64,000 nt of DNA. It comes from Octopus vulgaris (lineage: Eukaryota). The position numbers and the translations under genes are program-made. The DNA lies in the NCBI GenBank assembly GCA_951406725.2, contig OX597814.1:181908001-181972000 (forward strand), given 5' to 3'. Shown in pieces: positions 1 to 64,000 of the stretch; position 1 is the first letter of the stretch, and each line of letters starts with the position of its first letter. The notes beneath the pieces were generated by a model. The model made no database searches and was not told the origin of the DNA. It was given only the letters and a program-made list of their open reading frames with translations.

Positions 1-229
1 TGGACAAGTTGTTCTAGATATATTATGTCAGAATAAAAGATAGTTGGTCATGTCTTGATGGCTTCATATATATATATATATAATGCCTCTGATTCTCCTT
101 CTGTTGTGGAAAGACACCTGCTTCTGTCTCTTTGTCACACTCTGACCTTTCATATCCTCTGACACAAGTTTCTCTCCTCAAATGCCCTGCCCCTGTCATA
201 ATTCCTTGTCTTGGGAGTTACTTGGTTAC

Positions 230-533
230 CCTATCAGTGCTGGTGCCACATTAAAAGCATCCAGTCCACACTAATGTGGTTGGCGTTTGGAAGGGCATCA
301 AGCTGTAAAATTCCTGCGAAAACTAACCTCACCTGTGCTAGTGCCATGTAAAAAGCACTGAGTTCACTCTGTAAGTGGTTGTTGTTAAGAAGGGCATCTA
401 GCCGTAAAATCCCTGCCAAAACACACAATAGCCTTGGGTAGTTTTTCTACCTTGGCTGGCTCCCCTGTCAACCGTCCTACCCATGCATGCATGGAAGATG
501 GACATTAAATGGATGATGGAAGATGATGATGAT
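230..533 (+). mobile_element. RTE-associated element/3' UTR repeat (family B) with (GAT)n tail
   Basis: Two ggaagggcatc.agc.gtaaaa units, cccatgc...catggaa motif, gatgatgat tail. Confidence 0.75.
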
Positions 534-536
534 ATA

Positions 537-903
537 TTCTTTTATTTGTTTCAGTCATTTGACTGTGGCCATGCTGAAGCACCACCTTTAGTAGAACAAA
601 TCGACCCCAGGACTTATTCGTTGTAAGCCTAGTACTTATTCTATTGGTCTCTTTTGCCGAACTGCTAAGTTATGGGGGAGTAAACACACCAGCATCATTG
701 TCAAGCAATATTGGGGTGGGGGGACAAACAGACACACACACACAATAGGCTTCTTTCAGTTTCGGTCTACCAAATCCACTCAAGGCTTTGGTTGGCCCGA
801 AGCTATAGTAGAAGACACTTGGCCAAGATGCCACGCCATGGGACTGAACCCAGAACCATGTGGTTGGTAAGCAAGCTACTTACCACACAGCCACTCCTGT
901 GCC
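537..903 (-). mobile_element. tRNA-derived SINE (family A)
   Basis: Reverse complement of the copies at 50296 and 51021; A/B-box head (tggtaagtagc, ggttcagtccc) and atgactgaaac tail. Confidence 0.85.
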
Positions 904-2311
904 TATATATATACATATATAGAAAATATTTGATCAGGATTGATCTACAGCTAAAGTGGCATAAACTGTGCAAGTAACACACTTGTTTGCTTTTCTTGGA
1001 TGTTAAAGTTTTTCAGTCAAACAGTCTGAAGTAGCTAATTTAGAACGTATTAACACATTTTACGTTAGACACAAGAAGCAAGTCTACTGACAGGATTCTA
1101 CCCACAAATCGTTGGCCCTGTTTCTCTATTCGACCTCAAATAAGTTGGCGGTGAGGAGAATGAACTGATAGTAAACTAAATTTCCAAGAAGGAAGAATTG
1201 GGCATAATGTTTTATGTGATGTGTTGGAAGTGAAATAATAAGGGGGAAAGAAGATATTCTGCTGTGGGGAGAGAGGAGTTTTTATATAACATGCGTGAAA
1301 AGAAAACAGTATAGAAATGAAAAGGATCCCTGTATAAAATATGAGATTGCTAATTTTTTCTTTTGCATGTAGTTTTTTTTTATTAAAATTTTTTTTCTAG
1401 TTGAGCTATGAAGTTGTTGATGTAGAGAAATAAAATGACAGTTGAATTGTTAGCTGGGTAGTGAAAGAAAGCTTCTCAATGTGATATAGTTTGCAATATA
1501 TTAGTAGCCTCTGTCTGGTGCTTAGTGATTGAGTTTTTTTTTTCATTCCCATGACGTTAAGACATGGTGAAGTCAAGGGCAACAACTTTGGCTTTATCAA
1601 AGTTCTCAAAAGTGATCAACTGCAAGTATATGAGATTATAGGAAAGGATTTCTTTAAATAATTTGGTTTTGATGGTAACCAAGCTGGATAATGAAACTCA
1701 ATAATACTCATTTTTAAGAATATTAGTCTTTACTCTTTCTTGTTGATCTTTTGAAGTTTGAATTAATTTTAATATCTACACTCCGGTTGTAGAGCAAGCT
1801 AATTTTTCTTTCTGTTGAAAATGCATAATGGAATTAGGATCATTAGCTAATATAGTAGCTCTAAGACCTCATAACATTTTAAATGTTAGAGAAATATATG
1901 ATTCAAGTTGATAAATATAATTGTACTTTGATATTCAAGGTATATAAGTTATTAATGGACTTGTATTAAAAATAAGCTTTGGATATGATTGATTTTTTAA
2001 AAATGGATCTTACAATTATATAATTTAAAAATTCAATTTTTATTTTGTAAAGACTTGCAGTCTGCTAAGATAAGACAAGCAAAAAAACAAATTTTGATCT
2101 TTTGTGATCTGTATTGTTAATAGTATTTAAAGCATCTTCAGTTAAATTTTATTTATAATAACTTTGTTGTGTTTCTTTTAAATTTAGTTAAAAGTTATGT
2201 TATTTAAATTAAAAAGGAGTAATTTTCTTTTTTTTTCACTGGACATATGGCTAGTTGCTTTGTGGGAAAAGAATTTAGTTTTTTAATGATAGAAATTTTT
2301 AGTCTTTTTAA

Positions 2312-2534
2312 CCCTTTAGCATTTAAACCAACAATATTTGGTCCAAATATTATTCTACCTGCTTAATGTTAAAGCTGATCAGATTTGGCCTCTGACACTA
2401 TCCCTACAATATCATTTTAAAAATATACATTCACATATCAAAATCTCAAAGCTACAAGATAAATACATGATTAATTCAAAGCCATGTGAATAAATTACAA
2501 TTACATTTGAGAGAGTAATCTAAATGCTAAATGG
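2312..2534. mobile_element. TTAA-flanked MITE (piggyBac-like)
   Basis: TTAA|CCCTTTAGCATTTA ... TAAATGCTAAATGG|TTAA; partial copy near 38850-38970. Confidence 0.75.
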
Positions 2535-3809
2535 TTAAACCATATTCTTATAGTTATATTGGCACTTCGTAATTAAAAAAAAAATATATTTTTGTGTTGT
2601 CTGCTTTTATAAATAGTTTTTCTTATAATCTAATGTTTGTTTATTCATATTATGAAAACAATTATTCCTGTAAGTAATTAAGGGCTACTCTACTTTTGTT
2701 GTAGTCTTTAAAATGGTGAAAGCTCTGGCTATATTTTTCAAATTTATGATATTCTAGTTGAGTTTAACCTAAACATTTTTGAAATTGTAGTTATCTGCGA
2801 GGTAATATTCTCAATGTGAATCCAAATCAATTTTTTATAAATTGAAAGTAAACTCACAATAAGAACCATTAGCACTAAGTTCTTATATTTTTTAATAAGA
2901 AAGTCAAGGGATAGAACTCTGGAATTTGAATTGATGCAAAATAAATGATATGTAGTGAAGAGTGAATTTGATGTATATAGAAATGCTGACAACTCTGGAT
3001 GTGGTTCACTCTCTGCTACATGAATTTTGAATCATTTTAAATTCCAGGGTTCTCTTTGCAATTTTCAACAAGAATTGTCTATAATGCTAATATTTCTACT
3101 TCACATAATGGGTTAATTTCATTTTCTTTTTGGCTCACTATATTATGTTAGCCTCAACTACATTTTTTTTTCATGCTGGTGAAAATTCTGCATTCAACAA
3201 ATTGATTTTTGAACAATTAAATTATATATCATAAATGCTTCAGTGATGTTGCAGAATAGTGAATGCTTCAAACTATGTGTAATGGAATTATGCACTAAAT
3301 ATACTAATACAGCTACTAACAGTATTGTCTCTTTTGTATTCATATCTAATGACTAATATAATGAAAACATAATGAAAACAATATTTATCAGATATGAAAT
3401 AGCATGAGTTTTTATTCATACTGTCTTGCTCCTTACATAAGGCATAAAAAAAGACAAAAACTAAAATAAAAAATGCCTCTTCAATTTTCATGAAATCTGT
3501 TTAATTACATCAGTATTCTACATTGAAAAAGTTTTATACAATTAAAGGCAATTGAAACGTGGAAAATAACTCCATTACATTGTAACTTCTGGCATTCTCT
3601 TTAATAATTAGATTAGCAATGTTACTATTAACTACAAAGATAATGGCAATGCATTAAAAATAGACTTAAGCCAATGGATGAAGATGGTCAAGTAGACTTA
3701 AACAATGGATGGAGGTGGTCTATATAGTAAAGCTAATGCAAGATATGGCTGAGATGAATAAAAGGTAGTACTAGTATCATAGGCCTTCTTTTTCTGCTGT
3801 GATACCTGT

Positions 3810-4360
3810 ATGAGAAATAATAGGCCCCACTCTAATCCACCAATAACAAATTTATATTCAATGAAAAAACAAAAGGCATCATATTGTCATTGTGTGATCT
3901 TATGGCAGTATGATATATGTGTGAATGATAAGTTCAGATCCGGTTACATTTCAAGGACTCATGATAGTAAGCATTTAAGAAACAAGAACAGAAAACTAAA
4001 ACTCTGGAGAAGGACTTGGACGAACATCCTTAATAGTGAACAAATGACATGATTGCACTGGTATACTTGATATGGTCTGTTAGAGATGATAGACGGAATT
4101 TGGGGAATAAAAAGATTTTCTCTATAAATAACAGGAAGTATGGTGTGTATGTTAATTACGTGATGATGAATTAAATAGGAAAATGTAAACAGAAGACCAG
4201 CAGTAAGCAAAATTATATTTGTAATTTATTGGACAATAATTTGTGTAATTAAATGAAGGTGTGTATAGAAAATGGTTGTTAATTACTTGGTGTTGTAAAA
4301 TAAAACCAATTTTAAGGAGAGCAGAGTAAGCTAATGAAAATGTTGACGCTGTAATGACAC
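3810..4360 (+). mobile_element. Degraded LTR-retrotransposon (Gypsy-like) RT-RNase H relic
   Basis: SNPPI..., ASY...VILWQ, GYISRT and NENVDA resemble the DAS..G.VLLQ, AY.SR.L and N..ADAL motifs; many stops. Confidence 0.45.
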
Positions 4361-4662
4361 TGGAAGCCAATTAAACATGTTGTACATGCCCATCTAACTT
4401 CTACTATAAGTATAAATACACACTAAGAGGAGAGTTATAATAAATTTAACTAGAAAATAGTTATGAAAATATTTCTAAATATAACTTATTAAGCCTCAAT
4501 TTTATTGAGGCTTATTAAAAAGGTTTGCCTAAGATAAGAAATCAAGAGATAAAGCAGTAGTAACAATAAGTGAAAGATGAAGCAAAGCAAACTTGCAGAA
4601 AAAGACCTAATAAAAGTTAATGTATTAAAATAAGTTGCTTTAATAAAATCACAATTGAATAG

Positions 4663-4697
<35 letters not shown>

Positions 4698-5114
4698 TAT
4701 ATAGTTATTGCTAAAAAGTTTATATGTAAATTCAGAAAATAGATTTTCTTTAATTATTTGTATATCACAAAATTTCCTCTTCGTAATATAAAAATAATGA
4801 CAATTAAAATGCTAATGTATAATTTAAGGATACAAATTAACATGATTAAAAACATTTGTTCTTTTATGCGTGAAACTGTAAGATGAGTTCCCTGTAAGGT
4901 AGTGAAACAGACATTCGATATGAATTTAATATTTTGTTTAACTTATTAAATTAATTGATTGTTTTTAAATTTATTAATTTAAAATAACAATTTAACCAAA
5001 TTAGTATTCTAATTGAAAGTAGTATGTTATTTATTTTCACTAAACTGTTTTTAATTTGTTTATAGCCTAACCAGTTTTTCTGTTCTTTCAGTTGGGCAGT
5101 CAAATAGTGCTCGG

Positions 5115-6024
5115 ATGTCATCTACGAAAGTGTCACCTCTTCATGTCAGCCTAAATGCCAACCTTGTGGAGCATAGTGGCTTTTCTGACAATAATTCTGA
5201 TGGTAATAGTGAATTTGAAGAAGCTTTAAAAAATATAAAAGCTTTAAATGGTCAAGGCCGATATACTGACACTCCTGAAAATGAAGCTATTGAGAAAAAT
5301 GTAGATAGCAATTTTGGAATAAAACCAGATAAGAAAAGCAGTTCTACTACTAATATAAACAAAAATACAAGTGAATCTCAAAAACAATCTGATGATCAAA
5401 ATCTAGATGAATCGGTATCACAGGAAAACAATAACAGTAACTCTAGCCATATGAACTTATCACCCATTGATACCACTCAAACGAGTCCTTTGTCAGAAAA
5501 TGATGACAATCCTGAAAATTTAGATGATGTTAAAAATAATTGTGATAAATCTAAAACATCAAAAAATGAAGCATCTGACAATGAGGAAACAGAAGTAAAC
5601 TTCAATCATTTAAACTCTTTGAATGTTTCTTCTGATAAAAAGAATTGTAATGATAATGAAAGCCATTCTGAGAAGAAGAATTTTGTTGGTAATGGAGACT
5701 ATTCTGGGTCTGATGTTAAAGAATTTGTATCCTCTTATGGTTTGGATGAAAAAATAAAAGATTCATTCAAATATTTTTCAGAAAAGAACTCAAATTCAGC
5801 ATTAAGTAAAATGCTTTTAAAAAAGAAGGATGACAGTAATGTTCAAAATGTAACATCAACAAGTGATTCCCAATCTTCTTCCAAATCAAACAAAACCAGT
5901 TCCTCACGTGGAAATTTATTTGAAAACTTTGGGACTATTGCTTCAACTAATCATAAAGATGATAAGGAAGATGAGAAGATAAAAGGAATTGATGAATATA
6001 TTTCTAAGAGTAACGGGCAAGTTG
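5115..6024 (+). CDS. ATF7IP: ATF7IP/MCAF1 homologue, coding exon 1 (acidic, Ser/Asn-rich disordered N-terminus)
   Basis: Acceptor ctttcag ends 5091; ATG at 5115; long open frame; donor G|gtaagt after 6024 (phase 1) joins in frame to 18446. Confidence 0.8.
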
Positions 6025-6830
6025 GTAAGTTTACCTCAGTACCACCCTTTTTTTTTTCTTTCTTAGCTATTTTGACATTAGCCCCCATGTACATATTTTT
6101 CACTCATGGGTATAAATTGATACTAGCATTGTATAAGCCCAATATATACTAACCTAATTTTTTTGTGGTGATCAAGATTTTTTCCATTAGCAAGAAATTA
6201 GAATTTAATGATTAGAACTTGTGCTAGTTCAGAGAATCTAAGAATACTATAAAATCATCCAGAATATTTGATAGTCATATAGTCTTTTAAGTTCAGACAG
6301 AAACAGTTTACAAACATGCGTATGGATTTTAGCCGTCATTTAAAAACAAAACTAAATGAGATTTCTTTGATATTCCATATATATCTTCATCTTTGAAAAT
6401 GTAATGCTTGGTGCGAAACTCTTGTTCAGCTGCCTTTCAGTTTTTACTTGATTTACTTTTAGGTATTTTCATTTTTTCAAATTAACTCATTCATATTTGT
6501 AGATTGTTTTATATAAACAGTTCATAACTATCTTCATCATCTATAAGTACATTGTATTCCTTGTTTGGTTGAATTAATATTTAGAGTTTCATTCAGTTTT
6601 TTTTTTTTTTATGCTATGACATCATTAAGTCTTATGAATAATTAAGAAAGTATTTTAGGTACACTTTTTGTCTTTTATGCCTATTTAGAATATTAAAATT
6701 ATTGATAAAACAAGCATTTCAGTTAGTAAAATTATGTTCATGAAACCTAAATACTGGTCTTAAATCCTATCTAAATAATTATTATAATTATTGTTGCTTT
6801 AGTGAGAATAAAACTCATGCAATGTCCCTA

Positions 6831-7794
6831 GTCACTTCAATATGGCTGTCCATTTGAATGGACTTTACTGCAATTATTTAAACCCAAGAGGACATCTCTA
6901 GCTGGTTAATGATGCACAGCTGTGTCCAATATATTGTGAGCAGGGAAGTGAATCCCTACCATCCTCTAGCAGTGGGACCAGTAGGCCAACCTGGTTTCAT
7001 GCTATTTCTGCCTCTCTTCAGTACTGGACACCTCATCTGCTAGAGATGGCAATAGCTTGCTTCTGCTTGCAATATATATAAATTTACGCGATAAACAGTT
7101 GCTTATTTTGCAACCGGCAAGAATGCTAGTTCTAAAATCTCTCTGAGAGATCATCGCAGTAGTTGTACTAACAAGTTATGTTTGCAGCCACTTCAACATA
7201 GCTGTCTGTTCGAATGGAGGTAGAAATAGCCCAAAACCAGGCTGGTCTACTGGTCCTTTCATTAGAAAGTGGTAGGAGTTCGCTCCCCTGCTCACACTAT
7301 ATTGAAAGCAGCTGTGCCTTGTTAACCAACTAGAGATGTCCTCTTGGGATTAAAAAAATCACAGTAAAGTCTGTTCAAATGGACAGCCATGTTGAAGTGG
7401 CTATGAACATTACTTGTTAGTACAACTACTGTGTTGATCTCTTAGATTTTAAAACTAGCAATTTTGCTTGTTGCAAAATCAGTGACTGTGTTGCATGAAT
7501 TTATGTATGCAGTGAGCTACTGCCATCTCTAGCAGACGAAATGTCCAGTTCTGAAGAGGAGCAGAAATAGCCTGAAACCAGGCTGGTCTGCTGGTCACAT
7601 CGCTAGAAGGGCTTTGCTTCCTTGTTCACAATATATTGGATGCATCGTTAACCAGCTAGAGATGTCCTCTTGGGGTTAAAATCTATTCGAATGGACAGCC
7701 ATGTCGAAGTGGCTACAAACATTACTTGTTAGTACAACTACAGTGTTGATCTCTTAGAAAGATTTTAGAACTAGCATTTTTGCTTGTTGCAAAA
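6831..7794. repeat. ~350-bp tandem repeat with an internal orientation switch at ~7217
   Basis: g.cacttcaa at 6831 and 7187 (forward); reverse-complement units follow, with gaaatagc at 7224 and 7565. Confidence 0.85.
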
Positions 7795-9149
7795 CTTATG
7801 TACTTTACAACTTAACCCAACTTATAAGATTTATTGCCCTTAATTTAGGCTCTATTACATGTTCTTGAAAATGTCAAAGATTCTGTCAGATATAGCTAGA
7901 TGAAGAATATTCTATGAATTGTAGAAAGGAATTGTGTGAGAGAGAGGGAGAAAGAGAGCTCTGGGTGTGTGTTTTCAACTTTTTATAAATCTGATAAATT
8001 AAGGAAAATAGTTTTAAAATCTTATTTAGTTTCTTAATAGAGCATGTTTTTATTGTATTTTGAAAAAGTAACAGTACAGCCACCACCTTCATCATTGTTT
8101 ATTTTACATTACTTTAAGATGTAAATATTGTGTTTTGATTATATAAGGGAAGCTTGTCTGTAAGGTGTGCTATACTCAGATTTTCCTTTTTTTTTTTTTT
8201 TTTGCATTAAATTGTGTTAAACTCGTTTATCCAAGTTACATTCTTAATTTTCTTGCCGTATCTCTGCTTTAGTTTGTGTTATCTCCCTCTGTTTATTTCT
8301 TCTGTAACTATTATGTAATCAACATTTATTTTATGTCTGACAGTTTTATATTCATTTTGCACAAGTGTATTGTAAAATTTATGATTTATATTTTGCATCT
8401 AATCATCAACAATTTATGCTACTAAATGTCTGATTTACTTTACAATGAGTACATTATATATATATATAGCACTCTACACTTTATAAGGTGATTAGTAGAT
8501 TAACATAGACAACTATAAGGACAATTCTTTAGTCTTGCTGTTGACATGGCAACCCCTGTTGTGCTGGTGTTACAAGAAACTGCAGCCAGAGGATTATGTA
8601 AAGTGATTGACCAATAAGAATGACAACCAATTTTGGAAAACTTGTTAAAAATGGAGTATAAGAAGTGAGATGTCCCAAAAATTTTAAGTTTAAAATTTAA
8701 AAAGGTTGAACATCAAAAGCAGCATAAATCACTTTTAAAATAAATAAACTCAATTTGATTCATAACTGTTCTTTATTTATAAAATTTTAGTGAATGCACC
8801 ATGAAAGATTAAAATGAAATTATATTCAAGAATATTGGAAAGTTTATCTCTACAAAATTTATTGCAGAAACATTGTATCTTTTGAATGGTGGTTTAAAAA
8901 TCCAGATTAAAAATTTACTAACATTTTGTTTTTAGATAGATTTGTTTCTACTAGATCCTTCTTTACAGACACCATTAGTTATCTTCAAATTAGAATCTGT
9001 GAAATTGAAAATTTTAATGTATTGTATTATTATATTTAGTTTGAATCAATTCATTTTCACTGACTCTGACTCCACATCTGTGATGATGACAATAAAAGTT
9101 CTGTCAGTGTAACCTGAATAAGGTTAGAGTGGGAAAGCTTGTGGAGCTA

Positions 9150-9560
9150 TTAGTTCTGCTGGCAACATAGGGAAGTGTTGATGCCACAAAGCTTGGAGAG
9201 AAATGAAGCAAGCATGCTCTATTGGAATGTTAATATGCATGAAAGATATGGTCGAGGTAAATTGGGTATAAGAGGAATCAAATGTAATGTGCAAGAATGA
9301 AGACTGCATTTGTATAGGCATGTGTGTTAATGGAGGATAACCTATAGACAAAAAATTACCAGGAGATTCAAGTGGAAGAAAATGTGGAAAAGGAAGACTG
9401 AGAATGACATTAGTGGAAGTGGTAAAAACGGATATCAGGATGCTGAACCTCACAAAGATGATTAAAGTGGACAATAGTGGTAAGATGCTGTGTTGACAAA
9501 GATCCATCTAACCCATGCAAACGTAGGAAAATGGACAAAACAACGACTGATGGTGGTGGC
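9150..9560 (+). mobile_element. Degraded RTE LINE 3' end
   Basis: Similar to 11170-11500 and 13490-13870 (GRLRMTLVEVVKTDIRMLNL). Confidence 0.6.
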
Positions 9561-10364
9561 AGTGGCGATTCTGCTATTGCTGTTGCTCAATTTACTTTGG
9601 TTGCATTCTTGCTTTCAATTAATGAAATGTGACTATAAGTTTTAGTTTTCTATGTCACCCCCCCCCCCATAATGTAAATAGGAAATGGTTAGCTCATTTT
9701 CAATTACATGCAAAGCAAGATGAATATCAAACAGTTTAAATACATATATTATTCCTAAGAATGTATATATTTTTCTGGTCATTTATTTGCTGAAAAAGTA
9801 AAAAAATTGTTATTCAAGTTTAATATATGGGAAGTGTCAAATCAAAAGTATTTCTATTAATATGCCTATTAACAGAATAATTAGAATTGACCTTGTTACT
9901 AACCAATTACAAATACCAAACTAAAGAAGAAGAAATAACACCCATTTTACCATGCCAGAATGGATTGACAGAAAGTTATTGCCTGCACTAACACATGCAC
10001 ATGTGCACCAAACATGTGTATTCAGAAGGTGAAAATTTCAGGTTTGAATGGATTCTCAAGTTATAGCAAATTAGATATCATCAAGAATTTGAGAAAATTT
10101 CCGTACATGTAAGGGCATAGAAAGATTAATACTGAATCATCGTAATTGTTTATTGTCTTCTTTTTCCATACTTTTATGAGTTGGATACAATTCCTGTTAT
10201 TTGTTAGGGTTAAAGTTATACATTAAATAACCAATATATACAAAACCACTGTCATTGTCAACATACTATCTTCAAGATAGCATGTTAGCACTAGTATTTT
10301 ATATATGCATGTGTGTATTTACCCCCCACACACACACACACAGAGGCACACATTGATCTGGAGA

Positions 10365-11510
10365 TTGTTTTTGACAAGGTCCCTTTCACTGTAATTTGCT
10401 TTCTCTAAGGAAAGTAGTAGATGAAAAGCTCATGAAGGCTGTACAAGCTATGTACAAAGGGGCAGTCAGCAAGGTGAGATCTATCAATGAGTTTAGTTTG
10501 TAGGTGTGGGTATACCAGAGCTCATTTTTCAGCCCTTTTCTATTTATTATAGCACTCCATGCCAGAATAGAGGAATTTTAGAAGAACTATCTTTGGGAAC
10601 TTACAGCTGATGACTTGGCACTTATTGCAAAATCAGTAGAACTGAAGCTGAAGTTCCAGACACAGAAGCAAAATCTGAAAATGAAAAATGTTAAAGTAAA
10701 TTTAGTGAAAACGAAAGTTTTAGTTAATATTAAGGATGGTAGAACCTTTATAGACTCAGGGAAAGGTTTGTGCTCTTCCAACAGAAAAGGAGTTGGTAAA
10801 AATTCTGAAAGATATGCCCAGTGTAATGGAAGCATGAAGGGTGTAGTGTAATCAAAAATGGCCTAGCAGTAAAGGTAGATTTCATATGGTGCAGTGATCA
10901 ATAAGAGAACCTAGGAAATAGATTCTCTTAAATACCTAGCTGGCTCTCTAAAAGCAGCTGTTAATTTTCACTACCTAGTGATCAGATTAGTGAGCGTGGA
11001 TATTCTGAAGGTGTGGTAGCCAGAATAAGAAGATAATGGGGAATATTAGAGGAGCTATTAATTCTGCTGGCAGCAAAAGGCTTATCCCTCAAGATGAAGG
11101 GCAGATTGTATGATGTTTGTGTGCTAAGTGTACTGCTATGTAGTTGTGAGATATGAACCTTGAGTGAGGAATGAATGCAAAAGTTTAGAAGAAATGGGGC
11201 AAACATGGTTTGCTGAATGTGCCATGTTAATGTGCATAAACAGCAAAGTGTAAATAAACTGAGGGACAAACTTGGTCTAAGAGGAATCAGAGAGGATTCT
11301 GCAAGAGAGGAAACTAGACATGTAATAAGAATGGAAGAGATTACAGCTGCATGAGCAAGTACTGAAAGGTACCTGTGGAAGAGAGAGATTGCAGAAGACT
11401 TGGTATGAGATGGTGAAAAATGATATGAAGATATTACATCTGAAGGAGATGAGAGAAGATTGTGTCATCTGGCAATTAGTAGTGCTACAGAAGACCCAGT
11501 CTCATGCACA
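10365..11510 (+). mobile_element. RTE-clade LINE reverse transcriptase relic
   Basis: FDKVP, AVQAMYKGAVSKVR, SPFLFII, ADDLALIA, F.YL.D.I motifs across broken frames. Confidence 0.85.
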
Positions 11511-11600
11511 AATATAGTGCACACATCCCTCTGCACATTTTCTTCTTTCATTCGTTCTATACCCTTATGGTGGAACATGAGGGTATAGAACGGATGAAAT

Positions 11601-12643
11601 ATAATACCAAAAAAAAAAAATAACCTAATGAGTATATCTGAAAGTAAACTCATGGTATCCATTTGCACATCACGAAATAATACTTAACAGACATAACCAT
11701 TATACCAGCAGGGTATATACTATACTTCCTTAATTATCGCCAACTTTAGTTAACACTAAATTAATTAAATATGAAGGAACTATATGTGTTTCAGTATTGG
11801 AACATTATAATATATATACATACACACATCTATTCTCCTAACTGGTGTGCCTATTCTGCACACTCTCATCTGCCAATCATTTCTTTTACTCACCATGATA
11901 TGCTTCCCATAACTGAGAGTAGGAACAGGAGGTACTTGATTTGTGTATATTGAATATCTCCTGTCCCCATACCAATGCCACCTATAACCTGTTATTACTC
12001 TTTCCTCCAGAATCATGATGCTTGTGTGAGGAAGGTTTGCATTCTGACAGCCTTTATCCAGCCTTCCTGATTCTCTTGGATGCACCATTCTACCCATCCG
12101 TATATAATGTGGAGCAAAATTCCACCTCCTCCAACTCAGCATCATTCCTCCTTCCCACTCTGACTCCCTCTTACAAACCCATCAGTACTTTTACCTTTCC
12201 CTCCTGTTACTGTCTTCACACATTTTATCCTAACTGAATGATATGGAGTAACACTGCATCTCCTACTCAACTCTCTCTACCACCCTATCATTCTGTTATT
12301 AACCCTAGCAAATGGGCCAATGTGTGTTGTCATGTTATTTTTATATTTATCTTGAAATGTACAAGTATCTAATAAAAGTCAATTTAGGCTTTGGGATTAA
12401 TAGATATGCGGGTATTCTATTTCAGATAATACAAAAAAACCTAATGAGTATATCTGAAAGTAAACTCATGGTATCCATTTGCACATCATGAAATAATACT
12501 TAAAGGACATAACCATTATACCAACAGGGTATATACTATACTTCCTTAATTATTTCTTATTTTAGTTAACACTAGATTAATTAAATATGAAGGAACTACA
12601 TGTGTTTCAGTATTGGAAGATTATAATATATATACATACACAC
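11601..12643. repeat. Two ~220-bp direct repeats (11601-11828, 12426-12643) flanking a minus-strand RTE endonuclease-like relic
   Basis: Shared text aacctaatgagtatatctgaaagtaaactcatgg...catacaca; the spacer on the minus strand has CIQE/FLT/FW/GGIG remnants. Confidence 0.8.
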
Positions 12644-13489
12644 AATTGTATACATATAAATATATATATGTAATCATCAGATTTACAATTGTTCCAACAC
12701 ATCTTCAGGTTCTTTTTCAAAATATTATAAATCTAATTTTACATTCCTTTAAAAGGCAATAATATTTAAGCATTAAAAATTAAATAGAAAATTATACTTT
12801 GTAATATTAAGAATTAAAATTTATAAATTATACATTATAAATATGAATTAGTATATATATATCAACCTCTTAAAGTCAAGTATATAATGTCAAAAACAAA
12901 TTATAAGATATAAAATTATACTTCAGAATAAAAATGTTTAAATGTGAAATATAACAAGAAAAATTCAACTACATATCTTCCTTTTTTGCTAGTACCAGGA
13001 TTAGTTTTCAAAATGGCGATTAGAGGAAGATAGGGAACTATGGGAGCTTATAGGTGATTAGTACCAAGCTGGGGGGGGGTAGTTACACTATGCATAGTTT
13101 AAATTTAAACTATCCTCTATTACTATCTTCAGTTTACCTTTGTGAGGAGATATTTATTATATAATTTTAGTAATACTTAATTCATTTATTTATTTAAATT
13201 ATTTATATATTTATATAGCCTATTCAAGTGCTGTAGAAATAAAATTGTGTGGATATTTTGATTCTGGGGTGGGGATTCAGTATTTCATTTTGTTGAAGAT
13301 AAAATTACTTTGGTGTCTACATTTACTCCACATTCATCATATGTGTTTAATAATTCATCTCTAGACTGTAGTAGTTTAATAAATTTTGTTAGGCATAATA
13401 AACACTTTTTATTCACAATATTATAAGAGTGGGCTCTACCTATTATACTCCAATTAAGAGTGTACTCTCTTTTTCTAGATTTTTATTCC

Positions 13490-14392
13490 CATATGACTGC
13501 TGAGGACATGTGTAAGCTTGCAAGAAATGAAGCTAGTATGCTCCGCTGGATGTGTAATGTCAGTGTGCATACACAAGAGTGTAAGCACCCTGAGAGAAAA
13601 GTTGGACATAAGCATCAGATGTGGTGTGCAAGAGAGACTGTGCTGGTATGGTAATGTGTTGCATATGGATGGGGACAGATTTGTGAAAAAGTGTTACAGC
13701 CTAACAGTGGGGGGGGGGGGACCTGTGGAAGAGGTAAAATCAAGAAGACCTGGGATGTGGTTGTGAAGCATGACCTTCGAACATTGGGTCTCACTGAGGC
13801 AGTGACAAGTAACCAAGACCTTTGGAGATATGCTGTGCTTGAGAACACCTGGTAAGCCAAGTGAGACCATAACTGGCCTATGCCAGTGTAGCATTACCAG
13901 CCCATTTAAGTGTACCAATCAATCATTGGGCTATAAACTATGCTTGAGAAGACCTGTTGAGTCAAGTGAAATCATTGTCGTGGCCAATGCCAGTCCCATC
14001 AGACTGGCTCCTGTGCCAGTGGCATGTAAAATGCACCATTTGAGCATGGTCAATGTCAGTGCTGCCTGGCTGGTTCTGTTCAAGTAGCATGTAAAAAGCA
14101 CCATTTGAGTGTGGTCATTGCCTGTGCCACCTGACTGGCTCCCCTGCTGGTGGCATGTAAAAAGCACCATTCGAGCGTGGTTGATGCTAGTATTGCCTGA
14201 CTGCCCCTTTTGCTGGTGGCATGTAGCACCCACTACACTCTTGGAGTGGTTGGTGTTAGGAGGGGCATCCAGTTGTAGAAACCTTGCCAGATCAGATTGG
14301 AGCTTGGTGCAGCTTTTTGGCTTGCCAGTCCTCAGTCAAGCTATTCAACCCATGCCAGCATGGAAAGCAGATGTTAAATTATGATGATGATG
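13490..14392 (+). mobile_element. RTE LINE 3' end continuing into the family-B 3' repeat and (GAT)n tail
   Basis: EASMLRWMCNVS, LREKL.I..IRCGVQER, VVKHDLRTLGLTEA; then ~60-bp internal repeats and tail. Confidence 0.85.
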
Positions 14393-14941
14393 CTTTGAGT
14401 ATTGTTGAGGAAGGGTCTTATTTTGAATAAGGGAACATGATTTCCTTAATTTTCTTCACTGCATACTGGTGTAAGTTCAGAAACCTTGTTTGTGTCCATA
14501 ATACTGGAAAACATACTGGTCACCAAACAGTTCGTCCATGTTCCAGAAGTTTGTAGTTATGGTCAGCTTCTTAATGTCCATTATAATGTTTAAAATGCCC
14601 CAATTTCCTCAAGGCATGTGAGAAACTGTAAACTATTGCCCCCCTCCCCCTCTTTGTTTTATAATTCTGTGTTACATTTTGTTTCTGCAGTTACTGTTGG
14701 GAATTATTGAAGATCAAAAAATATAAAGGAATAGCCAATTGCTTGCAACTATTGGAAAGACTGTGATTGGGTCCTATCTCTTTTGAAAAAACTTAAAAGT
14801 ACTTTCTAAGTACTTACTTCATACTGTTTCTTGTAGCACTCATCACTTTCATTATCATTACAGAGCTATTGGAGTTACTGCTTTTGCAATTAGAAATTGA
14901 AATATCTGATTCTCCATTATGCACATTGTTATACTTATTGT

Positions 14942-14985
<44 letters not shown>

Positions 14986-16479
14986 AAAATCCTTCACTTC
15001 AAATTCTGAATCACTACTGGTGAATGTGAAACTGGTTTCCATTTTTTCAGTCATAAAAGACAAAAAGCATTTTGGGTGGTTTCAGGTGGGTTGATAATGA
15101 ATAGTTTCTATCAGCTTTTTTCTCTTCAGCTTAGCTTTTTGAATTCAAGATTAGGCAGAGACTCTGTTTTTTATTGCATAAAAAAAAGAGAGACCCATCA
15201 CAAAAATTTAAAATTAAAGTCAAAAGAATATTTCTGAAGTTTAAAGGTTATTTAGTATTTGATGCTTTATCTTTTAATAATCATAGGTGGCTTATTGTAT
15301 TTCAAAACTGTCATATTGAACTTATAAAATATGAAGGAATTATCTCGTTCAGTATCTTCAACAACTACCACCAATACTGCTAATTTCTCAGAATCTGAAA
15401 ATTGGGCTGGTGGGGGAAAATAATTCTAGGTTAGCCTTCCCTACATAGAATATCACAACATTAATTCGAGAATTGTAAATGAAGTAATGCAAATATGCAT
15501 CCTCTCATCCACTATTTTGTACTTAACACTTACTTGATCTTTTTACAAATCCTTACAACATTAGCACAGCCTCATATTACAATTGACATCACAGTTACCC
15601 TACCTTTTCTATAGTCATTACTACATAATGACTTCTAGACAGCATCAACCACATTCAAAGAGACTAGTAGCCTGTACAAAATCCACCTCTTCCAACATCA
15701 AATGTAACAAACTGCCACATGTATTCACCATACTGCTATCATCATCAGTAGCAAGCATCTACCTTTTCTATGTTTTCATGGAATAGGTGGGTCTTCCTTA
15801 GTATAGCTTTGTGATTATCATTTATTTCATAGTGTTCAACCCTTGAGGTCAGCTTTCACCCTTGGTCTTCTTCTTTTGCATGATCTTTCCACTTTAATTG
15901 CATGGAACTTAGAATTTGTTACAAGTATCAAATGTTAAGATCAATGTAGCATGCTACATGTGATACACCTTATACCTAATTTTTTTCCTTAGCTCAGTTG
16001 TAATCTGTTGTTCAAGCATGCTAATGTTATATAGCCAGCAATGAATGCTTGCTTCATTTTTTTTTCAGCCTTCACAATACCTCAATATGAAATGCCCATG
16101 TTTTACTCTTGCACAAAATCAAACATCATGCATAAGCATCATCCATGCAATCTACCCCTCACTTAGAGAGTGAGTCCTAAGTCCTGGGGTCAATTTGTTC
16201 AACTAAAAGCATTCAAGGCAGTGCTCCAGCATGGGCACAGTCAAATGACTGAAACAAATAAAAGAATAAAAGGATAGATATCAAACATTCAAACGTAACC
16301 ACTTCTTAGATATTATTGTCTTCTTTACTGCTAACTAAAATTTTGTCTTTACTTTGGGACCTTTCAATTTTAGGATTTGTTTCCACATTTGGAATTTCTT
16401 TTGTAATTCCTTGACAAAGAGCTGTCAGAATTAGGTCATTGGTATGCAGAAGTTGCTATGGACAGCTGTCTTAACATAA

Positions 16480-17650
16480 GGACTGGAAATCTATGATAAA
16501 CAGGAGGAAATTGAGAACAGCCCTGATGGACACCTTGCTTGTTAAATGCCTTGCTAAACTCATTATTAACTCACTTTGCTGACAGTATTTTTATACATAG
16601 CTTGAATAGCTTTTACACACTATTCATCTACACCTAGTTTTCTTAATGATAATGAGACTATACTGCATGGTATTCTGTAGTTGTATCACTGGGAAGAGGG
16701 TATTAATGATACTCACATTCAGACATTAACCCAAACTGCATCTCGTCTAAATTAATTCACTTTGTAGACATACTTGAATACTTTGTTTCTTTATGATGTG
16801 GTCCATCAATTAAAAACGTTTATAGTTACTCCTTTCTAGAGATTTTTGTTTGTTTTTGCTTATGTAGCAGTTGATGATGATACTACTATGGCACCCACTT
16901 AACAGCAAAATTCCTTCAGATAACATACTTACTGTCCTGCACTTAGGAAAAACATTGAATATTCAAGGCTTTGATCATAGACCTAATCAACTGGAGTAGA
17001 CCTGGTACAAATCAACAATAACCCTGATTGACTATGCAAGTGACAACTGCATGTCCTACTTTGCCAGACCGTTTCAGTACATTAGCAACTACTTCTGATA
17101 GTCTAATCCTTAATAGTACTTTCAGCTATATAACTGTCAACTTCAATAGCTAGTTCCTCTATTGAGTCTAGCTGGAACCATGCTCCATCCTCACAAATCT
17201 TGTCTATGGCTCATAGCAGATTGTCTTGTAGAAATCCCAGTTATTCTTTATGCTGTCATTATCATCATATGCAGGTACATCTTCTTAACACCAGCTAGTA
17301 TTTCTATGAGCCTATGTTTGGCTGGAGGGTCGTTCAGCTTCCATACTGTCCTTCCATACTCTAGTGTCTCAGAATATGGCTAGCTCTTGCCTTGAGGTTA
17401 TTGATCACTAGTCTATGTTAAATTGTCCCTCCTCCACGTAGGAAGGACTCACAACTGGTTACTGTCCTATTTCTTGAGTGTGAAATCTATCTGGTATACA
17501 TGTTCATCTGATTAGTAGATTTATACAGTGGCTGGTTGTTTGCCTGAAGTTATTGTTGTAATGGGTTAAGTCAATTGTGTCACTGAGCTGCAGAAGCCTT
17601 GATTCCTCCTCATTCTTCATTCTTCATACCATAGAGTCTCATATTTACTA
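16480..17650 (-). mobile_element. Highly degraded RTE LINE (endonuclease end and RT pieces)
   Basis: Minus strand: NEE..RLL, N.FR, QIDF.L near 17470-17630; SLRKLGVDE...AIQAMY near 16580-16660. Confidence 0.55.
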
Positions 17651-17809
17651 GAAATAATCATCATGGTGTCACTTAATGAGTCTGTTTGTTACATTAATAG
17701 CCAAAAGAGTTGTTTCACGCAAATGGCACCCATGCTGGTGGCACATAAAAGCACCCATTACACTCTCAGAGTTGTTGGCGTTAGGAAGGGCATCCAGTTG
17801 TAGAAATGT

Positions 17810-18175
17810 TATTATTATTATCATTATTTAGGTCACTGCCTGGAATCAAACTCGGAATCTTGGGGTTAGTAGCCCGCACTCTTAACCACTACGCATACGG
17901 TGTTATGGTTACCACTACGCCATAGGCTCATGGGCACATGGCATAGTGGTTAAGAGCGTGGTCCACTACCCCAAGATTCTGAGTTCGATTCCAAGCAGTG
18001 ACCTAAATAGTAATAATAATATCGAAAAATACCTTAGGAATGAGAACCCAGGTTCAAAATTTTCCCAAGACACCTGATGAAGGCTGGAGGGTACATCAGT
18101 TGTTGTGTTAACAGCAAACAAGATGAGGACAAATATCCATCAAATGTAAATAATTCCTCATCTCTTAAATATAAA
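17810..18175. mobile_element. Head-to-head pair of tRNA-like heads; the plus copy continues into a Penelope-like tail
   Basis: 17828-17894 is the reverse complement of ~17940-18005 (tagtggttaagag ... gagttcgattcc); CTGATGA at 18074. Confidence 0.7.
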
Positions 18176-18445
18176 ACAGAAAGGGATTTGTTTGATTTGT
18201 TCGGTAAGTGAAGTTTCTAGTACTGACTTGTTCTAGTTTCTATGTACCACAGTTTCATTTGCTAAAAAATAGGTACTACTTACCAAGCTTTTTTTTTGTA
18301 TATATGTTTCATTAATATTAAGTTTTTTGTGTTTGAAATCCATTATTTCTATGAAGTCTGTTGCAAAAATTATTATATGTATTAATGTTATGTAAGAATT
18401 TTTTAGTTACCTCTGATTATAGGGTCGGTTTCGTTTTATTTTCAG

Positions 18446-18990
18446 ATTCATCTGTGTCAGCACCTTTACAACCTGAAGAACCAGATAAGGATATTTCTAC
18501 ATCTGATAAAGATGATACAGAAATAAGTAAGGATGTATCTAATTCTGATGAAAAGGAAGAGGCTGATCTGGATAATGATAACGGCAAAGAAGTTGACAGC
18601 AATTCTGAAAGGCTTTCTAAATCACCATCTCCATTACAGTTTTCAAGAAACAATTCCAATGAAGATTTGTCGAGTGTTACTAAGTCTTGTGAAATTTCAG
18701 AAAGTTGGGAAAATAATGATAAAAAAAGATCTGCTGAGGAAACTGAAGATTGGACTGATGCAGAAATTGCCCCAGTAAAACGATCTCGTTTAGATGATGT
18801 AATTGGTAACTTAGGGTCACGGATTGGTATTAAATTAGATTCTATCCCATTTGATGATGAATTGGAAGAGTCTAGTAAAGACAGTGATTCTAGTGAAAAA
18901 CCCTCTGAAGATTCAGTAACAACAGATGAAGAAGAAGATCAAGAAAAAACATCAAATTCAGACCAAAAGTACATCAAGTTATCTGAAAAG
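18446..18990 (+). CDS. ATF7IP: ATF7IP coding exon 2 (acidic region, PVKRSR NLS-like motif)
   Basis: Acceptor ttttattttcag; phase 1 in (G+AT=Asp); donor AAG|gtagca, phase 0. Confidence 0.85.
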
Positions 18991-19329
18991 GTAGCATTCA
19001 TTCATTTTGGAAATATCTTTGTTCCTAGATTACTACTTCATTGTACTTTGAACTTAGATATTTTTGTCTCTCAATTCAAAGGAACATTTTTCAAATATCA
19101 TAGCCTTTAACTCTTTTGTTATTATATTTCTGTTGACACACACCTCATTTGTTTCAGTTAGTTTTCAGATAATGAAGGCATGAGTAAATTAACGTGTTAT
19201 TATTAAACTGGTGTTTGGAACATAAACATGAAATTTTGATGGAAGGTTAAAACAGTATGCTTACGTCATAGAGCTAGATGTGATCTTGGCAAGTTGGTAT
19301 TAAAATATTTAAATAAATCAAAATTGAAA

Positions 19330-19686
19330 TCGATCAACATCAATGGAAATTGTAGCTGTGATATCAGTGCCGGTGGCATGTAAGAGAACCATCCAAACGT
19401 TGCTGTTGCCAGTGCCGCCCCGACTGGCCTCTGTACCGGTGGCACATAAAAAGCACCATCTGATCGTGACCGTTTGCCAGCCTCGTCTGGCATCTGTGCC
19501 GGTGGCACGTAAAAAGCACCCACTACACTCTCGGAGTGGTTGGCATTAGGAAGGGCATCCAGCCATAGAAACATTGCCAAATCAGAGTGGGCCTGGTGCA
19601 GCCTTCTGGCTTTCCAGGCCCCAGTTGAACCGTCCAACCCATGCTAGCGTGGAAAGCGGACGCTAAACGATGATGATGATGATGAT
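19330..19686 (+). mobile_element. Family-B RTE-associated element, CpG-retaining (young) copy
   Basis: gtgccggtggcacgtaaaaagcacc repeats; ggaagggcatcc; ggaaagcggacgctaaac followed by (gat)n. Confidence 0.85.
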
Positions 19687-21072
19687 TTCTGGGTTAAAAG
19701 TGTCATAAGATTTCATTACCATTTCAGTGATATTTCATTATGAAAACACAAATTAAAAGAAAAAAAATCAAATAAAAAAATTAATGTAATGGTGTATTGA
19801 TTACAGTTTTAATGCTTCATATATATTGTCAACATCATCATCATTCAATGTCAGTTTTTCATGCTTGCATGGGTTGGACAGTTTGACAGGAGCTGGCAAG
19901 TCAGAGAGCAGCACCAGGCTCCAATTGTCTGTTTTGGCATGTGTGGCTTTCAAATCACATGTGGAGTGAGGCAATGTATAGTGTGTCAGTGTACCAACTA
20001 CCATGAAACTACCAACCTCAGCAGGTTTCTTCCATGGCTTGAACTACTTTGGTCATGTAATATATATGCTGCAAACTTGAACATATGCAAATTGTATTTG
20101 TTTTAAACCCCCCCCAATACCAGTATCAGTTTGAGAGGGGAGAAGTTATTTGAAGTAGAATTTTACAGCCAGATGCTTTGCTGGTTGCCAACCATTACCT
20201 GTTTTTCAATTAAGAGGTTTCTTTATTCCACAGGTCTTCAAAAACACAGAGTGATTGGTCATATTGAAATTGATAAATGTCAATATTAGCACCATTCCAC
20301 TCATACGGAGACTTGAAAAGCATCAAAGTTCATGTGCATACATATATGGTGGGCTTCCTGTGATTTCTGCCTGTTAATTTCCCTCACAAGGCATTGGTCA
20401 GTTCAAGGCTATTGTACAAAATGCTTACTTAAAGTGTCACACATTTGTGAACTTCATTACACAGCCATGCCCACACCTATGTTCTAATTGCTGTTTAATG
20501 ATTTTTTCCTTCTTATTGTTCAAAACACTTGCACAATGGAACTTCTACTTACCAAATTCATTCACAAAGCTTTGGCTGGCCCAAAACTACAGTAGAAGAC
20601 ACTTGCCCAATATACTATGCAGTGGAACTGAATCTGAAACCATGTGGTTGGCAAGTGAACTTCTTCCACATTGCCATACCTGCAACTCGCATGTTGCAAG
20701 GTTATACACATTTATTATTAAAATTTTTTTTACTATTAAATTACTCAGTACTACATTTTTCACTTCCAAGCTACATCTGACAACTACTTGTACTGATTCT
20801 GGTCTTGTAACTCAATTACATCTATGTTGTATTCAAAACATTGGTAAAATTTCCCACTAAAGAGCTTTCATACTTTTTAAATGTGATTTGTGTTGAGTAA
20901 TTCTCTCCTATGAGTATGAGGTACTGAAGACAGGAGGAGTATATTTGATTCATATTTAATTAAACTCAGTTCTTTTGAATATTTAAAATATACTTGCAGC
21001 AAATTATAGCTGTACTTTTGATATATTAATATATATTAATACTAAACTGGTTTTTTTTTTTTTTAATCCTAG

Positions 21073-21282
21073 GAATTAGCTGAGATTGTAAAAAGAGAAG
21101 TTATGAATATTTTAAACAGTAAAGAAACCACTTTAGAAAGTCTTCAAGTTAAAATTGATGAATTACAAGCTACAAATGAATATTGGAAAACACAAGCAAA
21201 GGAGTTACATAAAGAAGTTCTTGAACTTACTGTGTTGCAGCAAAAACAGGAAAAACGAAAAGCTGCTGCTATTGCTCTTAAG
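21073..21282 (+). CDS. ATF7IP: ATF7IP coding exon 3 (coiled coil, probable SETDB1-binding region)
   Basis: Poly-T tract plus cctag acceptor; ELAEIVKREVMNIL...LESLQVKIDELQATNEYWKTQAKELHKEVLEL with heptad pattern; donor AAG|gtaata; phase 0-0. Confidence 0.85.
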
Positions 21283-22122
21283 GTAATAAATATTGTATTT
21301 GTTTTTGCTTCACCTGTTGTTTAAAGTGTGTTTTTTTTTTTTTTTTTTAATTTTATCTTTTTTTTTTTTAATACTAAAAACATGATCTGAACATTTTTTG
21401 TTACTTTGGATTTTGTGCCTTTTAGCAAATATATACTTGGATATTCACAATTAGGAAGCAAACATTTCAGGAAGATTTAAGCTGTAAGAAATAATGTTCA
21501 TAGCTCTAATATGAATTTAAATACCTCTAGTGTCAATAATTATCAGTATATTGTTGTAGACACAGTTGAGCTTGTGATTTATATATATATATATATATAT
21601 TTTTTTTTGTTTCATTTTTTAAAATAATAGTCAGCAGGGGAAGGCAGTGCTCTTTTTTCTAGGGTCTCTGAAGGACTGGTAGGAGAAAAGGTGGAAGATA
21701 CCCTTAGATATGTGACCTGGCCCCTATGCTAGCAGCAAAGAACATTCATGGGCTATTTATTGGTGTGAAACCTAGCAGTGGATTAAGTCTACTATTCAAA
21801 AGCAGGAATGATCCCTCTGACAGACTCCACATAGTTTCTGTTTACCTATTTTCTTTCTGAAGGCATTGGTCAATCTAAGGCCTTGATAGTGATGCCATGC
21901 AATGGGATTGAACCTGAAACCATGTAGTAACTTAATCTTATGACCATGCCTATATATTTTTCTCACCTACAATATCATCTTTTTTCTTAATAAATAAATC
22001 TCATTCAATTTTAATAAAATAATTTAGAATATTTTATATTTTGTTAAAATGTTTTTGTTGTTATTTTTTCATGTTAAGGTTTTAGAATGTAATTATTAAT
22101 TATATGGATTTTTCTCTTTCAG

Positions 22123-22167
22123 GCAATTACAGCAAGACATGTTGCTGTTCAGGTTGATGAAGGAAAG
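22123..22167 (+). CDS. ATF7IP: ATF7IP coding exon 4 (45 nt, AITARHVAVQVDEGK)
   Basis: Acceptor tttctctttcag; donor AAG|gtaaaa; phase 0-0; not in the ORF track. Confidence 0.7.
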
Positions 22168-22379
22168 GTAAAATATAATACAGTTTTGCTTTGTTTTTTA
22201 ACTTGGCCCAGACTGTTGTTAGTACATATATTATCAGCCTATACACTTTAAAACAATTGGTACAATTAGGGACTACTTGAAAATTGATATGTTGAATTCA
22301 AAAGGAAGATCAATGCCGAATAACAAATTAAACCAATAAAACAAAGCAATTAAGCTAACAAGGATTCTTGTATCCTGTT

Positions 22380-22920
22380 ATCATCATCGTTTAACGTCCG
22401 CTTTCCATGCTAGCATGGGTTGGACGATTGACTGAGGGCTGGCAAACCAGTTGGCTGCACTAGACTTCAATCTTGATCTGGCAGAGTTTCTACAGCTGGA
22501 TGCCCTTTCTAATGCCAACCAGTCTGAGAGTGTAGTGGGTGCTTTTACGTGCCACCGGCATGGGGGCCAGTCAGGCGGTACTGGCAACGACCTCACTTGA
22601 ATCTTTTACACATGCCACCGGCACTGGTGCCAGTAAGGCGATGCTGGTAACAATCATGCTTGAATGGTGTCTTTTACGTGCCACCGGCACAGAGGCCAGA
22701 TAGCCGCTCTGGCAACGATCACGCTTGGATGGTGCTCTTAATACCCTACTAGCACTGGGCTCGAGTGCCAGTAAGGCGACGCTGGTAACGATCACACTTG
22801 AATGGTGCCTTTTAAGTACCACTGGCACAGAAGCCGGTAAGCCGCTCTGTCAATGATCACACTTGTATGGTGCTCTTTGCACCCTACTAGCACGGACGCC
22901 AGTCATCGATTTTGATTTTG
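22380..22920 (-). mobile_element. Family-B RTE-associated element with ~60-bp internal tandem repeats
   Basis: Reverse complement of the 19330-19686 family. Confidence 0.85.
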
Positions 22921-24044
22921 ATTTCCTCTTGATATTTTTTATTTATTGACAGCACAGTATCATGAGTTATAATTATGTGGTTTGTTAAAACTGATGAGAA
23001 TATAGAAATATGGTAGCACTGTCATAAATTAGTATAAATAAAAATAATATATCATGAGGACAATTAGCTAACTGGCTTTTTGAGACTTCTATAGATTTTT
23101 AATATTTTTAGACCCAAATACATTACTTTTTTGTTATTTGTGAAAATTATTAGGTCTTCCAAAGAAGTGATTAAGTAGAGCAACAGACAGGCTAAATAAA
23201 ACATTGTACTTTAGTTTTGTCTTTTATTCTTCCTGACGTATAAAATAATCATCAGTAAGACTATTGAATACAAATAAATTTAGCAGGTAATATTTTTCTA
23301 ATGAACTTAGAGTATTAATGTTGCTTAGCTGTGTTTTAGTCCTTTCCTCTCCTTTTTATATGCCTTTCAAAATGCCAATCGCTTGAATGTTATGGGGAGT
23401 AGTTGTTACTTTTATTAGCTGGGTAAATGTTTAAAGTAATCTTGAAGTTTTTATTTTGCAGTATTTTTAACTTGATTTAATATATAATATGGTCTTTAGT
23501 TAAAACCTTACACTGCCATTAGTACACCCATTGTAATTTGCTTTCCATTTACAAGGTTAATTATATACGCATACTTTCATATTGTAGGTTATACTATATT
23601 GTTTAATTCTTATAAGAGGGTGAATAATAATAATAAAGTGGCTGCTAAATGTAGATTGAGTGATGTTTAAGTTCAGTTTATTGTATCCATGTGATAGTAG
23701 GAAAGTGATATTAGTAGCTATTCTTATAACATTTTCCACAAAAGGGAAGAGAATAAAATAGCTGTTTCTGAACCAATCCTTAGTTTTTATGTAATCTAAA
23801 TAGATTTTTAACTCTAGTGTATTTATGATCATAATCATTATCACCACCAATATTATCATGTTTCATAAAAAATTAGTCATTTATACTTTATAATTCTAAT
23901 ATATTTTGGCTATATGATGGTGTCACGTTTTACACCTGTTGTGATCACGTCATTTAAAAAAAAATATTGCCGTCATCCCAATATCATACTTGTCATGTTT
24001 TACACTTATTGTGATCACATTTTTTTTTTTTATCCTTGTTGCAG

Positions 24045-24326
24045 ACTTCCCAAACTCCCAGTTCAACTAAAACAGTCAAAATAACCACACAAAAGAAATC
24101 CATTCAATCACCTTCCTCTTTATCATTTTCATCATCATCATCTTCATCACCCTCAGCCCCTGTGGCAGTTTCAGCAAATCTTGGCATATCTGAAAATTCA
24201 TCCTCTCATTGGTCTCGTGCAATCACCACTCAAGCTACTATACAGTCTAATTTGGTAGCTCAGCCTACAGTGACTTCAGGCTTACTGTCCAATAATTCTA
24301 CTCCCTTAGCAGTCTATAAGAAAAAG
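24045..24326 (+). CDS. ATF7IP: ATF7IP coding exon 5 (Ser/Thr-rich)
   Basis: Poly-T tract plus ttgcag acceptor; donor AAG|gtgaga; 282 nt, phase 0-0. Confidence 0.75.
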
Positions 24327-25563
24327 GTGAGAAAATATTAAACATGGAAGATATTTAGTTGTCTTCTTTCATATTCACAAATAATTCCATTTATGATTTT
24401 TTTTTTTTGGTAGTCATGAATTATGAACCCATAAAATTTGACTAATAATTTTTATACATAATGTTTATACTTTTACAAATGTTTTAAGTTGTTGATAGAT
24501 AAATTGTAGATTCTTGTATGGTCTTTCAATATAATTTTTTTAGGCTTACTAATATTGATAAATTTGTATAATCCTAAACATAATATAGATGCAGATATAG
24601 CATATTAATCGTGAATATTTGGATAAATCAATGTAGATGAAAAAAGTAACCTGAACATATAATTTTACATAATTACTATAATAATTATGAATTATTCAGT
24701 TTTTGCCCGTGTTAAAAATTCTTCACTACAATCCCTTTGGATTTCTAGAGTAGATATATTTCATATTTTGTATAACAATCTTCTAAGAATTAGTTTTGAT
24801 TGAATTTATATTTCTAAATTTAGCCTTGTATAATAAATCTAAAAAAATATTTTGTTCCTGAGATAAAATCTCTCAAGGTGTTACAGTTTCTGTATTTATT
24901 CATACTGATTTTTGTTTCAACCAAATATGTTTACTTTTTCTCTTTTACATGTGCTTCTCCTTTGTCATTTCAAACATTTTGATACCATGCATTTTCATAT
25001 TTGTGTTAGATACCTCATTTAGAACATAATATATTTTCATTATCTGGCACCATTTTTGTATTTGGATTGTCAAGTTGATTGAAATTTGAGACTTCATAAC
25101 ACAAATATAGAAACGTGTATTTTAATTCACATTAGTTAATATTTGGGGGCATTTTTACATTCACACAAGACAGATAAAGAGAGTAATGTGATGGTTGAAG
25201 TATATTTTTCCCTATTTTCATTTACTCTATATAAATGGCTCTAATGACATTAAGGTTGGGGCTATCAGTGATCTCTCTATATTATATAGTTTCCAGTAAC
25301 ATCATTTTATGCCAGCATCAGTTCTCCAAGATAAACTTGCTCTTTTTTCAGTTTTCTATACAAGATTTTTTCATAAGTTACTCAAGTGGGAAAAGACATT
25401 GTCATTCTTTTTATATCTGTATGATCAATATAGTTGTTTTGTTAAAACTTCTGTAGATTCAAACTACTGATATATTTTTAATTTACCAAATTGTTGTGCA
25501 ATTCATTTATTTTGCTGCTGAGAAACAAAATTTAATGAGGTAATTTAAATTTGTTATTTCCAG

Positions 25564-26364
25564 ATTCTGCCACCTAATAATAGTAACAATAACAATAATC
25601 AGTCAAAGAATGGACAAGTGAGCAGTCAGTTAACTCCACCAGTCACCAAATACCAGTCCACAACAGTTAAAAGCTTACTTGATGCGTCACGTAATCCAAA
25701 CCAAGTGTCTACGCCACAAACTTTGCTTTACCAATCTTCTGGTCTAATTGTTGTATCTCCTCCAACTGCAACTACAACAACAGCAGCAAATACTACTACT
25801 ACAACCCGGAGTATTCTTACTAAACCAGTTACAAGTCAGGCACCAACTGGAGGTGTAAAATTAATAGATTTAACAGGGGATGATGAAGCACCATTTAAAA
25901 ATCAAGCAAATGGAAAGAATGTTGTCCACACAGCTGCCATTGCACCCATGGGATCTGTGCGGTCAAACATTGTCTCCCAACAAGTTGTTCGTCAGGTAAC
26001 ACCAGTACAACAACCAAAAGTACCTTTTGGTACATCATTTCTTTTAAGTACACCTGCTGGGACTCAAATCATCAGCCCAACAGTAACACAAGGTGTAGGA
26101 CCAGCAAAACCTGGTGTATGCCAGTATGTTCTTACATCAACACCCAATATCCGGCCGGGTGCATTAGTTACAGTAGTACCTACTACAGGAACACAGAACT
26201 CTTCAGTGAGACCACCAATTGTATCAAGTACAGTTGCAAATGCAGGTTCTTTACCACAGTTACGGCCAGCTCAACAATCCACTACAGCATCCTCAGTTGA
26301 TCTAACAAAGGCGATACGGCCACCTCCACCACTTCAAAGTGCCCCAGTGCAACAAAACACACAG
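25564..26364 (+). CDS. ATF7IP: ATF7IP coding exon 6 (Thr/Pro/Gln-rich; VKLIDLTGDDE SUMO-interacting-motif-like)
   Basis: Acceptor tttccag; 801 nt open; donor CAG|gtaagc; IDLT plus acidic residues as in the ATF7IP SIM. Confidence 0.85.
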
Positions 26365-28049
26365 GTAAGCTGAAAAAAAAATCATATTTCTTTCTTGGAT
26401 TTGATATTTTAAGTATTCCAGTTGAGCTTAGATAATGTATTTAGCTTGGTTAATAGCCAGAACCGAATTAGATTTTGTATTTGCATTTAATTTGGGGGAG
26501 TATTGAAAATTTTATGTTAAATATTTTCTGGTATGAGTAGGTTATATGTTGTGAAGTAATTTTTACCTCTACTGGAATACAGTACAGTGTTGTTAATGTC
26601 CTGAGTTTATATGTGTATAATACATGCTTCTTGTTTTTCCAGAAATTTAAACTTAAACATTTTAGTGTGTGCATGATGTGTGAGACCTATTATGTTCTGG
26701 ACCCTATGTATATTATATTCGGGATGACATGACTAAACTAAGTTAATCTATTATCCAAGCGATTTGATGTGTAACATAGCATTTAAATCATATTAATGTT
26801 ACATTTTTCTATGATAATGATATTAAACTTTTGTTGTATGTCATAAGTATGTCCACATTGGAGATTGTGCCCCTGTCAGTGTCTGAATGAATATAGCAAA
26901 TGTTTGCTGGTGTTTAGTGATATGAAGTAATCAGAAAGTAAAATTGACATTTGTAACAATAATTTTTTTTTCTTTACTGTGACAAATCTGTGCTGTAAAT
27001 AGATGCTATCTTGTGTGGTGTTGACACAATTTATATCCCACAAAATTAACACTCAAAAATGTTCTGCACTATGGTTAGAAACCTTTTTCATTTTTACCTC
27101 ATGTAAAACACTATATTTTAGTTTTAAGATTTTGATTTGAAAAAAAAAACTTTCACGTGATCCTGAATGTCTGTTGTGCAAAACATTAAAAAAGTTACAT
27201 AATGAAAATGTCAGAGGAGTTTTAAATTGTGCACATTTTATAGAATACATACTTTATTCTCTTTGTGACAATGTGACTGTGTGCATCACAACACAAACTG
27301 AATAGGAAGATTGAGATTGCACTTACTACACCATCATTATGAAAATCAAATTCATTTTCTAGAGCAAAAAGCAAAACAATCGTGTAGATTGTGTGATTCT
27401 ATAATATTGATTTTACAGCAAGTGAACTTTTATACACTGTGAGAATGCAGAAATTATAATAAATCTAAACACTTCTTTTCCTAAACATCATAGTACTAAA
27501 GAGAGATTTTTTTTTTTCCTAGGATTTCATTGCCTGTAATTAGTGGTGTGCCTTGTGATAATATATATACCTTGTAACAAATTTAATGAAAAGACATACT
27601 TCTCATTTGACGTAGTGGTTTTTCTTTATGATAATTTTAAAGCCTACAGCACAGTGGCTGTGGTTCATGCAGGGCTACTGCTCATGTGCTGGTATAGATC
27701 TGAGAATTAAGGATTCATTCTTTGAAAATAGCACTTAATATCACTACTATACTGGCAGTGGTAGTCAATGTTGAATGCCATATAAATCACAGTAAGTACA
27801 TCTTGCCCCTATTGATATGTACTTTGGAAATCCCAGAAAAAGATAGCAATTCCCATTGTTGAATAATCACTCTTATAATAAATGCTGTTGTCTATATATT
27901 TCATATCATGAAGAAAGATAACTCCACTAATATTATAGTTACCAGTTATTTTCCTTTCTTTTCTGTGTGTGTGTGTGTGTGGCATTCACTCTTTGGTACA
28001 CAGCATCGTCTCTTTCTCTCATTGCTCCTTCATCGTGCGCCTCATTTTC

Positions 28050-29435
28050 TTTCATTGCCCTAGATCTCAACACCCATTCTCATCTGGATTTTATGCCTAC
28101 TTATTTCCTGTATATTGAGCAAGGCTACTTCCATGTTGATACTGGAGACCTGTCTTCTAGGTTTAGCTTCAGTACCTGGAATTTTCCCTCCAATTCCACT
28201 ATAGATTCAGCTATGAGAACCAGAATATCAGTGTATAGAGATTCACATGGACGGCTGATGTTAAATCCCTGGTAGCTTCTTTATCTATAATGATTAAAAG
28301 ATAGCACTGAGGACTGAACTTTGCTGGAGCACTAATTCCATGCTAAATTCATCTCTGAAATATTTGTTGACCTTCACTTTCCTTATGACAGCTTTATACA
28401 TAACTTATACTGCCCCCACAAGCCATTTGTCTACTTCTAGTTTTCTTATTAATCTCCAAATTACTGAATGTGGTACTTTCTTCCTGTCAACAAATGCCAG
28501 GAATAGTGGTTCCCTTCTAAACAGGTATTTCTTCTTGGGAATGTTGCATAAGCGATGTCTTTGCTGGGCATGAAGTCTATATCTCATCTAGGTCTTCTCT
28601 GCTATGGATTAATTGTGCTATGATTCTTTGTGACCATTATAACCTGACCCAACGGTTTATTTCCTCAATAATTTCCTCTCTGTAAGGCATCTCTTTGGGT
28701 ATTAACTATCCTGGTGGTTATCATGTATCCTACCTCACCAGGGATTTTGAGCATTTCCACAATTATCCCTGATGGTCCAATAGTTTTCCTCCCCTTCATA
28801 TCTCTAATCACCTTATCTACCACACTGCTGTCAACTTGAATTGTTGGCCTCTCTGTAGTGGTCAGCATGAGGTAGCACCTTCCTCTGCATTCCTTCCCAA
28901 TAATGTTTTGGTTCTCTAACACACTATCTTGCAATCCAGAAGACCCCGCATTACTGATTCCCATATTGCAGGACAGGTGCAAATCTCTTTCTTCTTCACT
29001 CTTAGCCAAGCATACCTGTTGCCTAATTTAATAATGCTTTCTACTTGCCATGTTTTTTTTGGATTTTCCAAGCTTGTCTTATAGCCATTACAGCCTTATC
29101 AACTGTCATTCCATCACCACATCATCTTTGATTTGGCTGGGACTTTGCACCAACCACACATCTGATCTGTAGCCCAAAGCATGTCATTTCATAGATTTCT
29201 CTGTTGTTATCTATGCTATAGGTATCTTATTCCTCCCTACAGTCATGTATATATATCAATCAGAAATTTCCTGTTTACTACGCTCTCATTCTGAAGCCAC
29301 AAGTCAGTGTTGAGTTGTGCATATTTATTTAAATAAACCATATATGCCACATGTACATCTTCCTTATCCATCAGTGTGGGGCGAGTCCTTTTGTTTATGA
29401 TTCCTATTTTTAGTGATTGGCCTCTGGTGCTCATT
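28050..29435 (-). mobile_element. RTE LINE relic (endonuclease end plus RT)
   Basis: PLFLAFVD, KVPHSVIW, KLEVDKWLVGAV, GPSGIIVEMLK, DSLY.DILVLIAES. Confidence 0.85.
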
Positions 29436-30399
29436 TTCTATTAGAACTTTTTGGCTGTGCACTTCATTAATTGGTTTCTAATTTTCTTTTGTTATTTTGT
29501 TTCTTTGTTTTGTTAGACAGCATTTAAAAAATTTCCACCATTTGATTTGTCACATGTTCGATTTCATTTTTATGGGTTTTTTATATATATATATATAAAC
29601 CAGCTTCTTATGAATACTTATGTTTTTTACCTTCGGTTTGATGAGCATATTTCCTGCTTTTCAAAATCACTGTTCTTGTTTATTGTTTTTAAAATATAGT
29701 TTCTTAAGATGTTTTATTGAATGGCTCATTTTGTTGTTGTTTGTATCCTCTTTTTGACAAAGGGCTGTTTGATTTTTTTTTTACTCTATGGTGACATTTT
29801 GTTTTTGTTAGTGGTGTGTGTTTATATGAATGTTAGCTGTTAGGGGTTCAATTCCTAAATATTTCTATATGGAGCCTGGTGCATCCTTCTAGCTTACCAG
29901 TCCTCAGTCAAACTGTCCAACCCATGCTAGCATGGAAAGCGGACGTTAAATGATGATGATGTGCATGTAAGGGAATAAGCTAATAACAATTCATGCTTGG
30001 AATTTGTTTTTCACATATCTCTTTTCCTTTTTGTTGAGGGGAGGTAGTGGTGGTTTTACGATCTTATTGACATCATTTTGTTTCTACTGCCTGTGCATTG
30101 TTGGTTGTCTACCCAGTTTGCAGTTGAGACCATTTATTGAAGCTGAATTTATTTCAGTATCTACAATGTGATGATCTCATTTCATTTCTTTTGCATAGAA
30201 AGTGTATGCAGTGTGATTATTGTATTGTTCTGTGATGCATCAATGGGGCACGTTATGAAATTTTTATGTAAGGAGTTGTGGAGTCTCTTATTTTCTGTTT
30301 TGTATTTATCTTAAATATCAAAGGTACTTTGACGAGGACATTGCATTTTTTCTGCTATAATTCTAGAATATATTTGAATGCATGTGTGTATACACATGT

Positions 30400-31565
30400 G
30401 TTTATACTTTTAATTCATCCATTATGGAAACTTCCTTTCAAAGGAAAGAAGATCAGTGAGCAAATAACAAAAGAAAAGGAAAGAACAGTTGGAAACAAGA
30501 AGAGAAATTTTGACATTCATTTCTGGCATCCATCTGTCATAGGAAACAATATAGTTTTATACTTCCATGTATAAGCTGCAACACTTGTTGTGACTATGGT
30601 CCAATCCGCTGACCTCTGAAGGTACAAGCCTAATGTATTGAGATTCTGTGTTTCTCAGTTGCCAGGTTTTCTCTCTTAGCTTTGCTGATGTGATCCAATG
30701 AAGTCCAAAGCAGTATATTTGACACCACTTTGACTGTAGGAGTTGCTGGAAGATCATCTAAGAAGCTCCACTCCTGAATTTTTCATAAGGTTTATTTCTT
30801 AGTTTTGTCTTGTGAGACAGTGAAGCTGTTTACCTAATCTGTAATCCTGGACAGAGCCTGTACCAGGTGTTGTTGGCATGAGAGTGCAAGAATCATATCA
30901 GGCAAGGTTATCAGATAACAAAGTATCGCTGTCTATTACTCCGAAGAAGAAGAAGAAAAAAAAAAGAAGCAATAATATTCCTGTGCTCCAGGAAGGAAGA
31001 ACAGATGCATTATTAAGAAAACAGTTGAGAATGTGTGAAGCTCTGAAATGCCAAAATGAAATAAATTTAAGGATAGCAGAGCTTAGGGAATAAACCTCAT
31101 TAAGATATCAAAAATAAAATTGCATATGAAAGAAATTAAAGGAGGGCAGATATGAGAAAAAGACAGCCACAAAGATGTTAACATGAAATTGAAGAAGAAT
31201 GGAATATGAGATCTCTTAATGCACAAGCTACAGAAATATAGGAAGCAAATTCATAATGTAGGAGCAAACATAAATATCTATTTAAAAATAAATATAGTTT
31301 TCTATATTTTAGATTCATTTTATTATCATTTTCAACACATTTAACTAAGATAAACATTTCATAAATATTTCCCATCATTACAGATGGCATGGGTACACTA
31401 GTATAACATAATTGTTTAGTGAACTGTACCTTGAAAATTAAAATGAAAATAACTTTCTTTACTTCATATTTTGCTTCTGGTATTTAATTATATTTAGAGT
31501 AATAGTCTTAGTTTCAAATATTGTTTTGATAAAATCAAATAATTATTTCTGTATATATTTTATAT
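30400..31565 (+). pseudogene. Decayed tandem copy of the STPR-like unit with an internal insertion (~30520-30900)
   Basis: 30403-30480 aligns to 31563-31640; ~30940-31565 aligns to ~31660-32282 including downstream non-coding DNA; frameshifts and stops. Confidence 0.75.
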
Positions 31566-31586
31566 ACTTCTAATTCAACTGTTGAG

Positions 31587-32012
31587 GAGACGCCTCTTCA
31601 AAGGAAAAGAAGATTAGCAAGGGAACGACAAAGAAGGTGGCACTCAACCTTATCTCAAGAACAATTAGAAGCAAGAAGAGAAAAGGGTAGAAAAAGATAT
31701 TCCAGTGCTTCACAAGAAAGAATTAATGCAATAAGACTGCAAGCAAGAAAGCGTGAAGCTATGAAACGCCAAAATGAAACTGAAGAAGAGGGAAATTTAA
31801 GGCGGTCAAAGCTGAGGAAATGGGCATCACAGAGAATTCGAAAAGAAACTGTGGAAGAAAGAAATTTAAGGAGATCAATGATGAGAGAAAGACAATCACA
31901 AAGAATTCAACAAGAAACTGAAGAAGAGCGGAATAGAAGAAGATCTCTTAAAGCACAAGCTATGAGAAATAGAAGAAACAGTCAAAGTTGTAATGTAAGA
32001 GTAAACCTGTAA
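31587..32012 (+). CDS. Intronic open frame with 23-aa STPR-like repeats; candidate alternative terminal exon of ATF7IP, or a nested gene
   Basis: 141 stop-free codons from ETPLQRKRRLARERQ; 69-bp repeats start at 31776, 31845, 31914; AG at 31585-86 is phase 0; AATAAA at 32032 and 32065. Confidence 0.6.
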   Translation, partial: ETPLQRKRRLARERQRRWHSTLSQEQLEARREKGRKRYSSASQERINAIRLQARKREAMKRQNETEEEGNLRRSKLRKWASQRIRKETVEERNLRRSMMRERQSQRIQQETEEERNRRRSLKAQAMRNRRNSQSCNVRVNL

Positions 32013-33679
32013 ATAATATCTGTATTTAAAAAATAAATGTAGTGTCCTTTATTTTATCGTTTCCAATAAATTTAAAGCAAACATTTGCTGTCAGTTTAGA
32101 TGGCATAGGGACACCAGTATAACATTGCTTAGTAAATTGTGTACCTTGGAAGTAAAGATGTAAATGATTATATTCTTCACTTGATATTTTTCTTTTAGCC
32201 AATTATTTATATTTATGGCAATAGTTTTAGTATAAAATATGTTTTGATAAATGAAATAATTATTTCTGTTTAATTTTATACAATGACATTGGGAAATTTC
32301 CCCAAAGTAAGAAGAAAAGTCAGGGAAAAAATTTTTTTTTTCAAAATATACATTTTGAAATGTGATGTTGAGAGATAGCTGAGAGAGTAGAACTTGCAAT
32401 TGAATCCTTTATTGTGATTAGGTTGGCTACTTTACCTTTTGAAGATAACATAATTTTCTCTTTGTTCTTATTGTCTAAATTGGGTGGTCATCAATATATT
32501 TAGGATATCATAGATTTGGTGAGCAAGAATATAAAACAGATAACTGTTTTTTCCCACCTTTCCCATTTTCATTTGTAATAGAATTTCATTTTATTTATGT
32601 TTGGGGAAAGTGTTTCGATTTTAAAAGAATATATATATATAAAAGAATGAGTGCAATTTTGGTTTTGGCCTGTTGACATACTCCTCTTAACTCTTCACCT
32701 AGTTGAAAAAAACTCTCACTTCGTAATTGATTGATTGTTCAGAAGAATTTAAAATATTTGTTCCAACAATGCATATTTAAATAAGACCTCTCTCTCCTCC
32801 CACCAAAATAAAAACAACCCTGGGTTCTGTATGTAAAGTTTGACATCCCAGAAGCTTTTAATACACTAAACACTTTTTCTTGAATATGCACTGCTGAAAT
32901 TGGAGTATGTTTAATATGTGTGTGCATCTTTTATGCCATCAAATATGATATTCATATTTGCAGTACCTTCTAATTCAGTATAGGAAATAAATGCAACTGA
33001 TCAAAACCATATAACTTTCACTTATATTGACAACTGTCTTCCATTTCATATTGTGGTAGATTTGTCAGTGTTGCAACATTGTTATTTATTTTTAATGTTT
33101 CTCTATTCATCTAAATCTACTAGCTCTTAATTGTTGAAGTAAAATGTCTCCCAAAGGGCTGGCACTCTGGACAGGAAGAATTGGGAAAATGCTTAGTGTT
33201 GGACCTGGGAGGGAGGAATGATATGAATGATGAAAATAGGAAACATGGGTGTGATGGATGGGCTTTGGTAGAGGGGAGCATAATTAGCTTGATCTGAGAA
33301 GCAGAGGTCAAGTTGTGATAGAAAAGTCAGAGGGAAGAGACATCAAAAATTGGGGTTAAAGGTTGTTGTATATTGGTGAATGACTCCGTTTGGCTTTTGG
33401 AAAGGTGCAGCACTGACCCAAATGTAAGATCAGTATTTTATTGTAGGTGTTTCATTTTACAACAGTAGCTGTGAAACATGAAAATGACATCAAAACATAA
33501 ATAATAATATGTTAATACAAATAAAGATAGATTTACATGAATTTTAATTGAATAATTTGCATGGTCAAATTCTTTGTGTGTGTGAGTGTTTCTGTTGTCT
33601 TGACTGATGTTTTAGTACCTTTGAGAAAGGATATATATACTGGAAATTGCCTGCTCCAGTCACATCAGGCTTTTGTAAA

Positions 33680-33905
33680 AAACCTTTTTGTTATCCTATT
33701 TCTGTTAAAATTCATTGTCTTTATTTCACTTAATTTTGAAAATAATAAAGTATTTAACAAAATAACTTTGCCATTATTAAACTGGTGTTTGGAAGCATAA
33801 ATCAACATGAAATTTTGATGTAAAGTTTTAATTTAGACCACTTTGTACAGGAAGTTTGCATCATAGAAACCAAGGACAGTCTCAGGTGGGTTGGTATCAA
33901 AAGGG
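33680..33905. mobile_element. TTAA-type MITE, same family as ~19110-19310 and 63514-63730
   Basis: cctttttgttat...ggtatcaaaaggg|ttaa; shared internal text ctggtgtttggaa.cataa. Confidence 0.6.
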
Positions 33906-34017
33906 TTAAATTCAATCAATGTACAATTGAGGTGCATTCAGTATCTTGTTTGCATGAAATATCTATTCAAAGCAGTTGTTATGAATGATTAAAATGATGA
34001 TACTTTTTAACTTTCAG

Positions 34018-34174
34018 AGAGTAGTCTCCACTCTACTCAGTACCTCATCTTCAACAACTCCAGTAGCAAAACATCCAGCTCCATTACCATCACAGCCCAC
34101 TCCCACCGTAACATCAACAGGTCTTAAAAATCCACCACCCAAAGCAGGTCTTCGGATATCAAGGGTAGCACAAG
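34018..34174 (+). CDS. ATF7IP: ATF7IP coding exon 7 (Pro-rich linker and start of FN3: KHPAPLP...PPPKAGLRISRVAQG)
   Basis: Acceptor ctttcag; donor CAAG|gtaagt, phase 1. Confidence 0.9.
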
Positions 34175-34389
34175 GTAAGTTCTTATTTCTTTGATAATTA
34201 GTAAATCTAGTCAGTATTTATTCATTTGAAGTCTTAGTTTCATGGGATAGTTTATTTGCTGCTGTTTCATTTTTATTGTATTATTTCAGTAAAATCATTT
34301 AATGGGTCATTGAAAGCAACTGAAGTTGATTATTTTTAATTCTTGGCTAAGATAGAAAAAAATGTTATTATTGAAAAAAGTACTGTAGT

Positions 34390-34762
34390 TTATCTTTTAC
34401 TTGTTCAGTCACTGGACTGTAGCCATGTTGGGATATACTGCTTTGAAGGGTTTAGTTGAACAAATTAACCTCAGTACTTATTTTCTTGTTTTTTAAGTCT
34501 AGTACTTATTCTATCAGTCTGGTTTGCGGAACTGCTATAGTACAGGGACATAAACAAAGCAACATTAGTTGTCAAGTGGTGGGGGGCAAGCATGACACAC
34601 ACGCACATAATGGGCTTCTTTCAGTTTCTGTTTACCATATCTACTCACAGGGCTTTGGTTGACCTGGGGCTATAGAAAACATGTCAGGCACAATGAGACT
34701 GAACCCAAAACCACATGGTTGGGAAGTAACTATGTGGTCTTACCCATGCAGCCACATTTCAT
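34390..34762 (-). mobile_element. tRNA-derived SINE (family A), diverged
   Basis: Similar to 537-903. Confidence 0.75.
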
Positions 34763-34800
34763 GGCTTTCTATTAAGTTAATTGTTATTAATTAAGTGTTT

Positions 34801-35010
34801 AAGGCAGCAAGCTGGCAGAATTGTTAGCATGCTGGACGAAATGCTTAGTGGTATTTCCCTCATCACTACGTTCATAGTTCAAATTCCGCCAAGGTTGACT
34901 TTACCTTTCATCCTTTTGGGGCCAGTAAATTAAGTGCCAGTTGAATACTGGGGTAGATGTAATCAACTATCCCTCTCCCTTAAATTTCAGGCCTATAATA
35001 GAAAGGGTTA
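34801..35010 (+). mobile_element. tRNA-derived SINE (family C, Deu/Nin-like core cctttcatcctt..gggg); second copy at 41700-41903 on the minus strand
   Basis: Head ggcagcaagctggcagaattgttagca, B-box-like gttcaaattcc. Confidence 0.75.
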
Positions 35011-35252
35011 TTAATTAGATGTTTTCACATTATATTAATTTGGTGTTTTAAATTTGCATCCAGATAGAACTTTTCTATTGTATAAAACTAATCAGGATGG
35101 TTATACTGAAATGTCATTTCTCTTATTATTTTAGATTGATTTCTTAAATTTAAGTGGTATCTAAATTTTAAACAGTCCTGTGGGGCATGACTTGTTTTTG
35201 AAAATATTATATCTTATTTTAATTTTACTTTTTTTTTTCCTTGTTTATTTAG

Positions 35253-35368
35253 GCATTGTATTATCTTGGAATATGGCTTTAAATGAAAATCATGCTGAAA
35301 TTTCAAATTATCAACTCTATGCTTATCAAGAAGGAAGTGCCCCACCTAGCACTTCCTTATGGAAAAAG
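35253..35368 (+). CDS. ATF7IP: ATF7IP coding exon 8 (FN3: GIVLSWN...YQLYAYQE...LWKK)
   Basis: Acceptor ttatttag; donor AAG|gtttgt; motif characteristic of the ATF7IP FN3 domain. Confidence 0.93.
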
Positions 35369-35778
35369 GTTTGTAAAAACAAGCTTTTAGAATTGCTTTT
35401 TTGCCTGGTTAATTTATAAATCTTCAAGAAATAAAAGTATGATACTCCTTTGTTACACATTAAGGTTGTTTGCAATTATGTTTCTATTCCTGTAAACCCA
35501 AAATATGCTTTAGGGTAAAACATCTACAATAATAATACACACCCAAATTATGGTAAATTTTTATTGTATTTAGAAAGCAGTTTTATTGGCAAATTCTAAA
35601 AAGGATGTTTTCTGTACTTTGAACTTTGCTTTTGGTATTCTGTTTTTCTTCTCACACATTTCTGAGTTTCCACATACAATGGTAATCTCTATAAGAGCCA
35701 AACCACAGCACCTCTTTAAAAAAAATAATGTAATTTTTTTTCCCTTTTTTAACTCCATGAATGTTTTATTTATTTCAG

Positions 35779-35940
35779 GTTGGAGACATTAAGGCTCTAC
35801 CTCTTCCGATGGCTTGTACATTAACTCAATTCCATGAAGGAAACAAATATCATTTTGCTGTTCGAGCTGTAGATTCACATGGCCGTGTAGGGCCCTTCAG
35901 TGATCCTAGTACCATAAACCTTGGAGTTGGAAACAAATGA
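35779..35940 (+). CDS. ATF7IP: ATF7IP last coding exon ([43 protein letters not shown]...stop)
   Basis: Acceptor tatttcag; [14 protein letters not shown]...YHFAVRAVD is the ATF7IP/Windei signature; TGA ends 35940; AATAAA at 36303, 36341, 36537. Confidence 0.95.
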
Positions 35941-38499
35941 ATTCTATAGAATTCTTGGAAAGACACACCAGTAACTACACCTTCAATTAAGGACATGTTA
36001 ATATTCTTTGTAATCCAGCATTTATTTGATGACATCTTAGTTACCATGAGTCAAATTCTTGAGTCCTAATAGTCTCTATTATTAACTCCAAGTTTTTGGC
36101 ACCTAAAAAAAGTTGTGTGTGTTTGTTTCATTAAGGTCTTTTACAGACAAGGAGAAGTATCTATAAACAATTTGCTCTTCATTAGCTGTTCGCATCATTG
36201 TTAAGGATTTGACACTGTTTGCTTTATTATAGTTATCTATAAGTACGGGAAGGTGTCTTTAATTTAAAGAGATTTACAAAAATATTTTGTAGCTCACTTT
36301 ACAATAAATTTTGATACATCTACATTGTATTTTAAATGTTAATAAAATACAATTTTAAACAAAATGCATTGATATAAAAATGTACCAAACAAAATTATCC
36401 AGAGAAAACTTTTTCAGTATTTTTTTTACTGTGTTATTTATTAATATATCTGTTAATGTAAATTGGTACAGATTATAAAATATTGAAGAAAGAAATGGAA
36501 ATTATTTAATCTTCTTTTCATTTACAGTTAAACTTGAATAAAAGATATTTTCATTTCAAACTGGGTAAGACCATGGAACTAAAACTAGAAATGTGAACTT
36601 TTAAAAAAAAAATCACAATGATAATACTATTCTTAAGTCAAATTTACTAGAGTTAAGTATTACAAATAGGAAGTGACTTTGAATAATGAAAGATTTGTGT
36701 ATCTCTATATAATTGTCTTTTTTATATTAGGGGTCTTAAATAATAAAAGTAGTGAATATTTTGCTTAATAGCCTTAATTTCACCTGTTAGATTTATTGAA
36801 ATACATCAATATGATCAATTGGAAATTTGTCATCATTTCTGGATATATATAATACTTAAAATATTCTTGATTCTTTTATTTTAATTATTTTTTTTAAGCT
36901 AATGATGTTTTTAAACACTCCTTATGTAATAAGACGTATAAGCCTTTGTGTGTATGTTTTTCAACAAATACACATGCACATCTTTCACAAAGGTTGTTAA
37001 AGCATTCAAAAGTAAATTCTAAACATATTTAATTCACTTACTTAAAACAACGGTTATAATGAATCCAATTTAATCATAAAATGTTCTTAATTTCAAACAT
37101 CCCTCTTACCTGATAAACTTATCATATTCTTCTATGGGGCAGCAAAATATATAAAAACAACTCCTTTGTTGATTTTAAAAAAACAAAACAAATTTTCTTC
37201 AAGCAGTCAAACAGAAATTGGAGTATCTTTACATTTTTTTCTGTTCTTGGATATTTATTTTACTTTTTCCAACTATCATTTTAATTACTTTACATAACTT
37301 TCCATTCTTTTACGTTTCACTCGCTGAATTACAGCTGGTTTTAATTGATTATATCATCTCCAATACTTATTTCAGTTTCACAATTATTTTATTGAGTGGT
37401 TAGGTTACCACATAAACAATACTTTTTTTTCTTTTTAACTGGTGATGTATTAAATATAAACACAGATGGGTGGGGACATAAACATGTATATATACTGGGC
37501 TTTCTGTACAGTTTCTGCTTATTAAATTTCACTCAGTTTTGGTCAAAATGCAACTATAATAGAAGACACCGAAAATGCACTACAGTGGGATCCTTGAACC
37601 ACTTTGTTGCAAAGCAGACTTCTTAAATATGCAGCTATTGCCTGAACTTATGTTTTTAAAAATTAAAATATATTTTGTGTGTCTCTACCATCATCCACAG
37701 GATATTCATTCATCATGTGACTGCAAAATATTAGATGACGCCATTTTTATCATGGTTTTTTAAAAATTTGATTGCTCTGGTGTCCATTCTTGGACATCAA
37801 GAACTGCTGATGGTAGAAAGTCCAAAATTTTAATAACGATTGTTGAACAAAAATATTTTTTTCTTTCTTGAAATGTTGTTTTTGTAGCAAACAATTTTAG
37901 ATGTTAGGTGTGAGACCCAGCTCTGTTCCAAATCTCATTTGGTGGTCAAGATGAGTCATATGAGAAACAAAATCAGTTGCAAAAAAAATTAAACACACAG
38001 ACACACACATGCACTCTCTCTCTCTCTTAAAGTTCACAGATATGTAGCAATGAAATTTCTTCCTGACATTGTAACCAGAATGGGATGAGGGTAAATACAT
38101 TCAAATACTGAATAGAAAAAAAATTTGTATAGTTTTCAGTCATTTAATGTTTTGTGAATATGTCAAACTATTCTGATGATATATACGGAAGGTAATATAT
38201 AATAGCTATACTTATCCTCATTAGTTATTGCAGTTATACTTTCCAGAGAGATTTCCTTGTTTCTTCTACTCTTTCTCTCCCAGTATGCATGTAGATAAAG
38301 CCTCCTCTACATTTGATTGAAGGTTTTAAACATATTTCTTTCAGCTATTCATCTACTCTTTATCTTTGATATTTTCTACTGAAAATCTCAAATTTTGACT
38401 CAACACTCCCAAGCATATTTTTCCATTGATCAGCACTCCATCGTTTGTGTGTTCTGGCATATGTAAATGGTCATTTCTCTAGCTGCATAATCAGCATCA

Positions 38500-38665
38500 T
38501 TCATTCATCATTTTTCGACCGTGGTTAGACAATGGAATTTACTATGTTACGCCAGACTTCACGGTCCATCATAGCATTACGGAGATCCTGTTGCTGGATG
38601 CCTGTATTCCTGGAGATTACATCAGGGTAGGAGAGTGTGCGCCCTCTAGGAGTTTAGGCCGGATC
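38500..38665 (-). mobile_element. LINE (RTE-type) 3' terminus
   Basis: Minus strand GRTLSYPDVISRNTGIQQQDLRNAMMDREVWRNIV followed by a tga-rich tail. Confidence 0.6.
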
Positions 38666-40779
38666 TGAGGAGGGCTGGTAGCTAGATGTGTTTCTTAATC
38701 TCAAACTAATGTAAGCTTTAAATACTTAGCTTGGATTTTGAGGTTCTCTTACCTTTAACTTTAGTTTCCTGGATTTACCTTTCCTAATGATGAAACTACA
38801 ACTTTGCTTCATATTTCAGATTGTGATATCCCATGTTCAAACTATTAAGATCTGGCCCCTCTCACTTACCCTATAATGTCATCCTAAAAATAAATAATCA
38901 CATCATCAAAATCTCAATGTTAAGAGATAATGCATGATTGATTGAAAACAATGTTAAGAGATAGATATTACATTTGACACAGTAACCTGAAGGCTACAGG
39001 GTTATACATCTTCATGTTGTAGCAATTGTGTCTTTGTTTCAATCTCAAAAGGTGATTATAGTACCTTTTAAACCAGGTGTAGAAGTTCTCTTGAAACTGA
39101 CGTTTATGTATTCTTTTTGGGGGGTTTTCTGTATCCCAAAACACTGAGACTGCTAGGAGAATATGAGATTGGCAGGTATACAAAGTAATAGAAACTATCA
39201 GATGTGTAATATCCTTGATAGCCTACCCCTTGCCATTGATGAAGTGGTAGTTGCTGTTACATTATTTGATGTTAACTTAAGATTTGTCTTTACAGAATTA
39301 AATGAAACAATATTATATCATATATGAAGTCAGCACATTATATATATATATATATATATTAGTACAATATTGTTACATTTTATCTTTTAAGTTGATTAAA
39401 ATACCAAATACCTACCTATTTGCACAGCAGTTTTTGTATGTATGTATATAATATTTATATGTATATACATGTATTTTTCCTTATATACATATGTATATTT
39501 GTGTGTGCATGCAAATGTGCATATGCATGTATATATCCATGTGTTTGTGTATGTTTCTACATTGATGTAGCATACACAAATAATTATGGAGTTCCTTTTG
39601 CAATCAGGAGATCCTGGACCCAATCTCATCATAAATCATCTTGGATAAGTGTCTTTTATTGTAACCTTGAATCAGTCCAGGCCTCGCAAATGAAATCAGG
39701 TAGACAGTAGTCTGGCAGATGGACTGTAACTATAATTCAAAGGTCTACTTTTATTACACAATAGATTACACTGATTCTGTCCCTTATGTTAATAGTATAT
39801 GTTTCTGTTGAACAACTTACCACTCATTATAGGAGCTGATATAGATCCATTTACATTAGGGTACATGCCTCTCCAACAAAAAGAATACCTCTTTTGACTG
39901 TATTCTGTGCCATTTATTTGGTACTGGCATGGTTTTGAAGATTTACTTTACCACACTGGGCATGCAGGTTGGTATGGTTTCTTCTTTAGACACTTGAACT
40001 CTGAACACAAAGAGCCAGAACCAATACTGTAATGCATCTCACCTGACACTCTAACAATTCTCCCAGTCAACTTTCTTGGACAGTCATTCTTTTTGTTGAC
40101 TGTTTATATCCATTTATACTTGTGTGTGCATGTATGTAAGAATAAAAGGTTTTGATAATGTACAGAGTAGTGTATTAATAAACATAAAAATAAATATTTT
40201 GTTGGAAGTCTTGGAAGGTATCATTTCTTAGTTTTGTTGTACATAGATATAAAGGGTCTTTGAAAGTTCTAAGGAAATAAATTGAAATACTGCTTAAATG
40301 TTTTTATCTTTTTTTTTCCCTGGTTTTGTTGTCTAGCATTTGAATGTCCTTTCCCTGTCTCCTTTTTTATTCTAAAAAAACCTGTAAAAATATTAAAAAA
40401 ACAATCTGAAATAATACCAACTAAAGAATTTCATGATAGAGATTCATCTCAATAAATTAGAGAACATGTAAGATACAGATGTTAATATACACACAGACAA
40501 ATGTAAAGGCTGAGCATATGGGAGCCATTGACAAGATATATTCCAAGTTCAACTATAGGCCAAACCTTCAGTTCTTCCTCTTATTCATCCTTTTCTGATG
40601 TGCTTTGCTCTTGAGTTCTCTGATGTCTGGTGATTAGCTGACTTATTGTTACTATGAGTATAAGCAACTGTTCTGATTAATTTTCTGCCTTAGAAACACC
40701 TACTACTGCCAACAGATTTCTTTATGGTCTGAATCAGATGTGAAATCATTTGTGACTTTCTCTGAGTATATGCAACTAA

Positions 40780-41420
40780 GAAATGGTCACATTTGCAATA
40801 ATCTTAAAAGGTGTACACAAGGCGTCTTGGTCCCATATGCCCACATACATATATCATCATCATATATATATATATATATATATATAATTCTCCTTATGGT
40901 TCTGAAGCAATTAGTTGTAGATTTGTATAAATTCTACACCCTGCTTGGTGATTTCTGGAATCGTTAATGCACTGGAATTAGCCCTCTCCAGAAACTTAGC
41001 AATAAGAAATATTTGGTCATATAGTGCTGCTGGGAAGGTTTTCTCAACTACATCTTTTTCACCTTTAATCAATGCATTGAGAAGACCTGGTTTGTTTGTT
41101 CTACTTGTGATTTTTATTTGCAGTAATGATATCAGACCAGGTACTTGGTTTAACAACATTGATTGAATATGATAACTGCATGGTGACTTTGAAAACTTCT
41201 AACCTCTTACCAAGATATTGTTTATTAGTTTGAGCTTTACACAGGCAAACCCTAAGATCCATGCCCTTCTCCCTAGGTCAAGCTTGTCTTTATCATGTAA
41301 CTTCTCTAAAGACAGTCAATATTAAATGTTTCATGTTTCCAACTATATTAAAAATCCAACTACTTTTTTGTCTTCTGTTTCCAAACGATTGGTAGAGCTT
41401 CTCCTATATACAGGTTTGTT
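40780..41420 (-). mobile_element. Degraded Gypsy-like pol (RNase H end and integrase Zn-binding start)
   Basis: Across frames: ILGFACVKLK, QYLGK, FQSHHA (TDH-like), KPGLLNA, then DD...GHMG in the expected order. Confidence 0.5.
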
Positions 41421-43939
41421 GAGATTACTAGTTTGTGTACTTCACATAGATTGGAATGAAGATATCTACCTTCCTGAGTGTTGCTCTGAATGATCCTGAT
41501 GCCATCTTCTTTGTTATACATCAGGGCACTGTTTTCAAGAGTGTTCCACTTAGGTAACATAGAGGTAGACTCCCAAACACAAGGCAACAAAACAAAATCG
41601 ATAAAAAGATTTAAGCAACATTTCATTTCACTTCCTTTGGAAAACTTTTAAACATTTTTGTACCTGCATACAGATAAACTAAGAAATAATCTTTTGTACT
41701 CTAGACACAAGGCCCGAAATTTTGGGGGAGGGGGCCAGTCGATTAGATTGCCCCAGTACGCAACTGGCACTTCATATATTGACCCCGAAAGGATGAAAAA
41801 CAAAGTCAACCTTGGCGGAATTTGAATTCAAAATGTGAAAATAGACAAAATACTGCTAAGCACTTGGCCCGGCATGCTACCATTTCTGTTAGCTCACCGC
41901 CTTACATGAACTAAAAATGTACCACTTGAGTACTGGGGTCGCTCCTTCAAGATGTCTGGCCAATAGTAGAAGGGATTATTTATATATAAACCTTGTGTAG
42001 CAACAAAAGAAGTAGATCTCAATATCATTGAAAATAGAGGGCTAAATTTATTAAATGATGGATGTGGAACACACATTCAGGATTCAGTTTCTGGGCAACA
42101 ACTCAGTGAACAGCACTACATCAGCATGCATTCAGCTGGCAATAGCCAATGAAGTGTAGCATTCACCAAGTTGTTCAGAAACTCAGAAGCCTGAATATAA
42201 GTGTTCCATACCTGTGTCATTTAAAAAATATATATTCACACATATCTGGTTTTATATATCTTCTTTTCATTTCATTATCCCCCTATGAATATACTGATAT
42301 ATTAAAATTGTCCCATTATGAGTGGGGATTTTATAAACAACAAAACATGTATATGGCCTTCCTCATTCTAAACAGTTGAAACAATATTACTGTCCATTGT
42401 CAAATGAAATATCATTTTCATATACATCTGCTTTTATGTGTATATATAAATTAGTTTTTTTTATCCTACGATATATTGTTGGAACAACTGGGAGTGAACA
42501 TGAAACTGAAAAGATTTTTTTAAAGATATTAATGAAGAATATGACATGAAAATAATATTGCTATTTTTAGAGATTTCTATTCATTGATCCTAAGTTATAT
42601 AATCCTATACTGATCCTACATGAAACAATAAAATATTGGCCTTATAACTTACTTTTTATTTTTACTTTATTTTCATTTCAAAGTGAGTTTCACTTATATG
42701 GTTGCACTTTGTAGAGACACAATAACTGTTCATAGTTAAATTAGTGTTTCTAGCTCTGAAGGGGAAACCTAGGCTTTGATAAGTAGTTACAGTTTACTTG
42801 TAACACTGAAAGGTCATCAGAGATTGAAGTCTAGTATTTGTGGTGGCTTTATGATTAATTAAATCGTGTTGTATTAAGCTGCACAAATGAATTTGCTGAC
42901 ATTGTGTAGCTGTTGTGTGTCCCTGATATAAAGGTTATTTGATTTTATAAAGGGAACCCATGCCTGTGTGGAAAACTAATGTTAAAGAATGATGATGATG
43001 AGTAAATGGTAAAGTGATGAATGTGATGCTTAGGTTTGTTTCAATTCAGGTAGAATCTTTCTGCATAGAATATTCTTCTACAAGCAATTATTTCTGAATG
43101 ATTTATTAATACTTTTTCATATCAAGATAATTCTAAGTTAGGTAGATATATATATAATTTGAGATGAGGGGCCTTTGTTCTTTTGATAAATCTACCACAT
43201 TAACAAAATTAAGTACTGAAATCAACTTTATTGACCACATTCTTGTGGTCATGCCCCAGAATGGCTTGGCTGCAGTCCATTGGCCAAAACAATTTTATAT
43301 TATGTGTTAAACATTGTAGTACAATCTTAAATTGTGACTCGGTGAATGTCTAATTTTAGTATTTATTTGAGGCTTATGAGCGTATATAAGTTCCTTCATT
43401 TTTCTATCACTCCTCTTAATCTGTTTGTAATTTTTAGAATGCCTGATTTGAAAAATCCCTGGATTTTGAATTAAATATATATATTTAACTAATTTTCTAT
43501 ATCTTACTTTCTGGCCATACTTTGTATAAATGATTTTGCAAAGATCTAAATAACTGGAGGTCCTTTGTTGTATGGGAACACTTTATGAAATGGTTATGCA
43601 TCAATGAATGCTACCAATATTTTTAGATTTGACGAAAAACAGGTTTCAACAGGTGCAAACTCCTAATCAGACAGAGCTTTCTATAAAACTTGACACTGAT
43701 TAATTGAGATTATCTACACAATTACTAAACAGAAACTCCCTTCAGGGAGTGATATTCAAAATCTAGTTATAAGCAAGATAGACCCAACAAGCTCAATTAA
43801 TTGGAATTTTTGGAAAATAGTAACAGAGCAGATGGGAGTGGATCTAGTCTTTAAAGGCAATAGGTAAAAGCAAGGGACAGGTTTCAGTCTTATTAAATCA
43901 TTCTGTTCAGTTGGCAAGACTAAAAGTACTCCCATATAG

Positions 43940-46030
43940 ATGGAGACATGGCTGTGTAGTAAGAAGTTTGCTTCCCAACTACATGGTTCCAGGTTCAGTC
44001 CCATTCGTGGTACCTACAGCAAGTGTCTTCTACTTATGAGTGGATTTGGTAGACGGAAACTGAAAGAAGCCCATAAAATATATGTATTTGTGTTTATATA
44101 TATGTATGGATGGATGTATATACAAATTTACAGTTAACAAAAATCTGGATGTGTGGTGTTCAGTTACTCAAATGATACAAAACATACACATAGGACAAAC
44201 ACAAAAGGGCCTTAATTCTTCATCAGTTATTGGCCAAAATACTAATACCCAGTTTCATGCCTTTAATAAGACTGAGAACTTCGTGTATCGGTGGCATCTG
44301 CAAAACTTGCAGAGAATGAGGGCTCAAGTAAACAAAACAATACAGGATGGACATATGAAAGCAAACAAATGTAATTTGAAACAATAGAAAAAGATGGAAT
44401 AAATACAGCCTTTTGGTCAAACACGAATATGGTGGCTTTGTGGTGTGAAACCTTGGGTTACTCAATATAAACTTTTGTTGTAATAATTACTGCTCTATTT
44501 TTTAGAGTATGCTTTTTTCTGATATATGTTTTTTTTTATTAACCAACTATATGTGTGTGTGTGTGTGTATGTATGTATATATATATATATATATATATGT
44601 AGGGTAATTCCATAAATAATGTGGTTTTTTATACTTTTATTTTTCAAAATTAAGATAAAGTTCTTTTTTAATCTGATATATTCTCTTCATTTTCTACAAA
44701 TAGTCTTCCATCTATCTGGTGGACTTGCAAGGTCCCTCTTCCAAAATTCACTTGTCTGTGACAAAAAATACCCCTCCACTACTGTTCTGACTTCATCTAC
44801 ACAATTCATATTTTCTCTGTCCAAATGATTTTGAAGACTGCAGAATAAATGATAATCAGATGAGGCAATGTCTGGCGAATATGATGGGTGGGGCATCGTT
44901 TCCTATTCAAACTGCTCCAGTCTTTGGAATGTCATCCTCACTGTATGTGGCTGAGCATTATCCTAATGGAAGAACACCTTACGTCTTGAAACCAAAGATG
45001 ATCGTTTTTCTTCTAGTGCTAACTTATGCCACTCCAGCTGCTTGCAGTAGACTTCCTTTGTTATCGTTTGATTTGGGTTTAAAAGTTCAAAGTGGACTAA
45101 ACCTTTCATATCCTACCGAACAGATAACACTTTATGTGGGTGAAGACCTTCTTTAGCCTGGGGTGCTGGTGTTTCTCCTTTCCCTACCCACTGTCTTTGG
45201 GGCTTGGCATTTTTATAGAGAACCCATTTCTCGTCACCAGTTACTATTCAGTCCAAAAAAGGTTAATTTGTGAGACGTTACAGCAAAGAAGAGCACACAT
45301 TCACTCTCTGAGCAAGATTAGACTCGGAAAGTTTGTGAGGAACCCATTGACCCAATTTGCCAACTTTTCTGATGGCATGCAGGTGTCAATGAAAGGCTGA
45401 ATGACTAAATCTAAGATTCTCTGCTAGTTCCTCAACAGTTATGATGGGATTTTGTTCCACCAGGGTTTGCAGGATGTCCTCGTTGAGCTCCAGGATGAGG
45501 TTCGTCTTCTAGTCTGTAGTTTCTGGCTTGGAATTTCTGGAACTATCGTTGACACTGGCTTACACTTATTGTCCGATCCCTATACACTGCATTAATATTC
45601 CTTGCACTTTCGGCTACGTTGTTGTCTTTATTGAACTCATAAAGCAAAATATGTCAAATATACTCTTTTGTCACTTTCATTATAGCTTCGTAAAAATAAC
45701 TGTTAAAATCGAATAGCACTCTTCAAAATTTGCAATAAAATCAAGGTAAAATTACTACCTGCTTTTATATCAAGTTGATGCAGGTAGTTTATCCCGTCCC
45801 CTTCCTACTTTTAGTTCATGCAATTGAAAAAACCGAATTATTTATGGGATGACCCAATATACATGTGCGTGTCTTCATGTCTATGTTTGTCTTCCTACCA
45901 TCGTTTGACAACTGATGTTGATGTGTTAAAGTCTGTTCGGCATAAACACCGATAGAATAGAATAAGTACTAGGCTTACAAGGAATAAACCCCGGGGTTGA
46001 TTTCTTCGACTAAAAGAATAAACGAATAGG
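43940..46030 (+). mobile_element. Family-A SINE split by nested insertions (head 43940-44075, tail 45862-46030)
   Basis: The two halves of the consensus flank a mariner and a ~450-bp insert at the central (TA/TG)n tract. Confidence 0.6.
44600..45857 (-). mobile_element. Near full-length, defective mariner transposon
   Basis: HPSYSPDIASSDYHLF motif; imperfect ~30-bp TIRs (gggtaattccataaataat / attatttatgggatgaccc); TA flank on the right; ~1.26 kb. Confidence 0.92.
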
Positions 46031-46288
46031 AGGAACATACTGATGCTTGTTATGAATATCTGCAATACAGCCGAGTTTAAAATACCTCAAGAGAGCGTTC
46101 GTCATGGTAAATACAACTATGGTAGCAGCTAACCGATGTAAATTTCGTTGAATAGAAATTGTCGGTGCAGGTAAGTTTAGTGAAAATCTCATGACGGAAT
46201 TTGTATTGTTTGCTGTCATCGTCTTATACCCACTGCAGTGATTAATTCTGTCCATTCAAGGTGTCTTTACTCGTTATATAACTACTTG

Positions 46289-47045
46289 TAATAATAATGA
46301 AATTATTGTATACAGTGTTCAGGTGCACCACAACTTGTCACAAAGTGCGTATAAAGCATATGCAGTAATGTACAAATGTCTGGAAAGCGAACAGTGTATG
46401 AATCAGATACATGCTTGCGGGTGTATGGAGGGGATAAAATCAGGTGTAGTGTTGGCGAATCTCAGAAAGCATGGAAGTTTTGAAGGATGCAGTGCTCCAA
46501 CAACTAACAACTGATGCCGACAGTTTGTTCCATGCATCAGCAACTCTTAGCGTGAAAAAATGTTTCCGAAAGTCATGGGAGCTGTGCTGTTTTCTGACTT
46601 TGTAAACATGTCCACGGGTGTTAGACAGGTGAAGTTTGAAAAGGTGCTCAGAGTAAGATGGTTAATAATTTTATGGGCGTCTGCCAAGTCAGCTGCCAGA
46701 CGTCGGAGTTTCAATGTGTCCATGCCCAGGGAAGTAAGGCGTTCAGAATATGGCAAATGCTTAATGGAGGGTATTCTCTTGGTTGCACGTCGCTGAACGG
46801 CTTCCAAACGATTAATATCCTGGGCAAGATAGGGGTTCCTGACCGGTGAGGTCATACCATAGCTATATAAAGCTGCAGATAGATAGCCGGAGAGCGGCTC
46901 AGAAAGGACTTGGTGAGTGATGCCAAGACACCCTCAGCCTTTTTGGCAATTTTAGCGATGTGTTTTGTCCAACGCAAATCGCTGTCGACAATAACGCCCA
47001 GGTCACGTTCACACGAAGACTTTTTGAGATTAGTGTTGTATGAAT
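46289..47045 (-). mobile_element. CR1/L2-group LINE, 5'-truncated, with (ATT)n tail
   Basis: ERDLGVIVDSDL; LEAVQRRATKRIP...PYSERL..LGMDTLKLRRL. Confidence 0.9.
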
Positions 47046-47139
47046 GACACTTAAATGACATCTCTTAAATTTTACCAGGTCGGGTCTTTTAGATTATAAA
47101 ATTTCTTTTTCGGTTCCAACCTAAAAAAACTCCATCATT

Positions 47140-47348
47140 TTAAGCAATCTACGCCATTGTCTAATGTATTCTTTTTAAAGATGGTCAGGTGTGGATTCAT
47201 GGAGATTTGACTACTATTTCTAGCAGACCTAGCAACTACGTGCTCTCTAGTTGGCTCGTTCTTTACAGTGAAGACATTCGTGTCATCGACTTCCGGTCTA
47301 CTGTCATAGCAACGAGGGTTCAGAGGTTTGATACAAAGAAACTCGAAC
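47140..47348 (+). promoter_or_regulatory. Putative promoter of the WD40 gene
   Basis: Local CpG enrichment; CGCCATT (YY1-like) at 47152; TAGCAAC X-box half-sites in 47224-47236 and 47300-47313; CTTCCGG (ETS) at 47290. Confidence 0.5.
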
Positions 47349-47450
47349 ATGGAACTCGTTGTCGGCGATCTCGAAGCGATACGTCGGACTAGGATCCTAA
47401 ATGAACAGTATTCAAGAGTTGCTCCACAAGATAAACCATTAAATACTCAG
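47349..47450 (+). CDS. WD40 gene (WDR88-like), predicted coding exon 1 (MELVVGDLEAIRRTRILNEQYSRVAPQDKPLNTQ)
   Basis: ATG in a CpG-rich unique island; donor CAG|gtcaga, phase 0; joining to 58311 gives QDKPLNTQ-INSRIIKGH, similar to the WDR88 pre-WD1 segment as I recall it. Confidence 0.6.
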
Positions 47451-47521
47451 GTCAGATTATAGATACTGTTACTTGCTTGAGTTTCATAGAATCAAGATTT
47501 TGAGACATTATTAGTTTAGTA

Positions 47522-47759
47522 CAGGCATACCTCAACTTATGTCGGTAATTGGTTCCATGATCCATGACCTGCGACTTAACTATAAAAAAAACTCAATAAA
47601 TGATATAAAGTATGTTCACTGAAACGTTAAAGTCGGATAAATGGACGGTATCGACTGGTTAAAGTTTATTTTCCCAGTAGTTTCTTAAAAAAAAAAAAAA
47701 AATACTTGTTCTTTCGATAACCTACGTAACTGGAAACGACGTAAGATGAGGTATGCTTG
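47522..47759. mobile_element. Tigger/pogo-like MITE
   Basis: TA|CAGGCATACCTCA ... TGAGGTATGCTTG|TA. Confidence 0.8.
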
Positions 47760-47781
47760 TAATATAATTTTATAGATTAAG

Positions 47782-49390
47782 GGCGCACATGGCAGAGATG
47801 TAAACGGAACCCTCTCCCACTTAAATTTTTTTTTTACGGAATCCCACGTTTTAGACTATAGAGATTCTGAAAAAAATTTTTCAAAAATTCACCCCCCCCC
47901 CCCCTTCATTTTTCGTTTTTTCCGGGTTTTTATTTTTTGTGAAATACGTAGAAAATTGCAGAAATTGAAGAAAAAACAACAAATATCTTACAAACTATAG
48001 AATTTTCTCAATAAAGCCAAGAGAGAAAGATGTTTTATAAAACACATTCTACGAGTATACGAAGTTTAAAAGTGTTTAGTTACGTGGAAATTATTTTAAA
48101 AACTGCCGTTCAAACCGAAAAGATACTAGACAAATACGGAGATTATGATTCTGAAAAAAAAAATTGTAACATTTCAATTTTTCAAAAACAAATTACCCGC
48201 TTCCTTGGCCTTCAAGCAGGCTATCCACATGCTAGAAATAACAGCCAAATCTCACAAAACTGCGATAACATAATGAAGAAATATGTAATCAATCTACTTA
48301 CCTTTCTGCAAAAATTTCTTTCAGAATAATTTCCCGCAGTAACATGACAAAGGGAGGGAGGATATGAAAACGCAGAGAGGATGATAGGCCATCAAACGTG
48401 GGTTGTCGGGTCGGCGCTTGCACAAACCACATTGAGGCCTATTTGTCCCGAATCAAAAGACGGTTGAAGTATGTCCACTGGATGATCGGGCGATATGAAA
48501 TGGTCTCGTATCGACGAATATATGTATCAAGAAACGTATGGGTTTACGGCGAAGAAAAGTTTCCAGAATTTCTACACTTTTCTCAAACATTGCCGAAGTT
48601 TATCCCCGCTAAATTCCACCGGCGTACATGGCGGAGGTTTCAGTTGTAAAAAAAAGAAAGAAAAAATTTTAATTTCACTTTGTCACTTTGCTGTTTTTAC
48701 TTTTCTTTTTTACATATGGGCTTGCGGGAACTCTTGAAGTAATGAGAGCGAAAGAGACTAAGAGAAAGCGATTGTATGACGAGGGAAGTTCTTTTGAAGT
48801 TACCGTGCATGGGAAGCATTGATGTACATGTGTGTGTGTTTGATGGGGTGTGCACGGTAACTTGAAAAGAACTTCCCTCGTCATACAATCGCTTTCTCTT
48901 AGTCTCTTTCGCTCTCATTACTTCAAAAGTTCCCGCAAGCCCATATGTAAAAAAAAAAAAAATTTTTTTTACGGAAATCGACGGAAAGGTCTACTAGAGA
49001 CGAAAGATCGCCATGTTTGCTGTTATTTCTGCATTCATTTTTTGTAACTTTCAAAAAAAAAAAAAAAAAAAAAAAAAAATGAACACACGGTTCCACTTTA
49101 ATTTCACTTTGTCATATTACTGCGGGAAATTACTCTGAAAGAAATCTTTGCAGAAAGGTGAGTAGATTACATACTTCTTTCATTATGTTATCGCAGTTTT
49201 GTGAGATATGGCTGTTATTTCGGTAAATTTTACCATATTTTTTAATGAAAAATTAAAATTTTACAAGCAATTTTTTTTTTCAGAATCATAAACTCTGTAC
49301 TTCGTTGTCTTTAATCTACCTTGTAATGACACTCCTTTTACTGTTTGGTGATAACTTGTTACGGTTCCACACCTCTTCGCATGTCCCCAT
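47782..49390 (+). mobile_element. Merlin (IS1595/ISXO2-like) transposon relic with nested inverted repeats
   Basis: GACTNHIEAYLSRIKRRLK, then frameshifted WSRIDEYMY at 48410-48530; inverted arms ~48141-48352 / 49106-49295; outer limits uncertain. Confidence 0.6.
48706..48954. repeat. Near-perfect 104-bp inverted repeat with 41-bp spacer
   Basis: 48706-48809 pairs with 48851-48954; 2 mismatches counted by eye. Confidence 0.95.
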
Positions 49391-49799
49391 TTTAGTGTAA
49401 TGCCTGGTTACCTGTCTCCCTATTTTACTTTGTCTGTCTCTCTTTCACTCACTCACACACCCTTCAAACTTCAGTCATTGCTGCCTAAAGATATTTCATT
49501 TCCGAGCCTGTGGTCGCTCGACTTGCTAGAAATATCGGCCGAATCACATTCTAGAGCGCCAAATCCCGTAATATCTTTGGATGCACCTGTTTTAAGCATC
49601 GCAGATTACGTTTCTGGGGGAGAAAAAAGAGGGGAGGTGAAAGAACACATTGGATTGTGTAATTTTAGATACTCTGTATTTGGAAAAAAAACCCCCAAAA
49701 AACATAGTAATACGTTTCTCAATTCCAACGAACTTACCCAAATTCTTGAATGTTATTAAGTGATTATTTTGCCAATGTAGACCTTTCGTTTATCTGTAA

Positions 49800-50091
49800 C
49801 TAGCAGTATCGCCTGGCGTTGCTCGGGTTTGTAAGGGAAATAACTATATAAGCATTTTAGAGAGTTACCTCCCTTATATAATAGCAAAAAAAAGTGCATT
49901 AAAAATGGGAAAAAATGATGGTAATTTTTTTTTTAAATCGTAGACTCATCGTAGACGCGCGCTAATACCCAGAAGGGCTCGATATGAATCACGACTATAA
50001 GATACCCGCTTTTGGTTAAACTGCACCGCAAAATGTGGGAGTAGTTAGGAATCTAAATCGTAGGAGACAGACACACAACTTCACTTTTATA
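49800..50091 (-). mobile_element. Non-autonomous Helitron-like element
   Basis: CTAG terminus at 49800-49803 next to a GC hairpin (cctggcgttgctcggg); acagacacac/tttatata at the other end. Confidence 0.65.
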
Positions 50092-50295
50092 TATCTGTAA
50101 TATAGTTTTTTTTTGTTTTTATTGCCCAGAAGAAAGACTTTTCAAATTGTAAAAGTACCATTAACTAGATACAGCTGTAATGTCTTCAGTTATAATTCTA
50201 TACACATGTAAGATGCATTTTTAGATGTTCAAAGTCATCTCAAAGAAAACCGGTAGTAGTTCGTACTTAGAAAAAAAAAAAAAATTGACATACCT

Positions 50296-50666
50296 CAGGA
50301 GTGGCTGTGTGGTAAGTAGCTTGCTTACTAACCACATGGTTCCAGGTTCATTCCCACTGCGTAGCACCTTGGGCAAGCGTCTTCTACTATATCCTTGTGC
50401 CAACCAAAGCCTTGTGAGTGGATTTGGTAGACGGAAACTGAAAGAGGCCCATCGTATATATGTATATGTTTGTGTGTCTGTTTGTCCCCCCAACATCGCT
50501 TGACAACCGATGGTGGTGTGTTTACGTCCTTGTAACTTAGCGGTTTGGTAAAAAAAAGATAGAATAAGTATTAGGCTTGCAAAGAATAAGTCCTGGGGTT
50601 AATTTACTCGACTAAAGGTGGTGCTCCAGCATGGCCATAGTCAAATGACTGAAACAAGTAAAAGAG
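50296..50666 (+). mobile_element. tRNA-derived SINE (family A), full length
   Basis: ggagtggctgtgtggtaagtagc...ggttcattccc...gtcaaatgactgaaacaagtaaaagag. Confidence 0.9.
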
Positions 50667-51020
50667 TATACCTACACAAACGTGCCTCCCTTCTTTTTTC
50701 CTCAAAAGTTTAAAAATTAAGGATATTTTTAAATAAAATTTTTCCATAAATATGCTTTAGAGATTATATCGATGGTTGGGACAGGAGTTTCGAAAAATTC
50801 CCACACACAAGTTGGCTTTGCTTCCTCATAAATTACAGAAAAATGTTTTGTTTTTTTTGTTTAGTTTTCTACAAATACCTTTCAGACTGTAGATCAAGGA
50901 TCACCAAACTTTTTTCACTGCAGGCCAGATAACTGAGAGAATGGCAAGCACAGGCAACATTAATATTTTTTTTCAATACAATATAGTGAATACAAAAAAT
51001 AAATACTTCCAACATATTTA

Positions 51021-51348
51021 GGCGTAGGAGTGGCTATGTGGTAAGTAGCTTGTTTACCAACCGCATGGTTCCGGGTTCAGTCCCATTGCGTGGCACCTTG
51101 GGCAAATGTCTTCTACTATAGCCTTGGGTCGACCAAAGCCTTGTGAATGGATTTGGTTGACGGAAACTGAAAGAAGCCCGTCGTATATATGTATGTGTTT
51201 GTGTGTCTGTGTTTGTCCCCCCAACTTCGCTTGACAACCGATGCTGGTGTGTTTACGTCGCCGTAACTTAGCGGTTCGGCAAAAGAGATCAATAGAAAAA
51301 GTACTAAGCTTACAAAGAATAAGTCCTGGGGTCGATTTGCTCGACTAA
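51021..51348 (+). mobile_element. tRNA-derived SINE (family A), 3'-truncated
   Basis: Close match to the 50296 copy. Confidence 0.9.
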
Positions 51349-51569
51349 ATATTTGCTTAGGAATTGCTTCAACCAACCAAGAGAATTGTTTTCAGATGTT
51401 CATCAGTCAACCTTGTTCGATGTACTGACTCCACATACTTAATTTTTGAAAATGTTTGCTCACAGACGTAACACTGAAAAAAAAAGCAATTTCCTCATCC
51501 TATTTGTGCTTCAAACAATGAAAGCTTTCTCTGAGAAAATCTTTGCAGGTGTCCAGGTCTTCAGAACAC

Positions 51570-52260
51570 AACTGGCAATGATTGATTCTTGTTTCATGCC
51601 AGAGCAGTCAGTGGTGCCATCACATATAATACCAATAAACATGGAATCTTCACCTTTTTTTAATTTTTATCTCATGCAGGATGTTATGAGGATATGCCTG
51701 CAGGAATTCATTTTGTATAGTACCAGATAGGAAATTATTTCGATGTTTAAGCCAACTTACTTCTGCACTATTTTTTTTTTTTTTTTGGCAAGTTCTTTTA
51801 TACAAAGTTTCCTGTATCGTGTGCATGTCCTTGTAATGCTAGGCCTTGTCTACCACTGAATCTGACCACTTTGAAAATAATTTTTAATGCTTGCTAGGCT
51901 ACTTCTTGTTACTGAATTGGCTGCTTATTCATAGTCACAGATATGTCTGTCTTTGGCCCAAAGTGCTAACTGCTTTCATGTAGTGACCGAAATGGCTATG
52001 TGCAGCGATTTTTTTTTTCCTGTAATGTTACCCCAGTTTTGTACACAAGTCAAGAAGGCACTTTCCTTAGATGTTGTAATTCTGTTATGCTGAACTCCTT
52101 CTAGACAAAACTGGCAGGTAACAGCATCATGCTGAACATCATAATGAAGCAACAGAACTTCCTTGAACCAGACTGGTAGTATGAGCGTTTCTTTGCATCC
52201 TTAGGAAAGTTAAATCTCTTTCCAGGCACAAATTGTTTTTGTGATGCGTAAAATTTCAAT
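51570..52260 (-). mobile_element. hAT transposase relic (TTF zinc finger plus DUF4371-like region)
   Basis: FPKDAKKRS; VRFSGRQGLALQGH; FLSGTIQNEFL; FIGIICDGTTDCSGMKQ. Confidence 0.8.
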
Positions 52261-53734
52261 GGCATTTCTTGACATGCTGGGACTGTTTTTTTCAATTTTT
52301 TTCTCTGAATTACATCTCTGCAATCTTCGAAAGTCCTGCATTCTCTTGACATGATGCAGTACTGAAGAAACCTGAAAATTTCCTCACTTTTGCTTCTGGT
52401 GGACTTGACATATTACAAAGAGCTGATAATAAAGGAAAAAAAAGTAAAAAAGTGCAAGCAGATCAATAGTTTCATATTAGAAAAGTAGGGTTTCAGGTCT
52501 ATTCAGTTTAGCTGCCAATCTTTGAAAATTCAAATTTATTGAAAATTTTTAAATTTGGTGCATTAATGTAGTTTTCCAAGCTGAATTTCTGAGTGCCAGT
52601 ACACTTATAACAATAGTATGTAGCAATTAAAATGAGAGGAAGAAAAATATTTGACTCTTTATTTTCATTGTTATAATGTACAACTACTTTGAGTTGTTAC
52701 ACAATAATAATTTGATATTCTATAGGTAGTTAAATTCATCTTTTGTTGACAGCGAGAAGATTCATGGAAAAAGGAGAGAGAAACAGTAAGAAAGTTTAGC
52801 TCTTTGGGATGACAAGTAGAAAGGGTGAAAGTTGTATTGTTGCCTGGTGACAATCCATAATTTAAGGGAGAGAAATATGCTCTCTGGTTAAGCTCCAAGT
52901 GACAAAAGAGACAGGACTGATTTTGGATTCTGTATATATATATTTTTCCCTAAATAAATTAGGTCAGAATGAACAAAAGATTTTACCTCTGTAATCAGCC
53001 TTGACCCAAGTCTGACAACTAGCACACAAATTTCCAACTACAAAACAATAGGAAGAGAACTTGTAGAAAAATGTAGATTTGGTTTTGAATCCTGGCTTAG
53101 AACCTAGGAAGCTATTTGTTACACACCCTTCTTTTTTGTATTTTCTCCAACCTGCTTGTAAGTGAAAGTTATTTCAATGTTTTATAGGGTATTTTTTTAA
53201 ATATATTTTGTCTACAGAAAGACATGCTGTTTGACTTTTTGTGATGTGATATGTTATTTAGACAAGGAAGAGAATTTGTTGCTTGTGAATGGCACAGTAA
53301 CTGAACCAATAATCGGTAAGAATATTGAGAATTGGAATTTTAAGAAACCAAGTGTTATTTAGAAATTTAAAATAAACAATTAGTAAATCTAAAGGAAAGA
53401 TTGTGTGATGTAACTGAAGTATTTAAGCTCAAAGGTACATTCCAATATTTGAAGAGTTGCAATATCTCAGATCCATTTCATTGGTTAATGTGAAAAGTAG
53501 GAAGTGCAGGTACTGAAGGGAATTTTACAATAACTTAAGTACTTCGAGAAAGCAGACACATACTCTTACAAAATCAGTTGACTTACTGGCAATGAAATAT
53601 ATAATATAATGATGGAAATACTAAAAATAATTTCGAAGGAATAATCACCACTAATCTAGCTCTTAATATTACTGATAGAATTTGAACTTGTGATGTCAAA
53701 ATTTAATGGACAAATAGAAAAAGTATACTATGTA

Positions 53735-54257
53735 CCGTAAATCCTCTAGTATAGTCTGTCCTTAAGTATAATACCCAGGGGATTTTTAGGGGGCTGTACC
53801 ACTGAAAAACCCAAACCTTGTGTATAATATGCACCCCTTCTCTAACTTGAATCGTGCGTAATTAAGCCAGCAGCATCTAGTCGAACAAACACTTCCACAC
53901 ATGCGTAATACAATAATGGTAATGTTCTTAACTGTTATATGGGAATGTAAATATGTTTTCAAATTGTTTTTATTACATGTTATTCTTATGTTCTGAATAC
54001 TTTTATTTTAATAAATGTTGCTTACTGCAAATTATGGATGATACTCTTATGACTTCATTGCTTTCAGGCTTAGCTTAAGGTATTTTCACGCCCGACATCA
54101 CAAAATGCGTCTAAATAAACATTGCCGGACAGCAAATAATGACTCGGACATTGCTTAGAAAATATTTTTCCTTTTTAACCTTGTATATAGTACGCACTAG
54201 GCATTTTGATCTTTAAGTTTTGGGGAAAAAATGCGGATTATACTCAAGGATTTACGG
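53735..54257. mobile_element. Tc2/pogo-like MITE, 523 bp
   Basis: TA|CCGTAAATCCT...AGTATA and TATACT...AGGATTTACGG|TA. Confidence 0.85.
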
Positions 54258-56094
54258 TAATTAATCATCTATAAATTTAACATAGCTTGGTAGCTTCAGT
54301 GCTCCAACCTGAGGTATACTCCTAAACCTAATTTTTCTGTATGTAGGTGGACTATGTCAAAGGAAGTTACCCATACAACATTTATGGCTTCATTAATTTA
54401 CATGTCCCAAAAATGGGGAATGAGACATGACACATTGTGTACTGAGTATACTTCTTTTAATGGAATAATTCAATTATTTGGTATTGTGAAATGGTCTAGG
54501 AAAGCAAACCAAGGATATATTGTAAGAATGGTCACAGACATGGTTGTGTGGTTCCTTTACAGTAGATACTTAGCTGCAAATTAAGAATAAATCTAGATTA
54601 GTACCCTATTGGTATAACCAGTTTCAAATAGGGCTGTCTAAACAGTATTATAGAGCCCTAGCCAAAGCACTGCACTTGGATCCCTATATATACAAGCATA
54701 AAAAAATGTTTATTTTTAAATAATTATGGAAAAGGAAGATGAAGTTCTAAAAGGACTAAAAAAATAGAATTAAAATTCTAGTTTGACTTCACCTTATATT
54801 GACATTTTGATCACAGTGTCTATTTTATTAGTGATAAAATGATTTTTTTTATATCTTAGAGCTCCTCAGCTTGTGCTGTTTTCAAAACTTTCCCCAATTT
54901 AAAGGTCCCTCAAATGTTTATATTTAGAAAAAGAACTTTTCTTCAGAACTTGGATTATCTTTCCCTAGGACAGTTTCTAAAGTAATATGTGGTCACTACA
55001 AAGAGCACACACCACAAGTTTCAATGGTATTATTGGCACCTTTTTGGGTGCCAATAATATCACCTATTGCAGGAAAAAAATAGTGTACAGCAAAGATTAA
55101 TCAGCACATTGCAGGAGATGGTATAGCATGAAATTATTGTGAATAATAATAAAAAAGGTTTGTGATATTTTTTGCTGACAAATGGCAAACTCATTCAGCT
55201 GATGGATTTATGATTGCAATCCAGACATAGTTAAGGCATTATCATATGATTGACTATAAAAGTTTGATAGCAAAATTTTGTTCTCAATGAGAAAAGAGGA
55301 AGATGAATTTAATAAAATGCTCCACAGCACCTCCTTGAATGTATCAGACAGTCTGTGTTAGCTGATCAGTTTGTAAGATGTCTGAAGTAGAATTCAAATT
55401 TATTGAATCATACTTTGACACTTTGTTTTCTTCAAGAGTAGCATAGAGAGCCTGTTCTTCCATTAATTCATTAAATTCATCATCATTATCATTTAATGCC
55501 CATGTTCCCTACTGGCATGGGTTGGATTATCTGATAGGATCCAACATATCCAAGAACAGCTCCAATGTCTGCTTTGGTATGGTTTTTACTGCTGGGTGCT
55601 CTTCCTAATGCCAGCCACTTTACAGCATGGATTGGGTGCTTTTTTTTTTACCATGAATATTTGCTGATGGATGTAATAGGCTCTCTTTTCCAGCATATCC
55701 ATATTGATTATGATATTGGGTCAAATTCACTCAAAAGCTCTAAAATATCTAAATAGTTCCCATTTTTTCTGGTCGTATGATGTGATTATCCCCATGAAAT
55801 GGCAAAATTCTGGATGCAAGAGAAAGAATTGTAGAAACTACATGTATCAACACTTTATACGACTACTTCTATTCTGGGCAATAATGTTTTGGTAATAAAG
55901 AATCTACATTTTCCAGTTTCATGTTCTACCATAAATTGCTATATTCCAGTGATTGGATCCTGATGTTGCAATGAGAGATTCCACCTTGGACAATAAGTGG
56001 TATACAAATCAGTACCAATGAACTTAGTATGATGAATAGAGTAGCCGTTTTTTTTATACTCTTGCCATTTCTCAGTTTACCATTGACACATTTA

Positions 56095-56832
56095 TCATCA
56101 TCATCATTGTTTAACATCCATTTTCCGTGCTAGCATGGGTTGGATGGTTTGACCGGGGTCTGGGAAGCCAGGAGGCTGCACTAGGCTCCAGTCTGATCTG
56201 GCACTGTTTCTACAGCTGGATGCCCTTCCTAATGCCAACCACTCCGTGAGTGCTTTTTACGTGCCAGGGGAGTCTGGCAGCGGCCACGATCAGATGGTGC
56301 TTTTTACGTGCCACTGGCACGGAAGCCAGTCAAGGCGGTGCTGGCATCGGCCACGTTGGGGTGGTGCTTTTGACGTGCCACTGGCACAGAAGCCAGTCAA
56401 GGCGGCGCCGGCATCGGCCACGTTCGGATGGTGTATTTTACATGCCACCGGCACAGGTATCACAACTACTATATCCATTGATATTTATTTCGATGTTCAT
56501 GTTCATGTACTTGACTCAACAGGACTCCTCAAGCACAGCGGGATGTTCTGGAATCCAAGGTACTTTGAATGGGCAGGGGCTATGCGGAATTGGTGCAGGA
56601 AGCAGCCTGGGTCTTTGCAGTCATAGCATATCTCCAGAGATCTCGGTCCTTCGCCATTGCCTCAGTGAGGCCCAATGCTCTGAGGTCATGCTTGACTACT
56701 TCATCCCATGTCTTCCTGGGTCTACCTCTCCCCCTGATACCTTCAACTGTTTGGGAGCGGCACTTCTTCACACATCTCTCCTCATCCATCCGCAGTACTT
56801 GACCATACCATCACAAGCGTCGCTCTTGCACA
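56095..56832 (-). mobile_element. RTE LINE 3' end plus family-B 3' repeat
   Basis: GRGRPRKTWDEVVKHDLRALGLTEAMAKDRDLWR followed by the same linker and repeats as 13490-14392. Confidence 0.88.
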
Positions 56833-57084
56833 CCACTATATATGTATAGTTAATCCAAACGTGAACAAAGACAAACCACACAACAACACGAGGACGTGGA
56901 ACAAGTATAGTGTTATTGGACACACAGAAAAGGAAAGAAAGAAGTAGTTCGGAGTGATTGAGAGCATGAGTGTGTGTGTCCATGTGTCAGGCACGAGGCG
57001 GTGGCGGATATGTATATATATATAGTGTATTGTTCTATGATGGTAAGATCAACATAAAAAGAACTCCATCTGGTGAGAGATGAA

Positions 57085-57555
57085 TATTATTTTATAAATG
57101 TAATATATGTTTTTATGTGCTGCTATTAGTTTTATATGCTGTGAACATGCCAAACAGTGTTTTTTAAACACATCTGGTGTTCTAGCTCACTCATCAGATA
57201 CTGCCCACATGGCATAATGAACTAAAACTGGAATTAGAGAAAAGCAAAAAGAAAGTATATATAAAAGTGGAAGGTTGAAAAACCAGAAAAACTGAATTTA
57301 GAAATAACTCTAATTCTCACTTTTGCTTCTTTCTGATTTCTTTTTCATTTTTTGGTTTTTCAACCTTCCACCTTTTATATATACTTCCTTCTCACTTTTT
57401 CTCTCATCCCATTTTTAGTTCATTATGCCATGCGGGCAGTGTCAGATGATTGTGCTAGGACTCCAGACGATTTAAAAAAACATTGTTTGGCATGTTCTCA
57501 GCACATGAAGCTAATAGCAGCACATAAAAACATATATTGTATTCATTAAATAATA
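57085..57555. repeat. ~470-bp palindrome (foldback MITE-like)
   Basis: Arms of ~210 bp pair almost to the centre (atatatgtttttatgtgctgctattag / ctaatagcagcacataaaaacatatat). Confidence 0.9.
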
Positions 57556-58310
57556 TATAGTTATTTTGGGGGATTGTTTGTGTTTGTGTTTCTGTGTCAA
57601 CAGCAACACAAACTTTAAAAAAAGACTTTCACTTTGAATAGAAGAAGGGGAGGAGAAAAAGTTGTTGAGAGAGAGAGAGAATGAGAGGGTATGTGTGTGT
57701 TTCTGTGTCTTTCAACATATAGACAGTGCAACACAGACTTTAAAAAAAGTCTTTCACTTTGAACTCTGTATGAATGTATGTGCATGATTAACAAATATTT
57801 TTACCAGTAGAGCATAGTATTTGTAGTTTACTCTTATAGTATTGTATGTATTTATTGACAGCATGGCACAACATACATAGATTAGCACTAGGCTTCTAGA
57901 CACATGATCCTCTGGACAATTTCCTAGCATACCCATACCTTAAGATGACACTGGTCAGACTATTTCGTTACTAATACATAATGTCATGTGAGTTTTTATA
58001 TTTTACTTTCATATGTTGTATTTGATATGTTTTTTTTTTTAGCTTGAGAATGGTTATGTGAAGCAGAATAGTTAGATTTCCCTTTAGATAAGACTTATTC
58101 TATTTAACTCATCTTGTGAGGAAAATAGTTATTACTCTAATTCCTGGTTGACTGATGATGCCCAACTGTAATGTTTGAGAAATGTTTTTGATCATATTTC
58201 TACATTGAGGAGCAGGTAAACCTTGCTAGCATGGGAAAAATGAATACAGATTGTTGAAAGAAAATGTCTGCAATATCAGCTTTTAAAACTGTAAAATTAT
58301 TTTACTTCAG

Positions 58311-58510
58311 ATTAACTCCAGAATTATTAAAGGACACCGATTATCTGTGAATTACTGCCAATTCTTGAATGAGGATAGATTTATACTCAGTTGCTCAGAT
58401 GACAAAACGACCAAACTTTGGAGCACTACAACAAGCAAATGTATTGAAACATTTCAACATGAAAAATCCAAAGCTATACGAAAGGCCCATGTTAACCCTA
58501 ACAATTGCGA
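58311..58510 (+). CDS. WDR88: WD40-repeat protein, WDR88-like, exon 2 (IIKGHRLSVNYCQF...ILSCSDDKTTKLW)
   Basis: Acceptor ttacttcag; canonical GH...S.S.D.T.KLW WD repeat; donor GA|gtaagt, phase 2; orthology from recalled similarity only. Confidence 0.75.
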
Positions 58511-59689
58511 GTAAGTTACATTCAATTTTCTGAATAATTGATATTAGGCTGCAGAAATATATAGTAACTTCTGATTGTGGAAGTACCCCCATAGAGCATT
58601 GCATTATAGTTAAATTACTCAAGTGTTTCAACCTTCAAAGATGCTAACTTTGCTCTTGCCTTTCAAAATGCAACTGAGACATCTTATTTGTAGAATTCTC
58701 CAATCTGCTGCAATCTCAATGAAAATAGCTCTTTCTGTCAAGGACTGAAGTATTTTCTAGCCTTGGAGAGAAACCTCTTTAAATGCAATTCTATCTTGTA
58801 ATTATTGTAAAGGATATCTTTTGTAGAGACATAGAGGGTTTTAGTTGTATGTTTTTCATGCATAAGAAGTATGTAATGAAATACTATTTCCTTGATAGTA
58901 TAGTACTTGTGTATCGGTACTATAGAAAATGACAATACCTCTATTAAAGATTGTTCTAAGGTCCCTGTCCCTGTTCATGGAATCAACATATAGAGTGCTG
59001 TGTCTAGGTTATGTTTGGGGGATATCTGTATGTGAAAAATTAAGAAGTGAATGGAGGTGTAATTTGCTTAGGAACATGTGTGCTTTTAGAAATGATAGCA
59101 ATAAGGTCATTAATGATCAAATGAAAAATGTTGGAGTCATAATTGAAACTCAGGATACATCAAAGTTGATATATTATGCAAGAAAGAAGTCTAGCAGGAC
59201 ATTTACTGTTGAAGAAATGAGAGTTGAATGGAGTAGTTCATAGGTAAGAAACTAAGTCAGATGGTTCTTAGGTTGGACATAGTTAAGGTTTGGCTGATAT
59301 TATGAGTTATAACATTGCTTTCATCAAGAATGAAAGGCTAATGATATGTGACAAAAGAGAGTTTGGAAACCATATTTGCTGAGTAGGGAGAAAGATTTAT
59401 AATGATAAAGGTGGTGGTCTTTATTGACTGTTTCCATACACTTTTGTAATGTTGAAAGGGCAATAAGTTACTGGTTAGTATGGTTAGAGTGTTGCTCCAC
59501 TTCAGAAAGTGATACACTGACATGTGTTTCCATAAACTGTAGAGAAAGACTGAAAAGTTTATTGAGGACTGCAGTAACTCTGGAGTGATGAAAGGAACAC
59601 TATTAGGATAGGTTGTCTTGTTGGGTTAAAGTGGTTGGAGAAGTTTACACACTTGGCAAGTGCATGGCTATGGTGGATGGAGAACCAGG

Positions 59690-60470
59690 TTAACTATGAA
59701 GAGTAGACTCAATGTAAAGAACAGGATCAGTGCAATTGATATAGGGGTTATCCCTTTAATGCAATATGACACAGATGTTGTTAGATGGACAAAGAACAAG
59801 CTTGAGGAAATGGAAAGAAAAGCCAGGAAATTGATGACAATGACCAAGGAATTACACCCGAAAAGCAATGTCAATAGACTGTATGTAAATTGTATGTGTC
59901 TAGAAACAAGGAGGAAAGAGGCTCATAAGATGTAAAATCTGTGTTATCCATGAGGAAAACAGTCTGGGATGGTATGTCAAACAGCAGTCTGAACCTTTGG
60001 TTGTTGCTGTTAAAAATAGCAACATGATACTGAGTGAAAGTGTGACATACCCAAAAGAATTTAAGAAACAAAGAGAGTAAAGATTCAACAACTGGAGGTG
60101 GCTAAGGAAAAATGTTCTGAAAGGATGCACTGAGACATTAATTTGCAGTGCTCAAGAACAAGCTTTGAGAACTAATTACACCAAGTTCCAAATAGATAAG
60201 ATTATTGAATTTCCCCCTTGTAGGATATGTGGCATCAAAAATGAAACAGTTTTACATATTGTGTGTGAGTGTAGCAAATTGGCTCAAAAGGAATACAAAA
60301 AAGATGCATGATAATGTAGCTAAGTATGCTCATTGGAGAGTGTGTGAGATGCATAGTCTTGAAAGGACATTGAAATGATATGAGCATAGGCTCATTGAAA
60401 ATAATGAGTATAACATCTTGTGGAATTTTATAATCCAGTTTGATTCAGCTCGGAGGCCAGGCATTGTTAT
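59690..60470 (+). mobile_element. RLE-type non-LTR element (R4/Dong-like) C-terminal relic
   Basis: AQEQALRTNY, CRIC...ETVLHIVCECSKLA (CCHC knuckle), HDNVA..HW, ILWNF.IQ.D, RRP.IV. Confidence 0.85.
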
Positions 60471-60546
60471 ACAGTGGGCCTCAGTTTACAAACACCTCAT
60501 CTTGAGCAAATTGATTTATGAACCATTTTTCGAACTTAAAACATCT

Positions 60547-61264
60547 TACGTGGATGAAGACCTTCTTTAGCCTGGGGTGCTGGCGTTTCTCCTTTCCCTA
60601 CTCAGTCTTTGGCACTTGATATTTTTATAGAGAATAAATGTCTCCAAACCAGTCACTATTCTATCCAAAAAAGATTAATTTGTGAAACGTGATAGCAAAG
60701 AAGAGCACACATTCACTCTCTGCATGTGATTAGACTTGGAAAGTTTGTGAGGAACCCACTTACCCAATTTGCTGACTTTTCTGAGGGCATACAGGTGTGG
60801 ATGAATGGTTGAATGACCAAATCTAAGATTCTCTGCTAGTTCCTCAACAGTTATGATGGAATTTTGTTCCGCCAGGCTTTGCAGGACATCTTTGTTGAGC
60901 TCTACTGATCTTCCGGGATGAGGCTCATCTTCTAGACCATAGTTTCCGGCTCAGAATTTCTGGAACCACCATTGACACTGGCTTATGCTTATTGTCTGAT
61001 CCCCATATACTGTATTAATATTCCTCATACTTTAAGTTGTGTTGTTGCCTTTATTGAACACATAAAGCAAAATATGCTGAATATGCTCCTTTATAGCTTT
61101 GTAAAAATAACTTAAAATTGAACTGCACTCTTCAAAACTTGCACTAAGAATAAGCACAAGGTAAAATTACTATCTGCATTTATAGGAAGGTAGTTTATCC
61201 TATCCTCCTCCGACTTTTAGCTCATGCAATTGAAAAAAATTGAATTATTTATGTGATGACCCAA
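60547..61264 (-). mobile_element. Truncated second copy of the mariner family (5' half), next to a TA|CAGTG Tigger-like end at 60470-60540
   Basis: Aligns to 45130-45857 including the TIR and TA. Confidence 0.88.
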
Positions 61265-61639
61265 TATATTAAATTCAGTGCATTTCAAAATAAGTATCAG
61301 GTCTTTTGGAAAATGCTACATGTGGTAGTGCAGCATACTAATGAAGGAGATTTATTTGTCATTTGCTTAATGACATTAAGTGGACCAATCCTGATATGCT
61401 TTTGAGATTATTTCCTGTGAAAAATCATTCATATTCTTAAAAATGTGTCGCACACTTATTTTAAACACAGCTTAGAGATCTTGAACTAATAATCTAGGAG
61501 TTAGTTGATAGTGAAGTATACTTAACTAAAGCTTATATATAGATGTTACAAATGTCAGTTTTATGCAGTTTATATTAAGTTTATCTAAAATGCATTTCAA
61601 TTGGCTTTAATTAAATATCAGCATTTTCTTTATTTTTAG

Positions 61640-61703
61640 GTTTGTTAATTGTGGTGATGACAAACGGATTCTGTACTGGGATATGGAACACAAACAAATG
61701 ATA
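61640..61703 (+). CDS. WDR88: WDR88-like exon 3 (FVNCGDDKRILYWDMEHKQMI)
   Basis: Acceptor tttttag; phase 2 in; WD dipeptide; donor ATA|gtttgt, phase 0. Confidence 0.75.
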
Positions 61704-61736
61704 GTTTGTATCTTATTGTTGTCTTTATGCACTATT

Positions 61737-61858
61737 ATGTATGTATGTATGTATGTATGTATGTATCTATGTATCTATGTATGTATGGTATGGTATGTAT
61801 GTATGGTACAGTATGTATGTATGTATGTATGTATGTATGTATGTATGCATGCATGCAT
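61737..61858. repeat. (ATGT)n microsatellite
   Basis: Seen directly. Confidence 0.95.
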
Positions 61859-62345
61859 GTTAAACCATTGGGAGTGAAGGACTCCTAGCCTTTGTTAGGG
61901 TATCCTTCTAGGAGAAGGTAACTCAGGTAACTGGGATAACTCCGACATAAAACCTGCGGCTCAGTGGTTACCGATGATGTTGACTTGTTCTTCTTTTCGG
62001 ATTATGGCTGCTGTTGCTTAGTGAGTGGGATTGACTCAGTGCACAGCCTTTCCTCACTTTAAAAAAATCTTCTTGCACAGGCATTGCACGATAACAACAT
62101 TGATTAAGCTTCGTGCAATGGCCATACTCGATAACGAGGGGGCAGCCACCATGTATGTATGTTTGTATATCGGTCTGTCTGTCATTATTCAATTTTATTT
62201 CAAATTTTTTGCCAATAAAGAACTGGTTTCTAACCTAGATCCAATGTTCCTTCATTGAAATTTCACCAACATCAACAGGGTATTTTTGAATGTTTGTGTG
62301 TATGTATGCAGATTTGCTTGTTTGTTTGTTTTTGTATTTATTTCA

Positions 62346-62727
62346 TCTTTTACTTGTTTCAATCATTAAATTGTTGTCATGCTGGGGCACTGCCTTGAAG
62401 CAGTTTTAGTTGAATGTTTCAACCCTAGTACTTACTTTTTTTTAAAATACTGGTACTTATTCTATCAGTCTCTTTTGCTGAACTGATAAGTTACAGGGAC
62501 GTAAACACACCTGCACCGGTTGTCAAGTGGTGGTCATGCAGAGAAAGAGACACACACACACATACACACAATGGTCTTCTTTCAGTTTCCATCTGCCAAA
62601 TACACGGTTTTGGTTAGCCTGAGGCTATAATAAAAGACATTTTCCCAAGGTGTTATGCAGTGGGACTGAACCCTGAACCATGTGGTTGGGAAGCAAGCTT
62701 CTTACCACACAGCCATGATTATGCCTA
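62346..62727 (-). mobile_element. tRNA-derived SINE (family A)
   Basis: Similar to 537-903. Confidence 0.8.
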
Positions 62728-62886
62728 TGGTGATATTTGATGATATTTCAGAAAAACAAATAGCATGAGTTATCTACGAAACTGGTTACAGTGGCTTAAC
62801 CATTGTATTATATGAATTTGGAATAGTAAGAATATCAGAACTAATGTATAATCATAAAGACAGGATAAAAAAATATAAGTTTTGGA

Positions 62887-63285
62887 TCATCATCATCGTT
62901 TAACGTCTGCTTTCCATGCTAGCATGGGTTAGACGATTTTGACTGAGGGCTGGCGAACCAGATGGCTGCACCAGGCTCCAATCTTAATCTGGCAGAGTTT
63001 CTACAGTTGGATGCCCTTCCTAATGCCAACCACTCCGAGAGTATAGTGGGTGCTTTTTACGTACCACCTGCACGGAGGCCAGTCAGACGGTACTGGCAAT
63101 GACCTCACTCGAATCTTTTTACGCATGCCACCGGCACAGGTGCCAGTAAGGTGACACTGGTAACAATCGCACATGAATGGTGCCCTCTGGCAATGATCAT
63201 GCTCTGATGGTGCTCTTGGCACCATACAAGCATGGGCACAAGTGCCAGTAAGGCGATGCTGGTAACGATCACACCCGAATGGTAA
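62887..63285 (-). mobile_element. Family-B RTE-associated element
   Basis: Very similar to 22380-22800. Confidence 0.85.
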
Positions 63286-63513
63286 TCACATAAAAATGAG
63301 AAGTTGTTATATATTTGCCTTTCCCCTGTATGCCTTAGTGAAATGATATCAGTCAAAAAGACCCTACTCACTGAGGAAATAACAGTAACAAAAAGCTAAC
63401 AAAAAACTGATATACTCCATGGTTAGCAAGAAAATTAGTATCATTGACAGTAGCATTTTTTCTCTCTGTTCTTCTAAGTATATTTCATACATAAACACCA
63501 ATATTTGTTTTAA

Positions 63514-63730
63514 CCCTTTCGTTACTGTATTTATTTTGAGATGCTCTGTGTTTCGTTCAATTACTTTAAATATAACAAAGAATTTAGTAAAATAAGTTAT
63601 CATTCAGCTAGTGTTAGGAAACATAAATTGTGACTAAGGTTTGGTGGAAGATTTTAATTCCAAACTTATGAAAACAAGACATTTCTACTCAGAGCCAGAG
63701 CCGGTTTCAGCCAGGTTGGTAACAAAAAGG
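63514..63730. mobile_element. TTAA-flanked MITE (piggyBac-like)
   Basis: TTAA|CCCTTTCGTTAC ... GTAACAAAAAGG|TTAA. Confidence 0.75.
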
Positions 63731-63919
63731 TTAATGGTATCAGTAATAGTTATGGAAATAGTAGTAATAGAGACAGATTTTCAAACAGCACCTAATTCCA
63801 TTATTGTAATATTATTTTTTTACTTGATAAAAACTACATCTTTTAATATAATAAATTCATTGTAATTCTGTGTTGTTTGAATATTCTTTAATGAACTCTT
63901 TGTCAATCAATAATTTCAG

Positions 63920-64000
63920 TGGAGTGGAGAACATAAAGGAATTGTCATGGATTGTAGAGTTTCACATAATGGAAAGTTACTAGCATCATGTTCTGATCTC
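63920..64000 (+). CDS. WDR88: WDR88-like exon 4, cut by window end (WSGEHKGIVMDCRVSHNGKLLASCSDL)
   Basis: Acceptor aatttcag; phase 0; WD40-type S.NGKLLAS.S motif. Confidence 0.75.

Follow-up and report, generated by a model that had tools for sequence, protein, structure and literature searches.

The closest described parallels to the locus studied here are host-transposase fusions made by alternative splicing, such as PGBD3-CSB, SETMAR and KRABINER. For these, fusion transcripts are on record, and the splice site comes from the transposon (bioRxiv 10.1101/2020.05.07.082677). Three further elements matter for the comparison. The signature of the STPR domain is Glu1, Thr/Ser2 and Arg9 in each repeat, and three-repeat domains are allowed (PMC4856987, partial text). 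The 3' end of Helitrons is defined as a hairpin followed by CTRR (PMC6544945, partial text). Finally, silencing in mouse cells requires the SETDB1-binding region of ATF7IP, whose FN3 domain is a hub for targeting partners, e.g. ZMYM2 and MGA (PMC7706265, partial text). We found no open-access paper linking the STPR domain with Helitrons; the accessible part of PMC12062965 treats Helitrons as regulatory DNA only and does not mention STPR. A search of open-access text for octopus together with ATF7IP also returned no paper. The analysis presented here links the STPR domain to Helitron N-termini, a connection absent from the open-access literature searched.

The window is the whole stretch of 64,000 nucleotides of Octopus vulgaris DNA that was analysed. 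An initial annotation had seen in it, within an ATF7IP intron, a frame that might serve as an alternative last exon with an STPR-like DNA-binding domain. This frame, hereafter copy B, derives from a transposon, and it is likely to be under constraint. The last-exon isoform is unproven.

The host gene was rightly named. Nine exons of the window reproduce protein P0024 from residue 20, the database matches are to Octopus vulgaris ATF7IP at 100% identity, and the FN3 family PF16794 is recognised in the last exon.

5092 to 24326, + strand: upstream ATF7IP coding exons 5092-6024, 18446-18990, 21073-21282, 22123-22167 and 24045-24326 (from P0024).
25564 to 26364, + strand: ATF7IP exon 6, with a phase-0 donor at its end, joined to 34018 in all junction evidence listed.
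34018 to 35940, + strand: three FN3-coding ATF7IP exons, 34018-34174, 35253-35368 and 35779-35940 (from junctions and PF16794, E 1e-18 in the last exon).

The first ATF7IP coding exon lies upstream of the window, at about 181,906,137 of G000:C1, so that a last-exon isoform would count about 1098 aa instead of the ~1072 aa originally proposed. Octopus ATF7IP presumably carries the coiled coil and the SIM named in the initial annotation. Some isoforms in the databases skip the 94-aa exon (24045-24326) and others shorten the first large exon (5092-6024); hence the gene is already variably spliced.

Copy B and its most regular repeats occupy the following positions.

31587 to 32012, + strand: intact frame of 141 codons plus stop, a Helitron RepHel N-terminus with STPR-like units (copy B; from the ORF and from PDB and Helitron protein alignments).
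31776 to 31982, + strand: three consecutive 23-aa units, codons 64-132, obeying the STPR rule E1, T2, R9 (rule from PMC4856987).

The same-strand frame is real: in the window sequence, 31587-32009 is free of stops and is closed by TAA at 32010-32012. From stop to stop it spans 159 codons, starting at 31533, and its first in-frame ATG is codon 59. The units measure, in order, 21, 19, 23, 23, 23 and 23 residues. The four 23-aa units are those first described, they are consecutive and strictly of this length, as in STPR domains, and the period is far above chance, since the strongest self-identity of the frame falls at lag 23 (0.30) and was reached at any lag by none of 10,000 shuffles. Among these four, the last three have E1, T2 and R9, whereas the first (ASQ...) lacks E1 and R9; R20 is found in all three rule-obeying units and R6 in two. 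All three lie downstream of Met59. The 21-aa unit at the start of the frame has E1, T2, R6, R9 and L10.

Comparisons with known families gave a mixed picture. The best of three PDB matches is FMBP-1 (5d23, E 0.0024), in register, and the top ESM Atlas clusters carry PF21107 (scores 0.87-0.88, which count as a lead only). A Pfam profile search with the frame returned no family at E<=1, and the place of copy B is missing from the 106 matches of a PF21107 genome scan (150 of 1002 candidates scored), the gathering cut-off not being reached. By its pattern the frame is STPR-like, yet it falls outside Pfam STPR membership. The proposed STPR-like domain thus stands as far as the register with FMBP-1 and three of the four 23-aa units are concerned, and does not stand at the Pfam cut-off. 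An AlphaFold2 single-sequence model gives one long helix (pTM 0.43) and is uninformative on binding to the DNA major groove. A 90%-cluster homologue search, weak by its own caveat, produced no database protein containing the frame (33 near-length and 417 longer candidates, none significant). The best match to the frame, a Logan protein of 831 aa (P0001, E 5e-11), has many degenerate STPR-like units and no Pfam family.

The origin of these repeats is clearer. Searching 1.84 billion representatives with the frame gave three matches, one of which, P0002, has the unit layout of copy B starting at its Met and then a Cys/His motif. We take this motif to be the Helitron-type one. As a query in the Octopus vulgaris genome, P0002 gave 23 matches, two of them with frames over 1000 codons. 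One of these two, the full Helitron L029 (G000:C25), matches PF14214 (Helitron_like_N, E 1e-44) and PF05970 (PIF1, E 5e-47), and its N-terminus aligns, from the Met, across the whole frame of copy B (35% identity; E 2e-12, the database being small), which gives copy B homology to RepHel. Two near-complete Helitrons were located: L029 (G000:C25:4102442) has a 1052-codon frame and then a broken helicase part, and L030 (C8:54927597) has an unbroken RepHel frame of 1687 codons. The end of the element is also visible.

32086 to 32117, + strand: Helitron-like 3' end, a hairpin and CCAG (32114-32117), then T (end definition in PMC6544945).

The hairpin begins ~75 nt past the stop of copy B. The decayed twin described below has a hairpin and CTAG (31398-31401); copy B and L029 have a hairpin and CCAG, one change from the CTRR rule, and the predicted energies are weak (-2 to -4 kcal/mol). 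On the other side, family homology fades at about 31540-31565, the DNA upstream of copy B is duplicated host flank, and no 5' TC end between A and T was located. The family is dispersed, with 19 DNA matches on 11 contigs including copy B itself, at 69-76% identity apart from self. Among the 12 best Pfam STPR matches of the genome that were fetched, 11 belong to one family, whose longer members run on into the Helitron-type Cys motif. Since copy B keeps the repeats and a Helitron-like 3' end while the enzyme is gone, the element is best described as a short Helitron that lost its enzyme. We show by these alignments that copy B is the N-terminus of a Helitron RepHel inside a short non-autonomous Helitron in ATF7IP intron 6; the transposon origin that had been suggested is thus borne out by P0002 and by L029.

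Directly 5' of copy B lies a decayed twin, which the initial annotation overlooked.

30400 to 31563, + strand: decayed tandem twin (copy A), with its own ATG, stops, frameshifts, an insert of ~410 bp (about 30510-30920) and a duplicated 160-bp flank.
32118 to 32280, + strand: host flank duplicated with the twins, with 26 differences in 156 aligned bases relative to 31402-31563.

The joints of the twins carry TTTATAC microhomology, and the tandem duplication put host flank in place of copy B's own upstream element DNA. The twins have 19 derived sites in common, which makes them sisters of one age. Besides its ~410-bp insert, which looks more GC-rich than its surroundings by eye and has no match elsewhere in the window, twin A has at least four frameshifting length changes. 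Decay is general in the family: frameshifts are found in all 13 relatives analysed (twin A included, two dispersed matches at C21:15.31 Mb and C16:23.76 Mb left out), and these have 24 stops in 853 codons against none in copy B. Over the frame, pairwise differences range from 18 to 37%, and the best match other than self in the DNA search has 76% identity. We therefore rejected a recent high-copy transposon fragment: the many near-identical dispersed copies that would have undone the original proposal were not seen, no copy being above about 82% identity.

Other STPR-like sequences are attached to the same gene. In the NCBI models of O. bimaculoides (isoforms X1, X2 and X3) and O. sinensis (isoform X1), two further segments of STPR-like type precede the start of ATF7IP and are joined to it in frame (XP_036363343.1, XP_052828669.1, XP_052828660.1 and XP_052828662.1, which are gene models and keep FN3). 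In the O. vulgaris genome both are open and lie upstream of the window, at 35 and 43 kb.

L036:5090-5425 (G000:C1:181873090-181873425): intact 112-codon exon with ATG and phase-0 donor, first exon in O. sinensis X1 and O. bimaculoides X3.
L037:6862-6942 and 7046-7534 (G000:C1:181864862-181865534): two exons forming a Helitron-type N-terminus (STPR-like units and Cys motif), as in O. bimaculoides X1 and X2.

The L036 exon scores above the Pfam STPR cut-off (31.1 bits, cut-off 27), and O. sinensis and O. bimaculoides differ in it by 5 substitutions and one deletion; its five nearest family copies are all broken, and no Cys motif or 3' end was found nearby. The L037 segment is open here, with a weak-looking donor and fewer repeats than the O. 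bimaculoides version, to which it is 73% identical; four of its five nearest relatives are broken, and the short first exon of the pair is used alone in other models. Both belong to dispersed repeat families (40 and 48 matches, respectively). Being annotated in frame at the front of ATF7IP, these two exons set a precedent for exon use in this very gene.

Has the frame of copy B been kept by selection? With the dispersed copies as outgroup, 347 sites show 53 derived changes in twin A (14 silent, 34 replacement, 5 to stop) versus 27 in copy B (5 silent, 20 replacement, 2 ambiguous; p=0.005). The neutral survival of codons 1-124, computed with an indel rate assumed from the copies, is 0.013 at copy B's own rate, 0.067 at 5% and 0.001 at 14% divergence, and the chance that the first 58 codons are open under neutrality is 14%. 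Copy B also retains six CpG-bearing Arg codons, at places where most copies have lost the CpG. In organism B, a second species for which the data are reads and contigs under one species label, the frame has an in-frame deletion of 3 nt and, in 423 bases, 5 substitutions, of which 2 are silent and 3 are replacements; one of the three replacements also occurs in organism A. The flanks, which are more AT-rich than the frame and whose counts were compiled from three runs, have 25 differences in 657 bases and several indels (Fisher p=0.012 vs the frame; 0.031 with contigs only). Exon 6 has at least 13 differences in 804 bases, 10 of them replacements, and the frame is hence about as conserved as a coding exon of ATF7IP.

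On the other side, copy B was chosen for being intact, in a genome with more than 100 STPR-type frames. A dN/dS near 1 had been named as grounds for giving up the proposal, and such a value is indeed found on the branch from the family majority (pN/pS of 1.08). Yet the annotated L036 exon gives the same ratio (pS 0.079, pN 0.081, pN/pS 1.02), so that here a ratio near 1 does not separate an exon from a relic. In its last dozen codons, past the repeats, copy B probably has a frameshifting indel of its own, as 6 of 10 copies suggest. With half of the twin's substitutions, less divergence than the flanks and relatives that are all broken, selection on copy B is likely, and on this comparative evidence we lean towards a frame that selection has maintained.

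If the frame is an exon, it should be delimited by usable signals, and several candidates were found.

31584 to 31589, + strand: GAG GAG, candidate phase-0 acceptors, the first GAG standing at the start-ATG place of several family copies.
31992 to 32000, + strand: candidate phase-0 donor, GTAAGA from 31995, which with exon 7 would yield a symmetric 408-nt cassette.
32032 to 32070, + strand: two AATAAA hexamers, at 32032 and 32065, candidate signals.

The donor of exon 6 at 26364 is in phase 0 with the AGs at 31586 and 31589, both GAG, as had been claimed, and copy B is thus an open frame in phase with its host, as in host-transposase fusions. The nine real acceptors of the window are all CAG or TAG. 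The two AATAAA are where they had been placed, and the donor at 31995, inside the frame, had been missed; this GTAAGA is inherited, and the probable frame change in the last codons would have brought it into phase 0. The ctaat branch-like motif is present, although it stands only about 13 nt before the first AG and also occurs in the broken copies of the family, from which it follows that it was inherited from the transposon and not gained. The first AATAAA-like run is likewise found in broken copies, i.e. inherited. The ancestral ATG is gone in copy B and a phase-0 AG stands in its stead, yet no stop interrupts the 58 codons that lead up to the next ATG, which counts for splicing from upstream. 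Other acceptors were tried and rejected: the in-frame TAGs at 31505 and 31511 meet a stop within 5 codons, and the AAG at 31685 lacks a pyrimidine tract.

Of the 24 runs returned by a run search, in which no holder was on record as RNA, 7 were mapped (X1, X2, X5, X9, X11, X14 and X24). Run X24 consists of raw RNA reads, of which about 6% were read. The others are contig sets, six in number and assumed to come from RNA as a guess, which drop rare forms and cannot show transcript starts or ends; a joint missing from runs of either kind is no proof of absence. The canonical joint 26364-34018 is seen in 91 reads of X24 and in a contig of depth 287 in X5. The claimed splice from 26364 to 31587 or 31590 appears in none of the seven runs, nor in any annotated protein seen. 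It is not among the 15 joints listed of 103, and narrow mapping (threshold of 3 reads from 2 starts, or one contig) gave no joint or loose end at 31587, at 31994 or at the AATAAA sites. The 17 full-length cephalopod ATF7IP proteins examined all end in FN3 and none holds the frame of copy B. Within these seven runs, a spliced transcript such as defines a host-transposase fusion was not found for copy B.

What is seen instead is unspliced RNA. In X24 the depth at the acceptor is about 1, with 27 reads on 1351 bases, of which 6 continue unlike the window sequence, below the listing threshold; the upper bound on inclusion of the frame in this run is about 3-7% (95%). The contigs of X1, X2, X5 and X9 pass unspliced through the acceptor, that of X11 begins 4 nt before it and that of X14 stops short of it. 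Across the frame the contigs are unspliced, with a depth of 4-19 such as other intron pieces also show in these runs. The proposal further included a poly(A) end near 32050-32090, which was not seen in the seven runs: contigs of X1, X2, X9 and X11 extend beyond both AATAAA, while in X5 and X14 the contigs stop at 32091-32093, 21-23 nt past the second AATAAA, without an A tail. At the other extremity, contigs of X1, X5 and X11 begin at 31564-31583. Neither 8 reads at 31935 nor a small peak at 31629-31758, both in X24, were counted as signs of an exon, since by depth the peak fits one short duplicated fragment and no loose end exceeds the threshold.

How might such a frame be used? A short non-autonomous Helitron left the front of its transposase gene in ATF7IP intron 6, and a tandem duplication produced two twins, of which copy B stayed intact and copy A decayed. 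The reading that we prefer, tentatively, is that selection keeps the frame as a rare exon, or one used in unsampled tissues, spliced to the phase-0 donor of exon 6 as a terminal exon or as a cassette. As a last exon it would remove FN3, whereas as a 136-aa cassette it would leave FN3 in place in a protein of about 1237 aa. The first of these forms, which is the isoform originally proposed, is unlikely when taken by itself. By analogy with known families, the repeats would follow the major groove of DNA, like those of FMBP-1, and with them ATF7IP-SETDB1 would need no partner protein to find DNA that is AT-rich or belongs to Helitrons. A neutral relic, i.e. an old intronic Helitron fragment that is open by luck and transcribed only within the ATF7IP pre-mRNA, comes close to this reading in likelihood. 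It would account for RNA that is always unspliced and of intron-like depth, for a GAG acceptor, for a pN/pS of about 1 and for the missed Pfam cut-off, and the many STPR-type frames of the genome offered many chances for one to stay open. Silent and replacement rates are both lowered in copy B, which fits a slower local clock, and its branch of 8% is half of the 17% flank divergence between the twins. But luck fits poorly with the low survival chances at copy B's own rate and at 14% divergence, with a twin of the same age wrecked under the same local conditions, and with a frame that diverged less between species than its flanks and whose sole indel there is an in-frame deletion.

Selection might also act on copy B independently of exon 6, which seems unlikely to us. 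The frame could be an internal first exon, read from Met59 and joined via GTAAGA to the FN3 exons, in which case the STPR-FN3 protein would lack the part that binds SETDB1. It could also encode an STPR protein of 83 aa without any splicing, or act as regulatory DNA. That both annotated STPR-like exons of ATF7IP are first exons, that the rule-obeying units all come after Met59 and that a phase-0 donor stands at 31995 argue for such uses, as do the starts of the X1, X5 and X11 contigs and the ends of those of X5 and X14. Yet there is no loose end at 31994, contigs do not show starts or ends and those of X2 and X9 run through, host flank has taken the place of the DNA that once lay upstream in the element, owing to the duplication, and no protein of 83 aa or longer was found. 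Our tentative preference remains a rare exon spliced to exon 6.

On a broader view, ATF7IP might have captured transposon STPR repeats three times, as two first exons (present in NCBI models and undescribed as such in the literature searched) and as a last or cassette exon in intron 6, yielding SETDB1 cofactor isoforms that aim H3K9me3 at Helitrons by means of a Helitron module. We regard this as a rather improbable scenario. If true, the silencing complex would be aimed directly by an ATF7IP isoform that carries DNA-binding repeats from the transposon itself. Several captures by a single silencing gene would strikingly parallel the KRAB-transposase fusions, with a mollusc as host and Helitrons as source. 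Should copy B be no more than a relic, the better lead lies with the pair of annotated first exons. Elsewhere in the genome, the best Pfam STPR match (L039, G000:C3:151372159) is an open frame of 180 codons, in which about five units are regular and the Helitron Cys motif is missing; it forms a small cluster with two nearby matches at C3:151.34-151.36 Mb, possibly domesticated STPR genes. A long tandem array at G000:C30:18776700-18783600 has STPR-scoring frames at 138-nt spacing and open frames of up to 892 codons.

The comparison with known systems can now be made. With the STPR domains of Bombyx FMBP-1 and ZNF821 (PF21107; PDB 5d23; PMC4856987, partial text), copy B has in common the 23-aa period and E1, T2 and R9 in three consecutive units. 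It differs from them by falling below the Pfam cut-off, by the lack of L10 and Y16 in these units, and by having three regular units and not four; its DNA binding is predicted from sequence. With the N-terminal repeats of Helitron RepHel proteins (L029 and P0002) it shares the unit layout from the start Met, an alignment over the whole frame and a 3' end of hairpin plus CYAG; unlike them it has no zinc motif, Rep, helicase or start ATG, and it lies in sense orientation in a host intron. Among the RepHel copies analysed it is the sole open one of its subfamily. The annotated STPR-like first exons are alike in host gene, in repeat-family origin, in being intact among broken relatives and in their phase-0 joint, but they start with their own ATG, are in NCBI models and come from other repeat families than copy B. 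PGBD3-CSB, SETMAR and KRABINER, as far as the preprint cited above was accessible, differ in their documented transcripts and transposon-borne splice sites, whereas for copy B no such transcript was seen and the acceptor is a derived GAG. The donor element here is a Helitron, a word absent from the main text of that preprint. What copy B shares with these fusions is a DNA transposon in a host intron, a DNA-binding part whose capture by splicing beside the parental transcript is proposed, and a silencing factor as host.
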